Translations under genes and position numbers: made by a program | Shown: in pieces, positions 1 to 46,506 of the stretch | Numbering within the stretch: the stretch's first letter is position 1 | Layout: each line of letters opens with the position of its first letter | Source of the DNA: Terriglobia bacterium | Lineage (GTDB): Bacteria; Acidobacteriota; Terriglobia; Acidiferrales; UBA7541 | Assembly (NCBI GenBank): GCA_041490605.1 | Contig: JBGPTK010000001.1 | Location: 1-46,506, forward strand | Direction of reading: 5' to 3' | Length of the DNA stretch: 46,506 bases | Notes under the pieces: generated by a model | The model's input: only the letters and a program-made list of their open reading frames with translations | What the model was told of the DNA's origin: nothing | The model's database searches: none

Positions 1-244
1 ATTGGGCGCTCTCGTCCCGATGCAAATCGGGATTCGCATTGAAGAATCATGGTCGACGTTGCGGCCGTATCGATGGTTGGTGAAACGATTGGTTTCACCG
101 GGGAATGATTCACCGTGAGATTTCCAGAGTCTTGGTCCTCCACCTTCTCTGGCTACCACGCGGTGCTAAAAACACCGGACGGCACATCTGCGTATTGACA
201 ACGCCTTCGTTCTTATCGAGGGGCACCCTCGCGGCAAGAATCAA

Positions 245-1138
245 TTAGCCGCGAACGGTTAAGACCGGGCATTTTGCGTGGGAGACGAGTTTGTGGGCGG
301 TCGCGATTGGCAGGTGTGTCGCGGCGCCGGGAACGCCTGTGGGCCGCCGGACTCCGACGACCACCAAGTCCGCCTTCCGGTCATCAGCCACGTCCAGAAT
401 AGTTTCCGCCACTTCACCTTCCGCAACCATATACCAGGGTTCGCACCACAACTCCGCGTCCGCCGGCACCAGTGCGTGCATCCGCCGCAGCGCCGAAGCC
501 TCGAGCTCTTTGGGGTTAACCAAATCGCCCGCCTCGGGCCTCGCGATGACGTGCAGCAACGTGAGATGCGCTTGATATTCCTGGGCCAGTGAAATGGCAT
601 AGGGGGCGGCGGCCAGAGATTCCGGACTGAAATCCGTGGCATACAGTATTTCGTGAAAATTCCCGCCCGCCGGCGGCTGCACCGGCGAATACGGACCCAC
701 CGTCAACACCGCGCAAGGCGCCTCGCGGAAAATTTCCTCCGCCGTGGATCCCAGCAGCAGCTTCCCCAGCCCCGTCCTGCCCCGCGTGCCGATCACAATC
801 AAGTCAATTTGATTCTTCTCGATTGTGGACGCCAGGGCCGGCCAGATTTCGCCCTCCTCAATCACCAATTCGCTGTTGAGGTCGGGAAATGGCGCTAAAA
901 GATTCCTGGCCCGTTCGCGCGCCTGGGCCTCTTGGGCTTCCCCCAGGGCCTTCCAGCTCTCCGGAGGAACCATGGTGTAAACTTCAGGAGGCCTGACATG
1001 CAAGGCGAAGAGCTTGGCCCCAAAATGGCGCGCCAATTCCGCGGCATAGGGAAGAGCGTCCTCCGACGGCCGGGAGAAGTCCGTGGCGAACACAATGTTC
1101 TTCAGTTGAATTCTGGCCTCACGTTCGAGCGCTTTCAC
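245..1138 (-). CDS. Universal stress protein, tandem UspA domains
   Basis: ORF 245..1198(-). Two USP halves: NIVFATDFS...GTRGRTGLGKLLLGSTAEEIFREAPCAVLTV and ILYATDFS...HAKCPVLTV. Start placed at GTG 1138 (GGAGG 6 nt upstream). ATG 1198 is the alternative. Confidence 0.85.
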   Translation of the reverse strand: MKALEREARIQLKNIVFATDFSRPSEDALPYAAELARHFGAKLFALHVRPPEVYTMVPPESWKALGEAQEAQARERARNLLAPFPDLNSELVIEEGEIWPALASTIEKNQIDLIVIGTRGRTGLGKLLLGSTAEEIFREAPCAVLTVGPYSPVQPPAGGNFHEILYATDFSPESLAAAPYAISLAQEYQAHLTLLHVIARPEAGDLVNPKELEASALRRMHALVPADAELWCEPWYMVAEGEVAETILDVADDRKADLVVVGVRRPTGVPGAATHLPIATAHKLVSHAKCPVLTVRG

Positions 1139-1240
1139 TTGGCACCTCCATCCTGCGATCCCTGATGCGTTCCATGACCCGTGCGCCGCTGGAAGCACTG
1201 GCGCACCCTGCTCCGTCTGGTTCCGCTTCCGCCCGTTTTC

Positions 1241-2164
1241 TTACGACCGGATGGTCAGCACGGGACAAGTTGACTCGGAGACCACTCGAAAAGCCTTGGT
1301 ATTCGGCGCATGGCCGGCCAATCCCTTCATCCGCTTGGCGCCCATCACGATCAGGCCGGCCTTGGTCTCTTTCGCGACCCGCAGAATTTCTTCCACGGCA
1401 TCGCCGGCCGTCGCCCGGAATTGCGGCCAGCAGAGATATTTTTTCGTAGCCGGGACAAGCTCTCTCATTTGCCGCGTCGCCGCCTGTTTCTTCAACTCCA
1501 GGCCGCCTTCCGAAAGCTCTTTCTCCGGCGCGATCACATGCAGCACAGTCAGCTTCGACCGGTGCTCCTGCGCGAGCGAGAAAGCGTATTCAGCTTCGCG
1601 CTCGGCGCCCAGTCCGAAATCCGTCGCGAACAATATGTTCCTGAACTCCGCCTCATACAGCGGCTCGTTTTCCACCGCCGGGCCCACGGTCAAGACCGGG
1701 ACTCGCGCCTGCCGGAAGATTTCTTCGGCGGTCGAGCCCATCACCAATTTCGCCACCGGGCCAGCACCGCGAGTTCCGGCGATAATGAAATCGATTCCTT
1801 CCCTCTTGATCACCGCTTCCATGGCCGGCCAGAACGGCCCCTCTTCGATCACCACTTCATAGGGGACTCTTTCCAGGCGTTCGGATTTCTGCATTTCGGT
1901 GAAATGCCGCGCCGCATTCTGGCGCAGCCTTTCGATCGATGCCATGGCGATTTCCGGCGTCACCATGGCGTAAGGGTCCAGCGCCAGAATGTGCGTCAAA
2001 TAAATTTGCGAATTGTAACGCCGGGCGACCGCCAAGGCGTATTCCAGCGCGCGGTCCGAGCACGGCGAGAAATCCGTGGCCACCATGATTTTCTTGATTC
2101 GCACCATCTCGATTACTTCGCTGCTCTTCACCGGCTTCCCGGCCATTTCCAGTGTTCGAATCAT
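1241..2164 (-). CDS. Universal stress protein, tandem UspA domains
   Basis: 307-aa ORF with two USP halves (IMVATDFS...GTRGAGPVAKLVMGSTAEEIFRQARVPVLTV; ILFATDFG...STCPVLTI). ATG is preceded by GGAGG at 5 nt. Probably co-transcribed with 245..1138. Confidence 0.9.
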   Translation of the reverse strand: MIRTLEMAGKPVKSSEVIEMVRIKKIMVATDFSPCSDRALEYALAVARRYNSQIYLTHILALDPYAMVTPEIAMASIERLRQNAARHFTEMQKSERLERVPYEVVIEEGPFWPAMEAVIKREGIDFIIAGTRGAGPVAKLVMGSTAEEIFRQARVPVLTVGPAVENEPLYEAEFRNILFATDFGLGAEREAEYAFSLAQEHRSKLTVLHVIAPEKELSEGGLELKKQAATRQMRELVPATKKYLCWPQFRATAGDAVEEILRVAKETKAGLIVMGAKRMKGLAGHAPNTKAFRVVSESTCPVLTIRS

Positions 2165-2248
2165 CGCAACCTCCTGTTCCGCCCTTTCCGCGAGATGCCT
2201 TGTCCTGACCTTTCAATTAAGAACCTATGCGCCCAGCGGGATGCCTTC

Positions 2249-2286
2249 AGTGACCTACGTCACTTTCCGATGTGACGCGCCTCACT
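2249..2286. promoter_or_regulatory. Two adjacent CRP/FNR-type palindromes (GTGAC-N4-GTCAC) in the usp / pfkA divergent promoter region
   Basis: AGTGACCTACGTCACT (2249-2264, perfect 14-bp palindrome core) and TGTGACGCGCCTCACT (2271-2286, one mismatch). Centres are 22 bp apart. A third copy lies at 5756-5771. Confidence 0.5.
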
Positions 2287-2393
2287 GTGGCCATTCCTTG
2301 AATCGGTTACGAATTGACTGGGATTGATCTCGCCGAGTTTCGGCGAGCTTTTCGGCGCCGTAAAGACTCGTGGAAAGTTTCCACGGAGGCGTA

Positions 2394-3365
2394 ATGAAAC
2401 GAATTGCCGTCCTGACCAGCGGCGGTGACGCGCCGGGAATGAACGCGGCGGTGCGCGCGGTTGTGCGCACCGGAATCGACCGCGGCTGGGAAATGTTCGG
2501 CGTTCGCCACGGTTATGCCGGGCTTATCCGCGACAACTTTGTTCCCCTGGGCCCCCGCGATGTGAGCGGCATTATCCAGCGCGGGGGCACCATGCTCGGC
2601 AGCACGCGATGCCCCGAGTTCAAAACGGACGATGCCCAGTTCGACGCCATTCGAATTCTTCGGCAGCGCGCGATCGATGCGCTCATCGTGATCGGCGGAG
2701 ATGGATCCCAGGCCGGCTCGTACGCTCTTTCCCGCAAAGGCTTCCCGGTGGTTGGCATCGCGTCGACGATTGATAACGACCTGTGGGGCTCCGACATCAC
2801 CATCGGCGTGGACACGGCGCTGAACGTGGCGCTGGAGGCCATCGACCGGCTCAAAGTCACCGCCTCGTCTCACGAACGCGCGTTTCTGGTCGAAGTGATG
2901 GGCCGGGATTGCGGCTACCTGGCCTTGACCGCGGGAATTGCCGGGGGAGCGGAATGCATCGTGATTCCTGAAGTGGAGGTCGATCCGGAAAAAATCGCCT
3001 TCGAATTGCGCGACTCCTACGAGCGCGGCAAAGCGTATGCCATCGTCGTGGTTGCCGAAGGGTCTCGCTACGATGCCGAAAAACTCATCGCCTATTTCCG
3101 CGATCATCGCCAGCGGCTGGGCTTCGAATTGAGGGTTGTAAAATTAGGCCACGTTCAGCGCGGCGGCACGCCGGGAGTATTCGATCGTCTTCTCGCCACC
3201 CGCATGGGCGCGGCCGCCACCGAGCGGATTGCGCGCGGCGAATTTGGGGTTCTAATCGGCTTGATTCATGGGGAGATGAAAAGCACGCCCCTGGCCGACG
3301 TGGTGGGTAAGATAAAACCACTCGATCTACAACTCTTCAATTTGGCCGCCGTGCTGGCCAAGTAA
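2394..3365 (+). CDS. pfkA: ATP-dependent 6-phosphofructokinase
   Basis: MKRIAVLTSGGDAPGMNAAVRAVVR, IGGDGS (ATP-type), TIDNDL, MGRDCGYLAL, KLGHVQRGG. Start taken at ATG 2394 (GGAGG 4 nt upstream) instead of the ORF-track start 2370. Confidence 0.93.
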   Translation: MKRIAVLTSGGDAPGMNAAVRAVVRTGIDRGWEMFGVRHGYAGLIRDNFVPLGPRDVSGIIQRGGTMLGSTRCPEFKTDDAQFDAIRILRQRAIDALIVIGGDGSQAGSYALSRKGFPVVGIASTIDNDLWGSDITIGVDTALNVALEAIDRLKVTASSHERAFLVEVMGRDCGYLALTAGIAGGAECIVIPEVEVDPEKIAFELRDSYERGKAYAIVVVAEGSRYDAEKLIAYFRDHRQRLGFELRVVKLGHVQRGGTPGVFDRLLATRMGAAATERIARGEFGVLIGLIHGEMKSTPLADVVGKIKPLDLQLFNLAAVLAK

Positions 3366-3430
3366 TAGCTCTCGGTCTCACGGCAAACGCTTCCTAATCA
3401 GAAACTGAAATCATTCAACAGTTCAACTCT

Positions 3431-4591
3431 TCATCGCGCCGCCACTCGTTTTACCTGGCGAAGCCAGCCGCCCATTCCGCCCTTCTCTCTCAGCCTCTCT
3501 GCCGCTGCGCCGTCCACTACTTGCAGATGAGTCCCATGCTTTCGGGCCATCTCCGGGAGAACGTCCCGCAGCATGGCCGCGCGCCGCTTGCCTCCGCAGG
3601 CCGGGCAGACCGGATCGGCGGATCGATCCGCCCAACCACATTCATCGCAGCCGTGCAGCCGGAAATTCAGGCCGCGAACCACCACCAGGGACCCAATTTC
3701 GCCTTTCTGCAGGCGAGCCATGGTCTCGTCGAATTCCGCAACCGCTCCATGATCCGCTCCCAGCAAATCCGCTACCAGCTCCGAAGCATGCTGCAATTGC
3801 CATTTCGCGATCCGAGGTTCCAGACGCCGTTGCAATTCGGCTGCCGAGAGCCGCCCGAAGTCTTCGTCAATCAGCACGGCTTGTTGCCGCAGCCCCTGCC
3901 GGAACTCCGCCTGAATTGGCTCGATCAATCGAATGGACCCTGCCAGGAATAATGCGTCGAGCCCTTCCTTTTTGTAGACCTTTTCCACCTCTTCGGCGGT
4001 TTCCCGGCACAAACGGCGGTACTGCTCGTTCATCCGGCGCCTCAGAACATCCGATTGAGATCCACGAGCTTTCTGCACGCCAGGATGAGCCACATGCCCC
4101 AGTTCTTTTTTCTTCCACTGAGTAATGTCGATTGAAAACTTCTTCTCCATGAGTTGGGCCATTTCGCCCAGCCAATACCGGAAAAGACGCGCCCCAGTCC
4201 GGTCCACCACGAACAGCCCGTAAGGTTTGTGTTCATCGGCAAGCCAGAGCAATGGGGCCAAGGCCGGCCTTCCCCAGCGGAGTTCGTTCTCCACTTCCAT
4301 CTGCAGCGGCGCCACCTCCCAAGTCTGCGCACCGGCAAAAATCACCAGTCCTTTTTCTTTCGGCCTCCGGTCTCGCAAAAAATCTTCCACGCGAGCCAAC
4401 TCCAGAAGGAAAAGCCCCTGCTGGGACTGGGGCAATTCCTCCAGCATTGACTTTCCCGTCGAATTCAACCAGCTCAGGCATGGCTCAGTCAGTCCACGGC
4501 CGGAGGTCTTCGCTGGATTCGTGGTCATGTACACCGTAAGCACCGGCATTCGCAATTGCGAGAGATGCTGCAATCTTTTGTCATCAAGCAT
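3431..4591 (-). CDS. eRF1/Pelota-like (bacterial aeRF1, baeRF-type) protein with C-terminal CxxC...CxxC zinc ribbon
   Basis: ORF 3431..4633(-). Three-part layout resembling eRF1. Central loop KARGSQSD. C-terminal domain carries the insert CDECGWADRSADPVCPACGG. Start is preferred at ATG 4591 (GGCGGAG at 6 nt); ATG 4633 is the alternative. Family assignment is from memory of baeRF/host-attachment-like proteins and was not HMM-verified. Confidence 0.6.
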   Translation of the reverse strand: MLDDKRLQHLSQLRMPVLTVYMTTNPAKTSGRGLTEPCLSWLNSTGKSMLEELPQSQQGLFLLELARVEDFLRDRRPKEKGLVIFAGAQTWEVAPLQMEVENELRWGRPALAPLLWLADEHKPYGLFVVDRTGARLFRYWLGEMAQLMEKKFSIDITQWKKKELGHVAHPGVQKARGSQSDVLRRRMNEQYRRLCRETAEEVEKVYKKEGLDALFLAGSIRLIEPIQAEFRQGLRQQAVLIDEDFGRLSAAELQRRLEPRIAKWQLQHASELVADLLGADHGAVAEFDETMARLQKGEIGSLVVVRGLNFRLHGCDECGWADRSADPVCPACGGKRRAAMLRDVLPEMARKHGTHLQVVDGAAAERLREKGGMGGWLRQVKRVAAR

Positions 4592-4677
4592 GATCTTCTC
4601 CGCCTTTCCGCCCGGCCTGTAAGCCGGCGCCATTCGCTTCTCGTTCCGTCTCGAATGCCTTCAGCAGTTCGCTGCGC

Positions 4678-5052
4678 CTACAGCGCTTCGCTCACCCGGT
4701 GCCAGCCCCACATGTGCCCGATCAGAATGATCGAGCCGGCCGCCATGATGTAGATTTCCGAGTGAACCCACACGCCGAATAGCAGGAATAGAAAGCCCGC
4801 CGTCTGCAGCAGCACATTCGCCGGATGCAGGTGCAGCAGCATGATTTTTCCCAAAGTCGTCTGCGCCAGGTTCTCTTCCTGTTTTCGCGGAGTCACAATG
4901 GCTCCGAGCAGCACGCTGGTGAAAACCGCCGCCGCTGCCCAAATCCAGGCGTGCCCCCAAAGAAAGTAAATTGCCCAGGCGAAGCCCACGATCGCCAGAA
5001 TTATGTGCCGTGGATGCCCGTGGCGCACGACCGCTCGTTCAAAGTAAGTCAT
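4678..5052 (-). CDS. Small integral membrane protein (about 4 TM), unknown function
   Basis: 124-aa ORF with hydrophobic stretches (IILAIVGFAWAIYFLWGHAWIWAAAAVFTSVLLGAIV; VLLQTAGFLFLLFGVWV; IMAAGSIILIGHMWGW). Lies between the CBS gene and the eRF1-like gene on the same strand. Confidence 0.6.
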   Translation of the reverse strand: MTYFERAVVRHGHPRHIILAIVGFAWAIYFLWGHAWIWAAAAVFTSVLLGAIVTPRKQEENLAQTTLGKIMLLHLHPANVLLQTAGFLFLLFGVWVHSEIYIMAAGSIILIGHMWGWHRVSEAL

Positions 5053-5129
5053 AAGCCACTTCCTTCCCTGCCGGCAGGCGCTCGGCTACTCGCACCTGTC
5101 CTGGCCGGATCATCTGGTAAGTTTCTTGG

Positions 5130-5167
5130 GAGACACCGCCCCCGGTCAGCCGGCTAGGCGGTGTCTC
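5130..5167. other. 11-bp perfect stem-loop between the CBS gene and the membrane-protein gene
   Basis: GAGACACCGCC (5130-5140) pairs with GGCGGTGTCTC (5157-5167), leaving a 16-nt loop. It starts 7 nt after the CBS stop on the transcript. There is no U-tract, so it is not a classic terminator. Confidence 0.35.
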
Positions 5168-5173
5168 ACATAA

Positions 5174-5668
5174 TCAGGCCGCCACGCTCTTTTTCTGAAC
5201 CACTTGCGGAAGCGGCGGTTCATAGATTTTCTTGAACGCATTCATCACATCTTCGTAGGAAAGCTCGGGAGTCTTCCCCACGCCGCGAGGCTCCGCGTGC
5301 AGCACCACGTCGTCCATGGAGAGAATGCCCTCCAATCTCCCGGCCGCATCAATCACGGGCAGGCGGCGAACTTTCATCTCCGCCATCGTCGCCAGCGCCG
5401 TATGAATGTCGTCATCCGGTTTGCAGGAATAGAGCTTTCCGGTGGTCACTTCGCCCACGTTGATCTCGCCCGGCAGCCGGTTGCGGGTTCCCAGGGCGAT
5501 GCAGATGTCCCGGTCCGTAACCACGCCGAAAATTTTCTCTTCACAATTTGTGATTGGCAGGATTCCGCATTGCTGTCTCCACAGCATGTCCACCGCGGTC
5601 CCCAGATTGGTCTCGAGATTGCACCCAACCGGAGTTCCCACCATCACGTCTTTGACTCTCATCTTCAT
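5174..5668 (-). CDS. CBS-pair domain protein
   Basis: 164 aa. VKDVM...VVTDRDI and RRLPVIDAAGRLEGILSMDDVV are typical of two CBS motifs. AGGAGGTGA abuts the first ATG, so the second ATG (5662) may be the real start. Confidence 0.88.
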   Translation of the reverse strand: MKMRVKDVMVGTPVGCNLETNLGTAVDMLWRQQCGILPITNCEEKIFGVVTDRDICIALGTRNRLPGEINVGEVTTGKLYSCKPDDDIHTALATMAEMKVRRLPVIDAAGRLEGILSMDDVVLHAEPRGVGKTPELSYEDVMNAFKKIYEPPLPQVVQKKSVAA

Positions 5669-5755
5669 TCACCTCCTGATAGCCCATGCACTGCGACTAC
5701 AAAACCTGTATAGCCCGCACAGCCTGCGGAAGCTGTGCGCGCCATCACTTTGAAT

Positions 5756-5771
5756 AGTGACCGCGGTCACC
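5756..5771. promoter_or_regulatory. CRP/FNR-type palindrome GTGAC-N4-GTCAC (third copy)
   Basis: AGTGACCGCGGTCACC has a perfect 14-bp palindrome core. It lies about 95 bp upstream of the CBS gene start and about 94 bp upstream of the kinase start, in the divergent region. Confidence 0.5.
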
Positions 5772-5857
5772 GGCCTGGACCGGTACTCCCCGCCACGCTC
5801 TCTGCTGCTCAGGGAATGATTGCCTGCTTCCGGTTGCTGGCGTAATATGCACCGTCG

Positions 5858-8815
5858 GTGACCGATACCTCGCCCATCCTCGGCCGCATAATTTCCCACT
5901 ACCGCGTCATCGAAAAGCTCGGTGGCGGCGGAATGGGTGTGGTCTATAAGGCCGAAGACACCACGCTCGGCCGCTTCGTCGCCTTGAAATTTCTTCCCGA
6001 CGAAGTCTCCAGCGACAAGCAAATCCTCGATCGCTTCCTCCGCGAAGCCCGCGCCGCCGCCGCTCTGAATCACCCCAACATCTGCACCATTCACGAAATC
6101 GGCGAATTCGAAGGCCGCCGCTTCATCGCCATGGAATATCTGGAGGGCCAGACCCTGAAGCACCGCATCCTCGGCAAACCCATCCCCCTCGATAGCTGGG
6201 TCGAATGGGCCTCCCAGATTTCCGACGCCCTGGATGCCGCGCACGGAAAAGGCATCGTCCATCGCGACATCAAGCCCGCCAACATTTTCATCACCCAGCG
6301 CGGCCAGGCAAAAATCCTGGATTTCGGCCTCGCCAAACAAACCGCTCCGGCTCGCGAAGGAAACACCACCGGCCTATCCGTGATGCCCACGCAAGTGGTG
6401 AGCGAGGAATTGCTTACCAGCCCCGGCTCCACGGTCGGCACCGTCGCCTATATGTCGCCGGAGCAGGCGCTGGGCGAAGAACTCGACGCCCGCACCGATC
6501 TTTTTTCGTTCGGCATCGTGCTCTATGAAATGACCACCGGCCTTCTGCCCTTCAAGGGACAGACTTCCGCGGCAATTTTCGACGCCATTCTCCATAAAGT
6601 TCCCGTCTCACCGGTGCGGCTGAATCCCGACGTGCCGCCGGAAGTCGAATACATCATCAACAAGGCGCTCGAAAAAGATCGCGAGATTCGCTACCAGCAT
6701 GCCTCGGACATGCGCGCCGATTTGAAGCGGCTCAAGCGCGCCACCGATTCCAGCCGCGCCTCGATTTCCAGCGCGCAATCCCCCTCCGCCTTCCCAAGCA
6801 GCGCTGAACCGAGGGACGCCTCCTCTGGCCAAGTAAGCCGCGCGAGCGCCTCCGAGCAGGCGTCCAGCGCACCTGCGCTCGCCTCTGCAACCGTTGCCAC
6901 TGCCGCAGCAACCAACAGCAAGCCGCGCCGCTGGCCGCTTCTCGCCGGCGCTGCCGCGCTCGTGCTCAGTCTCACCATCGGCGGCTGGCTCTTCTATACG
7001 CACAAAGCCAACGCCCTCACGGAAAAGGACACGCTGCTTCTCTCCGATTTCGTCAACACCACCGGCGACGGCGTTTTCGACGGCACTCTCAAGCAAGCGC
7101 TCGCCGTCCAGCTCCAGCAATCCCCGTTCATCAATATCTTTCCCCAGGAACGCGTCCGCCAAACGCTCGGCTACATGAATCGCTCGCAGGACGAGCGGGT
7201 GGTGGGCCCGCTGGCCCGCGAAATTTGCGAGCGCAACGGCATCAAAGCCATGATCGGCGGCGAAATTTCGCAGCTTGGCAGCACCTACGTGGTCAATCTC
7301 ACCGCCATCAACTGTCTTACCGGCGATTCCCTGGCCCAGGAGCAGGTGCAGGCCACGAGCAAGGAACAGGTTCTCACTGCGATCGGCGAAGCAGCCAAAA
7401 AAATACGCGGCCAACTCGGCGAATCGCTCGGCTCGATTCAGAAATTCGACGCGCCCGTCGAGCAAGCCACCACCTCCTCGCTCGACGCGCTCAAGGCCTA
7501 CACGTTGGGTGAAGAGAAGCGCGCTGTAGAGGGCGATCTCCCGTCGATCCCCTTTTACCAGCGCGCCGTCGAGCTCGACCCCAATTTTGCGGTTGCCTAC
7601 GCCCGCCTTGGAACCGTCTACACCAACTCCGGCAACTCCCGCCTGGGCCAGGAGAATCAGAAGAAAGCGTTCGGGCTCCGGGAACGAGCCAGCGAACTGG
7701 AAAAGCTCTACATCACCGCTCACTATTACGAACAGGTGACCGGCGAGCTGGACAAGCAAATTTCCACCTACGAGTTGTGGCATCAGACCTATCCACGGGA
7801 TTGGACTCCCACCAATAATCTGGTAGTTGCCTACACCGAGGCTGGCGAGCCGGAAAAAGCCCTGCCGATGGCCCTCGAAAACTTGCGCCTCGCCCCCGGT
7901 CACATCCTCGCCTATGACAATGCGATGTATGCCTATCAGATTCTGAATCGCCTGGAAGAAGCCAAGGCGATGGTTAAGCAAGCGATCGCCCACGGCATCG
8001 ATACCACGGACCAGCACAGCTCTCTGTACGAAATTGCGTTTCTCCAGCATGACCCCGCGGAAATGCAGCGTCAGGCAGAATGGGCCAAGGGAAAGCCGGA
8101 CGAGTGGCAAATGCTCCTTTCTGTGACAGGCGCAGCTTCCGCGCGCGGGCAGGTGCGAGATTTTCGGCGCCTCTGGCAGCAAGCTTATGACACGCTCGCC
8201 CAGCAGAAAGCGGAGGGCTGGCTCGTGCGGCTTGATGGATCCCGCGCCGGAACCGAGTTTGCTTTGGGCTACCCCGCGGAAGCCAAACAGTATGCGATTC
8301 AGGGCCTGAAGCTCTCGCAGAACGAGCTGGCATGGATGGCCGAATGGCTGGCCCTGGCGGGCGATCCCGCCGGCGCGCAAGGCGTGATTGACCAAATGTC
8401 CAAGCTCCATCCCACCGACACACTCCTCAACGAACGCGAACTTCCTCAAGTCCGCGCTGCCATCGCCATGGCTCACGGCAACGGAGCGGCTGCGGTGGAT
8501 GCTCTGCGCGTCGCCTCGCGCTACGACCGCAACGATATCGGAGTCACCTACCTGCGCGGCCTCGCCTATCTGCAGATGAAATCCGGAAAAGAAGCCGCCG
8601 CCGAATTTCAAAAAGTGCTCAACTTGCCCGGAATTTTCCCCATGGCCCCCCAGCACTGGGCCGCCCAATTAGGCCTGGCCCGCGCTTACGTTCTGGCCGG
8701 CGATTCCCCCAACGCCCGCAAAGCCTACCAGGATTTCTTCGCCCTCTGGAAAGACGCTGATCCCGATGTCCCCACGTTAGTAGCCGCCAAATCCGAATAT
8801 AACAAGCTCCAATAA
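5858..8815 (+). CDS. Ser/Thr protein kinase with TM segment and extracytoplasmic sensor plus TPR region
   Basis: [35 protein letters not shown] kinase motifs. S/A-rich linker. TM segment [25 protein letters not shown]-like repeats ([22 protein letters not shown] and others). GTG start. Confidence 0.92.
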
Positions 8816-8877
8816 TCGTTCCCACGCCTGGAGTTTACCCAGGTGGTTTTGATCCGGACGGTTGCCGCATCCTCTCC

Positions 8878-8963
8878 GGTTTTGAAAGGGTGCGGTTCTT
8901 GGTTCTTCGTTCTTGGTTCTTCGTTTTTCGTCTTATCTTCGTTCTTCTCCCCCAATCCACTAG
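8878..8963. repeat. Island-flanking direct repeat, copy A, left part (with expanded GGTTCTTC-type microsatellite)
   Basis: ggttttgaaaggg...(ggttcttcgttctt)x2...TCTTCGTTTTTCGT (8918-8931)...CAATCCA ctag. Matches 12534-12587; the 14-nt core is identical. Confidence 0.6.
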
Positions 8964-9236
8964 TGTCCTCAGTCAGAAATTCATCATATGTTTTTAGGGG
9001 GTCGGAGCTTCAGAAGCTATGTGGCAACTCGGTCTTGCTTCATGTAGCGCCCGCCTTCAGGCGGGCAGGTGATTGATTCTAAGATGCCGCCCTGAAGGGC
9101 GGCGCTACACAACCGCCCCCAATCAGCGTTGCCATACAGGCTCTTCAGCTCCGACTTGGATGCGCTGAAAACTCAGGGGTTTTAACCCCTGAGGGCGGCC
9201 AAGGACATGCAAGGAATTTACAATTCACCACACTAG
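8964..9236. repeat. 273-bp hairpin-rich (REP/MITE-like) insertion flanked by a CACTAG duplication
   Basis: CACTAG occurs at 8958-8963 and at 9231-9236. Inside are two ~75-nt units in inverted orientation (about 8997-9066 and 9086-9159), each with small hairpins (AGCTTcagAAGCT; GCCCGCCttcaGGCGGGC / GCCGCCCtgaaGGGCGGC). A further 9-bp-stem hairpin, CTCAGGGGTtttaACCCCTGAG, lies at 9172-9193. Confidence 0.55.
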
Positions 9237-9254
9237 ATCGATTCGCAAGAGTGC
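9236..9254. repeat. Island-flanking direct repeat, copy A, right part
   Basis: GATCGATTCGCAAGAGTGC versus GATCGATTCGCGAGAGTCC at 12591-12609 (17/19 identical). Confidence 0.6.
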
Positions 9255-9432
9255 TCTCTCGCTACCCGCCAAGGGATGCACCGCCTCGACGCACTGACTG
9301 AACGACGAGTGCATGGTTAGGGTCCGTCCTGCGTTCATGCTCTGCGCGGATTCTAGCTCGCGCCCTTGACTATTGAATATCGTACAGATTGGTAGCATAT
9401 TACTTTCTGTTCCAGAGTCTCGGAGGCGCGCC

Positions 9433-9720
9433 ATGAGCCGTCTTGCTACTGAGACCGTGAGGGTAAACGTAGGCCTAAACAGATTGCACAATGGGATTGT
9501 TGAGATCGACGTCACGAGGGTTGGCCCCCACCTCGGCGCTGTCGTGATGTATCCTTCAACCGCGGGAGCACGCGCCGCGCTGTTGGCTCTTGGGTTCACT
9601 GAAAAAGAGGCGGACAGCCACTTGAAGTTTCTGAGCGATCACGCCGCGAACGAACGATTGCCGCTTCCGCAAGCCGATGTGCCCCTTGGCGCCCTGTGGG
9701 CGCAAGGATTCAAAGTGTAG
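9433..9720 (+). CDS. Hypothetical protein (95 aa), no recognisable domain
   Basis: ORF 9373..9720. ATG 9433 is preceded by GGAGG at 7 nt. A TTGAAT-17-CATATT promoter-like element lies at about 9373-9401. The gene sits in the lower-GC island. Confidence 0.45.
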   Translation: MSRLATETVRVNVGLNRLHNGIVEIDVTRVGPHLGAVVMYPSTAGARAALLALGFTEKEADSHLKFLSDHAANERLPLPQADVPLGALWAQGFKV

Positions 9721-9965
9721 GATTGTCGCCGGCCCGGCGGCCGCGCTTTGACTTCGTAGGAGCGCGGTTTGTGTGTCCCGATTCCGTTGATCGGGGCGCT
9801 GCTTGTTTACCCTGAGCTTCGAAGGGCTGCGACCGCGCCATTTTGCGCCCCAATATCTCAGATCAGGGCGCTCGCTTCCGCAAAACTCATGTCCCTCAAG
9901 CGGCAAAATGGCTGCCCCACCTGTCCGTTCTCACCATACCAGTACGACTATCTCAATTTCGGTAC

Positions 9966-9994
9966 TTGACACGAAGACATTGTCAAAAGACAAT
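9966..9994 (+). promoter_or_regulatory. Sigma70-like promoter with an operator-like inverted repeat, upstream of the S8 protease gene
   Basis: TTGACA (9966-9971), 17-nt spacer, GACAAT (9989-9994). ATTGTCaaaaGACAAT (9979-9994) is a perfect 6-bp inverted repeat that overlaps the -10 box. Confidence 0.4.
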
Positions 9995-10057
9995 CCGCCG
10001 ACGAGACGTTCGCAACAGCAACTGCAAGCCCCGCCTGGATAGAGGAGGCGCACCCAG

Positions 10058-12355
10058 ATGCGCATGACTAAGCTAGGTCTGTTGTTTTTCGTCTGTGGGT
10101 TTGCAACTTCTGTGTCCGCGAACCAGCACTCAGTTACTTGGACTCCTTCGCTGGTGACACACAAAGCACTTGCCGGAACAGTGTCGACCGTGCAGGTCAC
10201 GTTTACAACCAGCGGAACGCTCTCCGATGTGCGTGTAAGACTTTCCCCAAACATTCGTCGCATAGTCTCAGTGTCAACATCCTTTTTCGCCAGTGTGCCG
10301 GCCAAACAGACTCAAACTCTCACGATTCTCTTTACAATTCCAAAGGGGATACGCCCCCAGTCGATCACAGGAAGGATTCGTCTCCTCCGTGCAGGTGACG
10401 AAGACGAAGAACAGAGCGAAGAGAACGATGAAGAAGGTCTGAAACGTAGGTCTTTCGCAGTCCCTCTATTTGTCCACCTTGAGGTCCTACAGCCAAACTC
10501 ATCTGACATTCCTTCGTCCATTGCGCAGCCGAGCCCGGATCGCATCACCACTGATGCCGACGGTCAAAAGCTAGTCAGAGACGAGATTGTTGTTATGCTG
10601 GACTTGGACACATCAGGCCCTGAATCCGCAATACAGCAGATTGCACGGACGACCGCTGGATTCATCATTGGAGCGGTTCCAGCTACCTTAACTTACCAGT
10701 TGCAGTACACGATCTCGGACCTAAGTGCACTGGAGGGTATACGCCACGTCTTGGAGGGTCTGCCAAACGTGAAAGCCGCTAGCCACTCCTACTTGCAGGG
10801 CCAACCCCTTGTGAATATCCCCAACGACTCCGGCTGCCCTGCGGGGGTACTGTTCGAGAACTGCGCAACTAAATACAACTCCTGGGATGAAAACAACCCT
10901 GCAGGAAATAATTGGAATCTAGAATTTATCAAGGCCCCGTCTGCATGGGACATTACTACCGGCAGCCCTGCGGTTAGCATAGGCATTATTGATGCCGACA
11001 TGGACGCAGCCCATGGAGATCTAAGAAACAATGTTCGCTCTACCCTAGGGCCGCGGACGCCTCTATCAGGGCCAAGCACAGGTCACGGCACACATGTTGC
11101 GGGCATAGTCTGCGCCGAGGGAAACAATGGCATGGGTGTCGCCGGACTTATGTGGAGTTGCTCTCTTCGTCTCTATGATTATGGCCCTGGCCCTGGCGTT
11201 ACGCAGGTTCAGCTGATCAGTCCACTGAATGCCATGCTGTCCATGGTAGAGGCTTTTCAGGACGGTGCCAGAATTGTCAACCTAAGTTCCCAATGGATTG
11301 ATACCGATATGTGCGGGGTCTCTGGGACTGGCGCGACTTTGCAGAAGGTCGCAGAGACCAATGCGATATTTGCTCAGGCGATGTCGTACGTCTCCCGGCA
11401 CCCTGAGAAGGGACCGGATGTGCTCTGGGTGTTCGCTGCTGGTAACGAATGTCGCGATGCTGAGTATGCCTCTCCTGCGAGTTTAACCTCGAGCTTCCGA
11501 TTGAACACAATTACCGTTGCTTCCATAGGAGAAGGTAGCCAACTATCGCGTTTATCCAATTGGGGATCCAATTGGGGTAGCCTAGTTACGGTAGCCGCCC
11601 CCGGCGAGAATATCTTGAGTACGCTTCCCCGCTCATGCTTTTTGTCTTGTGTCGACCAATACGGTCTGAGGTCTGGCACTTCGATGGCCGCGCCCCACGT
11701 CACCGGCCTTGCGGGGCTGGTACTTTCGAAGCACCCCGAATTCTCAGCGGCTCAAATCAAGCAATGTATCTTGGCAGCATCACAGTCGAGTGGATCAGCT
11801 GTGGATGGACAAAAATTCAGAGTCATTAATGCCCCCGAGGCAGTCAATTGCCAACGTCCATACTTTCTTTCGTTCGTCGAAGGTGACCCCGACAAGCCAG
11901 GAGATGGAACTTTTATTAGCGCAGGTGGAGGAATAGATTCCCTCTCTTTTGAACTATCAACTCCTATTCCTCTGAGCGGAATGCCAGAGGGGTTCACTTA
12001 TACCACCTTCCTCCCGAGCGGCAGCCCCCAACTCAGGTTTGTCCAATTGGGGATAAGCAATCTGCAAAGCTCGGGCGCGTGCCGCATCAATTTTGCAGCA
12101 CGCCCCACCCCGAGCGGAAATGTCGCTTTTAATGGAGCACCCGGTATCTTCACCAACGTTTCGAGATCCTTCCTCGATTCGATAGTGGCGTTTGTAAACT
12201 CAAGCGCTCCCGGTTGCACGAATGTCACCCTCAATGATTTGTATTTTGACCACATCCTTCTTGAGATCGCTGCCCCCCCGAGCTTTCTAACCTCACTAGA
12301 CGCCGCTGCTGTCGGCCCTGGCGTGGACAATTTCCCGGGCACCCGTATTCCATAG
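10058..12355 (+). CDS. Secreted subtilisin-like serine protease (peptidase S8) with N-terminal Ig-like/propeptide region and unknown C-terminal domain
   Basis: Signal peptide MRMTKLGLLFFVCGFATSVSA. Catalytic motifs IGIIDADMD (Asp), GHGTHVAGIV (His), AAGN (oxyanion), SGTSMAAPHVTGLAG (Ser). GGAGG lies 9 nt before the ATG. GC is lower than in the flanks. Confidence 0.9.
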   Translation: MRMTKLGLLFFVCGFATSVSANQHSVTWTPSLVTHKALAGTVSTVQVTFTTSGTLSDVRVRLSPNIRRIVSVSTSFFASVPAKQTQTLTILFTIPKGIRPQSITGRIRLLRAGDEDEEQSEENDEEGLKRRSFAVPLFVHLEVLQPNSSDIPSSIAQPSPDRITTDADGQKLVRDEIVVMLDLDTSGPESAIQQIARTTAGFIIGAVPATLTYQLQYTISDLSALEGIRHVLEGLPNVKAASHSYLQGQPLVNIPNDSGCPAGVLFENCATKYNSWDENNPAGNNWNLEFIKAPSAWDITTGSPAVSIGIIDADMDAAHGDLRNNVRSTLGPRTPLSGPSTGHGTHVAGIVCAEGNNGMGVAGLMWSCSLRLYDYGPGPGVTQVQLISPLNAMLSMVEAFQDGARIVNLSSQWIDTDMCGVSGTGATLQKVAETNAIFAQAMSYVSRHPEKGPDVLWVFAAGNECRDAEYASPASLTSSFRLNTITVASIGEGSQLSRLSNWGSNWGSLVTVAAPGENILSTLPRSCFLSCVDQYGLRSGTSMAAPHVTGLAGLVLSKHPEFSAAQIKQCILAASQSSGSAVDGQKFRVINAPEAVNCQRPYFLSFVEGDPDKPGDGTFISAGGGIDSLSFELSTPIPLSGMPEGFTYTTFLPSGSPQLRFVQLGISNLQSSGACRINFAARPTPSGNVAFNGAPGIFTNVSRSFLDSIVAFVNSSAPGCTNVTLNDLYFDHILLEIAAPPSFLTSLDAAAVGPGVDNFPGTRIP

Positions 12356-12533
12356 TGTCTTGAGTATTTTTTTGCCGCTAACCCGATCGACGCAGCCGTC
12401 CAGCATCCGTCCGGGGAATTCATCCTCGTGGCGTCGGTATGTTTTCCCTTCTTCTAAGCTGATGTCGATCAGGCAGATGGCCGAGCTTTTCACTTCTTTC
12501 TCGCTAGTGTGGGTGGCCACCCCGACCCGAGTA

Positions 12534-12609
12534 GGTTTTCGGGGATCTTCGTTTTTCGTTCTCTCCTCCTCATTTACCCTCAATCCAGCGGATCGATTCG
12601 CGAGAGTCC
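12534..12609. repeat. Island-flanking direct repeat, copy B (uninterrupted)
   Basis: ggttttcgggga TCTTCGTTTTTCGT (12546-12559) ...ctCAATCCAgcg GATCGATTCGCGAGAGTCC. Collinear with 8878-8963 plus 9236-9254. Confidence 0.6.
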
Positions 12610-12775
12610 TTCATCGCCGCCCACATAAGAGGAATAACTCCCCACCCTTCCCGATCCTGTAGGGCACGCCTTTGGTGTCCCGATGATTTTGATCGAGACG
12701 CCCCTGCTCGCTTCCGCAAAACACATGACCCTCAACCGGGAAAATGCCTGCGCCACCCAGTCCGGGGGATTGGAA

Positions 12776-14098
12776 TCACCTTGCGGCGGGAGTGGCGGAA
12801 ACGAGTTCGGGGATTTCGATGTGGATTTGGGTGCCTTGGCCTTCCTGGCTTTGGATGTCCATGCGGAAGTTGTCGCCATAGAGCAGGCGCAGGCGTTCGT
12901 GGACGTTGCTGATGCCGATTCCTTCCCCGTAAACCTGGGCCATGCGCTCGGGAGAAATTCCCAGGCCGTTGTCCTCGACGTCAATTTTCAGCCGCCCATC
13001 CTGGCGGCGCGTGCGCAAATGGATTTGGCCGCCTTCGAGCTTCGGCGCCAGGCCGTGCTTGATTGCGTTTTCGACGATGGGCTGCAGCAGCATGCTAGGA
13101 ACAAACGCTTCCAGAGTTTGCTCGTCAATTTCCTTGAAGATTTGCATTTTCTCGGGACCGAAACGCACCACTTCGATGTCCAGGTAATCGTCGATGAATT
13201 CCAATTCTTCGCGCAAGGGAACGAAGGTTTCGTGCTTGCGCAGCAGCCGCCGCAAAATATTCGACAGCTTGATCACCACGATGCGCGCCATGTCGGGATC
13301 GTAGCGAATCAGCGAAGAAACCGTGTTCAGCGTGTTGAACAGGAAATGCGGATTGATCTGGCTGGAGAGCGCGTCCATGCGCGCCTTCAGCAGCAGCCGC
13401 TGATTTTGTTCCAGGTTCATCTCGATCCGCGTGTTGTTCCAAATTTTCACGGGGACGGCCACGGCCATCACGGTGGAGAGCAAGAGCAGAAGCAGCAGCG
13501 GCCATCCCGGCGGATTGAAAAAGAACAGCCAGTGCGCAGGCACGGCGCGGCCCAACGCGACACGTCCCAGCTCGATACCAACCGTCGCAGCCAGAGGCAG
13601 CATGGCCCAGTTGCCCTGCGCGTGGCGCACCAGTTTCCAAATCCATTGCGGGATGCTGAGAAAAAGAAATGGGCCAAAGTGCCAGACGTCTTCTTTGTTG
13701 GGAATCAGTTGGCGGATGGAGCCGGCCAGCAATCCGACGAGGGCAGCCATGGGGCTGGCCAGCCATTCGTGATTTCCAAATGCCGGCAGGCTGATCAGCG
13801 AACCGCCCAGCAGGCCGACGATCCGTCCGCCGATGAGCCCCATCAAGAACGAGCCTTCGAGAGTGAGATCGGCGAAGCGGTAACCCGCCAGCAAGCGCAA
13901 GAGCACGCCCAGCGCGAGCGGCGGCGTCAGGAAAAGCAGGAGCTGAACTTTTTGATCGGAATCGCGCTGGTCGATGAAAAGAACCTTGCGAAAAGTTTTC
14001 GAGCGGGCCAGCAAAGCGGCCAGCGACGCCGCCCAGCCCACTTTCAGCACGAGCGTGAACAGCAAATCCTTGCCGGAATTGAGCGCGTCCGCTTGCAT
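12776..14098 (-). CDS. LytS/YehU-type sensor histidine kinase (5TM-LYT + His_kinase + HATPase_c)
   Basis: C-terminal part of ORF 12776..14419(-). Motifs: QINPHFLFNTLNTVSSLI, LQPIVENAIKHG, DNGLGI, GIGISNVHERL. Multi-TM N-terminus. Start set at ATG 14098 (MQADALNSGKDLLF...). A TTG 39 nt upstream is also possible. Upstream ORF residues are R/H-rich and overlap ribA on the other strand. Confidence 0.85.
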   Translation of the reverse strand: MQADALNSGKDLLFTLVLKVGWAASLAALLARSKTFRKVLFIDQRDSDQKVQLLLFLTPPLALGVLLRLLAGYRFADLTLEGSFLMGLIGGRIVGLLGGSLISLPAFGNHEWLASPMAALVGLLAGSIRQLIPNKEDVWHFGPFLFLSIPQWIWKLVRHAQGNWAMLPLAATVGIELGRVALGRAVPAHWLFFFNPPGWPLLLLLLLSTVMAVAVPVKIWNNTRIEMNLEQNQRLLLKARMDALSSQINPHFLFNTLNTVSSLIRYDPDMARIVVIKLSNILRRLLRKHETFVPLREELEFIDDYLDIEVVRFGPEKMQIFKEIDEQTLEAFVPSMLLQPIVENAIKHGLAPKLEGGQIHLRTRRQDGRLKIDVEDNGLGISPERMAQVYGEGIGISNVHERLRLLYGDNFRMDIQSQEGQGTQIHIEIPELVSATPAAR

Positions 14099-14185
14099 GG
14101 CAGCGAAAATCCGAATTGCTTCGCTTACGTTAGCCAAAGCGGCCCAGGATGTAAAGCAGCGCGATGCTGCTATACTCGTTGCTCG

Positions 14186-14803
14186 ATGAAAAACCGCAAT
14201 GGAAAAACTGTACGAGCGCGAATCGTGGCGCGCGCCAAGCTGCCCACGCGCTTCGGAAAATTCACGATTTTGGGCGTGGAGGGTCGAGCGAAAGAAGAAA
14301 CCGCGGTGGTGCTGGAGCACGGGCGCGTGCGCGGGGCGAAAGCGCCGCTGGTGCGCATCCATTCGCAATGCCTGACCGGGGACATGCTTTTTTCCGAGCG
14401 CTGCGATTGCCGCGGGCAACTCGAACTGGCATTGAAGAAAATTGCCAAGTCTCCGGCGGGATTATTGCTTTATCTGCCGCAGGAAGGCCGCGGAATCGGT
14501 TTGATGAACAAATTGCGCGCGTATGAATTGCAAGATGGCGGAATGGATACGGTGGAAGCGAATCGCAAACTCGGTTTTGCGGATGACTCGCGCGACTACA
14601 GTTTTTCGGCGGAAGCATTGAAGCTTCTGGGCGTGCGCAGCGTGCGGCTGCTTTCGAATAATCCGGACAAGGTGAAGCAACTCGAAGACGCGGGCATTCG
14701 CGTGGTGGAACGAATTCCCTGCCAGCCTCCGGCGGGACGGCTTTCGCGCGCGTATCTTCGAACGAAGAAAGAAAAACTGGGACACATTCTCGCTGACATT
14801 TGA
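14186..14803 (+). CDS. ribA: GTP cyclohydrolase II
   Basis: Last 205 aa of the 706-aa + ORF. Motifs: VRIHSQCLTGDMLFSERCDCRGQL (Zn-binding Cys motif), LPQEGRGIGLMNKLRAYELQDGGMDTVEAN. The upstream 500 aa of that ORF is antisense to the kinase gene. Confidence 0.9.
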   Translation: MKNRNGKTVRARIVARAKLPTRFGKFTILGVEGRAKEETAVVLEHGRVRGAKAPLVRIHSQCLTGDMLFSERCDCRGQLELALKKIAKSPAGLLLYLPQEGRGIGLMNKLRAYELQDGGMDTVEANRKLGFADDSRDYSFSAEALKLLGVRSVRLLSNNPDKVKQLEDAGIRVVERIPCQPPAGRLSRAYLRTKKEKLGHILADI

Positions 14804-14863
14804 CGGCGCGGAGGTGCGGAAGGCGTTCGCTGTCGGCCGGTTTCGAACTACAGGAGGCATCGC

Positions 14864-15265
14864 TTGACCAAGGCGATTCAACAATCCGTGCGGTTTCCAG
14901 CTGCGCCGGAAGTGCTGTTCGAGATGTACATGGATTCGAAGAAACATAGCGAAGTAACGGGGGCGCCGGCAAAAATCAGCCGGCGCGCGGGCGGCAAGTT
15001 CACCGCGTTCGGCGGGCAACTGCGCGGCAAGAATCTGGCGGTGATTCCGAATCGAATGATCGTGCAGTCGTGGCGCGGGCCGTGGAAGGCCGGCGACCTG
15101 GATTCCATTCTGGTGATCACGTTTGAAAAAGTGCCTGGCGGCACTCGAATTGACCTGGTTCATTCGAATGTTCCCGGGCACGACCACAAAGGTGTTTCGC
15201 AAGGCTGGCCGAAATATTATTGGGTGCCGTGGCGGGCCTATTTGAAGCGAAAGAAGGCTTCATGA
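14864..15265 (+). CDS. SRPBCC / AHSA1 (activator of Hsp90 ATPase homologue-like) domain protein
   Basis: 133 aa. FPAAPEVLFEMYMDSKKHSEVTG...GGKFTAFGG...IVQSWR pattern. TTG start with AGGAGG 6 nt upstream. Confidence 0.7.
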   Translation: MTKAIQQSVRFPAAPEVLFEMYMDSKKHSEVTGAPAKISRRAGGKFTAFGGQLRGKNLAVIPNRMIVQSWRGPWKAGDLDSILVITFEKVPGGTRIDLVHSNVPGHDHKGVSQGWPKYYWVPWRAYLKRKKAS

Positions 15266-15290
15266 AAGAAGCGTGCGATGAGAGCCCGAT

Positions 15291-15611
15291 CTACTCGCGG
15301 TCCTGGGGCCACTGCCAACCACGAAGCTGATAGTACCTGCGGGCTGGCGTTGCGCGAACGGGATCGATACCGTTGCGGCGGCACCAGATGAAATGAACCG
15401 TCATACCGATCGTGGCCATCGCCAGCGGGAACAGAAGCGCCCAGTGCCCGGCCAGCCGATAAATTCCCAGCGTCACTCCGATCACCACGAACCATTTCAC
15501 GATCTTGCGCCAGGCGGGAGTTTCGATTTCGAATCGCGCAAAAAGGCTCTGGCCAATCACGGAAATTGCCAGCAGAACCGACAGCTCCAGGTTGATTCCC
15601 ATGGACAGCAT
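15291..15611 (-). CDS. Small membrane protein (3 predicted TM), unknown function
   Basis: 106 aa. Hydrophobic segments LELSVLLAISVIGQSLF, IVKWFVVIGVTLGIY, HWALLFPLAMATIGMTVHFIW. Confidence 0.55.
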   Translation of the reverse strand: MLSMGINLELSVLLAISVIGQSLFARFEIETPAWRKIVKWFVVIGVTLGIYRLAGHWALLFPLAMATIGMTVHFIWCRRNGIDPVRATPARRYYQLRGWQWPQDRE

Positions 15612-15612
15612 G

Positions 15613-15634
15613 TTAACCTAGGTTAATATAATAT
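15613..15634. promoter_or_regulatory. Perfect 14-bp palindrome TTAACCTAGGTTAA abutting a TATAAT box
   Basis: Palindrome at 15613-15626, TATAAT at 15627-15632. This is an AT-rich patch in the divergent region between 15291..15611(-) and the decarboxylase gene (+). Confidence 0.4.
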
Positions 15635-15914
15635 GTAAAGCGCAGTTAATTTCCTCTGAAGCGGCGGAGGAAAGGGCGAATTGGGAATTGGAACGCCATG
15701 CCGCGGCATACTCAGCGAGGATTTCCGCGGGCAGATGTGCGGCTTCCCTGCTGAACAAATGGTGGTAGCATTCAGGCCGGAAGATGGAAACGCGGAGTGA
15801 GCGGGGCCGCTTCAGAAATCGAGGAATGCGCGTGCAATCTTGTGACGGGAGAACTTTGTGAAAGGCAGCGCGAGAGCGGCGAAAACGGCGGCGCCGGGCG
15901 AGAAGACGTTTCAC

Positions 15915-17324
15915 ATGACGCCGAAGCAGTTCCGGCAATACGGGCGCGCGGTGGTGGACTGGATCGCGGATTACTACGAGCAGGTTGAGTCGATGCCGGT
16001 GCTCTCGCAAGTGGCGCCGGGGGAGATTCGAGCGGCGCTGCCGGCTGAGCCGCCGATGCAGGGCGAAAAATTCGAAACCATCCTGCAGGATATGAACCGG
16101 GTGATTCTGCCGGGCGTGACGCACTGGCAGTCGCCGAATTTCTTCGCTTATTTTCCGGCGAACGCATCGGGGCCGGCAATTCTTGGCGACCTGCTTTCGT
16201 CGGGGCTTGGCGTGCAGGGAATGCTGTGGGCCACCAGTCCCGCGTGCACGGAGCTGGAAACGCACGTGCTGGATTGGCTGGTGGGCATGCTGGGCTTGCC
16301 GGAAAAATTTCTTTCGACGGGAATGGGAGGAGGCGTCATCCAGGATACCGCGTCGAGTTCAACGCTTTGCGCGATGCTGGCGGCGCGGGAGCGGGCCACG
16401 AATTTCGAATGCAACCGGAGGGGATGCGACGGGCGGCTGGTGGCGTATACGTCGAAGCACGCGCACTCGGCGGTTGAGAAGGCGATGAAGATCGCGGGAC
16501 TGGGCGGCCAGAATTTGCGATCGATCGAAGTGGACGAAAATTTCGCAATGCGCCCGGACGCGTTGGGCCTGCAAATCGAAAAGGACCGCGGCGACGGGCT
16601 GGTTCCTTTCTTTGTGTGCGCGACGGTGGGGACGACGTCTTCGAATGCGATTGATCCGGTGGCGAAGATTGGCGCCATTTGCAGGGAACATGGGCTGTGG
16701 CTGCACGTGGATGCAGCGATGTCGGGGACGGCGGCGCTGTGTCCTGAATTCCGGCACATCAATGATGGAGTGGAACTGGCGGATAGTTATTCCTTCAATC
16801 CGCACAAGTGGATGTTCACGAACTTCGACTGCAACTGTTTCTATCTGGCCGACCGCAAAGTGCTGATCGAAACGCTGAGCGTGCTGCCAGAGTTTCTGAA
16901 GAACAAGGCGACGGAATCGGGAGCGGTGATCGATTACCGCGACTGGCACATTCCGCTGGGGCGAAGATTTCGATCGCTGAAATTGTGGTTCGTGATTCGC
17001 CATTACGGGGTGGAGGGGTTGCAATACCACGTGCGGCAGCATGTGGCGCTGGCGCAGGAGTTCGCGGATTGGGTGCGGAAGGATGAACGGTTTGAGTTGG
17101 CTGCGCCCGCGCCGCTGAATCTGGTTTGCTTCCGGCATCGCGGCGGGGACGCGGTGAATCAACGGATGATGGACCGGTTGAATAAAAGCGGTGAATTGTA
17201 TCTGACGCATACACGGCTGAATGAGAAATTGACGCTGAGGCTTTGCGTGGGGCAGACGAATACTACCTTGCGGCATGTGAAGAATGCCTGGCGGCGGATT
17301 CAGCAGGAGGCGGGGGAGGAGTAG
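15915..17324 (+). CDS. Pyridoxal-dependent aromatic L-amino-acid decarboxylase (group II, DDC/TDC family)
   Basis: HWQSPNFFAYFPAN, WATSPACTELE, DAAMSGTA, SFNPHKWMF (PLP lysine). ATG 15915 gives the typical MTPKQFRQYG N-terminus. GTG 15858 is the alternative. Confidence 0.88.
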   Translation: MTPKQFRQYGRAVVDWIADYYEQVESMPVLSQVAPGEIRAALPAEPPMQGEKFETILQDMNRVILPGVTHWQSPNFFAYFPANASGPAILGDLLSSGLGVQGMLWATSPACTELETHVLDWLVGMLGLPEKFLSTGMGGGVIQDTASSSTLCAMLAARERATNFECNRRGCDGRLVAYTSKHAHSAVEKAMKIAGLGGQNLRSIEVDENFAMRPDALGLQIEKDRGDGLVPFFVCATVGTTSSNAIDPVAKIGAICREHGLWLHVDAAMSGTAALCPEFRHINDGVELADSYSFNPHKWMFTNFDCNCFYLADRKVLIETLSVLPEFLKNKATESGAVIDYRDWHIPLGRRFRSLKLWFVIRHYGVEGLQYHVRQHVALAQEFADWVRKDERFELAAPAPLNLVCFRHRGGDAVNQRMMDRLNKSGELYLTHTRLNEKLTLRLCVGQTNTTLRHVKNAWRRIQQEAGEE

Positions 17325-17341
17325 GTTTTTCTCACCAGCGA

Positions 17342-17365
17342 AACGCCATTCGGGAGAATGGCGTT
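17342..17365 (+). terminator. Stem-loop downstream of the decarboxylase gene (possible terminator, no U-tract)
   Basis: AACGCCATT cgggag AATGGCGTT: 9-bp perfect stem, 18 nt after the stop codon. Confidence 0.3.
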
Positions 17366-17375
17366 CCCGGGGTAC

Positions 17376-17445
17376 TTCAGGGGCCAAAGCCCTTGTTTTT
17401 AGGAACTTCCATGCCGGAGCTAAAGCTCCGAACCCCTAAAGAGCC
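17376..17445. repeat. REP-like double-hairpin element, family 1
   Basis: cttcaGGGGCcaaaGCCCttgttttt...atgcCGGAGCtaaaGCTCCGaacccctaaagagcc. Close relative at 31858-31933. Confidence 0.6.
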
Positions 17446-17538
17446 TTCCTGACATTGGCAGCCGAGAGTATCCGAATCATCCAACAGGAACTGTGAAGTG
17501 AGCGGAATTCCGATCAGGGGCATCGGGGCATCGGCTGA

Positions 17539-17739
17539 TTAGCCGCCGCCGACGAAATGGACGATTTCGTAGCGGTCGTCGGGCTGGACGGGGGTGTCAC
17601 TCCATTGAGCGCGGGGCAGGATGTCGAGGTTGCGTTCGAGGGCCACGCGATCCAGCGGCAACCCGAGATGAGCGAGCAGAGCAGCCACGTGCAGACCGTC
17701 CGGAACGTCGCGGGGGTCGCCATTAACCGTGATGGTCAT
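17539..17739 (-). CDS. thiS: Sulfur-carrier protein ThiS
   Basis: 66 aa: MTITVNG...VALERNLDILPRAQW...DRYEIVHFVGGG with a C-terminal GG. Its ATG overlaps the stop of the upstream gene (ATGA, 17736-17739). Confidence 0.88.
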   Translation of the reverse strand: MTITVNGDPRDVPDGLHVAALLAHLGLPLDRVALERNLDILPRAQWSDTPVQPDDRYEIVHFVGGG

Positions 17740-18350
17740 GGGGCCTGAGTCCTCGGCTTGGTGCGAAGGGCATAGCGAACCTCATCGGTGCCCGGCTCCG
17801 CCGAAGCTTGAATGACCAGTTCAGCCCCGCCGGGGCCGATCCGCGGCATGGGGAAGCTGAGCTGGGCCTTTCCCTCACCATCGGTCTGGCTCGCAAACTT
17901 GAGCGGTCCCTGAGCCCCTTCGAGGGTGACTTGAATAGCGGCCCCGCGTAGTGGGACCCGGTCGTGGCGGGAGATGACGCTGATTTCCAAGTTTGCCGTC
18001 CCCGCAACCGCCCAGGATGCCGGGTTCAACAGTTGGACCTCGATTCCGCGCTGAGACGCGACTAGCTGGACCATGTCCTTATCCAGTTCGACCTTGAGGA
18101 AGCCCGCGCGTAGGTCGTCAATTACAACGCGGTGTTGCTCTTCGACACGCCGGCGCAGAGTTTCATTCGGAGAGTCGCCGGGTGCGGGCGCGGCCAGGTC
18201 CGCACACTCCTGCGTCCGCCGGTGAACGACGCGCCCCTGCTGATAAACCACTGTCTCGACGATCGGATGGGCCTGTCCGCGCACTTCCGTTTGGACATGG
18301 CAGACTTGCGAGCCGAGGTGGATATCCGTATTGAAGCCGATGGTGAGCAA
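17736..18350 (-). CDS. Hypothetical protein with C-terminal Ig-like/beta-sandwich region, translationally coupled to thiS
   Basis: ORF 17736..18515(-). TTG 18350 has GGAAGG 9 nt upstream. The longer ATG 18515 version would run over the nuoA promoter (18459-18488) and the nuoA start. No family recognised; conserved-looking segment HLGSQVCHVQTEVRGQAHPIVETVVYQQG. Confidence 0.5.
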   Translation of the reverse strand: MLTIGFNTDIHLGSQVCHVQTEVRGQAHPIVETVVYQQGRVVHRRTQECADLAAPAPGDSPNETLRRRVEEQHRVVIDDLRAGFLKVELDKDMVQLVASQRGIEVQLLNPASWAVAGTANLEISVISRHDRVPLRGAAIQVTLEGAQGPLKFASQTDGEGKAQLSFPMPRIGPGGAELVIQASAEPGTDEVRYALRTKPRTQAP

Positions 18351-18458
18351 ACTGAGTTGCCTTCCTGGCGATCGCGGCGGAAGTCCCAAGGGCCCCACCG
18401 GTGAAGAAAACAGGTTAAACCGCCCCGCGAAAATAGCAAAGAAATGCGCGTCACTCGA

Positions 18459-18488
18459 TTGACCGATGCGCACTCTGGCCGCTATTAT
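18459..18488 (+). promoter_or_regulatory. Sigma70-like promoter of nuo operon 1
   Basis: TTGACC (18459-18464), 18-nt spacer, TATTAT (18483-18488), 17 nt before the nuoA ATG. Confidence 0.5.
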
Positions 18489-18505
18489 AGCAACGGTCAA
18501 GGCGA

Positions 18506-18880
18506 ATGGACGCAAACTACCTGACGAGTGCGTACGCTCCGTTACTCATCCAGTTTCTGCTGGCGATGGGCCTGGCGGCGATCCTAATCGGGCTTTCGGC
18601 GCTGGTGGGACGCCACAAGTTCTCGCGGGCAAAAATGGCGCCTTACGAATGCGGAATTGAGCCCACGGGGAACGCGCGAGAAGCGTTCCCGGTGCATTTT
18701 TACCTGGTGGGAATGATCTTTATTTTATTCGATATCGAGGCCATTTTCCTGTATCCGTGGGCGCTGATCTACCGGGAGTTGCACTCGTTTGGATTTATCG
18801 AGATGGTGTTGTACATTTTCATCCTGCTGGCGGGCTATATTTACCTTTGGAAGAAGGGCGCTCTGGACTGGAATCGATAG
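18506..18880 (+). CDS. nuoA: NADH-quinone oxidoreductase subunit A (copy 1)
   Basis: 124 aa. YECGIEP...FYLVGMIFILFDIEAIFLYPWA... Confidence 0.93.
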   Translation: MDANYLTSAYAPLLIQFLLAMGLAAILIGLSALVGRHKFSRAKMAPYECGIEPTGNAREAFPVHFYLVGMIFILFDIEAIFLYPWALIYRELHSFGFIEMVLYIFILLAGYIYLWKKGALDWNR

Positions 18881-18904
18881 CGGCCCGCCGAAAGCGACGC
18901 ACCT

Positions 18905-19381
18905 GTGGAACCGCAAGACCTGGCGAACGGCACGGTTGTATCCAAAGTCCGGGCGTGGGACGCTCACGCGATTGCGGAGACGATTGTCTTCCGGAATGAA
19001 TTGACGCTGGTGATCCCGCGGGAGCGGCTGCGAGCGGTGGCGGAATTTCTGCGCGATGATGCGGAACTTCGATTCAACTTACTCTCCGATATTACGGCCA
19101 CGGATCGCTTTCCGATCGAGCCTCGTTTCGACCTGAACTATCAATTGCTCTCTTTGAGCCGGAAAGAACGGCTGCGATTGAAGGTCCATTTGGCCGGGAA
19201 CGACCCCGTGGCGGCTTCGGTGGTATCGGTGTGGCCGGGAGCCAATTGGCACGAGCGGGAAGTGTGGGATCTTTTCGGAATTCGCTTCGAAGGCCACCCG
19301 GACCTGACGCGCATCCTGATGCCGGACGATTGGGAAGGGCACCCGCTGCGGAAGGATTATCCCGTGGAAGGATATCGCTGA
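18905..19381 (+). CDS. nuoC: NADH-quinone oxidoreductase subunit C (copy 1)
   Basis: 158 aa. ANWHEREVWDLFGIRFEGHPDLTRILMPDDWEGHPLRKDY. GTG start 24 nt after the nuoA stop. No nuoB lies in between. Confidence 0.92.
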   Translation: MEPQDLANGTVVSKVRAWDAHAIAETIVFRNELTLVIPRERLRAVAEFLRDDAELRFNLLSDITATDRFPIEPRFDLNYQLLSLSRKERLRLKVHLAGNDPVAASVVSVWPGANWHEREVWDLFGIRFEGHPDLTRILMPDDWEGHPLRKDYPVEGYR

Positions 19382-19410
19382 GAGATGACCGGCGTTAGGA
19401 ACAACGAACT

Positions 19411-20607
19411 GTGACGACCATCGATACCGCCACTGGCGCGGCGCAGACCATGGTGCTGAATATGGGGCCCCAGCACCCGTCCACTCACGGAGTGCTGCGA
19501 GTGGTGCTGGAATTGGACGGCGAAACGGTGGTGAAGGCCCGGCCGGTGATCGGCTATCTGCATACCGGAATTGAAAAGACGGCCGAGGCCAAGACGTATT
19601 CGCAGGTAATTCCGCTGACCGACCGGATCGATTATCTGGCGCCGATGTCGAACAATCTGTGCTACTGCCTGGCGGTGGAAAAACTGCTGGGCCTGGAGGC
19701 GCCGAAGCGCGCGCAATATATCCGCGTGTTGATGACCGAATTGACGCGGATCAATTCGCACCTGGTGTGGGTGGGAACGCATGCGATCGACCTGGGGGCG
19801 ATGTCGGTTTTCCTTTATTGTTTCCGCGAGCGCGAGGAATTACAAAGAATATTCGAATTCGTTTCGGGCCAGCGGATGATGACGAGTTACTTCCGCGTGG
19901 GCGGACTGGCCCTGGAACCGCCGCCGGGATATATCGAGCGCATCGAGAAGTTCCTAAACTATTTCCCCAGCCGGGTGGACGAATACGAAGATTTGCTGAC
20001 GAAAAACCGGATCTGGTGGGGACGCACGAAAGGCATCGGAATCCTGAGCGCGGAAGACGCGATTTCCATGGGCGTTACCGGACCGATGCTGCGGGCCAGC
20101 GGCGTGGCTTACGACATCCGCAAGTATTTCCCCTATTCCAGCTATGAGGAATTCGATTTCGCGGTGCCGACGCGAACGGAAGGGGATGTCTACGCGCGCT
20201 ATCTGGTGCGGGTGGCGGAGATGCGCGAGAGCGTGAAAATCTGCCGGCAGGCGATCAAGAAGATTCCGGCGGAAGGGCCGATTCGAGCGGAAGCGCCGGG
20301 AATCATACCTCCAGCCCGCGAAGAGATGAAAACTTCGATCGAAGGGCTGATTTATCATTTCAAGATTTTCACGGAGGGATTCGCGCCGCCGCCGGGCGAA
20401 GTGTACCAGGCGATCGAATCGCCGCGGGGCGAATTGGGTTTCTTCGTGGCCAGCGACGGCTCCGCGCATCCGCACCGCGTACACGTGCGCGCACCTTCTT
20501 TCGTGAACCTGCAATCCCTGCCGCAACTGGTGGAAGGCCGGCTGATCGCCGACGTGGTCGCCTGCATCGGCACGACGGACATCGTGCTGGGCGAGGTGGA
20601 CCGCTGA
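19411..20607 (+). CDS. nuoD: NADH-quinone oxidoreductase subunit D (copy 1)
   Basis: 398 aa. [25 protein letters not shown]-terminal DIVLGEVDR. Confidence 0.95.
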   Translation: MTTIDTATGAAQTMVLNMGPQHPSTHGVLRVVLELDGETVVKARPVIGYLHTGIEKTAEAKTYSQVIPLTDRIDYLAPMSNNLCYCLAVEKLLGLEAPKRAQYIRVLMTELTRINSHLVWVGTHAIDLGAMSVFLYCFREREELQRIFEFVSGQRMMTSYFRVGGLALEPPPGYIERIEKFLNYFPSRVDEYEDLLTKNRIWWGRTKGIGILSAEDAISMGVTGPMLRASGVAYDIRKYFPYSSYEEFDFAVPTRTEGDVYARYLVRVAEMRESVKICRQAIKKIPAEGPIRAEAPGIIPPAREEMKTSIEGLIYHFKIFTEGFAPPPGEVYQAIESPRGELGFFVASDGSAHPHRVHVRAPSFVNLQSLPQLVEGRLIADVVACIGTTDIVLGEVDR

Positions 20608-22421
20608 TGCAGCTTCCGAAGCAACTCGAGGAAAAATTCACACAACTGCTCGGCCGCTATCCGGTGAAGCGCTCGGCGCTGATCCCGATGATGCTTTACG
20701 CGCAGGATACCCTGGGCCATCTGGGCGACCCGATCCTGGAGGAAATCGCGCGGCGCCTGGACCTGAAAGTTTTAGAGGTGACGGAAACCCTGGCGTATTA
20801 CTCGATGCTGCATCGCAAGCCGATGGGGAAACATCACGTGCAAATCTGCACCAACGTTTCCTGCATGCTGCGCGGCGGGCAAGAAATGTACGAGTATGTC
20901 CAGAAGAAGATGGGCATCGGCAACAAGCAGGTGACGCCGGACGGAAACTTTTCGCTGGAAGAGGTGGAATGCATCGGCGCGTGCACCGGCGCGCCGGCGT
21001 TGCAAGTGAATTACGATTATTACGAGAACTTGTCGCCGGAGCGAGTGGACAGGGTTTTGGATGATCTGGCGCGCGGCGGCAAGCCCACGCCTTCGGCCTG
21101 CACAGCGGGCGCGGTTCATGAGCGGCATCCGGCCGAGGTGCCGGTGATCAGCCGGCTGTTCGGGATCAAAGGTTCGCATACGATCGGCGTCTACCGGGAT
21201 CACGAGGGCTACCGAGCAACGGAAAAAGCCCTGACGCAAATGACGCCGGAGCAAATTATCGAGGAGCTGAAGAAATCGAATCTGCGCGGGCGCGGGGGCG
21301 CGGGCTTCCCTACAGGAATGAAGTGGAGCTTCGTGCCCAAGGACATTCCGAAGCCGAAATACATCCTGGCGAACTGCGACGAAAGCGAGCCGGGCACTTG
21401 TAAAGACCGGCCGCTGATGGAATTTGAGCCGCATCAATTGATCGAAGGAATGATCATCGCGGGGCGCGCGGTGGGCTCGACGCGCGGTTACGCGTATATT
21501 CGCGGGGAATACCGCTACGTGCTGGACATTGTGGACCGGGCGATCGAGGAAGCCTACGCCGCGGGATACCTGGGAAAGAATATTCTGGGCAGCGGCGTGG
21601 ATTTCGATCTTTCGACGCACACGGGCGCGGGGGCCTACGAGTGCGGCGAGGAATCCGCGTTGATGGAATCGCTGGAAGGCAAGCGCGGCTACCCGCGCAT
21701 CCGGCCGCCGTTTCCGGCTGTCATCGGCCTCTACGGCTGCCCGACGGTGATCAACAATGCGGAGACTCTGATGTCCGTGCCGCCCGTGATTCTGCGCGGA
21801 GGCGAATGGTACGCGGGCCTGGGGACGCCGAAAAACGGCGGCACGCGATTATTCTGTATTTCGGGGCATGTGAATCGCCCGGGGATTTATGAATTGCCGA
21901 TGGGCTTCAACCTGAAGCGGATGATTGAAGAGGTCGCGGGCGGCATGCTGGACGGCAAGAAATTGAAGGCCGTGATTCCCGGTGGAAGTTCGTGCCCGCT
22001 TCTGACGGCCGCGGAAGTGGACCTGCCGATGGATTTTGATTCGCTGGCGAAAGCGGGTTCCATGCTGGGGTCGGGCGGTCTGGTGGTGATCGACGAAGAC
22101 ACCTGCATGGTGGACCTGGCGCGGCGGATCATGCACTTCTACGCGCACGAATCCTGCGGCTGGTGCATTCCCTGCCGCGAGGGCACGGCCTGGCTGCGGT
22201 CGATTCTGGACCGCTTCCACGACGGCGGCGGGCGCAGCGAAGATATTCCCATGATCGACGAGCTTGCGAAAAACATGCTGGGACGGACGTTTTGCCCGCT
22301 GGGAGACGCGGCGGCATTGCCGACGATCAGCATCGTGAAGAAATGGCGGAACGAATTCGAAGACCACCTGCACGGCAAGTGCGCGTACAAGCAGGCCAGC
22401 GTGTTGACGGCCAGGCGATAA
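20607..22421 (+). CDS. Fused NADH-quinone oxidoreductase subunits E and F
   Basis: Single 604-aa ORF. The N-terminal ~165 aa is NuoE-like (CTNVSCMLRGG...ECIGACTGAP, 2Fe-2S Cys). The rest is NuoF (GRGGAGFPTGMKWSF, ANCDESEPGTCKDR, ESCGWCIPCREG). Its ATG overlaps the nuoD stop. Confidence 0.9.
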   Translation: MQLPKQLEEKFTQLLGRYPVKRSALIPMMLYAQDTLGHLGDPILEEIARRLDLKVLEVTETLAYYSMLHRKPMGKHHVQICTNVSCMLRGGQEMYEYVQKKMGIGNKQVTPDGNFSLEEVECIGACTGAPALQVNYDYYENLSPERVDRVLDDLARGGKPTPSACTAGAVHERHPAEVPVISRLFGIKGSHTIGVYRDHEGYRATEKALTQMTPEQIIEELKKSNLRGRGGAGFPTGMKWSFVPKDIPKPKYILANCDESEPGTCKDRPLMEFEPHQLIEGMIIAGRAVGSTRGYAYIRGEYRYVLDIVDRAIEEAYAAGYLGKNILGSGVDFDLSTHTGAGAYECGEESALMESLEGKRGYPRIRPPFPAVIGLYGCPTVINNAETLMSVPPVILRGGEWYAGLGTPKNGGTRLFCISGHVNRPGIYELPMGFNLKRMIEEVAGGMLDGKKLKAVIPGGSSCPLLTAAEVDLPMDFDSLAKAGSMLGSGGLVVIDEDTCMVDLARRIMHFYAHESCGWCIPCREGTAWLRSILDRFHDGGGRSEDIPMIDELAKNMLGRTFCPLGDAAALPTISIVKKWRNEFEDHLHGKCAYKQASVLTARR

Positions 22422-22427
22422 GGATTC

Positions 22428-24707
22428 ATGGCGGAACAAAAGCTGATTACGTTCACGATTGACGAGCACAAGATGACTGTGCCGGCCGGGACGCTGGTGA
22501 TCGAAGCGGCCAAGAAGCTCAGCATCGAGGTGCCGTCGTTCTGCTATTACCCGGGCCTCTCGTTGCAGGCGGCGTGCCGCTTGTGCCTGGTGGAAGTGGA
22601 AAAAGCGCCCAAGCTGCAGACCGCATGCACGCTGGTGGCGGTGGAAGGGATGGTGGTGCGCACCACCACTCCGCAGGTGCACGGCGCGCGCAAGAATATG
22701 CTGGAATTCCTGCTGACCAACCATCCACTGGATTGCCCGGTGTGCGACAAGGGCGGCGAATGCGAATTGCAGGACATGACGTTCCGCTACGGGCTCGATC
22801 ACAGCCGGTTCGTCGAGGAAAAGCTGCACTCGCCCGAGGAATCGTGGTCGCCGCTGGTTTATTACGACGCGCCGCGGTGCATTTTGTGCTTTCGGTGCGT
22901 GCGCGTGTGCGATGAGGGCATGGACGTGAAGGCGCTGGGAGTGGGAGCGCGCGGCGTGCATTCGGTGATCCTGCCGAACAAGCAGGGCGGGCTGAACTGC
23001 GAAGAATGCGGCATGTGCATTGACATTTGCCCGGTGGGAGCGCTGACCAGCGGAACCTACCGCTACCAGACGCGGCCGTGGGAAATGCAGTATGTGCCCA
23101 CGCCTTGCGTGCATTGCTCGAACGGCTGCAAGACGACCCTGAGCGTGCGCAACAATGAAATCATCCGCGCAAATAATCGCGATCATTCGGGAGTGAACGG
23201 CGAATTCCTGTGCGGCAAGGGGCGATTCGGCTTCGATTTTACGAAGCATCCGGAGAGGATTCGCCAGCCGTTGATCCGCCGGAACGGAAAACTGGAGCCG
23301 GCAAGCTGGGAAGTCGCGCTGGAAGAAATATCGCGGCGGCTGAAGCAAGTCCACCAGAAGAACGGCGCGGAAGCCATTGGCGTGATCGGCTCGAACCGCA
23401 CCTCGAATGAAGAGAATTATTTGCTGAACCGATTTGCGCGAATATCCCTGGGCACGAATAACCTGGATCATCACCGGACCGCGGATTATGCGGGACTGAT
23501 TGCCGCGCTGGGGCCGAATGCGGCCGGCGCAATGGCCACCATGGCGCAAATTGATTCGGCGAATGCGATTCTGCTGATCGGAAACGATCCGACGCAGCAG
23601 AATCCGCTGGTGGCATGGCAGATTCGCTCGGCGGTGCGCCATCATGGCGCGCGGCTCTATAGCATCCATTCGCAGCCGATCAAGCTGCATCGGCAATCGG
23701 CGCAATTTGTGGAAATAGCCAAGGGCGCGGAGCCGATGGTGGCGCGGTGGCTGGCCACCGGCAACGCGGAACTTGACGGCAGCGTGGTGGAAAAACTGGG
23801 GAATCTGAAAGCGGCGTTGGAAAAGGAAGCGGATTTGGTGATCCTGTTCGGCGCGGGATTGGCCGGCACTGCCATTCGCGACCTGATGGCGTTCGCTTCG
23901 TCGCTATCGGGTGAAATTCGCTGCATGGCCCTGAGCGATTACATCAATTCGCGCGGCGCGGCTGATATGGGCGTTTTTCCGGACCGGCTGCCGGGTTACG
24001 CGCCGCTGAGCGATGCGGGCGAGCGCAAGCGATTCGGGAAACTGTGGGGCGGCGAGATTTCCGCGAAGCCGGGAATGAACGCGCGGCAGATGATGGACGC
24101 GGCTGTGGGAGGAAAGCTGAAGGCGCTGTACGTGATCGGCGCGAATCCGGTGAAAACATTTGAAGTGAAGAAGCCGGACCGCCTGTCGGGACTCGATCTG
24201 CTGGTGGTTCACGAAATGTTTTTGACGGAAACCGCGCAACGGGCCGACGTGGTTCTGCCCGCCGCCTGCGCCTATGAAAAAGACGGCTCGGTGACGAATA
24301 CTGCGGGCGAAGTGCAAATGACGCACCGGGCGCTGGACCCGCAAGGACCGCGCAGCGACTACGATTTGCTGCGGATTCTTTCGCATCAACTGGCACAGCT
24401 CGGAATGGGTTCGGCGATTCCCTTGCGCACGCCGGAAGCGGCGCTGGATGAAATCCGGCAGCACGTGCGCGGCTACCGCGTGCCGATCACCGGCCTGCTG
24501 ACGGGCGGCGCGGAACAGGCCACACCGACGCTGCCTTCGGCGGATGCGTCGTACGACGTGCCCGCGGGACTGGTTTTTTCGACCGTAGATAATTTGTTCA
24601 CGAGTGGAACCCTGGGGCGTTACTGTTCGAAGCTCAATACCTGCGAAGAGGCCAAAGAGACACCGTGGAGTTCGTCGCCCAGCATCCAGTCCTGGTGGTA
24701 TCGGTAA
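22428..24707 (+). CDS. nuoG: NADH-quinone oxidoreductase subunit G (copy 1)
   Basis: 759 aa. CRLCLVEV, HPLDCPVCDKGGECELQD, CILCFRCVRVC, CGMCIDICPVGAL, then a molybdopterin-oxidoreductase-like domain. Confidence 0.94.
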   Translation: MAEQKLITFTIDEHKMTVPAGTLVIEAAKKLSIEVPSFCYYPGLSLQAACRLCLVEVEKAPKLQTACTLVAVEGMVVRTTTPQVHGARKNMLEFLLTNHPLDCPVCDKGGECELQDMTFRYGLDHSRFVEEKLHSPEESWSPLVYYDAPRCILCFRCVRVCDEGMDVKALGVGARGVHSVILPNKQGGLNCEECGMCIDICPVGALTSGTYRYQTRPWEMQYVPTPCVHCSNGCKTTLSVRNNEIIRANNRDHSGVNGEFLCGKGRFGFDFTKHPERIRQPLIRRNGKLEPASWEVALEEISRRLKQVHQKNGAEAIGVIGSNRTSNEENYLLNRFARISLGTNNLDHHRTADYAGLIAALGPNAAGAMATMAQIDSANAILLIGNDPTQQNPLVAWQIRSAVRHHGARLYSIHSQPIKLHRQSAQFVEIAKGAEPMVARWLATGNAELDGSVVEKLGNLKAALEKEADLVILFGAGLAGTAIRDLMAFASSLSGEIRCMALSDYINSRGAADMGVFPDRLPGYAPLSDAGERKRFGKLWGGEISAKPGMNARQMMDAAVGGKLKALYVIGANPVKTFEVKKPDRLSGLDLLVVHEMFLTETAQRADVVLPAACAYEKDGSVTNTAGEVQMTHRALDPQGPRSDYDLLRILSHQLAQLGMGSAIPLRTPEAALDEIRQHVRGYRVPITGLLTGGAEQATPTLPSADASYDVPAGLVFSTVDNLFTSGTLGRYCSKLNTCEEAKETPWSSSPSIQSWWYR

Positions 24708-25870
24708 TCAAGATTGCCGTCCTGCTGCTCCTGACGCTGACGGCGCTTGCGTACCTCACCTGGTTTGAACGAAAGGTCATCGCGCACATCCAGTCGCGAT
24801 GGGGGCCGTACTTTGTGGGCCCGCACGGATTGCTGCAGCCGTTGGCGGATGGAGTGAAATTCCTTTTCAAGGAAGATGTGATTCCTCCGGCTTCGGACAA
24901 GTTTATTTACTTGTTGGCGCCGTTTCTGGCGCTGTCGCTGGCGCTGACGACGCTGGCGCTGATTCCCATCGGTCCCACGACCATTCACATTCTGGGCTAT
25001 CCGACGCAGTTGGTGATCGCGAATTCGGATATTGGACTGCTGTTTCTTTTCGCCATCACGTCGATTGGGGTGTACGGAGTTGCGCTGGCGGGATGGTCGT
25101 CGAACAGCAAGTATTCGCTGCTGGGCGGGCTGCGCAGCTCGGCGCAGATGATCAGTTATGAAGTGGCGCTGACAGTATCCGTGGTGGGCGTGCTGCTGCT
25201 CTCCGGCACATTTAATTTGAGCCAGTTGGTGGAAAGCCAGCAAGGACGTTACTGGCACTGGATTCCGCGGTGGCACATCATCCCGCAAATTGTGGGATTC
25301 TTTTGTTATTTCGTCGCGGCCATTGCGGAGACCAATCGCGTGCCGTTTGACTTGCCGGAAGCGGAAACCGAACTGGTGGCGGGATTCCACACGGAATATT
25401 CGAGTTTCAAATTCGCCATGTTCTTCATGGCCGAGTACGCGAACATGATTACGGTCTCGTGCCTGGCGACCATTCTGTTCCTGGGTGGGTGGCTATCGCC
25501 GCTATCAGCTTCGTGGCAGTGGACGCACTACATTCCGGGCGCGGTATTTGTGATTGGCGGCGTGGCGCTGCTGCAAGATACGGTGCGGAAGCTGCGCGGG
25601 CTGCATCGCGTGGTGCTGAGCGTGGTCTGCGTGGCGATCGTGGCAATTGGATATGGGTGCCTGCAGGCGTGGGTGATCCCGGTGATTGAAGGGCCGTTCT
25701 GGTTCCTGTTCAAGGTCTTCCTGATTCTGTTCTTCTATGTTTGGGCGCGCGGCACGCTTCCCCGCTTCCGGTACGACCAGTTGATGAATTTCGGATGGAA
25801 ATTGCTGCTGCCGGTGGCGATTGCAAACCTGGTGGTGACGGCGTTTATCGTGATGGTGCTGAACCGATGA
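24665..25870 (+). CDS. nuoH: NADH-quinone oxidoreductase subunit H (copy 1)
   Basis: [55 protein letters not shown]. The GTG 24665 start overlaps nuoG by 43 nt. GTG 24695 is an alternative. Confidence 0.92.
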   Translation: MEFVAQHPVLVVSVIKIAVLLLLTLTALAYLTWFERKVIAHIQSRWGPYFVGPHGLLQPLADGVKFLFKEDVIPPASDKFIYLLAPFLALSLALTTLALIPIGPTTIHILGYPTQLVIANSDIGLLFLFAITSIGVYGVALAGWSSNSKYSLLGGLRSSAQMISYEVALTVSVVGVLLLSGTFNLSQLVESQQGRYWHWIPRWHIIPQIVGFFCYFVAAIAETNRVPFDLPEAETELVAGFHTEYSSFKFAMFFMAEYANMITVSCLATILFLGGWLSPLSASWQWTHYIPGAVFVIGGVALLQDTVRKLRGLHRVVLSVVCVAIVAIGYGCLQAWVIPVIEGPFWFLFKVFLILFFYVWARGTLPRFRYDQLMNFGWKLLLPVAIANLVVTAFIVMVLNR

Positions 25871-26361
25871 GCGTGGAATTGATTTTGTTTTTCGCGTGCG
25901 CGATTCTGGCCGTTGCGGGCGGAGTAATGCTGATTTTTCTGCGCGAGCCGATTCACAGCGCGCTGTCGCTGATCCTGGTGATGATTTCCCTGGCGGTGCT
26001 TTACCTGCTTCTGGGCGCCGAATTCATTGCCGCGATTCAGATCATCGTGTATGCGGGCGCGATCATGGTGCTATTTGTGTTCGTGATCATGCTGCTGAAT
26101 GCGGGCGAAGAAGAGCGCACTAACTTCAGCCGGATCGCGAAATTTGCCGGCGTGCCGTTGGGAATTTTTTTGACGCTCGAGCTGGCATGGGTGATCCACG
26201 GCGCTATTGGAAAGATGCTGGCCGCTCCATCCGGAGCGGTTTCGACGCGGGAACTTTCCCTGCTGCTTTTCCAGACGTATGTTTTCCCGTTTGAAGCGAC
26301 GTCGATTTTGATTTTGATCGCGATTTTGGGGGCCGTGGTGCTGGCCAAGAGGGATTTCTAA
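25867..26361 (+). CDS. nuoJ: NADH-quinone oxidoreductase subunit J (copy 1)
   Basis: [23 protein letters not shown]...[28 protein letters not shown] overlap with the nuoH stop. No nuoI lies between H and J. Confidence 0.92.
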
Positions 26362-26362
26362 A

Positions 26363-26665
26363 GTGGTTCCCATCTCCTACTACCTGATTTTGAGCGCGAT
26401 TTTGTTCGGGCTGGGAGTGCTGGCGTTTGTATTCAAACGCAACATCATCACGATTTTCATGTCCATCGAGCTGATGCTGAACGCGGTGAATCTTGCGTTC
26501 GTGGCGTTCAGCCGGATGCTGGGTCAGTTGGATGGGCAGGTGTTCGTGTTTTTTGTGATTGTGGTGGCGGCGGCGGAGGCCGCTGTGGGGCTCGCGATCA
26601 TCATCCAGATCGCGCGCAACCGGCAGACGCTGAACGTGGAACGCGTGAATACGCTCAAGCTCTAA
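26363..26665 (+). CDS. nuoK: NADH-quinone oxidoreductase subunit K (copy 1)
   Basis: 100 aa. [18 protein letters not shown]...[12 protein letters not shown]. Confidence 0.94.
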
Positions 26666-28704
26666 TGTTTATCCTGAAACATCTGTGGATCATTCTGGCG
26701 CTGCCGTTCACCGGCTCGGCGGTCAACTTTATATTTGGCCGGAAATGGCCGAAGAAGGCGGTCGATTCGGTTGGGATTGGCTCGGTGTCGCTGACGTTTC
26801 TTGCGGTGCTGGAGGCGGTGCGCGAATTCTTGCAGCTCGGCGCGAACCAGATTCCGTGGGTGAAGAATTATTACACCTGGATTACGGCGGGAAATTTCCG
26901 CGTCAATTTCGAACTGCAAGTGGACCAGTTAACCGTGGTGATGATGCTGGTGGTGGCGGGCGTTGGCCTCTTGATCCACATTTATTCCAGCGGGTACATG
27001 GCGCACGAGGGCGGCTACTACCGCTTTTTCGCGGAAATCAATCTGTTCATGTTCTTCATGCTGACGCTGGTGATGGCGGCGAACCTGGTGCTGATGTTCG
27101 TGGGCTGGGAAGGGGTGGGGCTGTGCAGCTACTTGCTGATCGGATTTTATTTCCGCAAGAAAAGCGCGGCGGATGCGGGCAAGAAGGCGTTTATCACCAC
27201 GCGCATCGGCGACCTGGGATTCATGCTGGGAATTTTCCTGACGTTCTGGACATTTGGGTCGATCGATTACGCCGCGATTTTCCGGCAAGCGGCGCAGATG
27301 CCGATCGAGAAGGCCGCGCCCTACGGCGTGCTGACGTCAATCTGCCTGTTGCTGTTCGCGGGGGCGGTGGGCAAATCGGCGCAGCTTCCTCTTTATGTGT
27401 GGCTGCCGGACGCGATGGAAGGGCCGACGCCGGTGAGCGCGCTGATTCACGCGGCGACGATGGTGACGGCGGGCGTCTACATGGTGGCGCGGATGCATGT
27501 TTTTTATTCGAAGGCGCCGGCGGCGATGCTGGTGGTGGCAACAATTGGCGCTCTCACCGCGTTTTATGCGGCGACGATTGGGCTGGTGCAGACGGACATC
27601 AAGAAAGTGCTGGCGTATTCGACGATTTCGCAGCTCGGTTACATGTTCCTGGGCTGCGGAGTGGGAGCTTACGCCGCTGGAATTTTTCATTTGATGACGC
27701 ACGCCTTTTTCAAGGGGCTGCTGTTTCTGGCGGCCGGCAGCGTGATTCATGCCATGGGCGGCCAGCAGGACATGCGCGAGATGGGCGGCCTGCGAAGGAA
27801 GATTCCCTGGACGTATTGGACGATGTTCGCGGCGACACTGGCGATCGCGGGCATTCCGGGATTTTCGGGATTTTTCAGCAAAGATGAAATTCTGGAAGCC
27901 GCGCAATCAGGGCCGAACGCGAATACCTGGCTGTGGGTGCTGGGAATCTTGGGTGCATTGCTGACGTCGTTTTATATGTTCCGGCTGCTGTTTCTGACGT
28001 TTTTTGGGAAGGCGCGTTACGACGAGCGCAAAGTGCACGTTCACGAATCGCCGGCAAATATGCTGGCGCCGCTGGTGATTCTGGCGGTGCTGGCGGTGGG
28101 CGGCGGATGGGTTGCCGCGCCGCGGCTGGTGGGCGGTGTGGATCATTTCGAGCACTTCCTGGCGCCGGTGTTCCACCCTCGGACGGGCGGAACGCTCAGC
28201 GCTGTTATCGGGGCATCTCCGGAAGAAGTTGCGCGGCAGATGGATGAGGCCAAGGCAAAGGCTTTGACCGCAGAGGCCGCGGAGAAAGAGGAGGAGCACG
28301 CTGAGCAGCCGGGCTTGGCCGGGTCGCTGTTGGGAATTCCTGTGATCGTCGCGTTGATTGGACTGGCCACGGCGTGGTGGTTCTATATCAAGAGCCCGCA
28401 GACGCCGAAGAACCTGGCGAAATCGCTGAGCGGGCCGTACAAACTTCTGCTCAACAAATATTACGTGGATGAGATTTACGGATTCCTGATCGTGCGCCCG
28501 CTGCTGTGGATTTCGGCGAACGTGCTGTGGCATGGGGTGGATGAAGGCGCGATCGACGGCGCAGTGAACGGAGTGGCGAGCGCGGCGCGAGAAGTGGGCG
28601 GACGGGTGCGCCACTTGCAATCGGGCAACACGCGAAGTTACGCCACGTGGGTGGTGATCGGCGCGGTGGCGTTTACCACTTTCTTCTTGTGGATGGTGCG
28701 GTAG
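26665..28704 (+). CDS. nuoL: NADH-quinone oxidoreductase subunit L (copy 1)
   Basis: 679 aa. GWEGVGLCSYLLIGF, WLPDAMEGPTPVSALIHAATMVTAG, HAFFKGLLFL. Confidence 0.95.
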   Translation: MFILKHLWIILALPFTGSAVNFIFGRKWPKKAVDSVGIGSVSLTFLAVLEAVREFLQLGANQIPWVKNYYTWITAGNFRVNFELQVDQLTVVMMLVVAGVGLLIHIYSSGYMAHEGGYYRFFAEINLFMFFMLTLVMAANLVLMFVGWEGVGLCSYLLIGFYFRKKSAADAGKKAFITTRIGDLGFMLGIFLTFWTFGSIDYAAIFRQAAQMPIEKAAPYGVLTSICLLLFAGAVGKSAQLPLYVWLPDAMEGPTPVSALIHAATMVTAGVYMVARMHVFYSKAPAAMLVVATIGALTAFYAATIGLVQTDIKKVLAYSTISQLGYMFLGCGVGAYAAGIFHLMTHAFFKGLLFLAAGSVIHAMGGQQDMREMGGLRRKIPWTYWTMFAATLAIAGIPGFSGFFSKDEILEAAQSGPNANTWLWVLGILGALLTSFYMFRLLFLTFFGKARYDERKVHVHESPANMLAPLVILAVLAVGGGWVAAPRLVGGVDHFEHFLAPVFHPRTGGTLSAVIGASPEEVARQMDEAKAKALTAEAAEKEEEHAEQPGLAGSLLGIPVIVALIGLATAWWFYIKSPQTPKNLAKSLSGPYKLLLNKYYVDEIYGFLIVRPLLWISANVLWHGVDEGAIDGAVNGVASAAREVGGRVRHLQSGNTRSYATWVVIGAVAFTTFFLWMVR

Positions 28705-28708
28705 CCGA

Positions 28709-30334
28709 ATGGGCCAAAATCATTTGTTATCGGTGCTGATCTTCCTGCCGCTGGTGGGGTCGCTGGCGGTGTTGCTGCTGGGGCGCGACGATCACGAGTG
28801 GGTGCGGCGGCTGGCGCTGGCCACATCAATCGCCGAATTCGTGATTTCGCTGTTCCTGCTGCGTGGATTCGACATGGGCTCGGGGGCCTACCAGCTCGAA
28901 GAATTTCACCGCTGGATCAGTTCGCCGCCGATCCACTACCACCTGGGAATCGACGGGATCAGCCTGTTCCTGGTGCTGCTCTCGACGTTCCTGACGCCGT
29001 TCGCGATTCTGTGCTCTTGGACGAGCATCCACGTGCGGGTGAAGGAATTCTTCATCATGCTGCTGGTACTGGAGACGGGCATGATCGGCGTGTTCGTGGC
29101 GCTGGACCTGTTTCTTTTCTTCTTGTTCTGGGAAGTGATGCTGCTGCCGATGTATTTCCTGATCGGCATCTGGGGCCACGACCGGAAAATTTACGCGGCG
29201 CTGAAATTTATTTTGTACACGATGGCCGGGTCGATTCTGATGCTGGTGGCGATCGTTTGGCTGTACGGGCTGACCGGGTCGTTCGATCTGCCGGAAATCC
29301 AGATGAAGCTGCAGAGGAGCATCGTGATGCTGCCGGCGGGCACGGAATTGCTGCTCTTCGGGGCGTTCTTCCTGGCGTTCGCGATCAAGGTGCCGATCTT
29401 CCCGGTGCACACCTGGCTGCCGGACGCGCACACGGAAGCGCCGACGGCGGGCTCCGTGATTCTGGCTGGCGTGCTGCTGAAAATGGGGACGTACGGCATG
29501 CTGCGCTTCTGCCTGCCGCTGTTTCCGGATGCGGCGCACCGGATGGCGCCGTATATCGCCGTGCTGGCGATCATCGGGATTATTTATGGCGCGCTGGTGG
29601 CGACGGTGCAGCACGATTTGAAACGGCTGGTGGCTTACACGTCGATCAGCCACCTGGGCTTCGTAGTGCTGGGCATTTTCGCGTTCAGTAATATTTCGAT
29701 TCAGGGCGCGATCTATCAGATGCTGAGCCATGGCATTTCGACCGGCGGGCTGTTCCTGGCGGTGGGAATGCTTTATGACCGGCGGCACACGCACGAAATC
29801 AAGGAATTCGGTGGGCTGGCGACGCCGATGCCGGTCTTCGCTTCCCTGTTTTTGTTCATCTGTTTTTCATCGCTGGCGCTGCCGCTGCTGAATGGATTCG
29901 TGGGCGAATTTTTGATTTTGACGGGCACGTGGCAACGCCATGCAAGCTGGGCGGCATGGGCGGCCACTGGTTCGATCTTGTCCGCGGTTTATTTGTTGTG
30001 GGCTTACCAGCGAGTGGTGTGGGGTGAAGTGACGGTGGAGAAAAATAAGACCTTGCCCGATGCGTCGACTCGCGAGCGTCTGATCCTGGCGCTGATTTGC
30101 CTGCTGGCGCTGTTCATGGGCGTGGCCTCGCCGCTCTTCACGCGGCGTATGGAAGCTACCAGCCAGAATCTGCTGCAACAGATGCAACGCAACCGCGCTT
30201 ACGATGCCCGCGGCGCCGCTCCCGCGGGGATGCCGGAACATTGCGACATGCCTGCGATGGCTGCCGCGCCAGCGCTGGCGTCCGCGCAGGTTGCTCGGCA
30301 CGATTCCGTTCCGGAAAGGCGGGCACAGAACTAA
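28709..30334 (+). CDS. nuoM: NADH-quinone oxidoreductase subunit M (copy 1)
   Basis: 541 aa. WLPDAHTEAPTAGSVILAGVLLKMGTYG, AYTSISHLGFV. Confidence 0.95.
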   Translation: MGQNHLLSVLIFLPLVGSLAVLLLGRDDHEWVRRLALATSIAEFVISLFLLRGFDMGSGAYQLEEFHRWISSPPIHYHLGIDGISLFLVLLSTFLTPFAILCSWTSIHVRVKEFFIMLLVLETGMIGVFVALDLFLFFLFWEVMLLPMYFLIGIWGHDRKIYAALKFILYTMAGSILMLVAIVWLYGLTGSFDLPEIQMKLQRSIVMLPAGTELLLFGAFFLAFAIKVPIFPVHTWLPDAHTEAPTAGSVILAGVLLKMGTYGMLRFCLPLFPDAAHRMAPYIAVLAIIGIIYGALVATVQHDLKRLVAYTSISHLGFVVLGIFAFSNISIQGAIYQMLSHGISTGGLFLAVGMLYDRRHTHEIKEFGGLATPMPVFASLFLFICFSSLALPLLNGFVGEFLILTGTWQRHASWAAWAATGSILSAVYLLWAYQRVVWGEVTVEKNKTLPDASTRERLILALICLLALFMGVASPLFTRRMEATSQNLLQQMQRNRAYDARGAAPAGMPEHCDMPAMAAAPALASAQVARHDSVPERRAQN

Positions 30335-31819
30335 ATGCGCCCACCGATCGAAGACGTATTCCGCCTGGCTCCCGAAATCGTCCTGTGCTTCACCGGCATT
30401 TTGATCATGCTGGTGGACCCCTTTGTTTCCGCAAAAAATAAGAAGTTCATGGGCTGGGTGGGATTTGCAGGAGCGGTTGTGGCGCTGGCTTCGATTTTCG
30501 AAGCCGCGCGGCATCAGGGAGCGGCTTATGGCGGGCTGATCCTGACGGACCACTTCAGCCTGTACATGCACGCGGTGGTGATTGGCGCGGCCGCGTTGGC
30601 GATTCTTGGATCGTTCACTTACCTGGAACGCGAAAAGCTGGTGCGGGGCGAATATTATTCGCTGATTTTGTTTGCCACCGCGGGAATGGGAATTCTGTGC
30701 GGCGCGGGCGAACTGGTGACTGCCTTTATCGGGCTGGAGATGAGCTCGATTTCGAGCTATATCCTGGCGGGCTTCCGGCGCGACGCGATCAAGTCCAATG
30801 AAGCCTCGCTGAAATATTTTCTGCTGGGTTCGTTCGCGACGGCGTTTTTTTTGTATGGCACGGCGATGGTGTATGGCGCCACGGGAACCACGCGATTCGA
30901 GGGAATCGAGAACGCGGTTGCCCGGCCGGGAGCGGGGACGCTGCTGGTTTTGGGCCTGGTGCTGCTGTTCGCCGGCCTGGGATTCAAAATTGTAGCCGCG
31001 CCGTTCCAGATTTACGCGCCGGACGTTTACGAAGGCGCGCCGACGCCGGTGTCGGCCTTGCTGGCTTCCGGGCCGAAGGCTGCGACGTTCGCAGTGATGC
31101 TGCGGATTTTTTATGTGGCGTTTGGAGGTTCGAACAGCATCTGGTATTGGGCGATTTGGATTGCCGCGGTGCTTTCGATGTGCGTGGGAAATTTTGGGGC
31201 GCTGGTGCAGACGAACGTGAAGCGCATGCTGGCGTATTCTTCGATCGCGCACGCGGGCTACATCCTGGTGGCATTCGCGGCCAGCACGAAGCTGGGAATC
31301 GCGGCGGTTTTATTCTACCTGGCGGCCTACGCGCTGATGAAGCTGGGGGCGTTCGTGGCGGTGGCGCACCTGGGCGGCGCGGGCGAAAAGCGATTGGATA
31401 TCAAGGATTATGCGGGCCTTTCGACACAGCAGCCGTGGCTGGCGGCTTGCTTCGCGCTGTTCCTGTTTTCTCTGCTCGGAATTCCCGGGACTGGAGGATT
31501 CTTAGGCAAATTTTATGCATTCCAGGCGCCACTTCTTGCCGCGCGGGAAGTGACGGCGATGGCGTCGCCCCACGTGGCCAGTTCCCTGGTGTGGCTGGTG
31601 ATCATCGCTGCGCTCAACAGCGTGGTGGGGGCGTATTACTATTTGCGCGTGATCGTCTCCATGTATTTCTGGGAGGCGCAGAAGGAATTTGCGCCGCTGG
31701 AAGTGAGCCCTTCGGTTACGTTTGTGTTGATGATCGCCGCTGCCGGAACCATTTATCTGGGCCTGTTCCCGAACCAGGTGATGAGCTTCGCGCAGCTCTC
31801 CGCGCTTTCGCTACACTAG
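30335..31819 (+). CDS. nuoN: NADH-quinone oxidoreductase subunit N (copy 1)
   Basis: 494 aa. APFQIYAPDVYEGAPTPVSA, MLAYSSIAHAGYIL. Confidence 0.95.
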   Translation: MRPPIEDVFRLAPEIVLCFTGILIMLVDPFVSAKNKKFMGWVGFAGAVVALASIFEAARHQGAAYGGLILTDHFSLYMHAVVIGAAALAILGSFTYLEREKLVRGEYYSLILFATAGMGILCGAGELVTAFIGLEMSSISSYILAGFRRDAIKSNEASLKYFLLGSFATAFFLYGTAMVYGATGTTRFEGIENAVARPGAGTLLVLGLVLLFAGLGFKIVAAPFQIYAPDVYEGAPTPVSALLASGPKAATFAVMLRIFYVAFGGSNSIWYWAIWIAAVLSMCVGNFGALVQTNVKRMLAYSSIAHAGYILVAFAASTKLGIAAVLFYLAAYALMKLGAFVAVAHLGGAGEKRLDIKDYAGLSTQQPWLAACFALFLFSLLGIPGTGGFLGKFYAFQAPLLAAREVTAMASPHVASSLVWLVIIAALNSVVGAYYYLRVIVSMYFWEAQKEFAPLEVSPSVTFVLMIAAAGTIYLGLFPNQVMSFAQLSALSLH

Positions 31820-31857
31820 CGAAGAATTCTCGCCTTCTGGTGAATTCCATTAGGAGT

Positions 31858-31933
31858 GGGCTTCAGGGTCTAAAGCCCTTTTTTTTTGCTAGAGCCTATG
31901 TCGGAGCTAAAGCTCCGACCCGTTAAAAACCCA
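31858..31933. repeat. REP-like double-hairpin element, family 1
   Basis: GGGCTTcagggtctAAAGCCCttttttttt...atGTCGGAGCtaaaGCTCCGACccgttaaaaaccc. Same layout as 17376-17445. Confidence 0.6.
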
Positions 31934-31976
31934 TCATGAACAAGTCCTGATCTTTTCGTTGCGCTTGCGAAAACAG

Positions 31977-32011
31977 AAGGCCCGGAACTCGCTTTGCGAA
32001 TTCCGGGCCTT
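31977..32011. terminator. Bidirectional intrinsic-terminator-like hairpin between the convergent nuoN (copy 1) and atpE
   Basis: AAGGCCCGGAA ctcgctttgcga ATTCCGGGCCTT. It is followed by TTGAATTTTA on the + strand and by TTCTGTTTTC on the - strand. Confidence 0.6.
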
Positions 32012-32045
32012 GAATTTTACCGGTTGATTTTGTTTGAGGCCGCGC

Positions 32046-32354
32046 CTACTTCACGCGGATGAACATGGTGGCGAAAGTATACAGCGCCATGGACTCGATC
32101 AATACCAGCGCCAAAATGAGCATGTTGGTGATGGCCTTGGCCGCGCCCGGATTGCGCGCCATGCCTTCGGAAGCAGCGGCGCTGGCTTTCGCCTGTGCGT
32201 AACCACCGGCCGCTGACGCGATGGCCATGCTGAAGCCCGCGGTGATCACCACCCAGTTCGGGCCCGCGCCCGGCGCTTCATCGGCGGCAAAAACCGTCGG
32301 TGCAAACAAGCTGATGGCCAGGACGGCCAGCAGCACCACGGCAAACTTTCTCAT
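32046..32354 (-). CDS. atpE: F-type ATP synthase subunit c with signal-peptide-like N-terminal extension
   Basis: 102 aa. Hairpin core ...GMARNPGAAKAITNMLILALVLIESMALYTF (carboxylate E). N-terminus MRKFAVVLLAVLAISLFAPTVFA-AD. GAGGAG RBS. Confidence 0.88.
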   Translation of the reverse strand: MRKFAVVLLAVLAISLFAPTVFAADEAPGAGPNWVVITAGFSMAIASAAGGYAQAKASAAASEGMARNPGAAKAITNMLILALVLIESMALYTFATMFIRVK

Positions 32355-32444
32355 CGTTGTTTCTCCTCGTTATAAAGTAGCCGCCAGGCGGTGGCTCCCG
32401 TCATCCTCGTACAGACGGGATCACATTGACGGCGATGATGCCGG

Positions 32445-32482
32445 TATGAATTCTAGAAACCAATATGAATTCTAGAAACCAA
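32445..32482. repeat. Perfect 19-bp tandem direct repeat (x2) in the atpB-atpE spacer
   Basis: TATGAATTCTAGAAACCAA at 32445-32463 and again at 32464-32482. It is AT-rich and contains the palindrome TTCTAGAA. Confidence 0.9.
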
Positions 32483-32555
32483 GAGGGCGCGGCTCTTCGA
32501 GGCTCAGGGTAAACGTGAAGCCGGCCCCTACATCAACTTCAACTGCATAACTATA

Positions 32556-33368
32556 CTAGTGCTCTTCGCCTACTGCGCCGGCCACATAGATGACCGGGAG
32601 AATCGTAAACACGAACGCCTGCAAAACCGCCACGAAAATGTGCAGGACGATAAAGATCACCGGAACACCCAAAGGCAGAACCACGGCCGCGTAACCAGTG
32701 ACATTCAGTTTGCCCAGGAAAATGAAAAGCTCGAGCAACAGGCCCAGGAAGATTCCATAGAGCAATTCGCTGACGAACATGTTCACCCAGAGACGGACGG
32801 TGAGCGAGAGCAGCCGGGCGAAGTTGCTGATGATCTCGATGGGCAGCATGATTGGCGACATGTAGACATTCGGCCCCAGGAAATGCTTGGCGTGGCCGAG
32901 CGGCCCGTGATGGTGAATCCCGCACCAGTTGTAATAAACAAAAACCACGATGGCCAAACCGAACGGAACGGAAACCTGCGCCGTGGGCGATTCGAGAGTG
33001 GGAATCAGGCTGATCAAGTTGCACATCAGCACGAAGATCCCGATGCTGCCGAGCATTGGCAGATAGCGAATCCCGTTGTGCCCGATGTTGTTTTCGAGCA
33101 GATCGAGCACGCCCAGATCGAGCGGATTCTTCAGGATCATTTCCATGCATTGCTGCGTGGCGCCGGGGCGTTCCACGGAGAGCCTGCGCTTGAGCCACAG
33201 AAAGAAGACGATCGCGACGGCGAAGACCAGGACCTCCATCGCGACGTGATTGGGAATTGGATAAGCGGCGTTCTCCGGCTTGATGTGCATCGCCGAAAGG
33301 ATGGCGGCGACGGGCTTGCCGAACAGACGGTTGAGGAGCGCAGTGATCCAGAGTACGTGTTCTTCCAT
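32556..33368 (-). CDS. atpB: F-type ATP synthase subunit a
   Basis: 270 aa. ARLLSLTVRLWVNMFVSELL (essential Arg helix), multiple TM segments. Confidence 0.9.
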   Translation of the reverse strand: MEEHVLWITALLNRLFGKPVAAILSAMHIKPENAAYPIPNHVAMEVLVFAVAIVFFLWLKRRLSVERPGATQQCMEMILKNPLDLGVLDLLENNIGHNGIRYLPMLGSIGIFVLMCNLISLIPTLESPTAQVSVPFGLAIVVFVYYNWCGIHHHGPLGHAKHFLGPNVYMSPIMLPIEIISNFARLLSLTVRLWVNMFVSELLYGIFLGLLLELFIFLGKLNVTGYAAVVLPLGVPVIFIVLHIFVAVLQAFVFTILPVIYVAGAVGEEH

Positions 33369-33395
33369 GTCCCTTGGTTGAATCCGTTTGGATTT

Positions 33396-33839
33396 TTATG
33401 AGCGGCCCGCGCGATCGGGCAAATGCTCGACGAGATAATAAATCATTTCCGCCAGAGCGCCGGCCACGGCCGCAAACAAGCCGCACAGCACCGCCGCCGC
33501 AGGCCATCCCGGGCGCGAAAGAATAGCATACAGCACAATGATCAGCAAAACGAAGCGGCCCAAGGACTTAAAGTAAACACTCTTGGGGATCTGGACTTTT
33601 TCCTGCCCCGCCTGCGCTTCGGAAAGCGCCGCCAGCACGCCCACGCCCTGCTTCAACCAACGGAAATTCACCCAGGAGATTACCGTGCCAAAGCAAACAC
33701 CCGCTGCCTGGACCCAGCCCCACCGGCCGGCGGCAAACGTGGCAACCAGAAGGCCAAAACCCAGGGTCCAATACTCGACGCGGAGCAAAGAAAATTCGGG
33801 GAGGCCGTCACGCGCTGCCGTTGGATTTTCCGTCTCCAT
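33396..33839 (-). CDS. atpI: ATP synthase protein I (AtpI-like)
   Basis: 147 aa, 4 hydrophobic helices, located directly upstream of atpB. Overlaps the upstream gene by 32 nt, so the start is uncertain. Confidence 0.6.
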   Translation of the reverse strand: METENPTAARDGLPEFSLLRVEYWTLGFGLLVATFAAGRWGWVQAAGVCFGTVISWVNFRWLKQGVGVLAALSEAQAGQEKVQIPKSVYFKSLGRFVLLIIVLYAILSRPGWPAAAVLCGLFAAVAGALAEMIYYLVEHLPDRAGRS

Positions 33840-34074
33840 TATTTTTATCTTCGCGGTTGAGCGCCCGCAGCAACTGGTAGATCCCCGCCAGGAAGCCGAC
33901 CCCTCCTAAGATTAGCGTAAAGGCGGGGCTGGTATGCAGCCAGCGGTCTAAAAGGTAACCGATACCGCCGCAAATGAGGATGCTGCCGACGAGGATGACG
34001 GGAAGCTCCATCACCAGGGCAATCTGGCGCGCCGAGCCGGAAACTTTTTTCCCGATGGAATCTGGGGGAGGCAT
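33808..34074 (-). CDS. atpZ: AtpZ/ATPase_gene1-like small membrane protein
   Basis: 88 aa. ELPVILVGSILICGGIGYLLDRWLHTSPAFTLILGGVGFLAGIY pattern. Starts 12 nt downstream of the nuoN (copy 2) stop. Confidence 0.6.
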   Translation of the reverse strand: MPPPDSIGKKVSGSARQIALVMELPVILVGSILICGGIGYLLDRWLHTSPAFTLILGGVGFLAGIYQLLRALNREDKNNGDGKSNGSA

Positions 34075-34086
34075 TCGGCCTAGGGC

Positions 34087-35556
34087 TCAGCGGCCCAAAA
34101 CGCCGAGAGAATATTGCGCGAATTCGATGAACGGGTTGGGGTAGATGCCGGCGGCGAGCGTGACGATCCCCATGGCGGCGAGTGCGACTGCCTGCCCCAG
34201 CGACACGCGAGGTATGAAAGAATCCGTGGAATCGCGCACCCACATGGCCGCGACGATCCGGAAGTAATAATACACCGCCGGGAGAATATAGAGCACGGCG
34301 AGGATCGCCAGGACGTAGTGCTGCGTTTCCATCAGCGCCCAGAAGATCAGCAGCTTGCCGATGAAACCGGCCGTGGGCGGAATTCCGGCGAGCGAAAGCA
34401 GGAAAATCAGCATCAACATCGCGGCGCCCGGATTGCGCTGGAATAATCCATTCATATCGTCGAGTTCGTCGCCGATCACTCCCTTGCGGCGCAAGACGAT
34501 CACCACGGCGAACGCGCCGGTATTGAAGAAGGCGTAGACGAGAATGTAGAACGTCATGGCCTCCAGGCCCAGAGTATTGCCCGCCACCAGGCCCAGCAGG
34601 ATATATCCCACATGCGAAATCGAGGAGTAGGCGAGCAGGCGCTTGATATTGGACTCGGTGATGGCCGCGATGTTGCCGAGGGTCATCGAAAGCACGGCGA
34701 CGGCGGCGATCAGCATGGTCCAATCCACGCGGATGGGCCAGAAGACGGTAAGGAACAGGCGCAGCAGCAGCGCGAAGCTCGCGGCCTTGGACGCCACGCT
34801 GACAAACGCGGTGATGGGAGTGGGCGCGCCTTCGTAAACGTCCGGCGCCCACTGGTGGAACGGCACAGCGGCGATTTTGAAGAAGACGCCGGCGGCGACG
34901 GTGACCAGCGCGAGGATCACCAGCACGTCGCTGGGGGGGCGATGGGCTACTTCCGCGCGAATCACGTCCAGATTCGTGGAGCCGGAGATTCCATAGAGCA
35001 GCGAAAAGCCGTAGGCGAGGATGGCCGAACTGAAGGCGCCGAGCAGAAGATACTTCAGCGCGCCTTCATTCGAGCGCCGGTCGTTGCGCAGGAATCCGGT
35101 GAGGATGTAAAAGCTGATGGCCATCGTTTCGAGACCGATGAAGAGCACGATGAGGTCGGTGCCGCAGGCGAGGAACATCATGCCGATCGTCGCGAACAGC
35201 ATTAGCGCGTAATATTCGGCGTGGTGCTCTTTTTCGATTTCCAGGTAGCGCACGGAAAGCAGGATCACCAGCGCGGCCGCAGCCAGGAAGACGAAGCCGA
35301 AGAAAATGAAAAACGGGTCGATGACGATCGAATTGTTGAATCCCTTTACACCGTTGGCCGGAACGTAACGGAGCATGTAGAGGGAAATGCCGCTGAAAAT
35401 TACTCCCAACATGGCGGTGAGCGCGTTCACCCACTTTTCACGCTCTTCCAAGAGAAAATCGATCAGCAACACGCCCATGCCGAAGAAAGCAAGCTGCACT
35501 TCCGGCAGGATCAGGTGAAACTGTTGCCGAGTTTGTTGGAAGAGTTCTTGCCACAT
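34087..35556 (-). CDS. nuoN: NADH-quinone oxidoreductase subunit N (copy 2)
   Basis: 489 aa. VPFHQWAPDVYEGAPTPITAF, LLAYSSISHVGYIL. Confidence 0.94.
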   Translation of the reverse strand: MWQELFQQTRQQFHLILPEVQLAFFGMGVLLIDFLLEEREKWVNALTAMLGVIFSGISLYMLRYVPANGVKGFNNSIVIDPFFIFFGFVFLAAAALVILLSVRYLEIEKEHHAEYYALMLFATIGMMFLACGTDLIVLFIGLETMAISFYILTGFLRNDRRSNEGALKYLLLGAFSSAILAYGFSLLYGISGSTNLDVIRAEVAHRPPSDVLVILALVTVAAGVFFKIAAVPFHQWAPDVYEGAPTPITAFVSVASKAASFALLLRLFLTVFWPIRVDWTMLIAAVAVLSMTLGNIAAITESNIKRLLAYSSISHVGYILLGLVAGNTLGLEAMTFYILVYAFFNTGAFAVVIVLRRKGVIGDELDDMNGLFQRNPGAAMLMLIFLLSLAGIPPTAGFIGKLLIFWALMETQHYVLAILAVLYILPAVYYYFRIVAAMWVRDSTDSFIPRVSLGQAVALAAMGIVTLAAGIYPNPFIEFAQYSLGVLGR

Positions 35557-35565
35557 GGGCGGTGT

Positions 35566-37137
35566 CTACCTGCTCTCCGGGGTCTGCGCCGCGGCCGGAG
35601 CTGGAACCTGAGCCGGCGGAGCAGGCGGTTGCGATGTGTAATAGCCCGGATTCACTTTCTCGACGAGCTGGCGCACGGGAGCGTCGAGCACGCGGAAGAG
35701 CGGCTTGGGATAAATGCCAATCCAGAAGGCGAGCAGGATCAGCGGGGCCAGGGTGGCCCATTCGCGCAGATTCATGTCGGGCAAGTGCTCATTGGCCGGG
35801 TTGGTCACGCTGCCGAACATGACGCGCTGGTAGAGCCACAGCAGGTAAGCCGCGCCCAGAATTACGCCAGTGACGCCGAAGGCCGCCCAGGTCAAGCCGT
35901 AGCGCGGGACTTCAAACGTGCCGCGAAGAATGGTGAACTCACCGATGAATCCATTCAGCAGCGGCATGCCCAGCGAACTGAGGGTGACGATCATATAAAC
36001 CACCGCGAAATTCGGCATCGGCGTGGAAAGCCCGCCAAACTCCGAAATCAATCGGGTGTGCCGCCGTTCGTATAACACGCCCACCAGCAGGAAGAGCGCG
36101 CCCGTGGAGATGCCGTGATTGAGCTGCTGAATGATGCTGCCGGAGAGTCCCAGCGGGGTGAGCGCGAAAATTCCCAGGGTGCAGAAACCCATGTGGCTGA
36201 CCGAGGAATAGGCGATCAGTTTCTTCATGTCTTTCTGCATCATGCAGACCAGCGCGCCATAAATGATGGCGATGATGGAAAGAACCATCATGATTCCGCG
36301 GAACTGATTGGTGGCATCGGGGAACATGGGCACCGAAAAACGCAGGAATCCATACGTTCCCATTTTCAGCAGGACGCCGGCCAGGATGACGGAACCGGCC
36401 GTGGGCGCTTCGGTGTGCGCGTCGGGCAGCCAGGTGTGGAACGGAACCATGGGCACCTTGATCGCGAAGGCGAAAAAGAAACCCCAGAAGAGCCAGCGCT
36501 GCAATTGCAGTGGAAAGAAATCGTGCGGCGCGGAGAGCACGGTGCGGATATCGAAAGTGTGCGCGTTGAAATAAATCGCCAGAATGGCCAGGAGCATCAC
36601 CACCGAGCCGGCCAGGGTGAACAGGAAAAATTTGATGGCGGCGTAGAGACGGCGCTCGCTGCCCCACACTCCGATCAGAAAGTACATGGGGACCAGCATC
36701 ACTTCCCAGAAAACGTAGAACAAAACGAAATCGAGCGAGGTGAAGACGCCCAGCATGCCGGTCTGCAGCAGAAGAAGGAGAATGTAGTATTCCTTCTCGC
36801 GTTTTTGAATCGCGCTCCACGAGGAGAGAATAGCGATCGCCCCGAGCACGGTGGTGAGAATGACCATCACCAAGCCCAGACCGTCGATGCCCAGCGTATA
36901 GTGCGCGCCGATGGTGGGAATCCAATCGTGGTCTTCGACGAACTGGAAGCCCGTCTGGCCGGCCTGGAACCGGCAAATGAGCGGCAGCGAAACGAGGAGG
37001 CCCAGGAAGCCGAAGAGGTTCCCCATCCAGCGGTGCGCCGCGGCGTTGCTGCGCGGAATAAACAGCATCAGAATCGCGCCCGCCAGCGGCGTGAAGAGCA
37101 CGGTGCTCAATATGTGCTGATTATCGAAAAGCATCAT
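35566..37137 (-). CDS. nuoM: NADH-quinone oxidoreductase subunit M (copy 2)
   Basis: 523 aa. WLPDAHTEAPTAGSVILAGVLLKMGTYG, AYSSVSHMGF. Confidence 0.94.
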   Translation of the reverse strand: MMLFDNQHILSTVLFTPLAGAILMLFIPRSNAAAHRWMGNLFGFLGLLVSLPLICRFQAGQTGFQFVEDHDWIPTIGAHYTLGIDGLGLVMVILTTVLGAIAILSSWSAIQKREKEYYILLLLLQTGMLGVFTSLDFVLFYVFWEVMLVPMYFLIGVWGSERRLYAAIKFFLFTLAGSVVMLLAILAIYFNAHTFDIRTVLSAPHDFFPLQLQRWLFWGFFFAFAIKVPMVPFHTWLPDAHTEAPTAGSVILAGVLLKMGTYGFLRFSVPMFPDATNQFRGIMMVLSIIAIIYGALVCMMQKDMKKLIAYSSVSHMGFCTLGIFALTPLGLSGSIIQQLNHGISTGALFLLVGVLYERRHTRLISEFGGLSTPMPNFAVVYMIVTLSSLGMPLLNGFIGEFTILRGTFEVPRYGLTWAAFGVTGVILGAAYLLWLYQRVMFGSVTNPANEHLPDMNLREWATLAPLILLAFWIGIYPKPLFRVLDAPVRQLVEKVNPGYYTSQPPAPPAQVPAPAAAQTPESR

Positions 37138-37210
37138 CCGTTCTTCCTCGCTTACTCAGAATCCTGTGCCGAGCGCCCGGAAACTTCGCGGAACCGTCAA
37201 TGACCCGCAA

Positions 37211-39247
37211 TTAGAGATGAAACATGTGCCAGTAATAGCCCAAAATGCCGATGATTCCGAGCACGATCAGCAGCATGTAACTTTGCACCAATCCTGTCTG
37301 CACCATCCGCACCGGATAGCTGAACACCCACACCAGCCTCGAGACCAGGCGGATCGAGCCGTCCACAATCCAGGTGTCCCACCACATTGAAATGCTGGAA
37401 ATAAATCGCGTGAGCCAGCCCGCGCCATCCACGCCCAAGCCGTCGATCACTTTTGCGTCAAAAACGGCGAGCGAAGCAGCCAAATCCTTGGCGCGATTGA
37501 CGAACATCGCGTCATAAATTTCGTCCACGTAATATTTGTGGAAGACAAGCTGATACAAGCCATTCCATTTCTTCGCGAGTTTGCCGGGCAAATCGGTGCG
37601 CTTCAAGTAGAAATGCCAGGCCAGAGCGATGCCCGCGAGAGCCACGAACACCGAAAGCGACATGAGCAAGAAGTCCGGCGCTTCCACGCGTGATGTTTGC
37701 TCTTCGCGGAGGATGCTGGCGCCATGGATGACCGGGGCCAGAAAACCTTCGAAGCGCCCGCCAATTCCCACCCAGCCTCCGGCCACGGAGAGCACCGCGA
37801 GAATTATCAGGGGAATCGTCATGGTGGCGGGCGATTCGTGGATGTGATGCTCCACGTCATGCGGCACGCGCGATTCGCCATGGAAGGTCAAGAAGAGCAA
37901 GCGGAACATATAGAACGCCGTGATGCCCGCCGTGATCCATCCCACCAGCCAAAGAAGGTGGCCGGTCTGAAACACTTTGGCCAGGATTTCATCCTTGCTG
38001 AAAAATCCAGCGAGCGGCGGGATGCCGGAAATGGCAAGCGTGGCGGCGAGCATCGTTCGATAGGTTGTGGGGATTTTCTTCGAGAGCGCGCCCATTTTCT
38101 GCATGTCCTGCTCGCCGGACATGGCGTGAATCACGCTGCCCGCGCCGAGGAAGAGCAGGGCCTTGAAGAAGGCGTGGGTCATCAGATGGAAAATTCCAGC
38201 TTCATAAGCGCCCACGCCGCAGGCCAGGAACATGTAGCCGAGCTGTGAGATGGTGGAATAGGCGAGAACTTTTTTGATGTCGGTCTGCACCACGCCCATG
38301 GTGGCGGCGTAGATCAGCGTCATCGCGCCGACCACGGCGACAATCTCCATGGCGAAGGGCGCCATTTTGTAGATGGCGTTGGTGCGCGTGAGCATGTAGA
38401 CGCCGGCAGTGACCATGGTGGCGGCGTGGATCAACGCGCTGACCGGTGTGGGGCCTTCCATCGCGTCGGGCAGCCAGACATACAGAGGAATCTGCGCCGA
38501 TTTTCCCGTGGCGCCAAAGAAGAGCAGCAGGGCGATGGCCGTCATGACCGACGAGCCGATTACGAAATGCCCCGCGGTGATCGCAGCGGGAATTTCCGAG
38601 AAGCGGATGGTGCCCAGGACGCCGGAAATCATGAAGATTCCCAGCAGGAATCCGGCGTCGCCCACTCGATTGACGATGAAAGCTTTTTTGCCTGCGTCCG
38701 CCGCTGATTTTTTCTTGAAATAGAAGCCGATCAGCAGGTAGCTGCAGAGCCCGACGCCTTCCCACCCGACGAACAGCAGGAGCAAATTGTTGGCCAGCAC
38801 CAGGGTGAGCATCGCAAACATGAACAGGTTCAGGTAGCCAAAGAAGCGGTAATATCCGCCCTCGTACCCCATGTAGCCGATGGAATAGAAATGGATCAGG
38901 AAGCCGACCCCGGTGACCACCAGGATCATCACGCTGGAAAGCGGGTCGAGCAGGAAGCCCCAATCGGCGTTGAAATTGCCGAGCAGGCCGGACGTGGTGT
39001 GATAAACACCGGCGGGAACCCATTGGAAGAGAACAGTCTCGAAGAATCGGGCGTGGGGAGGGCGGGCGACCAATTGCAGCACGGCGCCCAGCGAGTAGAT
39101 GAAGGAGGCGAACACGCTGCCGACGCAGATCACGCTGACCGCAATGTTCGCGAGGCGCCGGCCGAAGAGCAGCATGAGCAGCGCGCTGGCCAGCGGAAAC
39201 AGCGGAATCAGCCAGATGTGGTTGAGAAAATAGCCTGCTTCGTTCAT
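37211..39247 (-). CDS. nuoL: NADH-quinone oxidoreductase subunit L (copy 2)
   Basis: 678 aa. GWEGVGLCSYLLIGF, WLPDAMEGPTPVSALIHAATMVTAG, HAFFKALLFL. Confidence 0.94.
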   Translation of the reverse strand: MNEAGYFLNHIWLIPLFPLASALLMLLFGRRLANIAVSVICVGSVFASFIYSLGAVLQLVARPPHARFFETVLFQWVPAGVYHTTSGLLGNFNADWGFLLDPLSSVMILVVTGVGFLIHFYSIGYMGYEGGYYRFFGYLNLFMFAMLTLVLANNLLLLFVGWEGVGLCSYLLIGFYFKKKSAADAGKKAFIVNRVGDAGFLLGIFMISGVLGTIRFSEIPAAITAGHFVIGSSVMTAIALLLFFGATGKSAQIPLYVWLPDAMEGPTPVSALIHAATMVTAGVYMLTRTNAIYKMAPFAMEIVAVVGAMTLIYAATMGVVQTDIKKVLAYSTISQLGYMFLACGVGAYEAGIFHLMTHAFFKALLFLGAGSVIHAMSGEQDMQKMGALSKKIPTTYRTMLAATLAISGIPPLAGFFSKDEILAKVFQTGHLLWLVGWITAGITAFYMFRLLFLTFHGESRVPHDVEHHIHESPATMTIPLIILAVLSVAGGWVGIGGRFEGFLAPVIHGASILREEQTSRVEAPDFLLMSLSVFVALAGIALAWHFYLKRTDLPGKLAKKWNGLYQLVFHKYYVDEIYDAMFVNRAKDLAASLAVFDAKVIDGLGVDGAGWLTRFISSISMWWDTWIVDGSIRLVSRLVWVFSYPVRMVQTGLVQSYMLLIVLGIIGILGYYWHMFHL

Positions 39248-39270
39248 TCCCTCTCGCTCAACACTTGCCC

Positions 39271-39386
39271 CTGTTCGTCATTCCGAAGGGTGATGCATCC
39301 CCCGAGGAATTCCCATGGTGCTTGTCCAATTCACGCAAACTCGGGATGCTTCGCTGCGCTCAGCATGACGGCTTAGTGCCAATTCC
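39271..39386. repeat. REP/MITE-like ~115-nt element, family 2, in the nuoL-nuoK spacer (copy 2 operon)
   Basis: ctgttCGTCATTCCGAaggg...cccGAGGAAT...AATTCACGCA...GGATGCTTCGCTgCGCTCAGCATGACGGc..tGCCAATTCC. Collinear with 43527-43640. The ends are imperfect inverted repeats (CGTCAT.../...ATGACG). Confidence 0.7.
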
Positions 39387-39393
39387 CATGCGG

Positions 39394-39696
39394 CTACCAC
39401 TTCAGCAAATCCATTTCGTCAGCCAAGACGGTTTCGCGATTGCGGAAGAAAGCGATGATAATTCCCAGGCCGACCGCCGCTTCCGCCGCCGCGTCGGTGA
39501 TGATAAAAATCGCGAAAATCTGTCCGTTCACGGAGCCGAACATGCGCGAAAACGCGACCAGGTTGATATTCACCGCGTTCAAGATCAGTTCGATGGACAT
39601 CAGAATAATGATCACGTTGCGCCGGGTGAGCACGCCGACGACGCCGATGGTGAAGAGCGCCAGGCTCAAGAACAAATAATGAGTGGTCGGAATCAT
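39394..39696 (-). CDS. nuoK: NADH-quinone oxidoreductase subunit K (copy 2)
   Basis: 100 aa from ATG 39696 ([15 protein letters not shown]...[18 protein letters not shown]...[12 protein letters not shown]). The ORF-track N-terminal extension overlaps nuoJ and is not credible. Confidence 0.92.
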
Positions 39697-39698
39697 CC

Positions 39699-40214
39699 TC
39701 AAATTCTCCGCTTGGCCATCACCACCGCGCCGATCATCGCCACCAGCAGCAGGATGGAGGCGATCTCGAACGGCAGCATATAGTTTTGGAACAGGGCCTG
39801 CCCGATCATCTCGGAATTCGGCTGCATCGTGGCGGCGGACGGCGGAGGCAAATTCACGACGCCGCGATCCAACCACAACGGCAACGAAAAATGTATTCCC
39901 AGAACGATGGCCAGCACCGTGGCCACCAACCACTGGCGGTTGAACTGGAGCTGATGCAACGAAACATCCAGGTTCACCAGCATGATCACGAAAACAAACA
40001 GCACCATGATGCCGCCCACGTACAAAATGATCTGGACGACGAAGAGGAACTCCGCTTCGAGCTGCAGATAAATGCCCGCTGTGGCGAGTAGCGAGGTAAT
40101 CAAGAAAATCGCGCTGTGAATCGCGCTGCGGCTGACGACCACCAGGATCGCGGAGACCACGGCCAGCGCGGCAAAGAAGTAAAATACGATTTGGGGCAAC
40201 AAACCGTTCGCCAC
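39699..40214 (-). CDS. nuoJ: NADH-quinone oxidoreductase subunit J (copy 2)
   Basis: 171 aa. [26 protein letters not shown]. The GTG start directly abuts the nuoH stop. No nuoI. Confidence 0.92.
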
Positions 40215-41549
40215 TTAATCACCATCCAATGCGGAAGGAATTGGGAGCGCGGCGCCCGGACGGGGACGCTCGACGGCCAGCCAGGCCGCAACCGCGAGCG
40301 TGATCAGATTCGTCAATAAAAGGGCAGGCGCAAGCCCCCAGCCCATTTCCCGATACAGTGCCAGCGCTATTCCGGTTGCGATCACATTCACCAGCGCCAG
40401 AGGAATCAGAAAACTCCAGCCAAGGTGCATCAATTGATCGAAGCGATAGCGCGGAAAGGTAAACCGGAACCACAAGAATCCATACAAGTAGACCAAAACC
40501 TTGGCGATGAACCAGAACGCGCCGTGCACGCCTTCCCGAATTCCAGGCGCGGCTGCGGCGGACCATCCCATCACTGCCGCCAGCAATAACATCAGAGCAC
40601 CGGCTGCGGCCATCACCAATTTCTGAACCGGCACCGGCTGCCGGGGTGCCAGCCGGAAGCAATAGAGAGCGACAACCAGAAATGCAAGCGCGGGGATCAG
40701 ATCCATCATCTCAATATCCGTGGCAGGCACACGCAAGTGGACTCTCGCGAGAGGCCGCAGCCATCCGCCCAGGAACAAAGTGGTGGCAATTCCCGCCACC
40801 ACGATCATGTTGGCGTATTCCGCCAGAAAATAAAGCGACCAGCGAAAACCGCTGTATTCGGTCATGTAGCCCGCGACGAGTTCGGACTCCGCTTCGGGCA
40901 GATCAAACGGCGCGCGATTCGTCTCCGCGATCGATCCCACCAGGTAAATAAAAAATGCGATGGGCGCCAGGAAAATAAACCACAGGCCGGCGTGAGCTTG
41001 CGATTCCACAAGTCCCTTCATGGAAAGAGTTCCGCCCAGCAACAAGGCCGAAACCAGGGCCAGCCCCGCCGCCGTCTCGTAACTGACAAGTTGAGCGGCG
41101 CTGCGCAGCGCGCCCATCAGGGAATAATGGCTGTTCGAGGCCCAGCCTCCCAGAACGATTCCATAAATCCCCATCGAGCTGACCGCCAGGATGAAGAGCA
41201 AACCGACGTTCAAATCCGCGATTTGAAAGACAGGGCCGAACGGCAGAGCGGCATAGGCGAGCATCCCGGCGGTGACGGAAAGCAAAGGGGCCAGCAGGAA
41301 AATTGCTTTGTCCGCTTCGTCGGGGATGATGTCTTCCTTGATCAGCAGCTTTACCGCATCGGCGATGGGCTGCAGCAAGCCGTGCGGCCCAACGCGCATC
41401 GGGCCGAGCCGCGCCTGCATGTCGGCCATCACTTTGCGTTCCAGCAGGACGATATAGCCGGCGAGCAAAGGCAGCACCAGCACAATCACCACGGCGTATA
41501 TCACCGGGAGAATGTAGGGCCGGATCGGCTCTAGGCTGTGCAAGTCCAT
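40215..41549 (-). CDS. nuoH: NADH-quinone oxidoreductase subunit H (copy 2), long form
   Basis: 444 aa. [55 protein letters not shown]. Has extra hydrophobic segments and a C-terminal tail. Confidence 0.92.
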
Positions 41550-41583
41550 CGTGTCAGCGCGAGATGAGCTCTTTCCTTTTCAT

Positions 41584-42726
41584 TCAGCGATCCACTTCCC
41601 CCAGGACAATATCAATCGTGCCGATGATGGCCACCACGTCGGCCACCAGCGAACCCGCGGCCATCTTGTCGAACGCCTGTAAATTGACGAAGGATGGCGG
41701 CCGCACGCGCACACGGTAGGGCTGCGTGGTTCCATCGCTGACGATGTAATAGCCGAGTTCGCCCTTGGGCGCTTCAATCGCGTGGTAAACCTCGCCGGGC
41801 GGCGGCTTCAGCACCTTGCCAATGCGAGCCATGATCGGGCCGGTGGGAATATTTTCAATGGCCTGCAGGCAGATCAAGCGCGATTGACGCATCTCTTCCA
41901 TGCGGACCAGGTACCGGTCGTAAGTGTCGCCGTTCTTCCCGATGGGGATTTCGAATTCATATTGATCGTAGGCGGCGTAGGGCATGGCCTTGCGAATGTC
42001 CCACTGGACTCCACTCGCGCGCAACACCGGGCCCGTGACGCCGAGGGCGATCGCATCTTCCGCCGAGAGCAAACCGACATTTTTCGTGCGGCCCACCCAG
42101 ATGCGATTTTCAGTCAGCAAAGTTTCGTATTCGGCGACTTTGTGCTCGAAGTCGTCGCAGAAACGCTTCACTTCCTGCTCGAAGCCGTCGTAGGTCTCGT
42201 ATTGCAGCCCGCCGATGCGGAAGGCGTGGGTGGTCAGCCGCGCGCCGCAATACTTTTCGAAAATTTTCAGGATTTCTTCGCGCTCGCGAAAGCAATAAAA
42301 AACGGGCGTCAGCGCGCCGATATCGAGAGCGTGGGTCCCCAGCCAGAGCAAGTGGCTGGCGATTCTTTGCAACTCGGTGAGAATCGTGCGCACCACGCGG
42401 GCGCGCAGCGGCGCCTCGACACCCATCAGCTTTTCTACCGCCTCGCAGTAGCCCAGTCCGTTCGAAACCGCCGCGACGTAGTCCATGCGGTCCACATAGG
42501 GCGCGAATTGCTGGTAACTGCGATGCTCGGCGATTTTCTCGACGCCGCGATGCAGGTAGCCGATGATGCATTCCGAACCCATGATGCGTTCGCCGTCGAG
42601 CTTCAACTTGACGCGGAGCACGCCGTGCGTGGAGGGGTGCTGCGGCCCCATATTGAGGATGATTTCGTCAGCGCCCAGCACCGTTTCGGTGACGTTGGGG
42701 TAACCGGTTTTGCGCGAGTCCGCCAT
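41584..42726 (-). CDS. nuoD: NADH-quinone oxidoreductase subunit D (copy 2)
   Basis: 380 aa. [33 protein letters not shown]. Followed after 34 nt by nuoH, with no E, F or G. Confidence 0.94.
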
Positions 42727-42729
42727 GTT

Positions 42730-43449
42730 CTATTGGCCGCTCTCGATTCCGAGATTTTCTTTCACCCAGGCGGTGTCCTGCTTCAAGATGTCGTAATCCT
42801 TCCGCAAGGGGAAACCCTGCCACTCTTCGGGCAGCAGGATTCGCCGCAAATCGGGATGTCCTTCGAAGACAATTCCGAACATGTCGTAAGCTTCGCGTTC
42901 CAGCCAATTGGCCGTGGGCCAAACGGCTACGACGCTGGCGACCGGCTCGTTTTCGCCGACAAAAACCTTCAGGCGAAGCCGCTCATTTTTCTGGAAGGAA
43001 TAGAGATTCAGGATCAGGTCGAAGCGCCGTTCGCGCTTGGGCCAATCTACGGCGGTGAGATCGACGAGATAATCGAATTTTTCTTCGTCGCGGCAATACA
43101 TCACCACATCGAGCAACTTTTCGCGCGCGACGATCAGGATCGCTTGTTTGCGGTCCAGCCAGGCTTCTGGAATTGCGGCGGAGCCGAATCGCTTTTGGAA
43201 ACGCTGCGTCAATTCGTTATCGAGCGGGACAGGCTTGGGCGGCGCTTCCTTGGGAGGCGCGGCCGGCTTGGGCGGTGCGGCAGCAGCCGGAGGAGCGGCG
43301 GGCTTGGCCGCAGCAGGAGGCGTAGCAGCAGGCGGCGCAGCGCTCGTCGGCGCGGGTGCATCGGGTGGAGATGCGGGTATGCTTTCAGGCGGCCCGGCGG
43401 GATTCGCCGGGACGGCGTTGGGATCTTTTTGCGAGGGATCGTTGGCCAT
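42730..43449 (-). CDS. nuoC: NADH-quinone oxidoreductase subunit C (copy 2) with ~75-aa Pro/Ala-rich N-terminal extension
   Basis: 239 aa. [40 protein letters not shown]. The N-terminus is [60 protein letters not shown]. Confidence 0.9.
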
Positions 43450-43526
43450 CTTGTTTAGGGTAAAACAGATAAGACTAAACGCGGCCCCTACCTGCCGCGC
43501 AATAACTACTCGTCCAGCGTTTGGCT

Positions 43527-43640
43527 CTGTTCGTCATTCCGAGGGCCGAAGTTTGGCCCGAGGAATCCCGAGTTGAGTGCTAATTCACGCATGCGCTGGA
43601 TGCTTCGCTCCGCTCAGCATGACGGCGTACTGCCAATTCC
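43527..43640. repeat. REP/MITE-like ~115-nt element, family 2, in the nuoA-nuoC spacer (copy 2 operon)
   Basis: ctgttCGTCATTCCGAgggccgaagtttggcccGAGGAAT...AATTCACGCA...GGATGCTTCGCTcCGCTCAGCATGACGGc..tGCCAATTCC. Same orientation as 39271-39386. Confidence 0.7.
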
Positions 43641-43663
43641 AAACCATCTTCAACGCGACTGGA

Positions 43664-44047
43664 TCACACCCAATCCAGCGCGCCTTTCTTGTACAGCCAG
43701 ATATATCCCACCAATAAAATCCCGATGAAAACCAGCATGGTGACGAGCCCGTACATTCCCATCGCCTCGCCTTTGGTGGCTGAGATGGAGCCGTACTTGA
43801 TCGCCCAGGGGAACAGAAAAATCGTCTCCACGTCGAAAATCACGAACAGCATGGCGATGATGTAAAAGCGCACCGAATAGCGCCCGCGCGAGCTGCTTTC
43901 GGCCGGGACGCCGCATTCATAGGGCTTGAGCTTATCTCCCACCGCGTGCATGGTTGGCCGGATCAGCTTGAATACAAAGAGCGTGACGGCCGGAAACGCC
44001 GCCGCGAGTATCGCGAAAATAAAGATCGGAATGTATTGGCCTGGCAT
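43664..44047 (-). CDS. nuoA: NADH-quinone oxidoreductase subunit A (copy 2)
   Basis: 127 aa. YECGVP...FYIIAMLFVIFDVETIFLFPWA...LYKKGALDW. Confidence 0.92.
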   Translation of the reverse strand: MPGQYIPIFIFAILAAAFPAVTLFVFKLIRPTMHAVGDKLKPYECGVPAESSSRGRYSVRFYIIAMLFVIFDVETIFLFPWAIKYGSISATKGEAMGMYGLVTMLVFIGILLVGYIWLYKKGALDWV

Positions 44048-44211
44048 GGCGAACCCGAGATGCTAGCACACCGGCCAAGTCACATCCAGTGTGTTTGCAC
44101 AAAAATAGGAGTGGTTCACGTTGCTGCGGAGAGGACCAAAAAGATTTACCGCCGAGGCGCGGAGATCGCTGAGGAGAGTCGTAGGCGGAGCGCAATACTG
44201 CTGGGCGGCAG

Positions 44212-44919
44212 TTACGTGCGCGGCTTGCGCGCGGTCGTCCAGATGACGTGCGGTTTGGTCTTGCCGAAGAAGGGGCGCTTTTCGCCCGGGAAGGGGTCGA
44301 ACCATTCTGTGTTGAGGACTTCGAGGCCGGCTGCTTGCGTGAGGGCGCGAACTTCGCTGATCGTATATTTGCAGCCGCGCCAGGTATTTTTTTTTGTGAA
44401 AAGCTCGCGCATGGATTGCATCGCGCCTTCCCTGCGCCCGAAAAGATGAAATCGAAATATTCCGCCGGGCTTTAGGACGCGCTGCGATTCGTGAATGTAG
44501 CGGCGCACGATATCTTTGTCCGGGATGTGATGGAAGGTAATGAAGGAATAGACGAAATCGAAGGTGGCGTCGGAAAAGGGCAGCGAGCCGGAGCCGTCAA
44601 TTTCTGTGAAATCAATTTGTGGCAGATGGGCCAGCCTCTCGCGCCCCTGGCGCACCATTTCGCCGGAGATATCCACGCCGCTGACCGCGCGAAAATGCGC
44701 GGCCATAGGTTCAAGCAAGCGTCCCACACCGCAGCCGATTTCCAGCGCGCGGTCATGCGAAGGGAGCAGCGGCTCGACGTCTTCGAGAACGGTTTTCACA
44801 TCGCGTTCGCCGCTTGCGCGAAAGACCGATTCGTCGTCGGCATCGTCGCAAGCGATGTAATAGAGCGAGTTCTTTTTGGCCCGCTCGTTCCAATCCGCTT
44901 TCATGTCGAAGCGCTGCAT
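44212..44919 (-). CDS. Class I SAM-dependent methyltransferase
   Basis: 235 aa. Motif I ALEIGCGVGRLLEPMA, then SGVDISGEMV and FDFVYSFITFHH. Confidence 0.8.
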   Translation of the reverse strand: MQRFDMKADWNERAKKNSLYYIACDDADDESVFRASGERDVKTVLEDVEPLLPSHDRALEIGCGVGRLLEPMAAHFRAVSGVDISGEMVRQGRERLAHLPQIDFTEIDGSGSLPFSDATFDFVYSFITFHHIPDKDIVRRYIHESQRVLKPGGIFRFHLFGRREGAMQSMRELFTKKNTWRGCKYTISEVRALTQAAGLEVLNTEWFDPFPGEKRPFFGKTKPHVIWTTARKPRT

Positions 44920-44993
44920 GGCCCGCGATTATAGGCTACTCACCGCTGCGCAGCTACCCGCGAAGACCAGATTGCGTTTTATCCGGATAGGGA

Positions 44994-45470
44994 TTAGTCG
45001 TGGCGGGCGCCGTGCAGGACATCTACTGCGTGGGGCAATAAATCGGCTACGGTGTCGAGAGACTCCACCGCGCCTTTCGGGCTACCTGGTAAATTTACAA
45101 TGAGGGATTGGCGGCGGACTCCGGCCACGGCGCGCGATAGGACGGCGCGGGGAGTGGAGCGTTGGCCGGCGCTGCGCATCAATTCCGCGAGGCCGGGGAT
45201 TAGCTTGGTGGTGACGGCAGAGGTGGCTTCTGGAGTCACGTCGCGCGGACCAATGCCCGTTCCGCCCGCCGTCAAGATCAGATCCACCGTGCCCGAATCG
45301 GCCAATTCCGAAAGCACACCGCGAATGGCCGCTTCGTCGTCGGCAGCCACGCGGGTTGCGGAGACGGTCCAGCCGAGCGATTGGCAGCGCTCACGCACGG
45401 CCGGGCCCGAACGATCTTCTCGTTTCGATTGTGCTACGGAATCGCTGACGGTGACGATGGCCACGCGCAT
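44994..45470 (-). CDS. mog: Molybdenum cofactor biosynthesis protein MogA/MoaB family
   Basis: 158 aa. VAIVTVSD, DLILTAGGTGIGPRDVTPEAT, NLPGSPKG. Confidence 0.85.
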   Translation of the reverse strand: MRVAIVTVSDSVAQSKREDRSGPAVRERCQSLGWTVSATRVAADDEAAIRGVLSELADSGTVDLILTAGGTGIGPRDVTPEATSAVTTKLIPGLAELMRSAGQRSTPRAVLSRAVAGVRRQSLIVNLPGSPKGAVESLDTVADLLPHAVDVLHGARHD

Positions 45471-45478
45471 GGCCGAGG

Positions 45479-46231
45479 CTAGCTCTTCGCCGGGGTGGGA
45501 GTGGTTTCAGCGGCTTGATTCGATTCGTCCATCACGCGTAGCGCTTCCATTAATAGCGCGGTGGTGGAACAGGAGATGGTTTCGCGAGTCGGCGCTCCAT
45601 TGAAATCAATTTCGAATTCGCCGTCGTTCCAGCGCACGGCCTGCTGCACCGCCGCTTCGCCTTCGAGAGCGCCCAAGCGGGCGTCGCGGCACTGGCCGGA
45701 CGCGATGAACAGCTCACAAACGTCGCCCGCGTGGCGGATGGTCAGCTTGCATGACTTCTGCCCCATCTCGAGCGACTGCATTAGATCGAGAATACCCATT
45801 TCTTCCAGGCGGCCCTGAATCACTCCGGGGCGCGCCGCGTGCTGCTGCAATTTTTCCAGGCGCAAGCGGTCAATCACTTTCTTGGCGCTGCGCACCAGGT
45901 CTTTCACGAAAAACGGCTTGGGAATGAATTCTTCGACGCCTTCCACCAGCGGCCGCAATTTTTCTTCGATGTCGCCGCGGCTGGCCAGGAAAATGAACGG
46001 GACGTTTTTGCTTGCCGCGCGCCCGCGCAATTTTTCGAACAGTTGCCGCCCATCGATCCCCGGCATCCGGTAATCACACAGAACAATATCCGGCGGATCG
46101 TCCACGGCCTTGAGCAGCGCATCCGCGCCATCGCTGGCGGCGCACACTTCGCAGTGCGGCTCGAGACCCTTCGCGATCAGATCCCGGACGAGCGGGTTAT
46201 CGTCCACGACCAAAACTTTGACGTCCTTCAT
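45479..46231 (-). CDS. Response regulator: receiver domain plus C-terminal DUF4388 (PATAN-like) domain
   Basis: 250 aa from ATG 46231. [18 protein letters not shown]...DIVLCDYRMPGIDG...IPKPF (REC), then GILDLMQSLEMGQKSCKLTI...ELFIASGQCRDARLGALEGEAAV...WNDGEFEI (DUF4388-like). The upstream 90 aa of the ORF-track entry overlap moaC out of frame. Confidence 0.8.
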   Translation of the reverse strand: MKDVKVLVVDDNPLVRDLIAKGLEPHCEVCAASDGADALLKAVDDPPDIVLCDYRMPGIDGRQLFEKLRGRAASKNVPFIFLASRGDIEEKLRPLVEGVEEFIPKPFFVKDLVRSAKKVIDRLRLEKLQQHAARPGVIQGRLEEMGILDLMQSLEMGQKSCKLTIRHAGDVCELFIASGQCRDARLGALEGEAAVQQAVRWNDGEFEIDFNGAPTRETISCSTTALLMEALRVMDESNQAAETTPTPAKS

Positions 46232-46506
46232 CAGCGTCGATTGGGCCTGCCCGAGCGGGAACGCAAATAGTGCCCGCTCTTTCCGCCGAACTTTTCCACC
46301 AGATAAAGATCGGTTATTTCCATGCTGCGATCGAGCGCCTTGCACATGTCGTAAATCGTCAGCGCGGCCACGGAAGCAGCCACCAGCGCGGCCATCTCGA
46401 CGCCGGTCTGGGCCGTGGCGGTGACCTGCGACTCGATCTCCACTCCATTTTGGCACAGCTTCGCGGTCACATCCATGTGCGTAATTGGCAGGGGGTGACA
46501 AAGCGG
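46231..46506 (-). CDS. moaC: Cyclic pyranopterin monophosphate synthase MoaC (5' end outside the window)
   Basis: The frame stays open to the window edge. Motifs [13 protein letters not shown]...[29 protein letters not shown]...EKFGGKSG. Its stop overlaps the response-regulator ATG by 1 nt. Confidence 0.85.

Follow-up and report, generated by a model that had tools for sequence, protein, structure and literature searches.

An intact complex I operon lacking nuoB and nuoI in a Terriglobia-class acidobacterium, very probably with the split layout typical of its lineage

Results

Operon 1 encodes a split complex I set

A complex I operon at 18506-31819 of a 46.5-kb stretch of DNA (the whole of which is referred to here as the window) represents a split set of subunits and not a complete Nuo14 cluster, i.e., neither NuoB, which carries cluster N2, nor NuoI, which carries clusters N6a/N6b, is encoded in it, these being the two subunits through which the NuoG chain is connected with the quinone site. 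This operon, termed operon 1, is very probably an ordinary, intact operon for complex I (NADH:quinone oxidoreductase) from a soil acidobacterium of the class Terriglobia, near Ca. Acidiferrales, with the split typical of that lineage and with nuoB and nuoI unlinked elsewhere. The split layout is already known in the lineage, and is neither an artefact nor a product of decay.

Pfam and NCBIfam profiles gave the gene order nuoA-C-D-EF-G-H-J-K-L-M-N, all on the plus strand, in agreement with a first-pass annotation made from the sequence alone. The product of nuoA (18506-18880, 124 aa) matched PF00507 (E = 1e-36) and the NCBIfam NuoA models, that of nuoC (18905-19381, 158 aa, GTG start) PF00329 (E = 6.5e-50) and TIGR01961 (149 bits, above the cut-off), and that of nuoD (19411-20607, 398 aa) TIGR01962 (584 bits; cut-off 459). 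A fused nuoE-nuoF gene (20607-22421, 604 aa) contained PF01257 and PF01512 together with SLBB and PF10589, and scored 615 bits with TIGR01959 and 153 bits with TIGR01958, each above its cut-off. It is followed by nuoG (22428-24707, 759 aa), with Fer2_4, NADH-G_4Fe-4S_3, Fer4_Nqo3 and Molybdopterin domains (TIGR01973, 491 bits; cut-off 470). The remaining genes were nuoH (24665-25870, 401 aa; PF00146, E = 4.7e-122), nuoJ (25867-26361, 164 aa; PF00499 and the NCBIfam NuoJ models), nuoK (26363-26665, 100 aa; PF00420, E = 4.7e-30), nuoL (26665-28704, 679 aa; NF005141, 774 bits; cut-off 556), nuoM (28709-30334, 541 aa; TIGR01972, 606 bits; cut-off 264) and nuoN (30335-31819, 494 aa; TIGR01770, 418 bits; cut-off 333).

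All eleven genes matched their Nuo families over the full length with intact reading frames, and curated NCBIfam cut-offs were exceeded by D, EF, G, L, M and N. The membrane-arm subunits (A, H, J, K, L, M and N) are all encoded at full length, as are E, F and G of the N-module, with their FMN/NADH and Fe-S domains, E and F being fused. NuoD has kept the His and Tyr of the quinone site, the motifs QHPSTHG and DRIDY aligning with the 49-kDa subunits in the PDB.

NuoH contains a hydrophobic insertion of about 60 aa between TM7 and TM8, and alignments with PDB structures break at residues 281-344. This insertion was surveyed in 64 sequences. A link between it and the missing nuoI was rejected, because eight Bryobacterales-type loci without the insertion also lacked B and I.

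Junctions, promoter and terminator of operon 1

The canonical place of nuoB, between nuoA and nuoC, is occupied by a spacer of exactly 24 nt (18881-18904), the TAG stop codon of nuoA ending at 18880 and the GTG of nuoC starting at 18905. At the canonical place of nuoI, the nuoH stop and nuoJ start codons overlap in an ATGA at 25867-25870. Both features had been noted in the first-pass annotation, and direct reading of the sequence gave the same result. The remaining junctions were similarly tight (-43 to +29 nt), so that operon 1 has no unassigned ORF able to hide a replacement subunit.

A consensus scan located a sigma-70-like promoter upstream of nuoA (18459-18488, plus strand; TTGACC-18 nt-TATTAT, 10/12 matches). 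Of 73 related loci, 47 had the -35 word ATTTGACC upstream of nuoA and 27 had the -10 word TATTATAG there. A terminator-like hairpin with a T-run lies 3' of nuoN (31865-31887, plus strand; consensus scan), and beyond it there is a 16-bp hairpin at 31977-32011. An Rfam scan of the 46.5-kb window gave no matches.

nuoB and nuoI are absent from the window

The combination of the NuoB motifs CCxxE, GxCxxxGG and CPP did not occur in any ORF in a six-frame scan of the whole window. The motif CxxCxxCxxxC(P) occurred within a gene only in NuoG; the single other match has a stop codon immediately after it and lies in no gene. We also searched the window by tblastn with NuoB and NuoI of T. thermophilus (Nqo6 and Nqo9, the query sequences being verified as identical to the chains in PDB 2FUG), with stand-alone NuoB sequences from acidobacteria, and with NuoI from a metagenomic locus, L128. 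There was no NuoB match at E ≤ 10 (the limit being E ≤ 1 where acidobacterial NuoB or L128 NuoI served as seed), and the NuoI-like matches were weak and confined to the ferredoxin domain of NuoG. Motif scan and tblastn thus revealed homologues of neither NuoB nor NuoI in the entire 46.5 kb, and the first-pass annotation, which by eye had seen neither NuoB hallmarks nor a stand-alone NuoI, was correct on this point.

A second operon in the window also lacks both genes

Convergent with operon 1 is a second operon on the minus strand (34087-44047; Pfam and NCBIfam), with the order nuoA-C-D-H-J-K-L-M-N, i.e., lacking B, I, E, F and G. Its genes are nuoA (43664-44047), nuoC (42730-43449), nuoD (41584-42726), nuoH (40215-41549), nuoJ (39699-40214), nuoK (within 39394-39933), nuoL (37211-39247), nuoM (35566-37137) and nuoN (34087-35556). 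Neither the motif scan nor tblastn found NuoB or NuoI in operon 2, and its D, H, A and C subunits are just 40-54% identical to those of operon 1. A remnant of nuoB was sought in the long N-terminal region of NuoC2 and in the 214-nt spacer between A2 and C2, and the idea was rejected (hhalign probability 0.1%); the former is a Pro/Ala-rich linker, and the latter contains a small repeat.

A group 4 [NiFe]-hydrogenase-type complex (Ech, Mbh or Hyf) was also rejected. NuoD1 and NuoD2, from operons 1 and 2 respectively, scored 350-390 bits on Complex1_49kDa; the match to NiFeSe_Hases was only 24 bits for NuoD2, with no Pfam match for NuoD1. The presence of NuoD-family large subunits, of antiporter-like L, M and N, and of NuoEFG indicates that the complex is not of this type.

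The split order is conserved in relatives

A survey of operon structure in related genomes, proposed in the first-pass annotation, was made with 80 loci from GTDB species genomes, ranging from Ca. Acidiferrales to Bryobacterales and having 60-80% NuoEF identity. By title, nearly all were Acidobacteriota or a subgroup of it (Acidiferrales, Terriglobia, Bryobacterales), about seven bearing other phylum labels. Where sequence was available, the order A-C-D-E(F)-G-H-J-K-L-M-N was found at all 80 loci, and none of the 80 had a NuoB or NuoI ORF or tblastn match within 10 kb on either side. These loci were independently assembled, some being on contigs of 0.5-2.6 Mb. The A-C gap, in 75 relatives, was at most 179 nt long, the median being about 27 nt, and an H/J overlap of -4 nt was present at about 46 of 64 loci.

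Acidobacteriota encode nuoB as a stand-alone gene

Among 80 metagenomic nuoB loci, 28 had no nuo neighbours, and 26 of these 28 belonged to one clade, with core regions at least 78% identical to each other, compared with about 70% to operon-borne NuoB. Members of this clade had the motifs CC, GACATSGG and GCPPRPE, and scored 257 bits with NF005012 (cut-off 116). One of them is on contig DASYYO010000009.1, which is named [Acidobacteriaceae bacterium] (MAG). The genes lay in at least two distinct, recurrent and conserved neighbourhoods, with long intergenic flanks (about 200-490 nt), and formed sub-clades. Acidobacteriota therefore encode a bona fide nuoB as a stand-alone gene, which is demonstrated at the level of the phylum and not of this genome. 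The window appears to take up almost all of its contig, and an exact look-up gave a single duplicate contig, of 1.7 kb.

No assembly common to the contigs with stand-alone nuoB and the 80 B-less operon loci was found, and pairing of the two within the same MAG is supported by Table S2b of Hausmann et al. (2018). The same table is the basis on which an unlinked nuoI in Terriglobia is supported; in a NuoI profile search the matches came from Actinobacteria, Chloroflexota, Deinococcota and the lineage with a nuoB-nuoI bicistron, with no recognisable Terriglobia NuoI. A homologue search with T. thermophilus Nqo6 gave only Deinococcota among the 120 matches listed, and was uninformative for Acidobacteria. 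A scan of viral contigs found no NuoB. No upstream k-mer common to nuoA and stand-alone nuoB, which might have been a sign of co-regulation, was found, and scans for promoters and terminators around stand-alone nuoB were uninformative.

Discussion

Relationship to described systems

Operons of the type nuoACD(EFG)HJKLMN have already been described in MAGs of Acidobacteria (Hausmann et al., 2018, ISME J 12:1729, supplementary text), where the split layout is mentioned just in passing. These operons, from MAGs of subdivisions 1 and 3, have the same gene order and lack the same two genes as that in the window, and in those genomes, as in the window, an EFG-containing and an EFG-less operon occur together, nuoB and nuoI being elsewhere in the genome. 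In their Table S2b, nuoB and nuoI are on scaffolds other than those of the operons in the same MAGs, and on different scaffolds from each other. The window differs in coming from another order (Ca. Acidiferrales-like), in its fused nuoE/nuoF and in the additional hydrophobic insertion in NuoH. According to a 2025 survey, most Acidobacteriota have all the genes for complex I, and split arrangements are common.

The suggestion of the first-pass annotation that both subunits must be supplied in trans is supported by the stand-alone acidobacterial nuoB and by Table S2b, although a single separate nuoB/nuoI locus, which it had also envisaged, is not the Terriglobia layout, given the different scaffolds. 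It had added that the arrangement might prove to be the standard, documented layout of the lineage and hence true but not novel; the 80 of 80 relatives and the published MAGs place it in exactly that position.

Compared with the canonical operons (nuoA-N of E. coli; nqo7-6-5-4-2-1-3-8-9-10-11-12-13-14 of T. thermophilus), operon 1 matches in families, in relative order, and in its quinone-site and cofactor domains, but its A is followed directly by C, without nuoB, and its H by J, without nuoI. Genes for cyanobacterial and chloroplast NDH-1 and for mitochondrial complex I are dispersed, and the complex assembles normally from separate loci; in mitochondria, the genes for the homologues of NuoB and NuoI (NDUFS7 and NDUFS8) are not even in the same genome as that for ND1. 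In cyanobacteria, however, ndhK (B) is with ndhC and ndhJ, and ndhI with ndhA, whereas the acidobacterial layout detaches exactly B and I. Stand-alone metagenomic nuoB-nuoI bicistrons (L128, L170-L173) also represent detached Fe-S genes, but in a different lineage and gene set, and metagenomic A-B-C-D-E-F-H-J-K-L-M-N operons without G and I (L120, L130) come from a different lineage with other genes detached.

We propose that the conserved promoter would drive co-transcription of 12 of the 14 core subunits, the E-F fusion bringing the number of genes to 11, while the genes for NuoB and NuoI would be unlinked, at other places in the chromosome, and their products would be added to the complex post-translationally. 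We infer that this particular genome carries unlinked nuoB and nuoI; assembly would probably follow the same course as in other organisms whose complex I genes are dispersed.

Alternative explanations

It is highly improbable that an assembly error or frameshift conceals nuoB and nuoI, as the first-pass annotation had allowed. No observation supports this, and it is contradicted by junctions that leave only 24 nt and a 4-nt overlap, by the lack of any NuoB-like or NuoI-like coding signal in any frame, and by recurrence of the structure in 80 independent assemblies, the contigs of 0.5-2.6 Mb included. Decay to a non-functional remnant after loss of nuoB and nuoI would explain a cluster without two essential genes, but is very unlikely in view of the intact frames, the conserved catalytic residues and the conserved promoter. 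The identical arrangement in 80/80 relatives, across 60-80% protein identity, would moreover require long-term purifying selection; the earlier argument from tight junctions against recent decay is thereby strengthened, the B-less, I-less order being accompanied by tight junctions in all the relatives and by retention of the NuoD His and Tyr. A complex that functions without NuoB and NuoI, or with non-homologous replacements, would be in line with the finding that no relative has B or I less than 10 kb from the operon. We give this hardly any credence, because operon 1 has zero unassigned ORFs, NuoD retains the residues that work with N2, genuine stand-alone nuoB is abundant in the phylum, and nuoB and nuoI are both listed in published MAGs (Hausmann et al., 2018).

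The remaining alternatives concern how the detached genes are used. It seems to us unlikely that they form a separately regulated Fe-S connector that is exchangeable, being used in common by, or moved between, the NADH-linked complex of operon 1 and the EFG-less complex of operon 2, whose genes lie tail to tail; if this were true, the cell could use two small monocistronic genes to adjust how much active complex I it has, or of which type, with iron, sulfur or oxygen as possible cues. A shared pool, in which the EFG-containing and the EFG-less complexes both rely on just one unlinked nuoB and one nuoI, the connector being an exchangeable and separately regulated module, is improbable. It would fit the absence of B and I from both operons in the window, and the flanks of about 200-490 nt around stand-alone nuoB are consistent with independent transcription. 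Against it, copy numbers roughly track operons in the draft MAGs SbA1 (three nuoA/C/D sets, three nuoB, two nuoI) and SbA5 (two operons, two nuoB, two nuoI; Hausmann et al., 2018, Table S2b), the distinct conserved neighbourhoods and sub-clades of stand-alone nuoB fit paralogues, and the low identity of D, H, A and C between operons 1 and 2 favours co-evolved partners. A dedicated B/I paralogue for each operon, rather than one that is shared, is thus the probable arrangement.

Implications

Operon 1, as a lineage-typical split operon, poses a modest physiological question and is not a new kind of system. For annotation, scoring by operon completeness would class these abundant soil bacteria as "nuo-partial", even though in their phylum the missing genes are carried elsewhere. 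The question it raises is why it is precisely NuoB and NuoI, the Fe-S bridge from the NuoG chain to the quinone site, that have become detached, and whether each operon has a dedicated paralogue of them.

Results

Pfam and NCBIfam profiles identified 11 closely packed genes on the plus strand at 18506-31819 (operon 1), i.e., nuoA, nuoC, nuoD, a fused nuoE-nuoF, nuoG, nuoH, nuoJ, nuoK, nuoL, nuoM and nuoN, with D, EF, G, L, M and N exceeding the NCBI curated cut-offs. The first-pass annotation had described this operon as lacking nuoB and nuoI, with tight junctions. Reading the sequence confirmed a 24-nt gap between the nuoA stop, ending at 18880, and the nuoC GTG at 18905, and an ATGA overlap between nuoH and nuoJ at 25867-25870. 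At the other junctions, genes overlap by up to 43 nt or are at most 29 nt apart, which leaves no room for an unassigned ORF inside the operon. On the same strand, it is flanked 5' by a sigma-70-like promoter (18459-18488) and 3' by a terminator-like hairpin (31865-31887). About 18 nt separate the promoter-like pair, CATTTGACCG ... CTATTATAGC, from the nuoA start codon, implying a very short leader; the pair is strongly conserved upstream of nuoA across the related Acidobacteriota loci (L002-L081), where the word ATTTGACC recurs in 47 and the word TATTATAG in 27 of 73. The fused nuoE-nuoF (20607-22421) encodes a single 604-aa protein, also present in Acidiferrales-type relatives (L002-L066), whereas nuoE and nuoF are separate genes in Bryobacterales-type loci (L067-L081).

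No ORF with the NuoB hallmarks together emerged when all six frames of the 46.5-kb window were scanned for motifs. The only CxxCxxCxxxC(P) motifs within genes were in NuoG; one more match lay outside any gene, with a stop codon directly after it. As homology queries we used T. thermophilus Nqo6 (NuoB) and Nqo9 (NuoI), identical to 2FUG chains 6 and 9 in a PDB search. In tblastn searches of the window, Nqo6 gave no match at E ≤ 10, Nqo9 gave only weak matches, all on the NuoG ferredoxin domain, and acidobacterial NuoB seeds (E ≤ 1) also found no NuoB. Motif scan and tblastn thus bear out the absence of both genes from operon 1.

A second operon, nuoA-C-D-H-J-K-L-M-N (operon 2; minus strand, 34087-44047; Pfam and NCBIfam), is arranged tail-to-tail with operon 1. 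Besides being of the EFG-less type, it is devoid of B and I; its H/J junction is seamless, and its subunits are 40-54% identical to their operon 1 paralogues. Its 214-nt A-C spacer was considered as a site for a nuoB remnant, but holds a small repeat instead. This repeat, of about 125 nt, has two copies, in the K-L spacer (39248-39393) and the A-C spacer (43450-43663), about 80% alike with compensatory changes in an internal hairpin; its core 20-mer is found twice where 0.03 occurrences would be expected. The repeat matched nothing in Rfam, and none of the fetched loci holds an exact copy of it. The long N-terminus of NuoC2 (42730-43449, minus strand) was likewise rejected as a NuoB remnant, being a low-complexity Pro/Ala-rich extension of about 75 aa (hhalign probability against NuoB, 0.1%). 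Elsewhere in the window are two tandem double-Usp proteins adjoining a baeRF-family (release-factor-like) protein (245-4633), and a 706-aa protein with a GTP cyclohydrolase II domain at its C-terminus only, preceded by about 500 unannotated residues (12683-14803).

NuoEF was used to scan GTDB, each species being represented by one genome; the 80 loci recovered encode NuoEF 60-80% identical to that of the window. By title, nearly all were Acidobacteriota or a subgroup (Ca. Acidiferrales/Acidoferrum, Terriglobia, Bryobacterales, Solibacteraceae), about seven being MAGs labelled with other phyla. Wherever sequence was available the order was A-C-D-E(F)-G-H-J-K-L-M-N, and none of the 80 loci, with 10 kb each side, contained a NuoB-like or NuoI-like ORF or tblastn match. 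The A-C gap had a median of about 27 nt (maximum 179 nt), and the 4-nt H/J overlap was common to about 46 of 64 loci. When aligned to solved 49-kDa subunits, both NuoD1 and NuoD2 retained the quinone-site His and Tyr (QHPSTHG, DR(I/M)DY).

NuoH1 (24665-25870) carries an insertion of about 60 aa (residues ~281-344) between TM7 and TM8, which is longer in NuoH2 (40215-41549); of 64 aligned NuoH sequences, 56 carry it. Its two hydrophobic stretches are possibly two additional transmembrane helices. Eight Bryobacterales-type loci are without the insertion and yet have neither B nor I, so the insertion and the split are not linked.

When metagenomes were scanned with an alignment of four NuoB sequences, 80 nuoB loci were recovered, of which 50 were flanked by nuoA and/or nuoC, two were in truncated or uninformative contexts, and 28 had no nuo neighbour. 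NuoB from 26 of these 28 formed one clade in a neighbour-joining tree, with at least 78% core identity to each other (mean ~85%) versus ~70% to operon-borne NuoB. The clade carries the CC pair, GACATSGG and GCPPRPE, and scores 257 bits with NF005012 (cut-off 116) and 240 bits with TIGR01957 (cut-off 143). Its profile retrieved thousands of relatives; among the matches listed, the one organism name was Acidobacteriaceae bacterium. By gene context, stand-alone nuoB falls into two recurrent neighbourhoods. In one (e.g., DASYYO010000009.1), it has a divergent glnD-glnK-amtB block on one side and OmpA-like, BNR/sortilin-like and GNAT genes on the other, with intergenic flanks of 200-490 nt; in the other, its neighbours are an alcohol-dehydrogenase-like gene on one side and NHL/lactonase-like and GHMP kinase genes on the opposite side. 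Menaquinone (futalosine-pathway)-like genes, i.e., a CofH_C radical-SAM gene and, in L167, VitK2_biosynth genes, lie near the glnD-glnK-amtB-side loci (L162-L167, L174, L177-L183).

The NuoI profile search returned no Terriglobia NuoI. The separate nuoB/nuoI locus envisaged in the first-pass annotation does exist as a stand-alone bicistron (L128, 1545-2633; L170, 9438-10477; L171-L173, 9438-10510), but in another, metagenomic lineage; the two genes abut, overlap or are separated by 3 nt, and their surroundings are unrelated. Two metagenomic operons, A-B-C-D-E-F-H-J-K-L-M-N (L120, 1517-12405; L130, 9431-20282), represent another split layout, in which G and I are missing; stand-alone nuoB loci L084 and L091 cluster with this group.

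Discussion

Could misassembly, a frameshift or recent decay have removed nuoB and nuoI from operon 1? The gene order, junctions and promoter conserved in relatives, together with the NuoD quinone-site residues, rule these out, and the earlier argument from tight junctions against decay holds. Supply in trans, as proposed, is supported by the stand-alone nuoB clade and by Table S2b of Hausmann et al. (2018), where nuoB and nuoI are assigned to "other" scaffolds; we infer that this genome has such copies of its own. It is on this table that both the unlinked nuoI in Terriglobia and the co-occurrence of a B-less operon and a stand-alone nuoB in one MAG rest. In the same study SbA1, for example, has three nuoB and two nuoI apart from three A/C/D sets; of the two SbA5 operons, one includes B and I and the other does not, and a further copy each of B and I is located apart from them. 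According to a 2025 survey (PMC12361115), most Acidobacteriota have a complete set of complex I genes, and "split" arrangements are common. The layout has therefore already been documented, although only in passing: nuoACD(EFG)HJKLMN without B and I is the known layout of the lineage, true but not novel, as the first-pass annotation had allowed, and its novelty is low.

Complex I of cyanobacteria and mitochondria is assembled in the same manner from dispersed genes. In this bacterium the operon would encode the NADH module and the membrane arm as well as NuoC and NuoD; NuoB and NuoI, translated from separate mRNAs, would be added as the complex assembles. Both operons might draw them from a shared pool, but a dedicated B/I paralogue for each operon fits better with the published copy numbers and with the two conserved nuoB neighbourhoods.

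Follow-up and report, generated by a model that had tools for sequence, protein, structure and literature searches.

A nine-gene nuo operon joined to atpZIBE in Terriglobia: a probable second complex I isoform with NuoB and NuoI encoded at unlinked loci

Introduction

NuoB (cluster N2) and NuoI (clusters N6a and N6b) are the Fe–S subunits required for electron transfer to quinone. How might they be supplied to a complex whose operon holds neither gene? The closest described systems are those of the Ca. Sulfotelmatobacter MAGs SbA1 and SbA7 (Hausmann et al. 2018, PMC6018796, Suppl. Tables S2b/S2h). In SbA1, nuoA,C,D,H,J,K,L,M,N occupy SBA1_530011-21 and atpZ,I,B,E follow at SBA1_530022-26; the order in SbA7 is the same. 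In Acidobacterium capsulatum the nuoB and nuoI rows of the NDH-I operon, ACP_0284-ACP_0296, are likewise empty (PMC11636273, Table S3). By locus-tag numbering this operon adjoins atpE/atpB (ACP_0283/0282), with expression values in the hundreds to thousands of TPM. The same species encodes a further complex, of the 2M type, whose operon does contain nuoB and nuoI.

The locus described here, operon 2, lies in a 46.5-kb stretch of DNA from the MAG of a Terriglobia acidobacterium; we call this stretch the window. Its gene order is identical to that of SbA1 and SbA7, with atpZ directly after nuoN. In the window lineage, as in these MAGs, nuoB and nuoI are off the operon (in the MAGs on separate scaffolds and often multicopy), a second operon has nuoEFG yet neither B nor I, the atp genes are divided (in the MAGs into the halves atpZIBE and atpF'FHAGDC) and G+C is about 59%. 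The lineages differ, however: that of the window is Acidoferrales, and loci titled Ca. Sulfotelmatobacter carry a NuoD about 80% identical. The nuoA–nuoC interval of SbA1 and SbA7 contains one or two extra CDS, that of the window a repeat element. Unlike operon 2, the A. capsulatum NDH-I is of the EFG-containing type and is the counterpart of operon 1. The initial annotation had named a layout already on record for the lineage as counting against its reading. The layout had in fact been tabulated for SbA1 and SbA7, though with no comment on the nuo–atp junction, and in part for A. capsulatum.

Gene content and layout

Thirteen genes, the nine nuo genes among them intact, lie on the minus strand at 32046–44047, followed by a strong predicted terminator. 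Pfam matches bore out the genes and coordinates of the initial annotation:

43664..44047, minus: nuoA, 127 aa; PF00507, E=6e-32
42730..43449, minus: nuoC, 239 aa; PF00329 at residues 106-222, E=6e-46
41584..42726, minus: nuoD, 380 aa; PF00346, E=2e-105
40215..41549, minus: nuoH, 444 aa; PF00146, E=9e-116
39699..40214, minus: nuoJ, 171 aa; PF00499, E=3e-38
39394..39696, minus: nuoK, 100 aa; PF00420, E=4e-29
37211..39247, minus: nuoL, 678 aa; PF00361, PF00662, PF01010
35566..37137, minus: nuoM, 523 aa; PF00361, E=2e-78
34087..35556, minus: nuoN, 489 aa; PF00361, E=2e-75
33808..34074, minus: atpZ, 88 aa; PF09527, E=1e-13; starts 12 nt past the nuoN stop
33396..33839, minus: atpI, 147 aa; PF03899, E=5e-9; 32-nt overlap with atpZ
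32556..33368, minus: atpB (Fo subunit a), 270 aa; PF00119, E=2e-45
32046..32354, minus: atpE (Fo subunit c), 102 aa; PF00137 at residues 37-99
31977..32011, minus: terminator-like hairpin (intrinsic type) 3' of atpE, 16 bp with 10 G-C pairs and a T-run
43509..43640, minus: repeat copy 1, about 135 nt, filling most of the 214-nt nuoA–nuoC spacer
39253..39386, minus: repeat copy 2, about 135 nt, in the nuoK–nuoL spacer
18506..31819, plus: operon 1, nuoA-C-D-EF(fused)-G-H-J-K-L-M-N, convergent with operon 2 and lacking nuoB and nuoI
20607-22421, plus: fused nuoEF of operon 1
22428-24707, plus: nuoG of operon 1

The start of nuoK was taken from the gene call on a contig of the same strain (L002). 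A longer, 318-aa ORF at 32551-33507 was considered for atpB and rejected; it lies in another frame, and the true gene is the 270-aa ORF. Compared with its E. coli counterpart, NuoH contains an insertion, seen as a gap in the tblastn alignment, and AtpE has a signal-peptide-like N-terminal extension. The predicted hairpin, a G+C-rich 16-bp stem with its T-run, is where it had been placed, downstream of atpE. The spacers had been called short. The values given for C/D (3 nt), D/H (34 nt), H/J (abutting), J/K (2 nt) and N/atpZ (12 nt) proved exact, but the description does not hold for A/C (214 nt), atpB/atpE (201 nt), K/L (146 nt) or L/M (73 nt). The repeat that occupies two of the spacers was not found in the related loci compared.

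The whole membrane-arm set, NuoA, H, J, K, L, M and N, is encoded in operon 2 (Pfam E 6e-32 to 9e-116), and the nine genes together would specify this arm and part of the quinone module (NuoC and NuoD). The paralogues of the two operons are 41-58% identical, from 41% for the NuoA pair to 58% for the NuoD pair.

Which genes are missing in cis? With E. coli NuoB and NuoI as tblastn queries, neither gene was detected in any frame of the window (E>0.6), and acidobacterial NuoB and NuoI queries gave no match in the window at 1e-6. Both operons thus lack B and I, as had been claimed. The absence of E, F and G from operon 2 also stood, tblastn matches being confined to 20.6-24.7 kb, within operon 1.

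Conservation and selection

How widely is this arrangement kept? The sample comprised 80 species-representative loci, with titles nearly all Terriglobia or Acidobacteriota; five of the 80 were titled as other phyla and taken as MAG mislabels. Among the 80, the order A-C-D-H-J-K-L-M-N followed by atpZIBE is kept in the related loci of sufficient extent. In none of the 80 does a nuoB lie less than 10 kb from the orthologous operon, and nuoI appears in only seven, titled Acidobacteriaceae, Bryobacterales or Acidobacteriota; the Acidobacteriaceae-like operons retain it between H and J. B and I are absent in cis from every Acidoferrales-like locus examined. Homologues of the operon 2 NuoD (NuoD2) at 86-99% identity carry the names Candidatus Acidoferrales/Acidiferrales, and the exact protein occurs also on a JGI metagenome contig and in the NCBI MAG GCA_041478095.1.

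At the operon 2 locus the nine nuo genes, atpB and atpE have dN/dS values of 0.04-0.25, and atpI and atpZ values of 0.3-0.45. Ratios of about 0.04-0.25 indicate that operon 2 is under purifying selection.

Might operon 2 nevertheless be what remains of a duplicated nuo operon, decaying or silent after the loss of B, I, E, F and G? The initial annotation had named decay beforehand as an outcome to be considered. Five of the 14 canonical genes are indeed absent, and copies of a repeated element sit in two spacers. But each of the nine ORFs is intact and as long as its orthologues, their order is kept across those of the 80 related species loci that are of sufficient extent, the dN/dS values are low, NuoD retains its catalytic residues and the essential atpZIBE genes stand immediately downstream on the same strand. 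Conservation and purifying selection argue so strongly against decay that we find it hardly credible. Instead, dN/dS and the quinone-site His and Tyr of NuoD2 indicate that the function of operon 2 is retained.

The junction with atpZIBE

AtpZ (PF09527), AtpI (PF03899), subunit a (PF00119) and subunit c (PF00137) form a split half-operon; the F1 genes are not in the window. The carboxylate of the second transmembrane helix is present in subunit c (LIESMALY), as is the conserved Arg in subunit a (ARLLSLTVRLW). The initial annotation was right that atpF, H, A, G, D and C are absent here and that the atp operon is split. The four genes would represent the Fo half, with atpF'FHAGDC at another site, an arrangement shared by every acidobacterium so far examined.

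Of 42 species measured, 41 have a nuoN–atpZ spacing between -23 and +31 nt; the one outlier, at -224 nt, is probably a start-codon miscall. Since no terminator intervenes and 41 of 42 related species have a tight junction, the proposed co-transcription of nuoN with atpZIBE is plausible. Judged from the sequence, read-through at this junction is probable, and an internal promoter for atpZIBE in addition is likely. The further suggestion, that the linkage coordinates how proton-pumping and proton-consuming sectors are assembled, is speculative: atpZIBE does not follow the nuo operon in SbA5, SbA3, SbA4 or the Acidobacteriaceae-like loci.

Stand-alone nuoB and nuoI genes

Where, then, are nuoB and nuoI? 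We searched the best 80 metagenomic nuoB loci, those closest to Thermus Nqo6, a set that could miss a more divergent copy; 31 of these 80 have nuoB without neighbouring nuoA/C/D. The unlinked NuoB keeps all four N2 cysteines. Its gene is monocistronic and would form a transcription unit of its own in a conserved neighbourhood, flanked by genes for a Zn-alcohol-dehydrogenase (Zn-ADH) and a GCV_T-family protein. For group I/Ib the close homologues carry Acidoferrales names, while groups II and III, clustered at 90% identity, have named members from Sulfotelmatobacter, Terriglobales, Terracidiphilus and Edaphobacter. That the groups are paralogues was rejected, as they follow taxonomy. For P0349 (nuoB) and P0020 (a NuoD2 orthologue, 90% identical) the longest contig reported is 3,096,523 bp in both cases. 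One stand-alone nuoB is therefore very probably on the same 3.1-Mb contig as an operon 2 orthologue, a placement made through the identical length and not through displayed coordinates. Supply in trans, as first proposed, is thus borne out for nuoB by a stand-alone gene in the lineage; that nuoI is unlinked comes from published tables only.

We conclude that the locus is very likely the standard second complex I isoform of Terriglobia (Acidobacteriota), without an NADH-oxidising module, joined to atpZIBE and with NuoB and NuoI encoded as unlinked single genes. The two subunits would not have been lost but would be made from separate genes elsewhere in the lineage's genomes.

Does one such pair serve both operons? 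The initial annotation favoured a single trans-encoded NuoB/NuoI pair, possibly with one NuoEFG module, common to the operon 1 and operon 2 sets. The best 80 loci show a single conserved type of stand-alone nuoB locus (Zn-ADH / nuoB / GCV_T) in Acidoferrales-like sequences, and the supposed paralogue groups follow taxonomy; both points speak for a shared pair. So does SbA5, where a single B/I-less operon is accompanied by exactly one nuoB and one nuoI at unlinked sites (PMC6018796). The published counts in other MAGs speak against sharing: SbA1 has three unlinked nuoB and two unlinked nuoI for two to three B/I-less operons, SbA3 and SbA4 have two unlinked nuoB each, and SbA7 has three unlinked nuoI (Hausmann et al. 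2018, PMC6018796). These counts come from MAGs of which some are contaminated, SbA1 showing 8% contamination and 42% strain heterogeneity. A divergent second nuoB could, moreover, escape the search of the best 80 loci. Finally, the subunits of the two operons are only 41-58% identical, and because D, H and A, which contact NuoB, are much diverged, one NuoB fitting both complexes is less likely. A shared pair is therefore doubtful. Partners dedicated to each operon are somewhat more likely, because the tables for related MAGs give two or three unlinked nuoB.

Features of NuoD2 and NuoC2

The best solved relative of NuoD2 is Aquifex NuoCD2 (7q5y_B, E=5e-121). In alignment NuoD2 conserves the quinone-site His (STHG) and Tyr (RMDY) but lacks a 25-aa segment that NuoD1, E. 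coli and Aquifex NuoCD2 have; with this segment absent, the mechanism of the isoform may differ, unpredictably. NuoC of operon 2 (NuoC2) bears a disordered, Pro/Ala-rich N-terminal extension of about 100 aa.

Could the complex truly lack NuoB and NuoI, NuoA/C/D/H/J-N forming a redox-independent, Mrp-like ion translocator functionally tied to the co-transcribed Fo sector? The absence of B and I in cis from all Acidoferrales-like loci, the tight and conserved linkage to atpZIBE, the loss of 25 aa from NuoD2 and the extension of NuoC2 would all fit. However, NuoD2 retains its quinone-binding His and Tyr and 58% identity to NuoD1, the lineage has a stand-alone nuoB that is intact and encodes every N2 ligand, and nuoI persists between H and J in Acidobacteriaceae-like orthologous operons. 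We know of no complex I relative without NuoB/NuoI homologues. Such a translocator is very improbable. Assignment to an Mrp antiporter or an Mbh-type energy-converting hydrogenase was also rejected: NuoD2 has no CxxC at either end that could supply NiFe-ligand cysteines, and NuoC/D are present. NuoD2 does match Mbh/Mbs, but at E=2e-41 and 2e-60, well short of the E=5e-121 reached with complex I NuoD.

As a complex I isoform completed in trans, the assembled enzyme would most likely be A-B-C-D-H-I-J-K-L-M-N, and we infer that it reduces menaquinone and pumps protons. The electron donor may be other than NADH, with ferredoxin as a candidate on the model of other 11-subunit complexes; alternatively, NuoEFG may be borrowed from operon 1.

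Comparison with known systems

The 11-subunit enzymes without NuoEFG (Chlorobi, Desulfitobacterium, cyanobacterial NDH-1, Campylobacter) resemble operon 2 in having the same membrane arm with NuoC/D and no N-module, so that their donor is not NADH via NuoF. Unlike operon 2, they keep nuoB and nuoI (ndhK, ndhI) in the nuo/ndh clusters. In Aquifex aeolicus the nuo genes are scattered and partly duplicated. Its complex I (PDB 7Q5Y) differs from operon 2 in having a fused NuoC–NuoD and in possessing the 25-aa segment that NuoD2 lacks. A precedent for a detached nuoB is NUO-2 of Nitrospina gracilis, a second complex I with a solitary nuoB and the rest in a nuoACHIJKLMN cluster (Luecker et al. 2013, PMC3578206); here, unlike in the window, nuoI is in the cluster, nuoD is with nuoE and nuoG, the phylum is another and there is no atp linkage. 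The arrangement in the window is real, already documented and usual for soil Acidobacteria of the class Terriglobia.

Gene content and spacing

What does operon 2, the nuo operon without nuoE, nuoF and nuoG that runs into four atp genes, contain? The ORF list and Pfam scans bore out all thirteen genes of the initial annotation, with their coordinates and minus-strand orientation: atpE, atpB, atpI, atpZ, nuoN, nuoM, nuoL, nuoK, nuoJ, nuoH, nuoD, nuoC and nuoA. The features on which the argument turns are as follows.

18506–31819, plus strand: operon 1, the convergent nuo operon, nuoA-C-D-EF(fused)-G-H-J-K-L-M-N
32011..31977: 16-bp G+C-rich hairpin with a T-run, the terminator after atpE
32046–44047, minus strand: operon 2, nuoA-C-D-H-J-K-L-M-N followed by atpZ-I-B-E
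32556–33368, minus strand: atpB, a 270-aa ORF (a longer, out-of-frame ORF was rejected as atpB)
41584–42726, minus strand: nuoD of operon 2, encoding NuoD2
39253–39386 and 43509–43640: the two copies of a ~135-nt element

The spacers had been described as short. The values then quoted are exact (C/D 3, D/H 34, H/J 0, J/K 2 and N/atpZ 12 nt), but four others are long: A/C 214, atpB/atpE 201, K/L 146 and L/M 73 nt. The terminator had been correctly recognized, as had the absence of the remaining atp genes: the F1, b and delta genes are nowhere within the window.

The absence of nuoB and nuoI from window, operon 1 and operon 2 alike also held. On tblastn in all frames the window gave no match to E. 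coli NuoB and NuoI (E>0.6), nor to the acidobacterial sequences of the two proteins. Might they be hidden in, or fused into, neighbouring genes? We rejected this possibility: tblastn was negative, the N-terminal 100 aa of NuoC2, the NuoC of operon 2, are Pro/Ala low-complexity sequence and not NuoB, and the NuoH insertion contains no Cys motifs. A scan for sigma-70 promoters returned a single weak site, inside nuoD, fewer than chance would give.

Several proteins have peculiarities of their own. The Pro/Ala-rich N-terminal extension of NuoC2 (~100 aa, 43150–43449) is absent from NuoC1 and is probably disordered; by gene calls, NuoC2 is of similar length in relatives (239–259 aa). Compared with E. 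coli NuoH, both NuoH paralogues (40215–41549 and 24665–25870) contain ~50–80 additional aa, inserted close to E. coli residues 264–270. The 102-aa c subunit encoded by atpE (32046–32354) has a signal-peptide-like N-terminus, MRKFAVVLLAVLAISLFAPTVFA/ADE, before the Pfam c-subunit hairpin (residues 37–99). A fusion of nuoE and nuoF in operon 1 forms a 604-aa ORF (20607–22421) with 2Fe-2S thioredoxin-like, 51-kDa FMN and 4Fe-4S domains. Upstream of the respiratory genes, and unrelated to operon 2, lie a baeRF family-10 (release-factor-like) protein (3431–4633, minus strand) and a Ser/Thr kinase of 985 aa that carries TPR repeats (5858–8815, plus strand).

The copies of the ~135-nt element occupy the K/L and A/C spacers, the largest between nuo genes; they lie in the same orientation, are 74–88% identical and share the core GCCGTCATGCTGAGCG[G/C]AGCGAAGCATCC. 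With up to 4 mismatches allowed, this core was absent from ~2 Mb of related loci and occurred in same-strain contigs only. Rfam gave no match for the whole window or the spacers, and folding of the two copies as RNA was not significant (z ~−1.5). The element resembles a small mobile or REP-like repeat specific to the strain. The atpB–atpE spacer, upstream of atpE, holds a tandem direct repeat of its own, TTGGTTTCTAGAATTCATA twice, at ~32440–32490.

Distribution and age

How widespread is this arrangement? Homologues of NuoD2 at 86–99% identity number in the hundreds, those with names being Candidatus Acidoferrales/Acidiferrales/Acidoferrum MAGs; two further records, a soil metagenome contig of JGI and the NCBI MAG GCA_041478095.1, contain an identical NuoD2 with the same flanking genes. 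The window thus belongs to an acidobacterium of the Terriglobia. Scanning one genome per GTDB species gave 80 loci at 75–92% identity, which we annotated locally, using as queries the proteins of the window together with NuoB, I, E, F and G of E. coli. Nearly every title names Terriglobia or Acidobacteriota; five loci bear the names of other phyla, which we read as MAG mislabels. Loci of sufficient length have A-C-D-H-J-K-L-M-N and then atpZ-I-B-E, except those with an Acidobacteriaceae-type operon. In none of the 80 does nuoB lie within 10 kb of the operon-2 orthologue, and in many the convergent nuoN of operon 1 follows atpE, as it does here. Among the 42 species measured, the distance from nuoN to atpZ ranges from −23 to +31 nt in 41; the remaining value, −224 nt, probably reflects a miscalled start codon.

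The nuoI gene has stayed in the operon, between H and J, in seven loci whose titles read Acidobacteriaceae, Bryobacterales or uncultured Acidobacteriota. These are without nuoB, only one keeps nuoA, and none has atp genes directly after nuoN, although one has atpB further downstream. Under the same three titles, the form C-D-H-I-J-K-L-M-N without nuoB was found at loci L065, L066, L069, L074, L077, L079, L081 and L084–L086, the lack of atp genes being judged where a locus extends past nuoN; L065 is the sole one with nuoA and the sole one with the downstream atpB. Since these orthologous operons keep nuoI while lacking nuoB and, mostly, nuoA, we conclude that the operon has been fragmented differently in different families.

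NuoD2 lacks a segment of 25 residues after residue ~309 that is present in NuoD1 of operon 1, in E. coli NuoCD and in Aquifex NuoCD2. Because the alignments are ungapped, the deletion is common to all 80 orthologues. Mbh/Mbs homologues align with NuoD2 unbroken across the deletion point, and the deletion might be the mark of a lost contact with the N-module.

The initial annotation had named decay of operon 2 as a finding that would count against its reading. Decay is very unlikely: its ORFs are all intact, the quinone-site His and Tyr are kept in NuoD2, and dN/dS is low. In pairwise comparison with four relatives, atpB, atpE and the nine nuo genes give 0.04–0.25, and atpI and atpZ 0.3–0.45; these values are only approximate because dS is near saturation. 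The paralogues of the two operons are 41–58% identical, so the duplication is old.

The whereabouts of nuoB and nuoI

If neither operon carries nuoB, where does it reside? An E. coli NuoB plasmid search for an acidobacterial seed gave no Acidobacteria among the matches listed. JGI metagenome contigs were scanned with an alignment of Thermus, mitochondrial and E. coli NuoB, and the 80 loci nearest to Thermus Nqo6 were retained. In 31 of these, nuoB has no adjacent nuoA, nuoC or nuoD. The G+C content of these 31 is 0.55–0.63, many are on contigs of several kb or more, and in all of them the cysteines of cluster N2 are retained: the tandem Cys, the third and the C-terminal one.

The stand-alone sequences fall into four to five groups, ~90% identical within and 75–82% between. 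Protein database names tie groups I and Ib to Candidatus Acidoferrales/Acidiferrales; cluster look-up ties group II to Ca. Sulfotelmatobacter/Terriglobales and group III to Terracidiphilus/Edaphobacter. No taxon name came with group IV or with two minor groups. Flank comparison and Pfam show one common neighbourhood for groups I, Ib, II and IV: nuoB lies between a Zn-alcohol dehydrogenase gene and an oppositely oriented gene of the GCV_T family, and a gene of the metallo-beta-lactamase fold completes the set. The neighbourhood of group III differs (ammonium transporter, OmpA-like and BNR proteins). Were the groups paralogues dedicated to different operons? The shared neighbours, and the tie of three groups to different taxa, led us to reject this reading; they indicate that most of the stand-alone genes are orthologous copies of a single nuoB, relocated and monocistronic.

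Near-direct evidence that an operon-2-bearing genome has its nuoB elsewhere comes from two database entries, P0349 (a stand-alone nuoB) and P0020 (a NuoD2 orthologue), both with a largest contig of exactly 3,096,523 bp. P0020 is located in a full A-C-D-H-J-K-L-M-N-atpZIBE locus; on a second contig, P0349 has its flanking genes on the opposite strand.

A profile of seven in-operon acidobacterial NuoI sequences recovered no stand-alone nuoI from the protein database; the top matches checked were all in-operon (C-D-H-I-J). At L126:1623–2555, on a metagenomic contig of G+C 0.67, nuoB is directly followed by a nuoI-like gene, and no other nuo genes were detected nearby. This looks like a free-standing nuoB–nuoI pair of some other organism.

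Discussion

Operon 2 most likely encodes an 11-subunit-type isoform of complex I, with NuoB and NuoI supplied from unlinked genes. Its electrons could come from ferredoxin or another non-NADH donor, by analogy with other EFG-less enzymes, or through the NuoEFG of operon 1. Judging from the sequence, transcription probably continues from nuoN into atpZIBE, because the spacer is 12 nt, holds no terminator and forms a tight junction that is conserved. An internal promoter for atpZIBE is likely as well, because the cell needs the Fo genes whether or not it makes the operon-2 isoform.

Is one NuoB/NuoI pair common to both operons? It may be: a single conserved nuoB locus type was found in the order Acidoferrales, among the 80 retained loci, those most similar to Thermus Nqo6. 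Published counts of unlinked copies in peatland acidobacterial MAGs, which come partly from contaminated MAGs, instead favour several copies: three nuoB and two nuoI in SbA1, one nuoB and three nuoI in SbA7, two nuoB each in SbA3 and SbA4, and in SbA5 one unlinked nuoB/nuoI pair besides the in-operon pair of a 2M-type operon (PMC6018796).

A fuller scheme, which we consider improbable, is that one pair serves and limits both operons in lineages of this kind, while read-through into atpZIBE ties the EFG-less isoform to the Fo a and c subunits. Two or three B/I-less membrane-arm/Q-module operons would then obtain the two proteins from nuoB and nuoI genes transcribed on their own; NuoB/NuoI would be a shared, independently regulated connector capping the amount of either enzyme, NADH-dependent or EFG-less; and the EFG-less isoform would be stoichiometrically coupled to Fo a/c synthesis. 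We know of no organism in which subunit sharing between complex I isozymes has been shown. In soils, Terriglobia rank with the most abundant bacteria, and the flexibility of their respiration is ecologically interesting. Work on cultured relatives could start from the loci of the 80 species, the conserved surroundings of nuoB and the deletion of 25 aa in NuoD2.

The layout itself is ordinary for Terriglobia and already published. The initial annotation had itself raised prior documentation in the lineage as counting against novelty, and the tables of Hausmann et al. (2018) provide it. Every peatland acidobacterial MAG of that study has at least one nuoACDHJKLMN operon, and usually one such operon contains nuoEFG too; the genes for ATP synthase are consistently found in two parts, atpZIBE and atpF'FHAGDC (PMC6018796). 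In SbA1, nuoA (SBA1_530011), nuoC (_530014) and nuoD-N (_530015–21) are followed by atpZ (_530022), atpI (_530023), atpB (_530024) and atpE (_530026), and SbA7 has the same run (Table S2b/S2h, PMC6018796). In the SbA MAGs nuoB and nuoI are placed on other scaffolds, and atpZIBE stands alone in other Acidobacteria (PMC6018796). A 2025 HMM survey reports a complete Nuo subunit set in most Acidobacteriota, often as split clusters; neither it nor Spero 2015 nor Degli Esposti 2015 discusses the acidobacterial B/I-less layout.

The cultured Acidobacterium capsulatum is similar. Its NDH-I comprises ACP_0296 (nuoA), 0295 (C), 0294 (D), 0292–0290 (E/F/G), 0289 (H) and 0288–0284 (J–N), the nuoB and nuoI rows of the expression table being empty, like the operons described here; atpE and atpB (ACP_0283/0282) adjoin it by locus-tag numbering, and all are expressed (PMC11636273). 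A further precedent is Nitrospina gracilis, with a solitary nuoB beside a nuoACHIJKLMN cluster (PMC3578206). This is no new kind of system: B/I-less nuo operons, unlinked nuoB and nuoI and a split atp operon all stand in published annotation tables.
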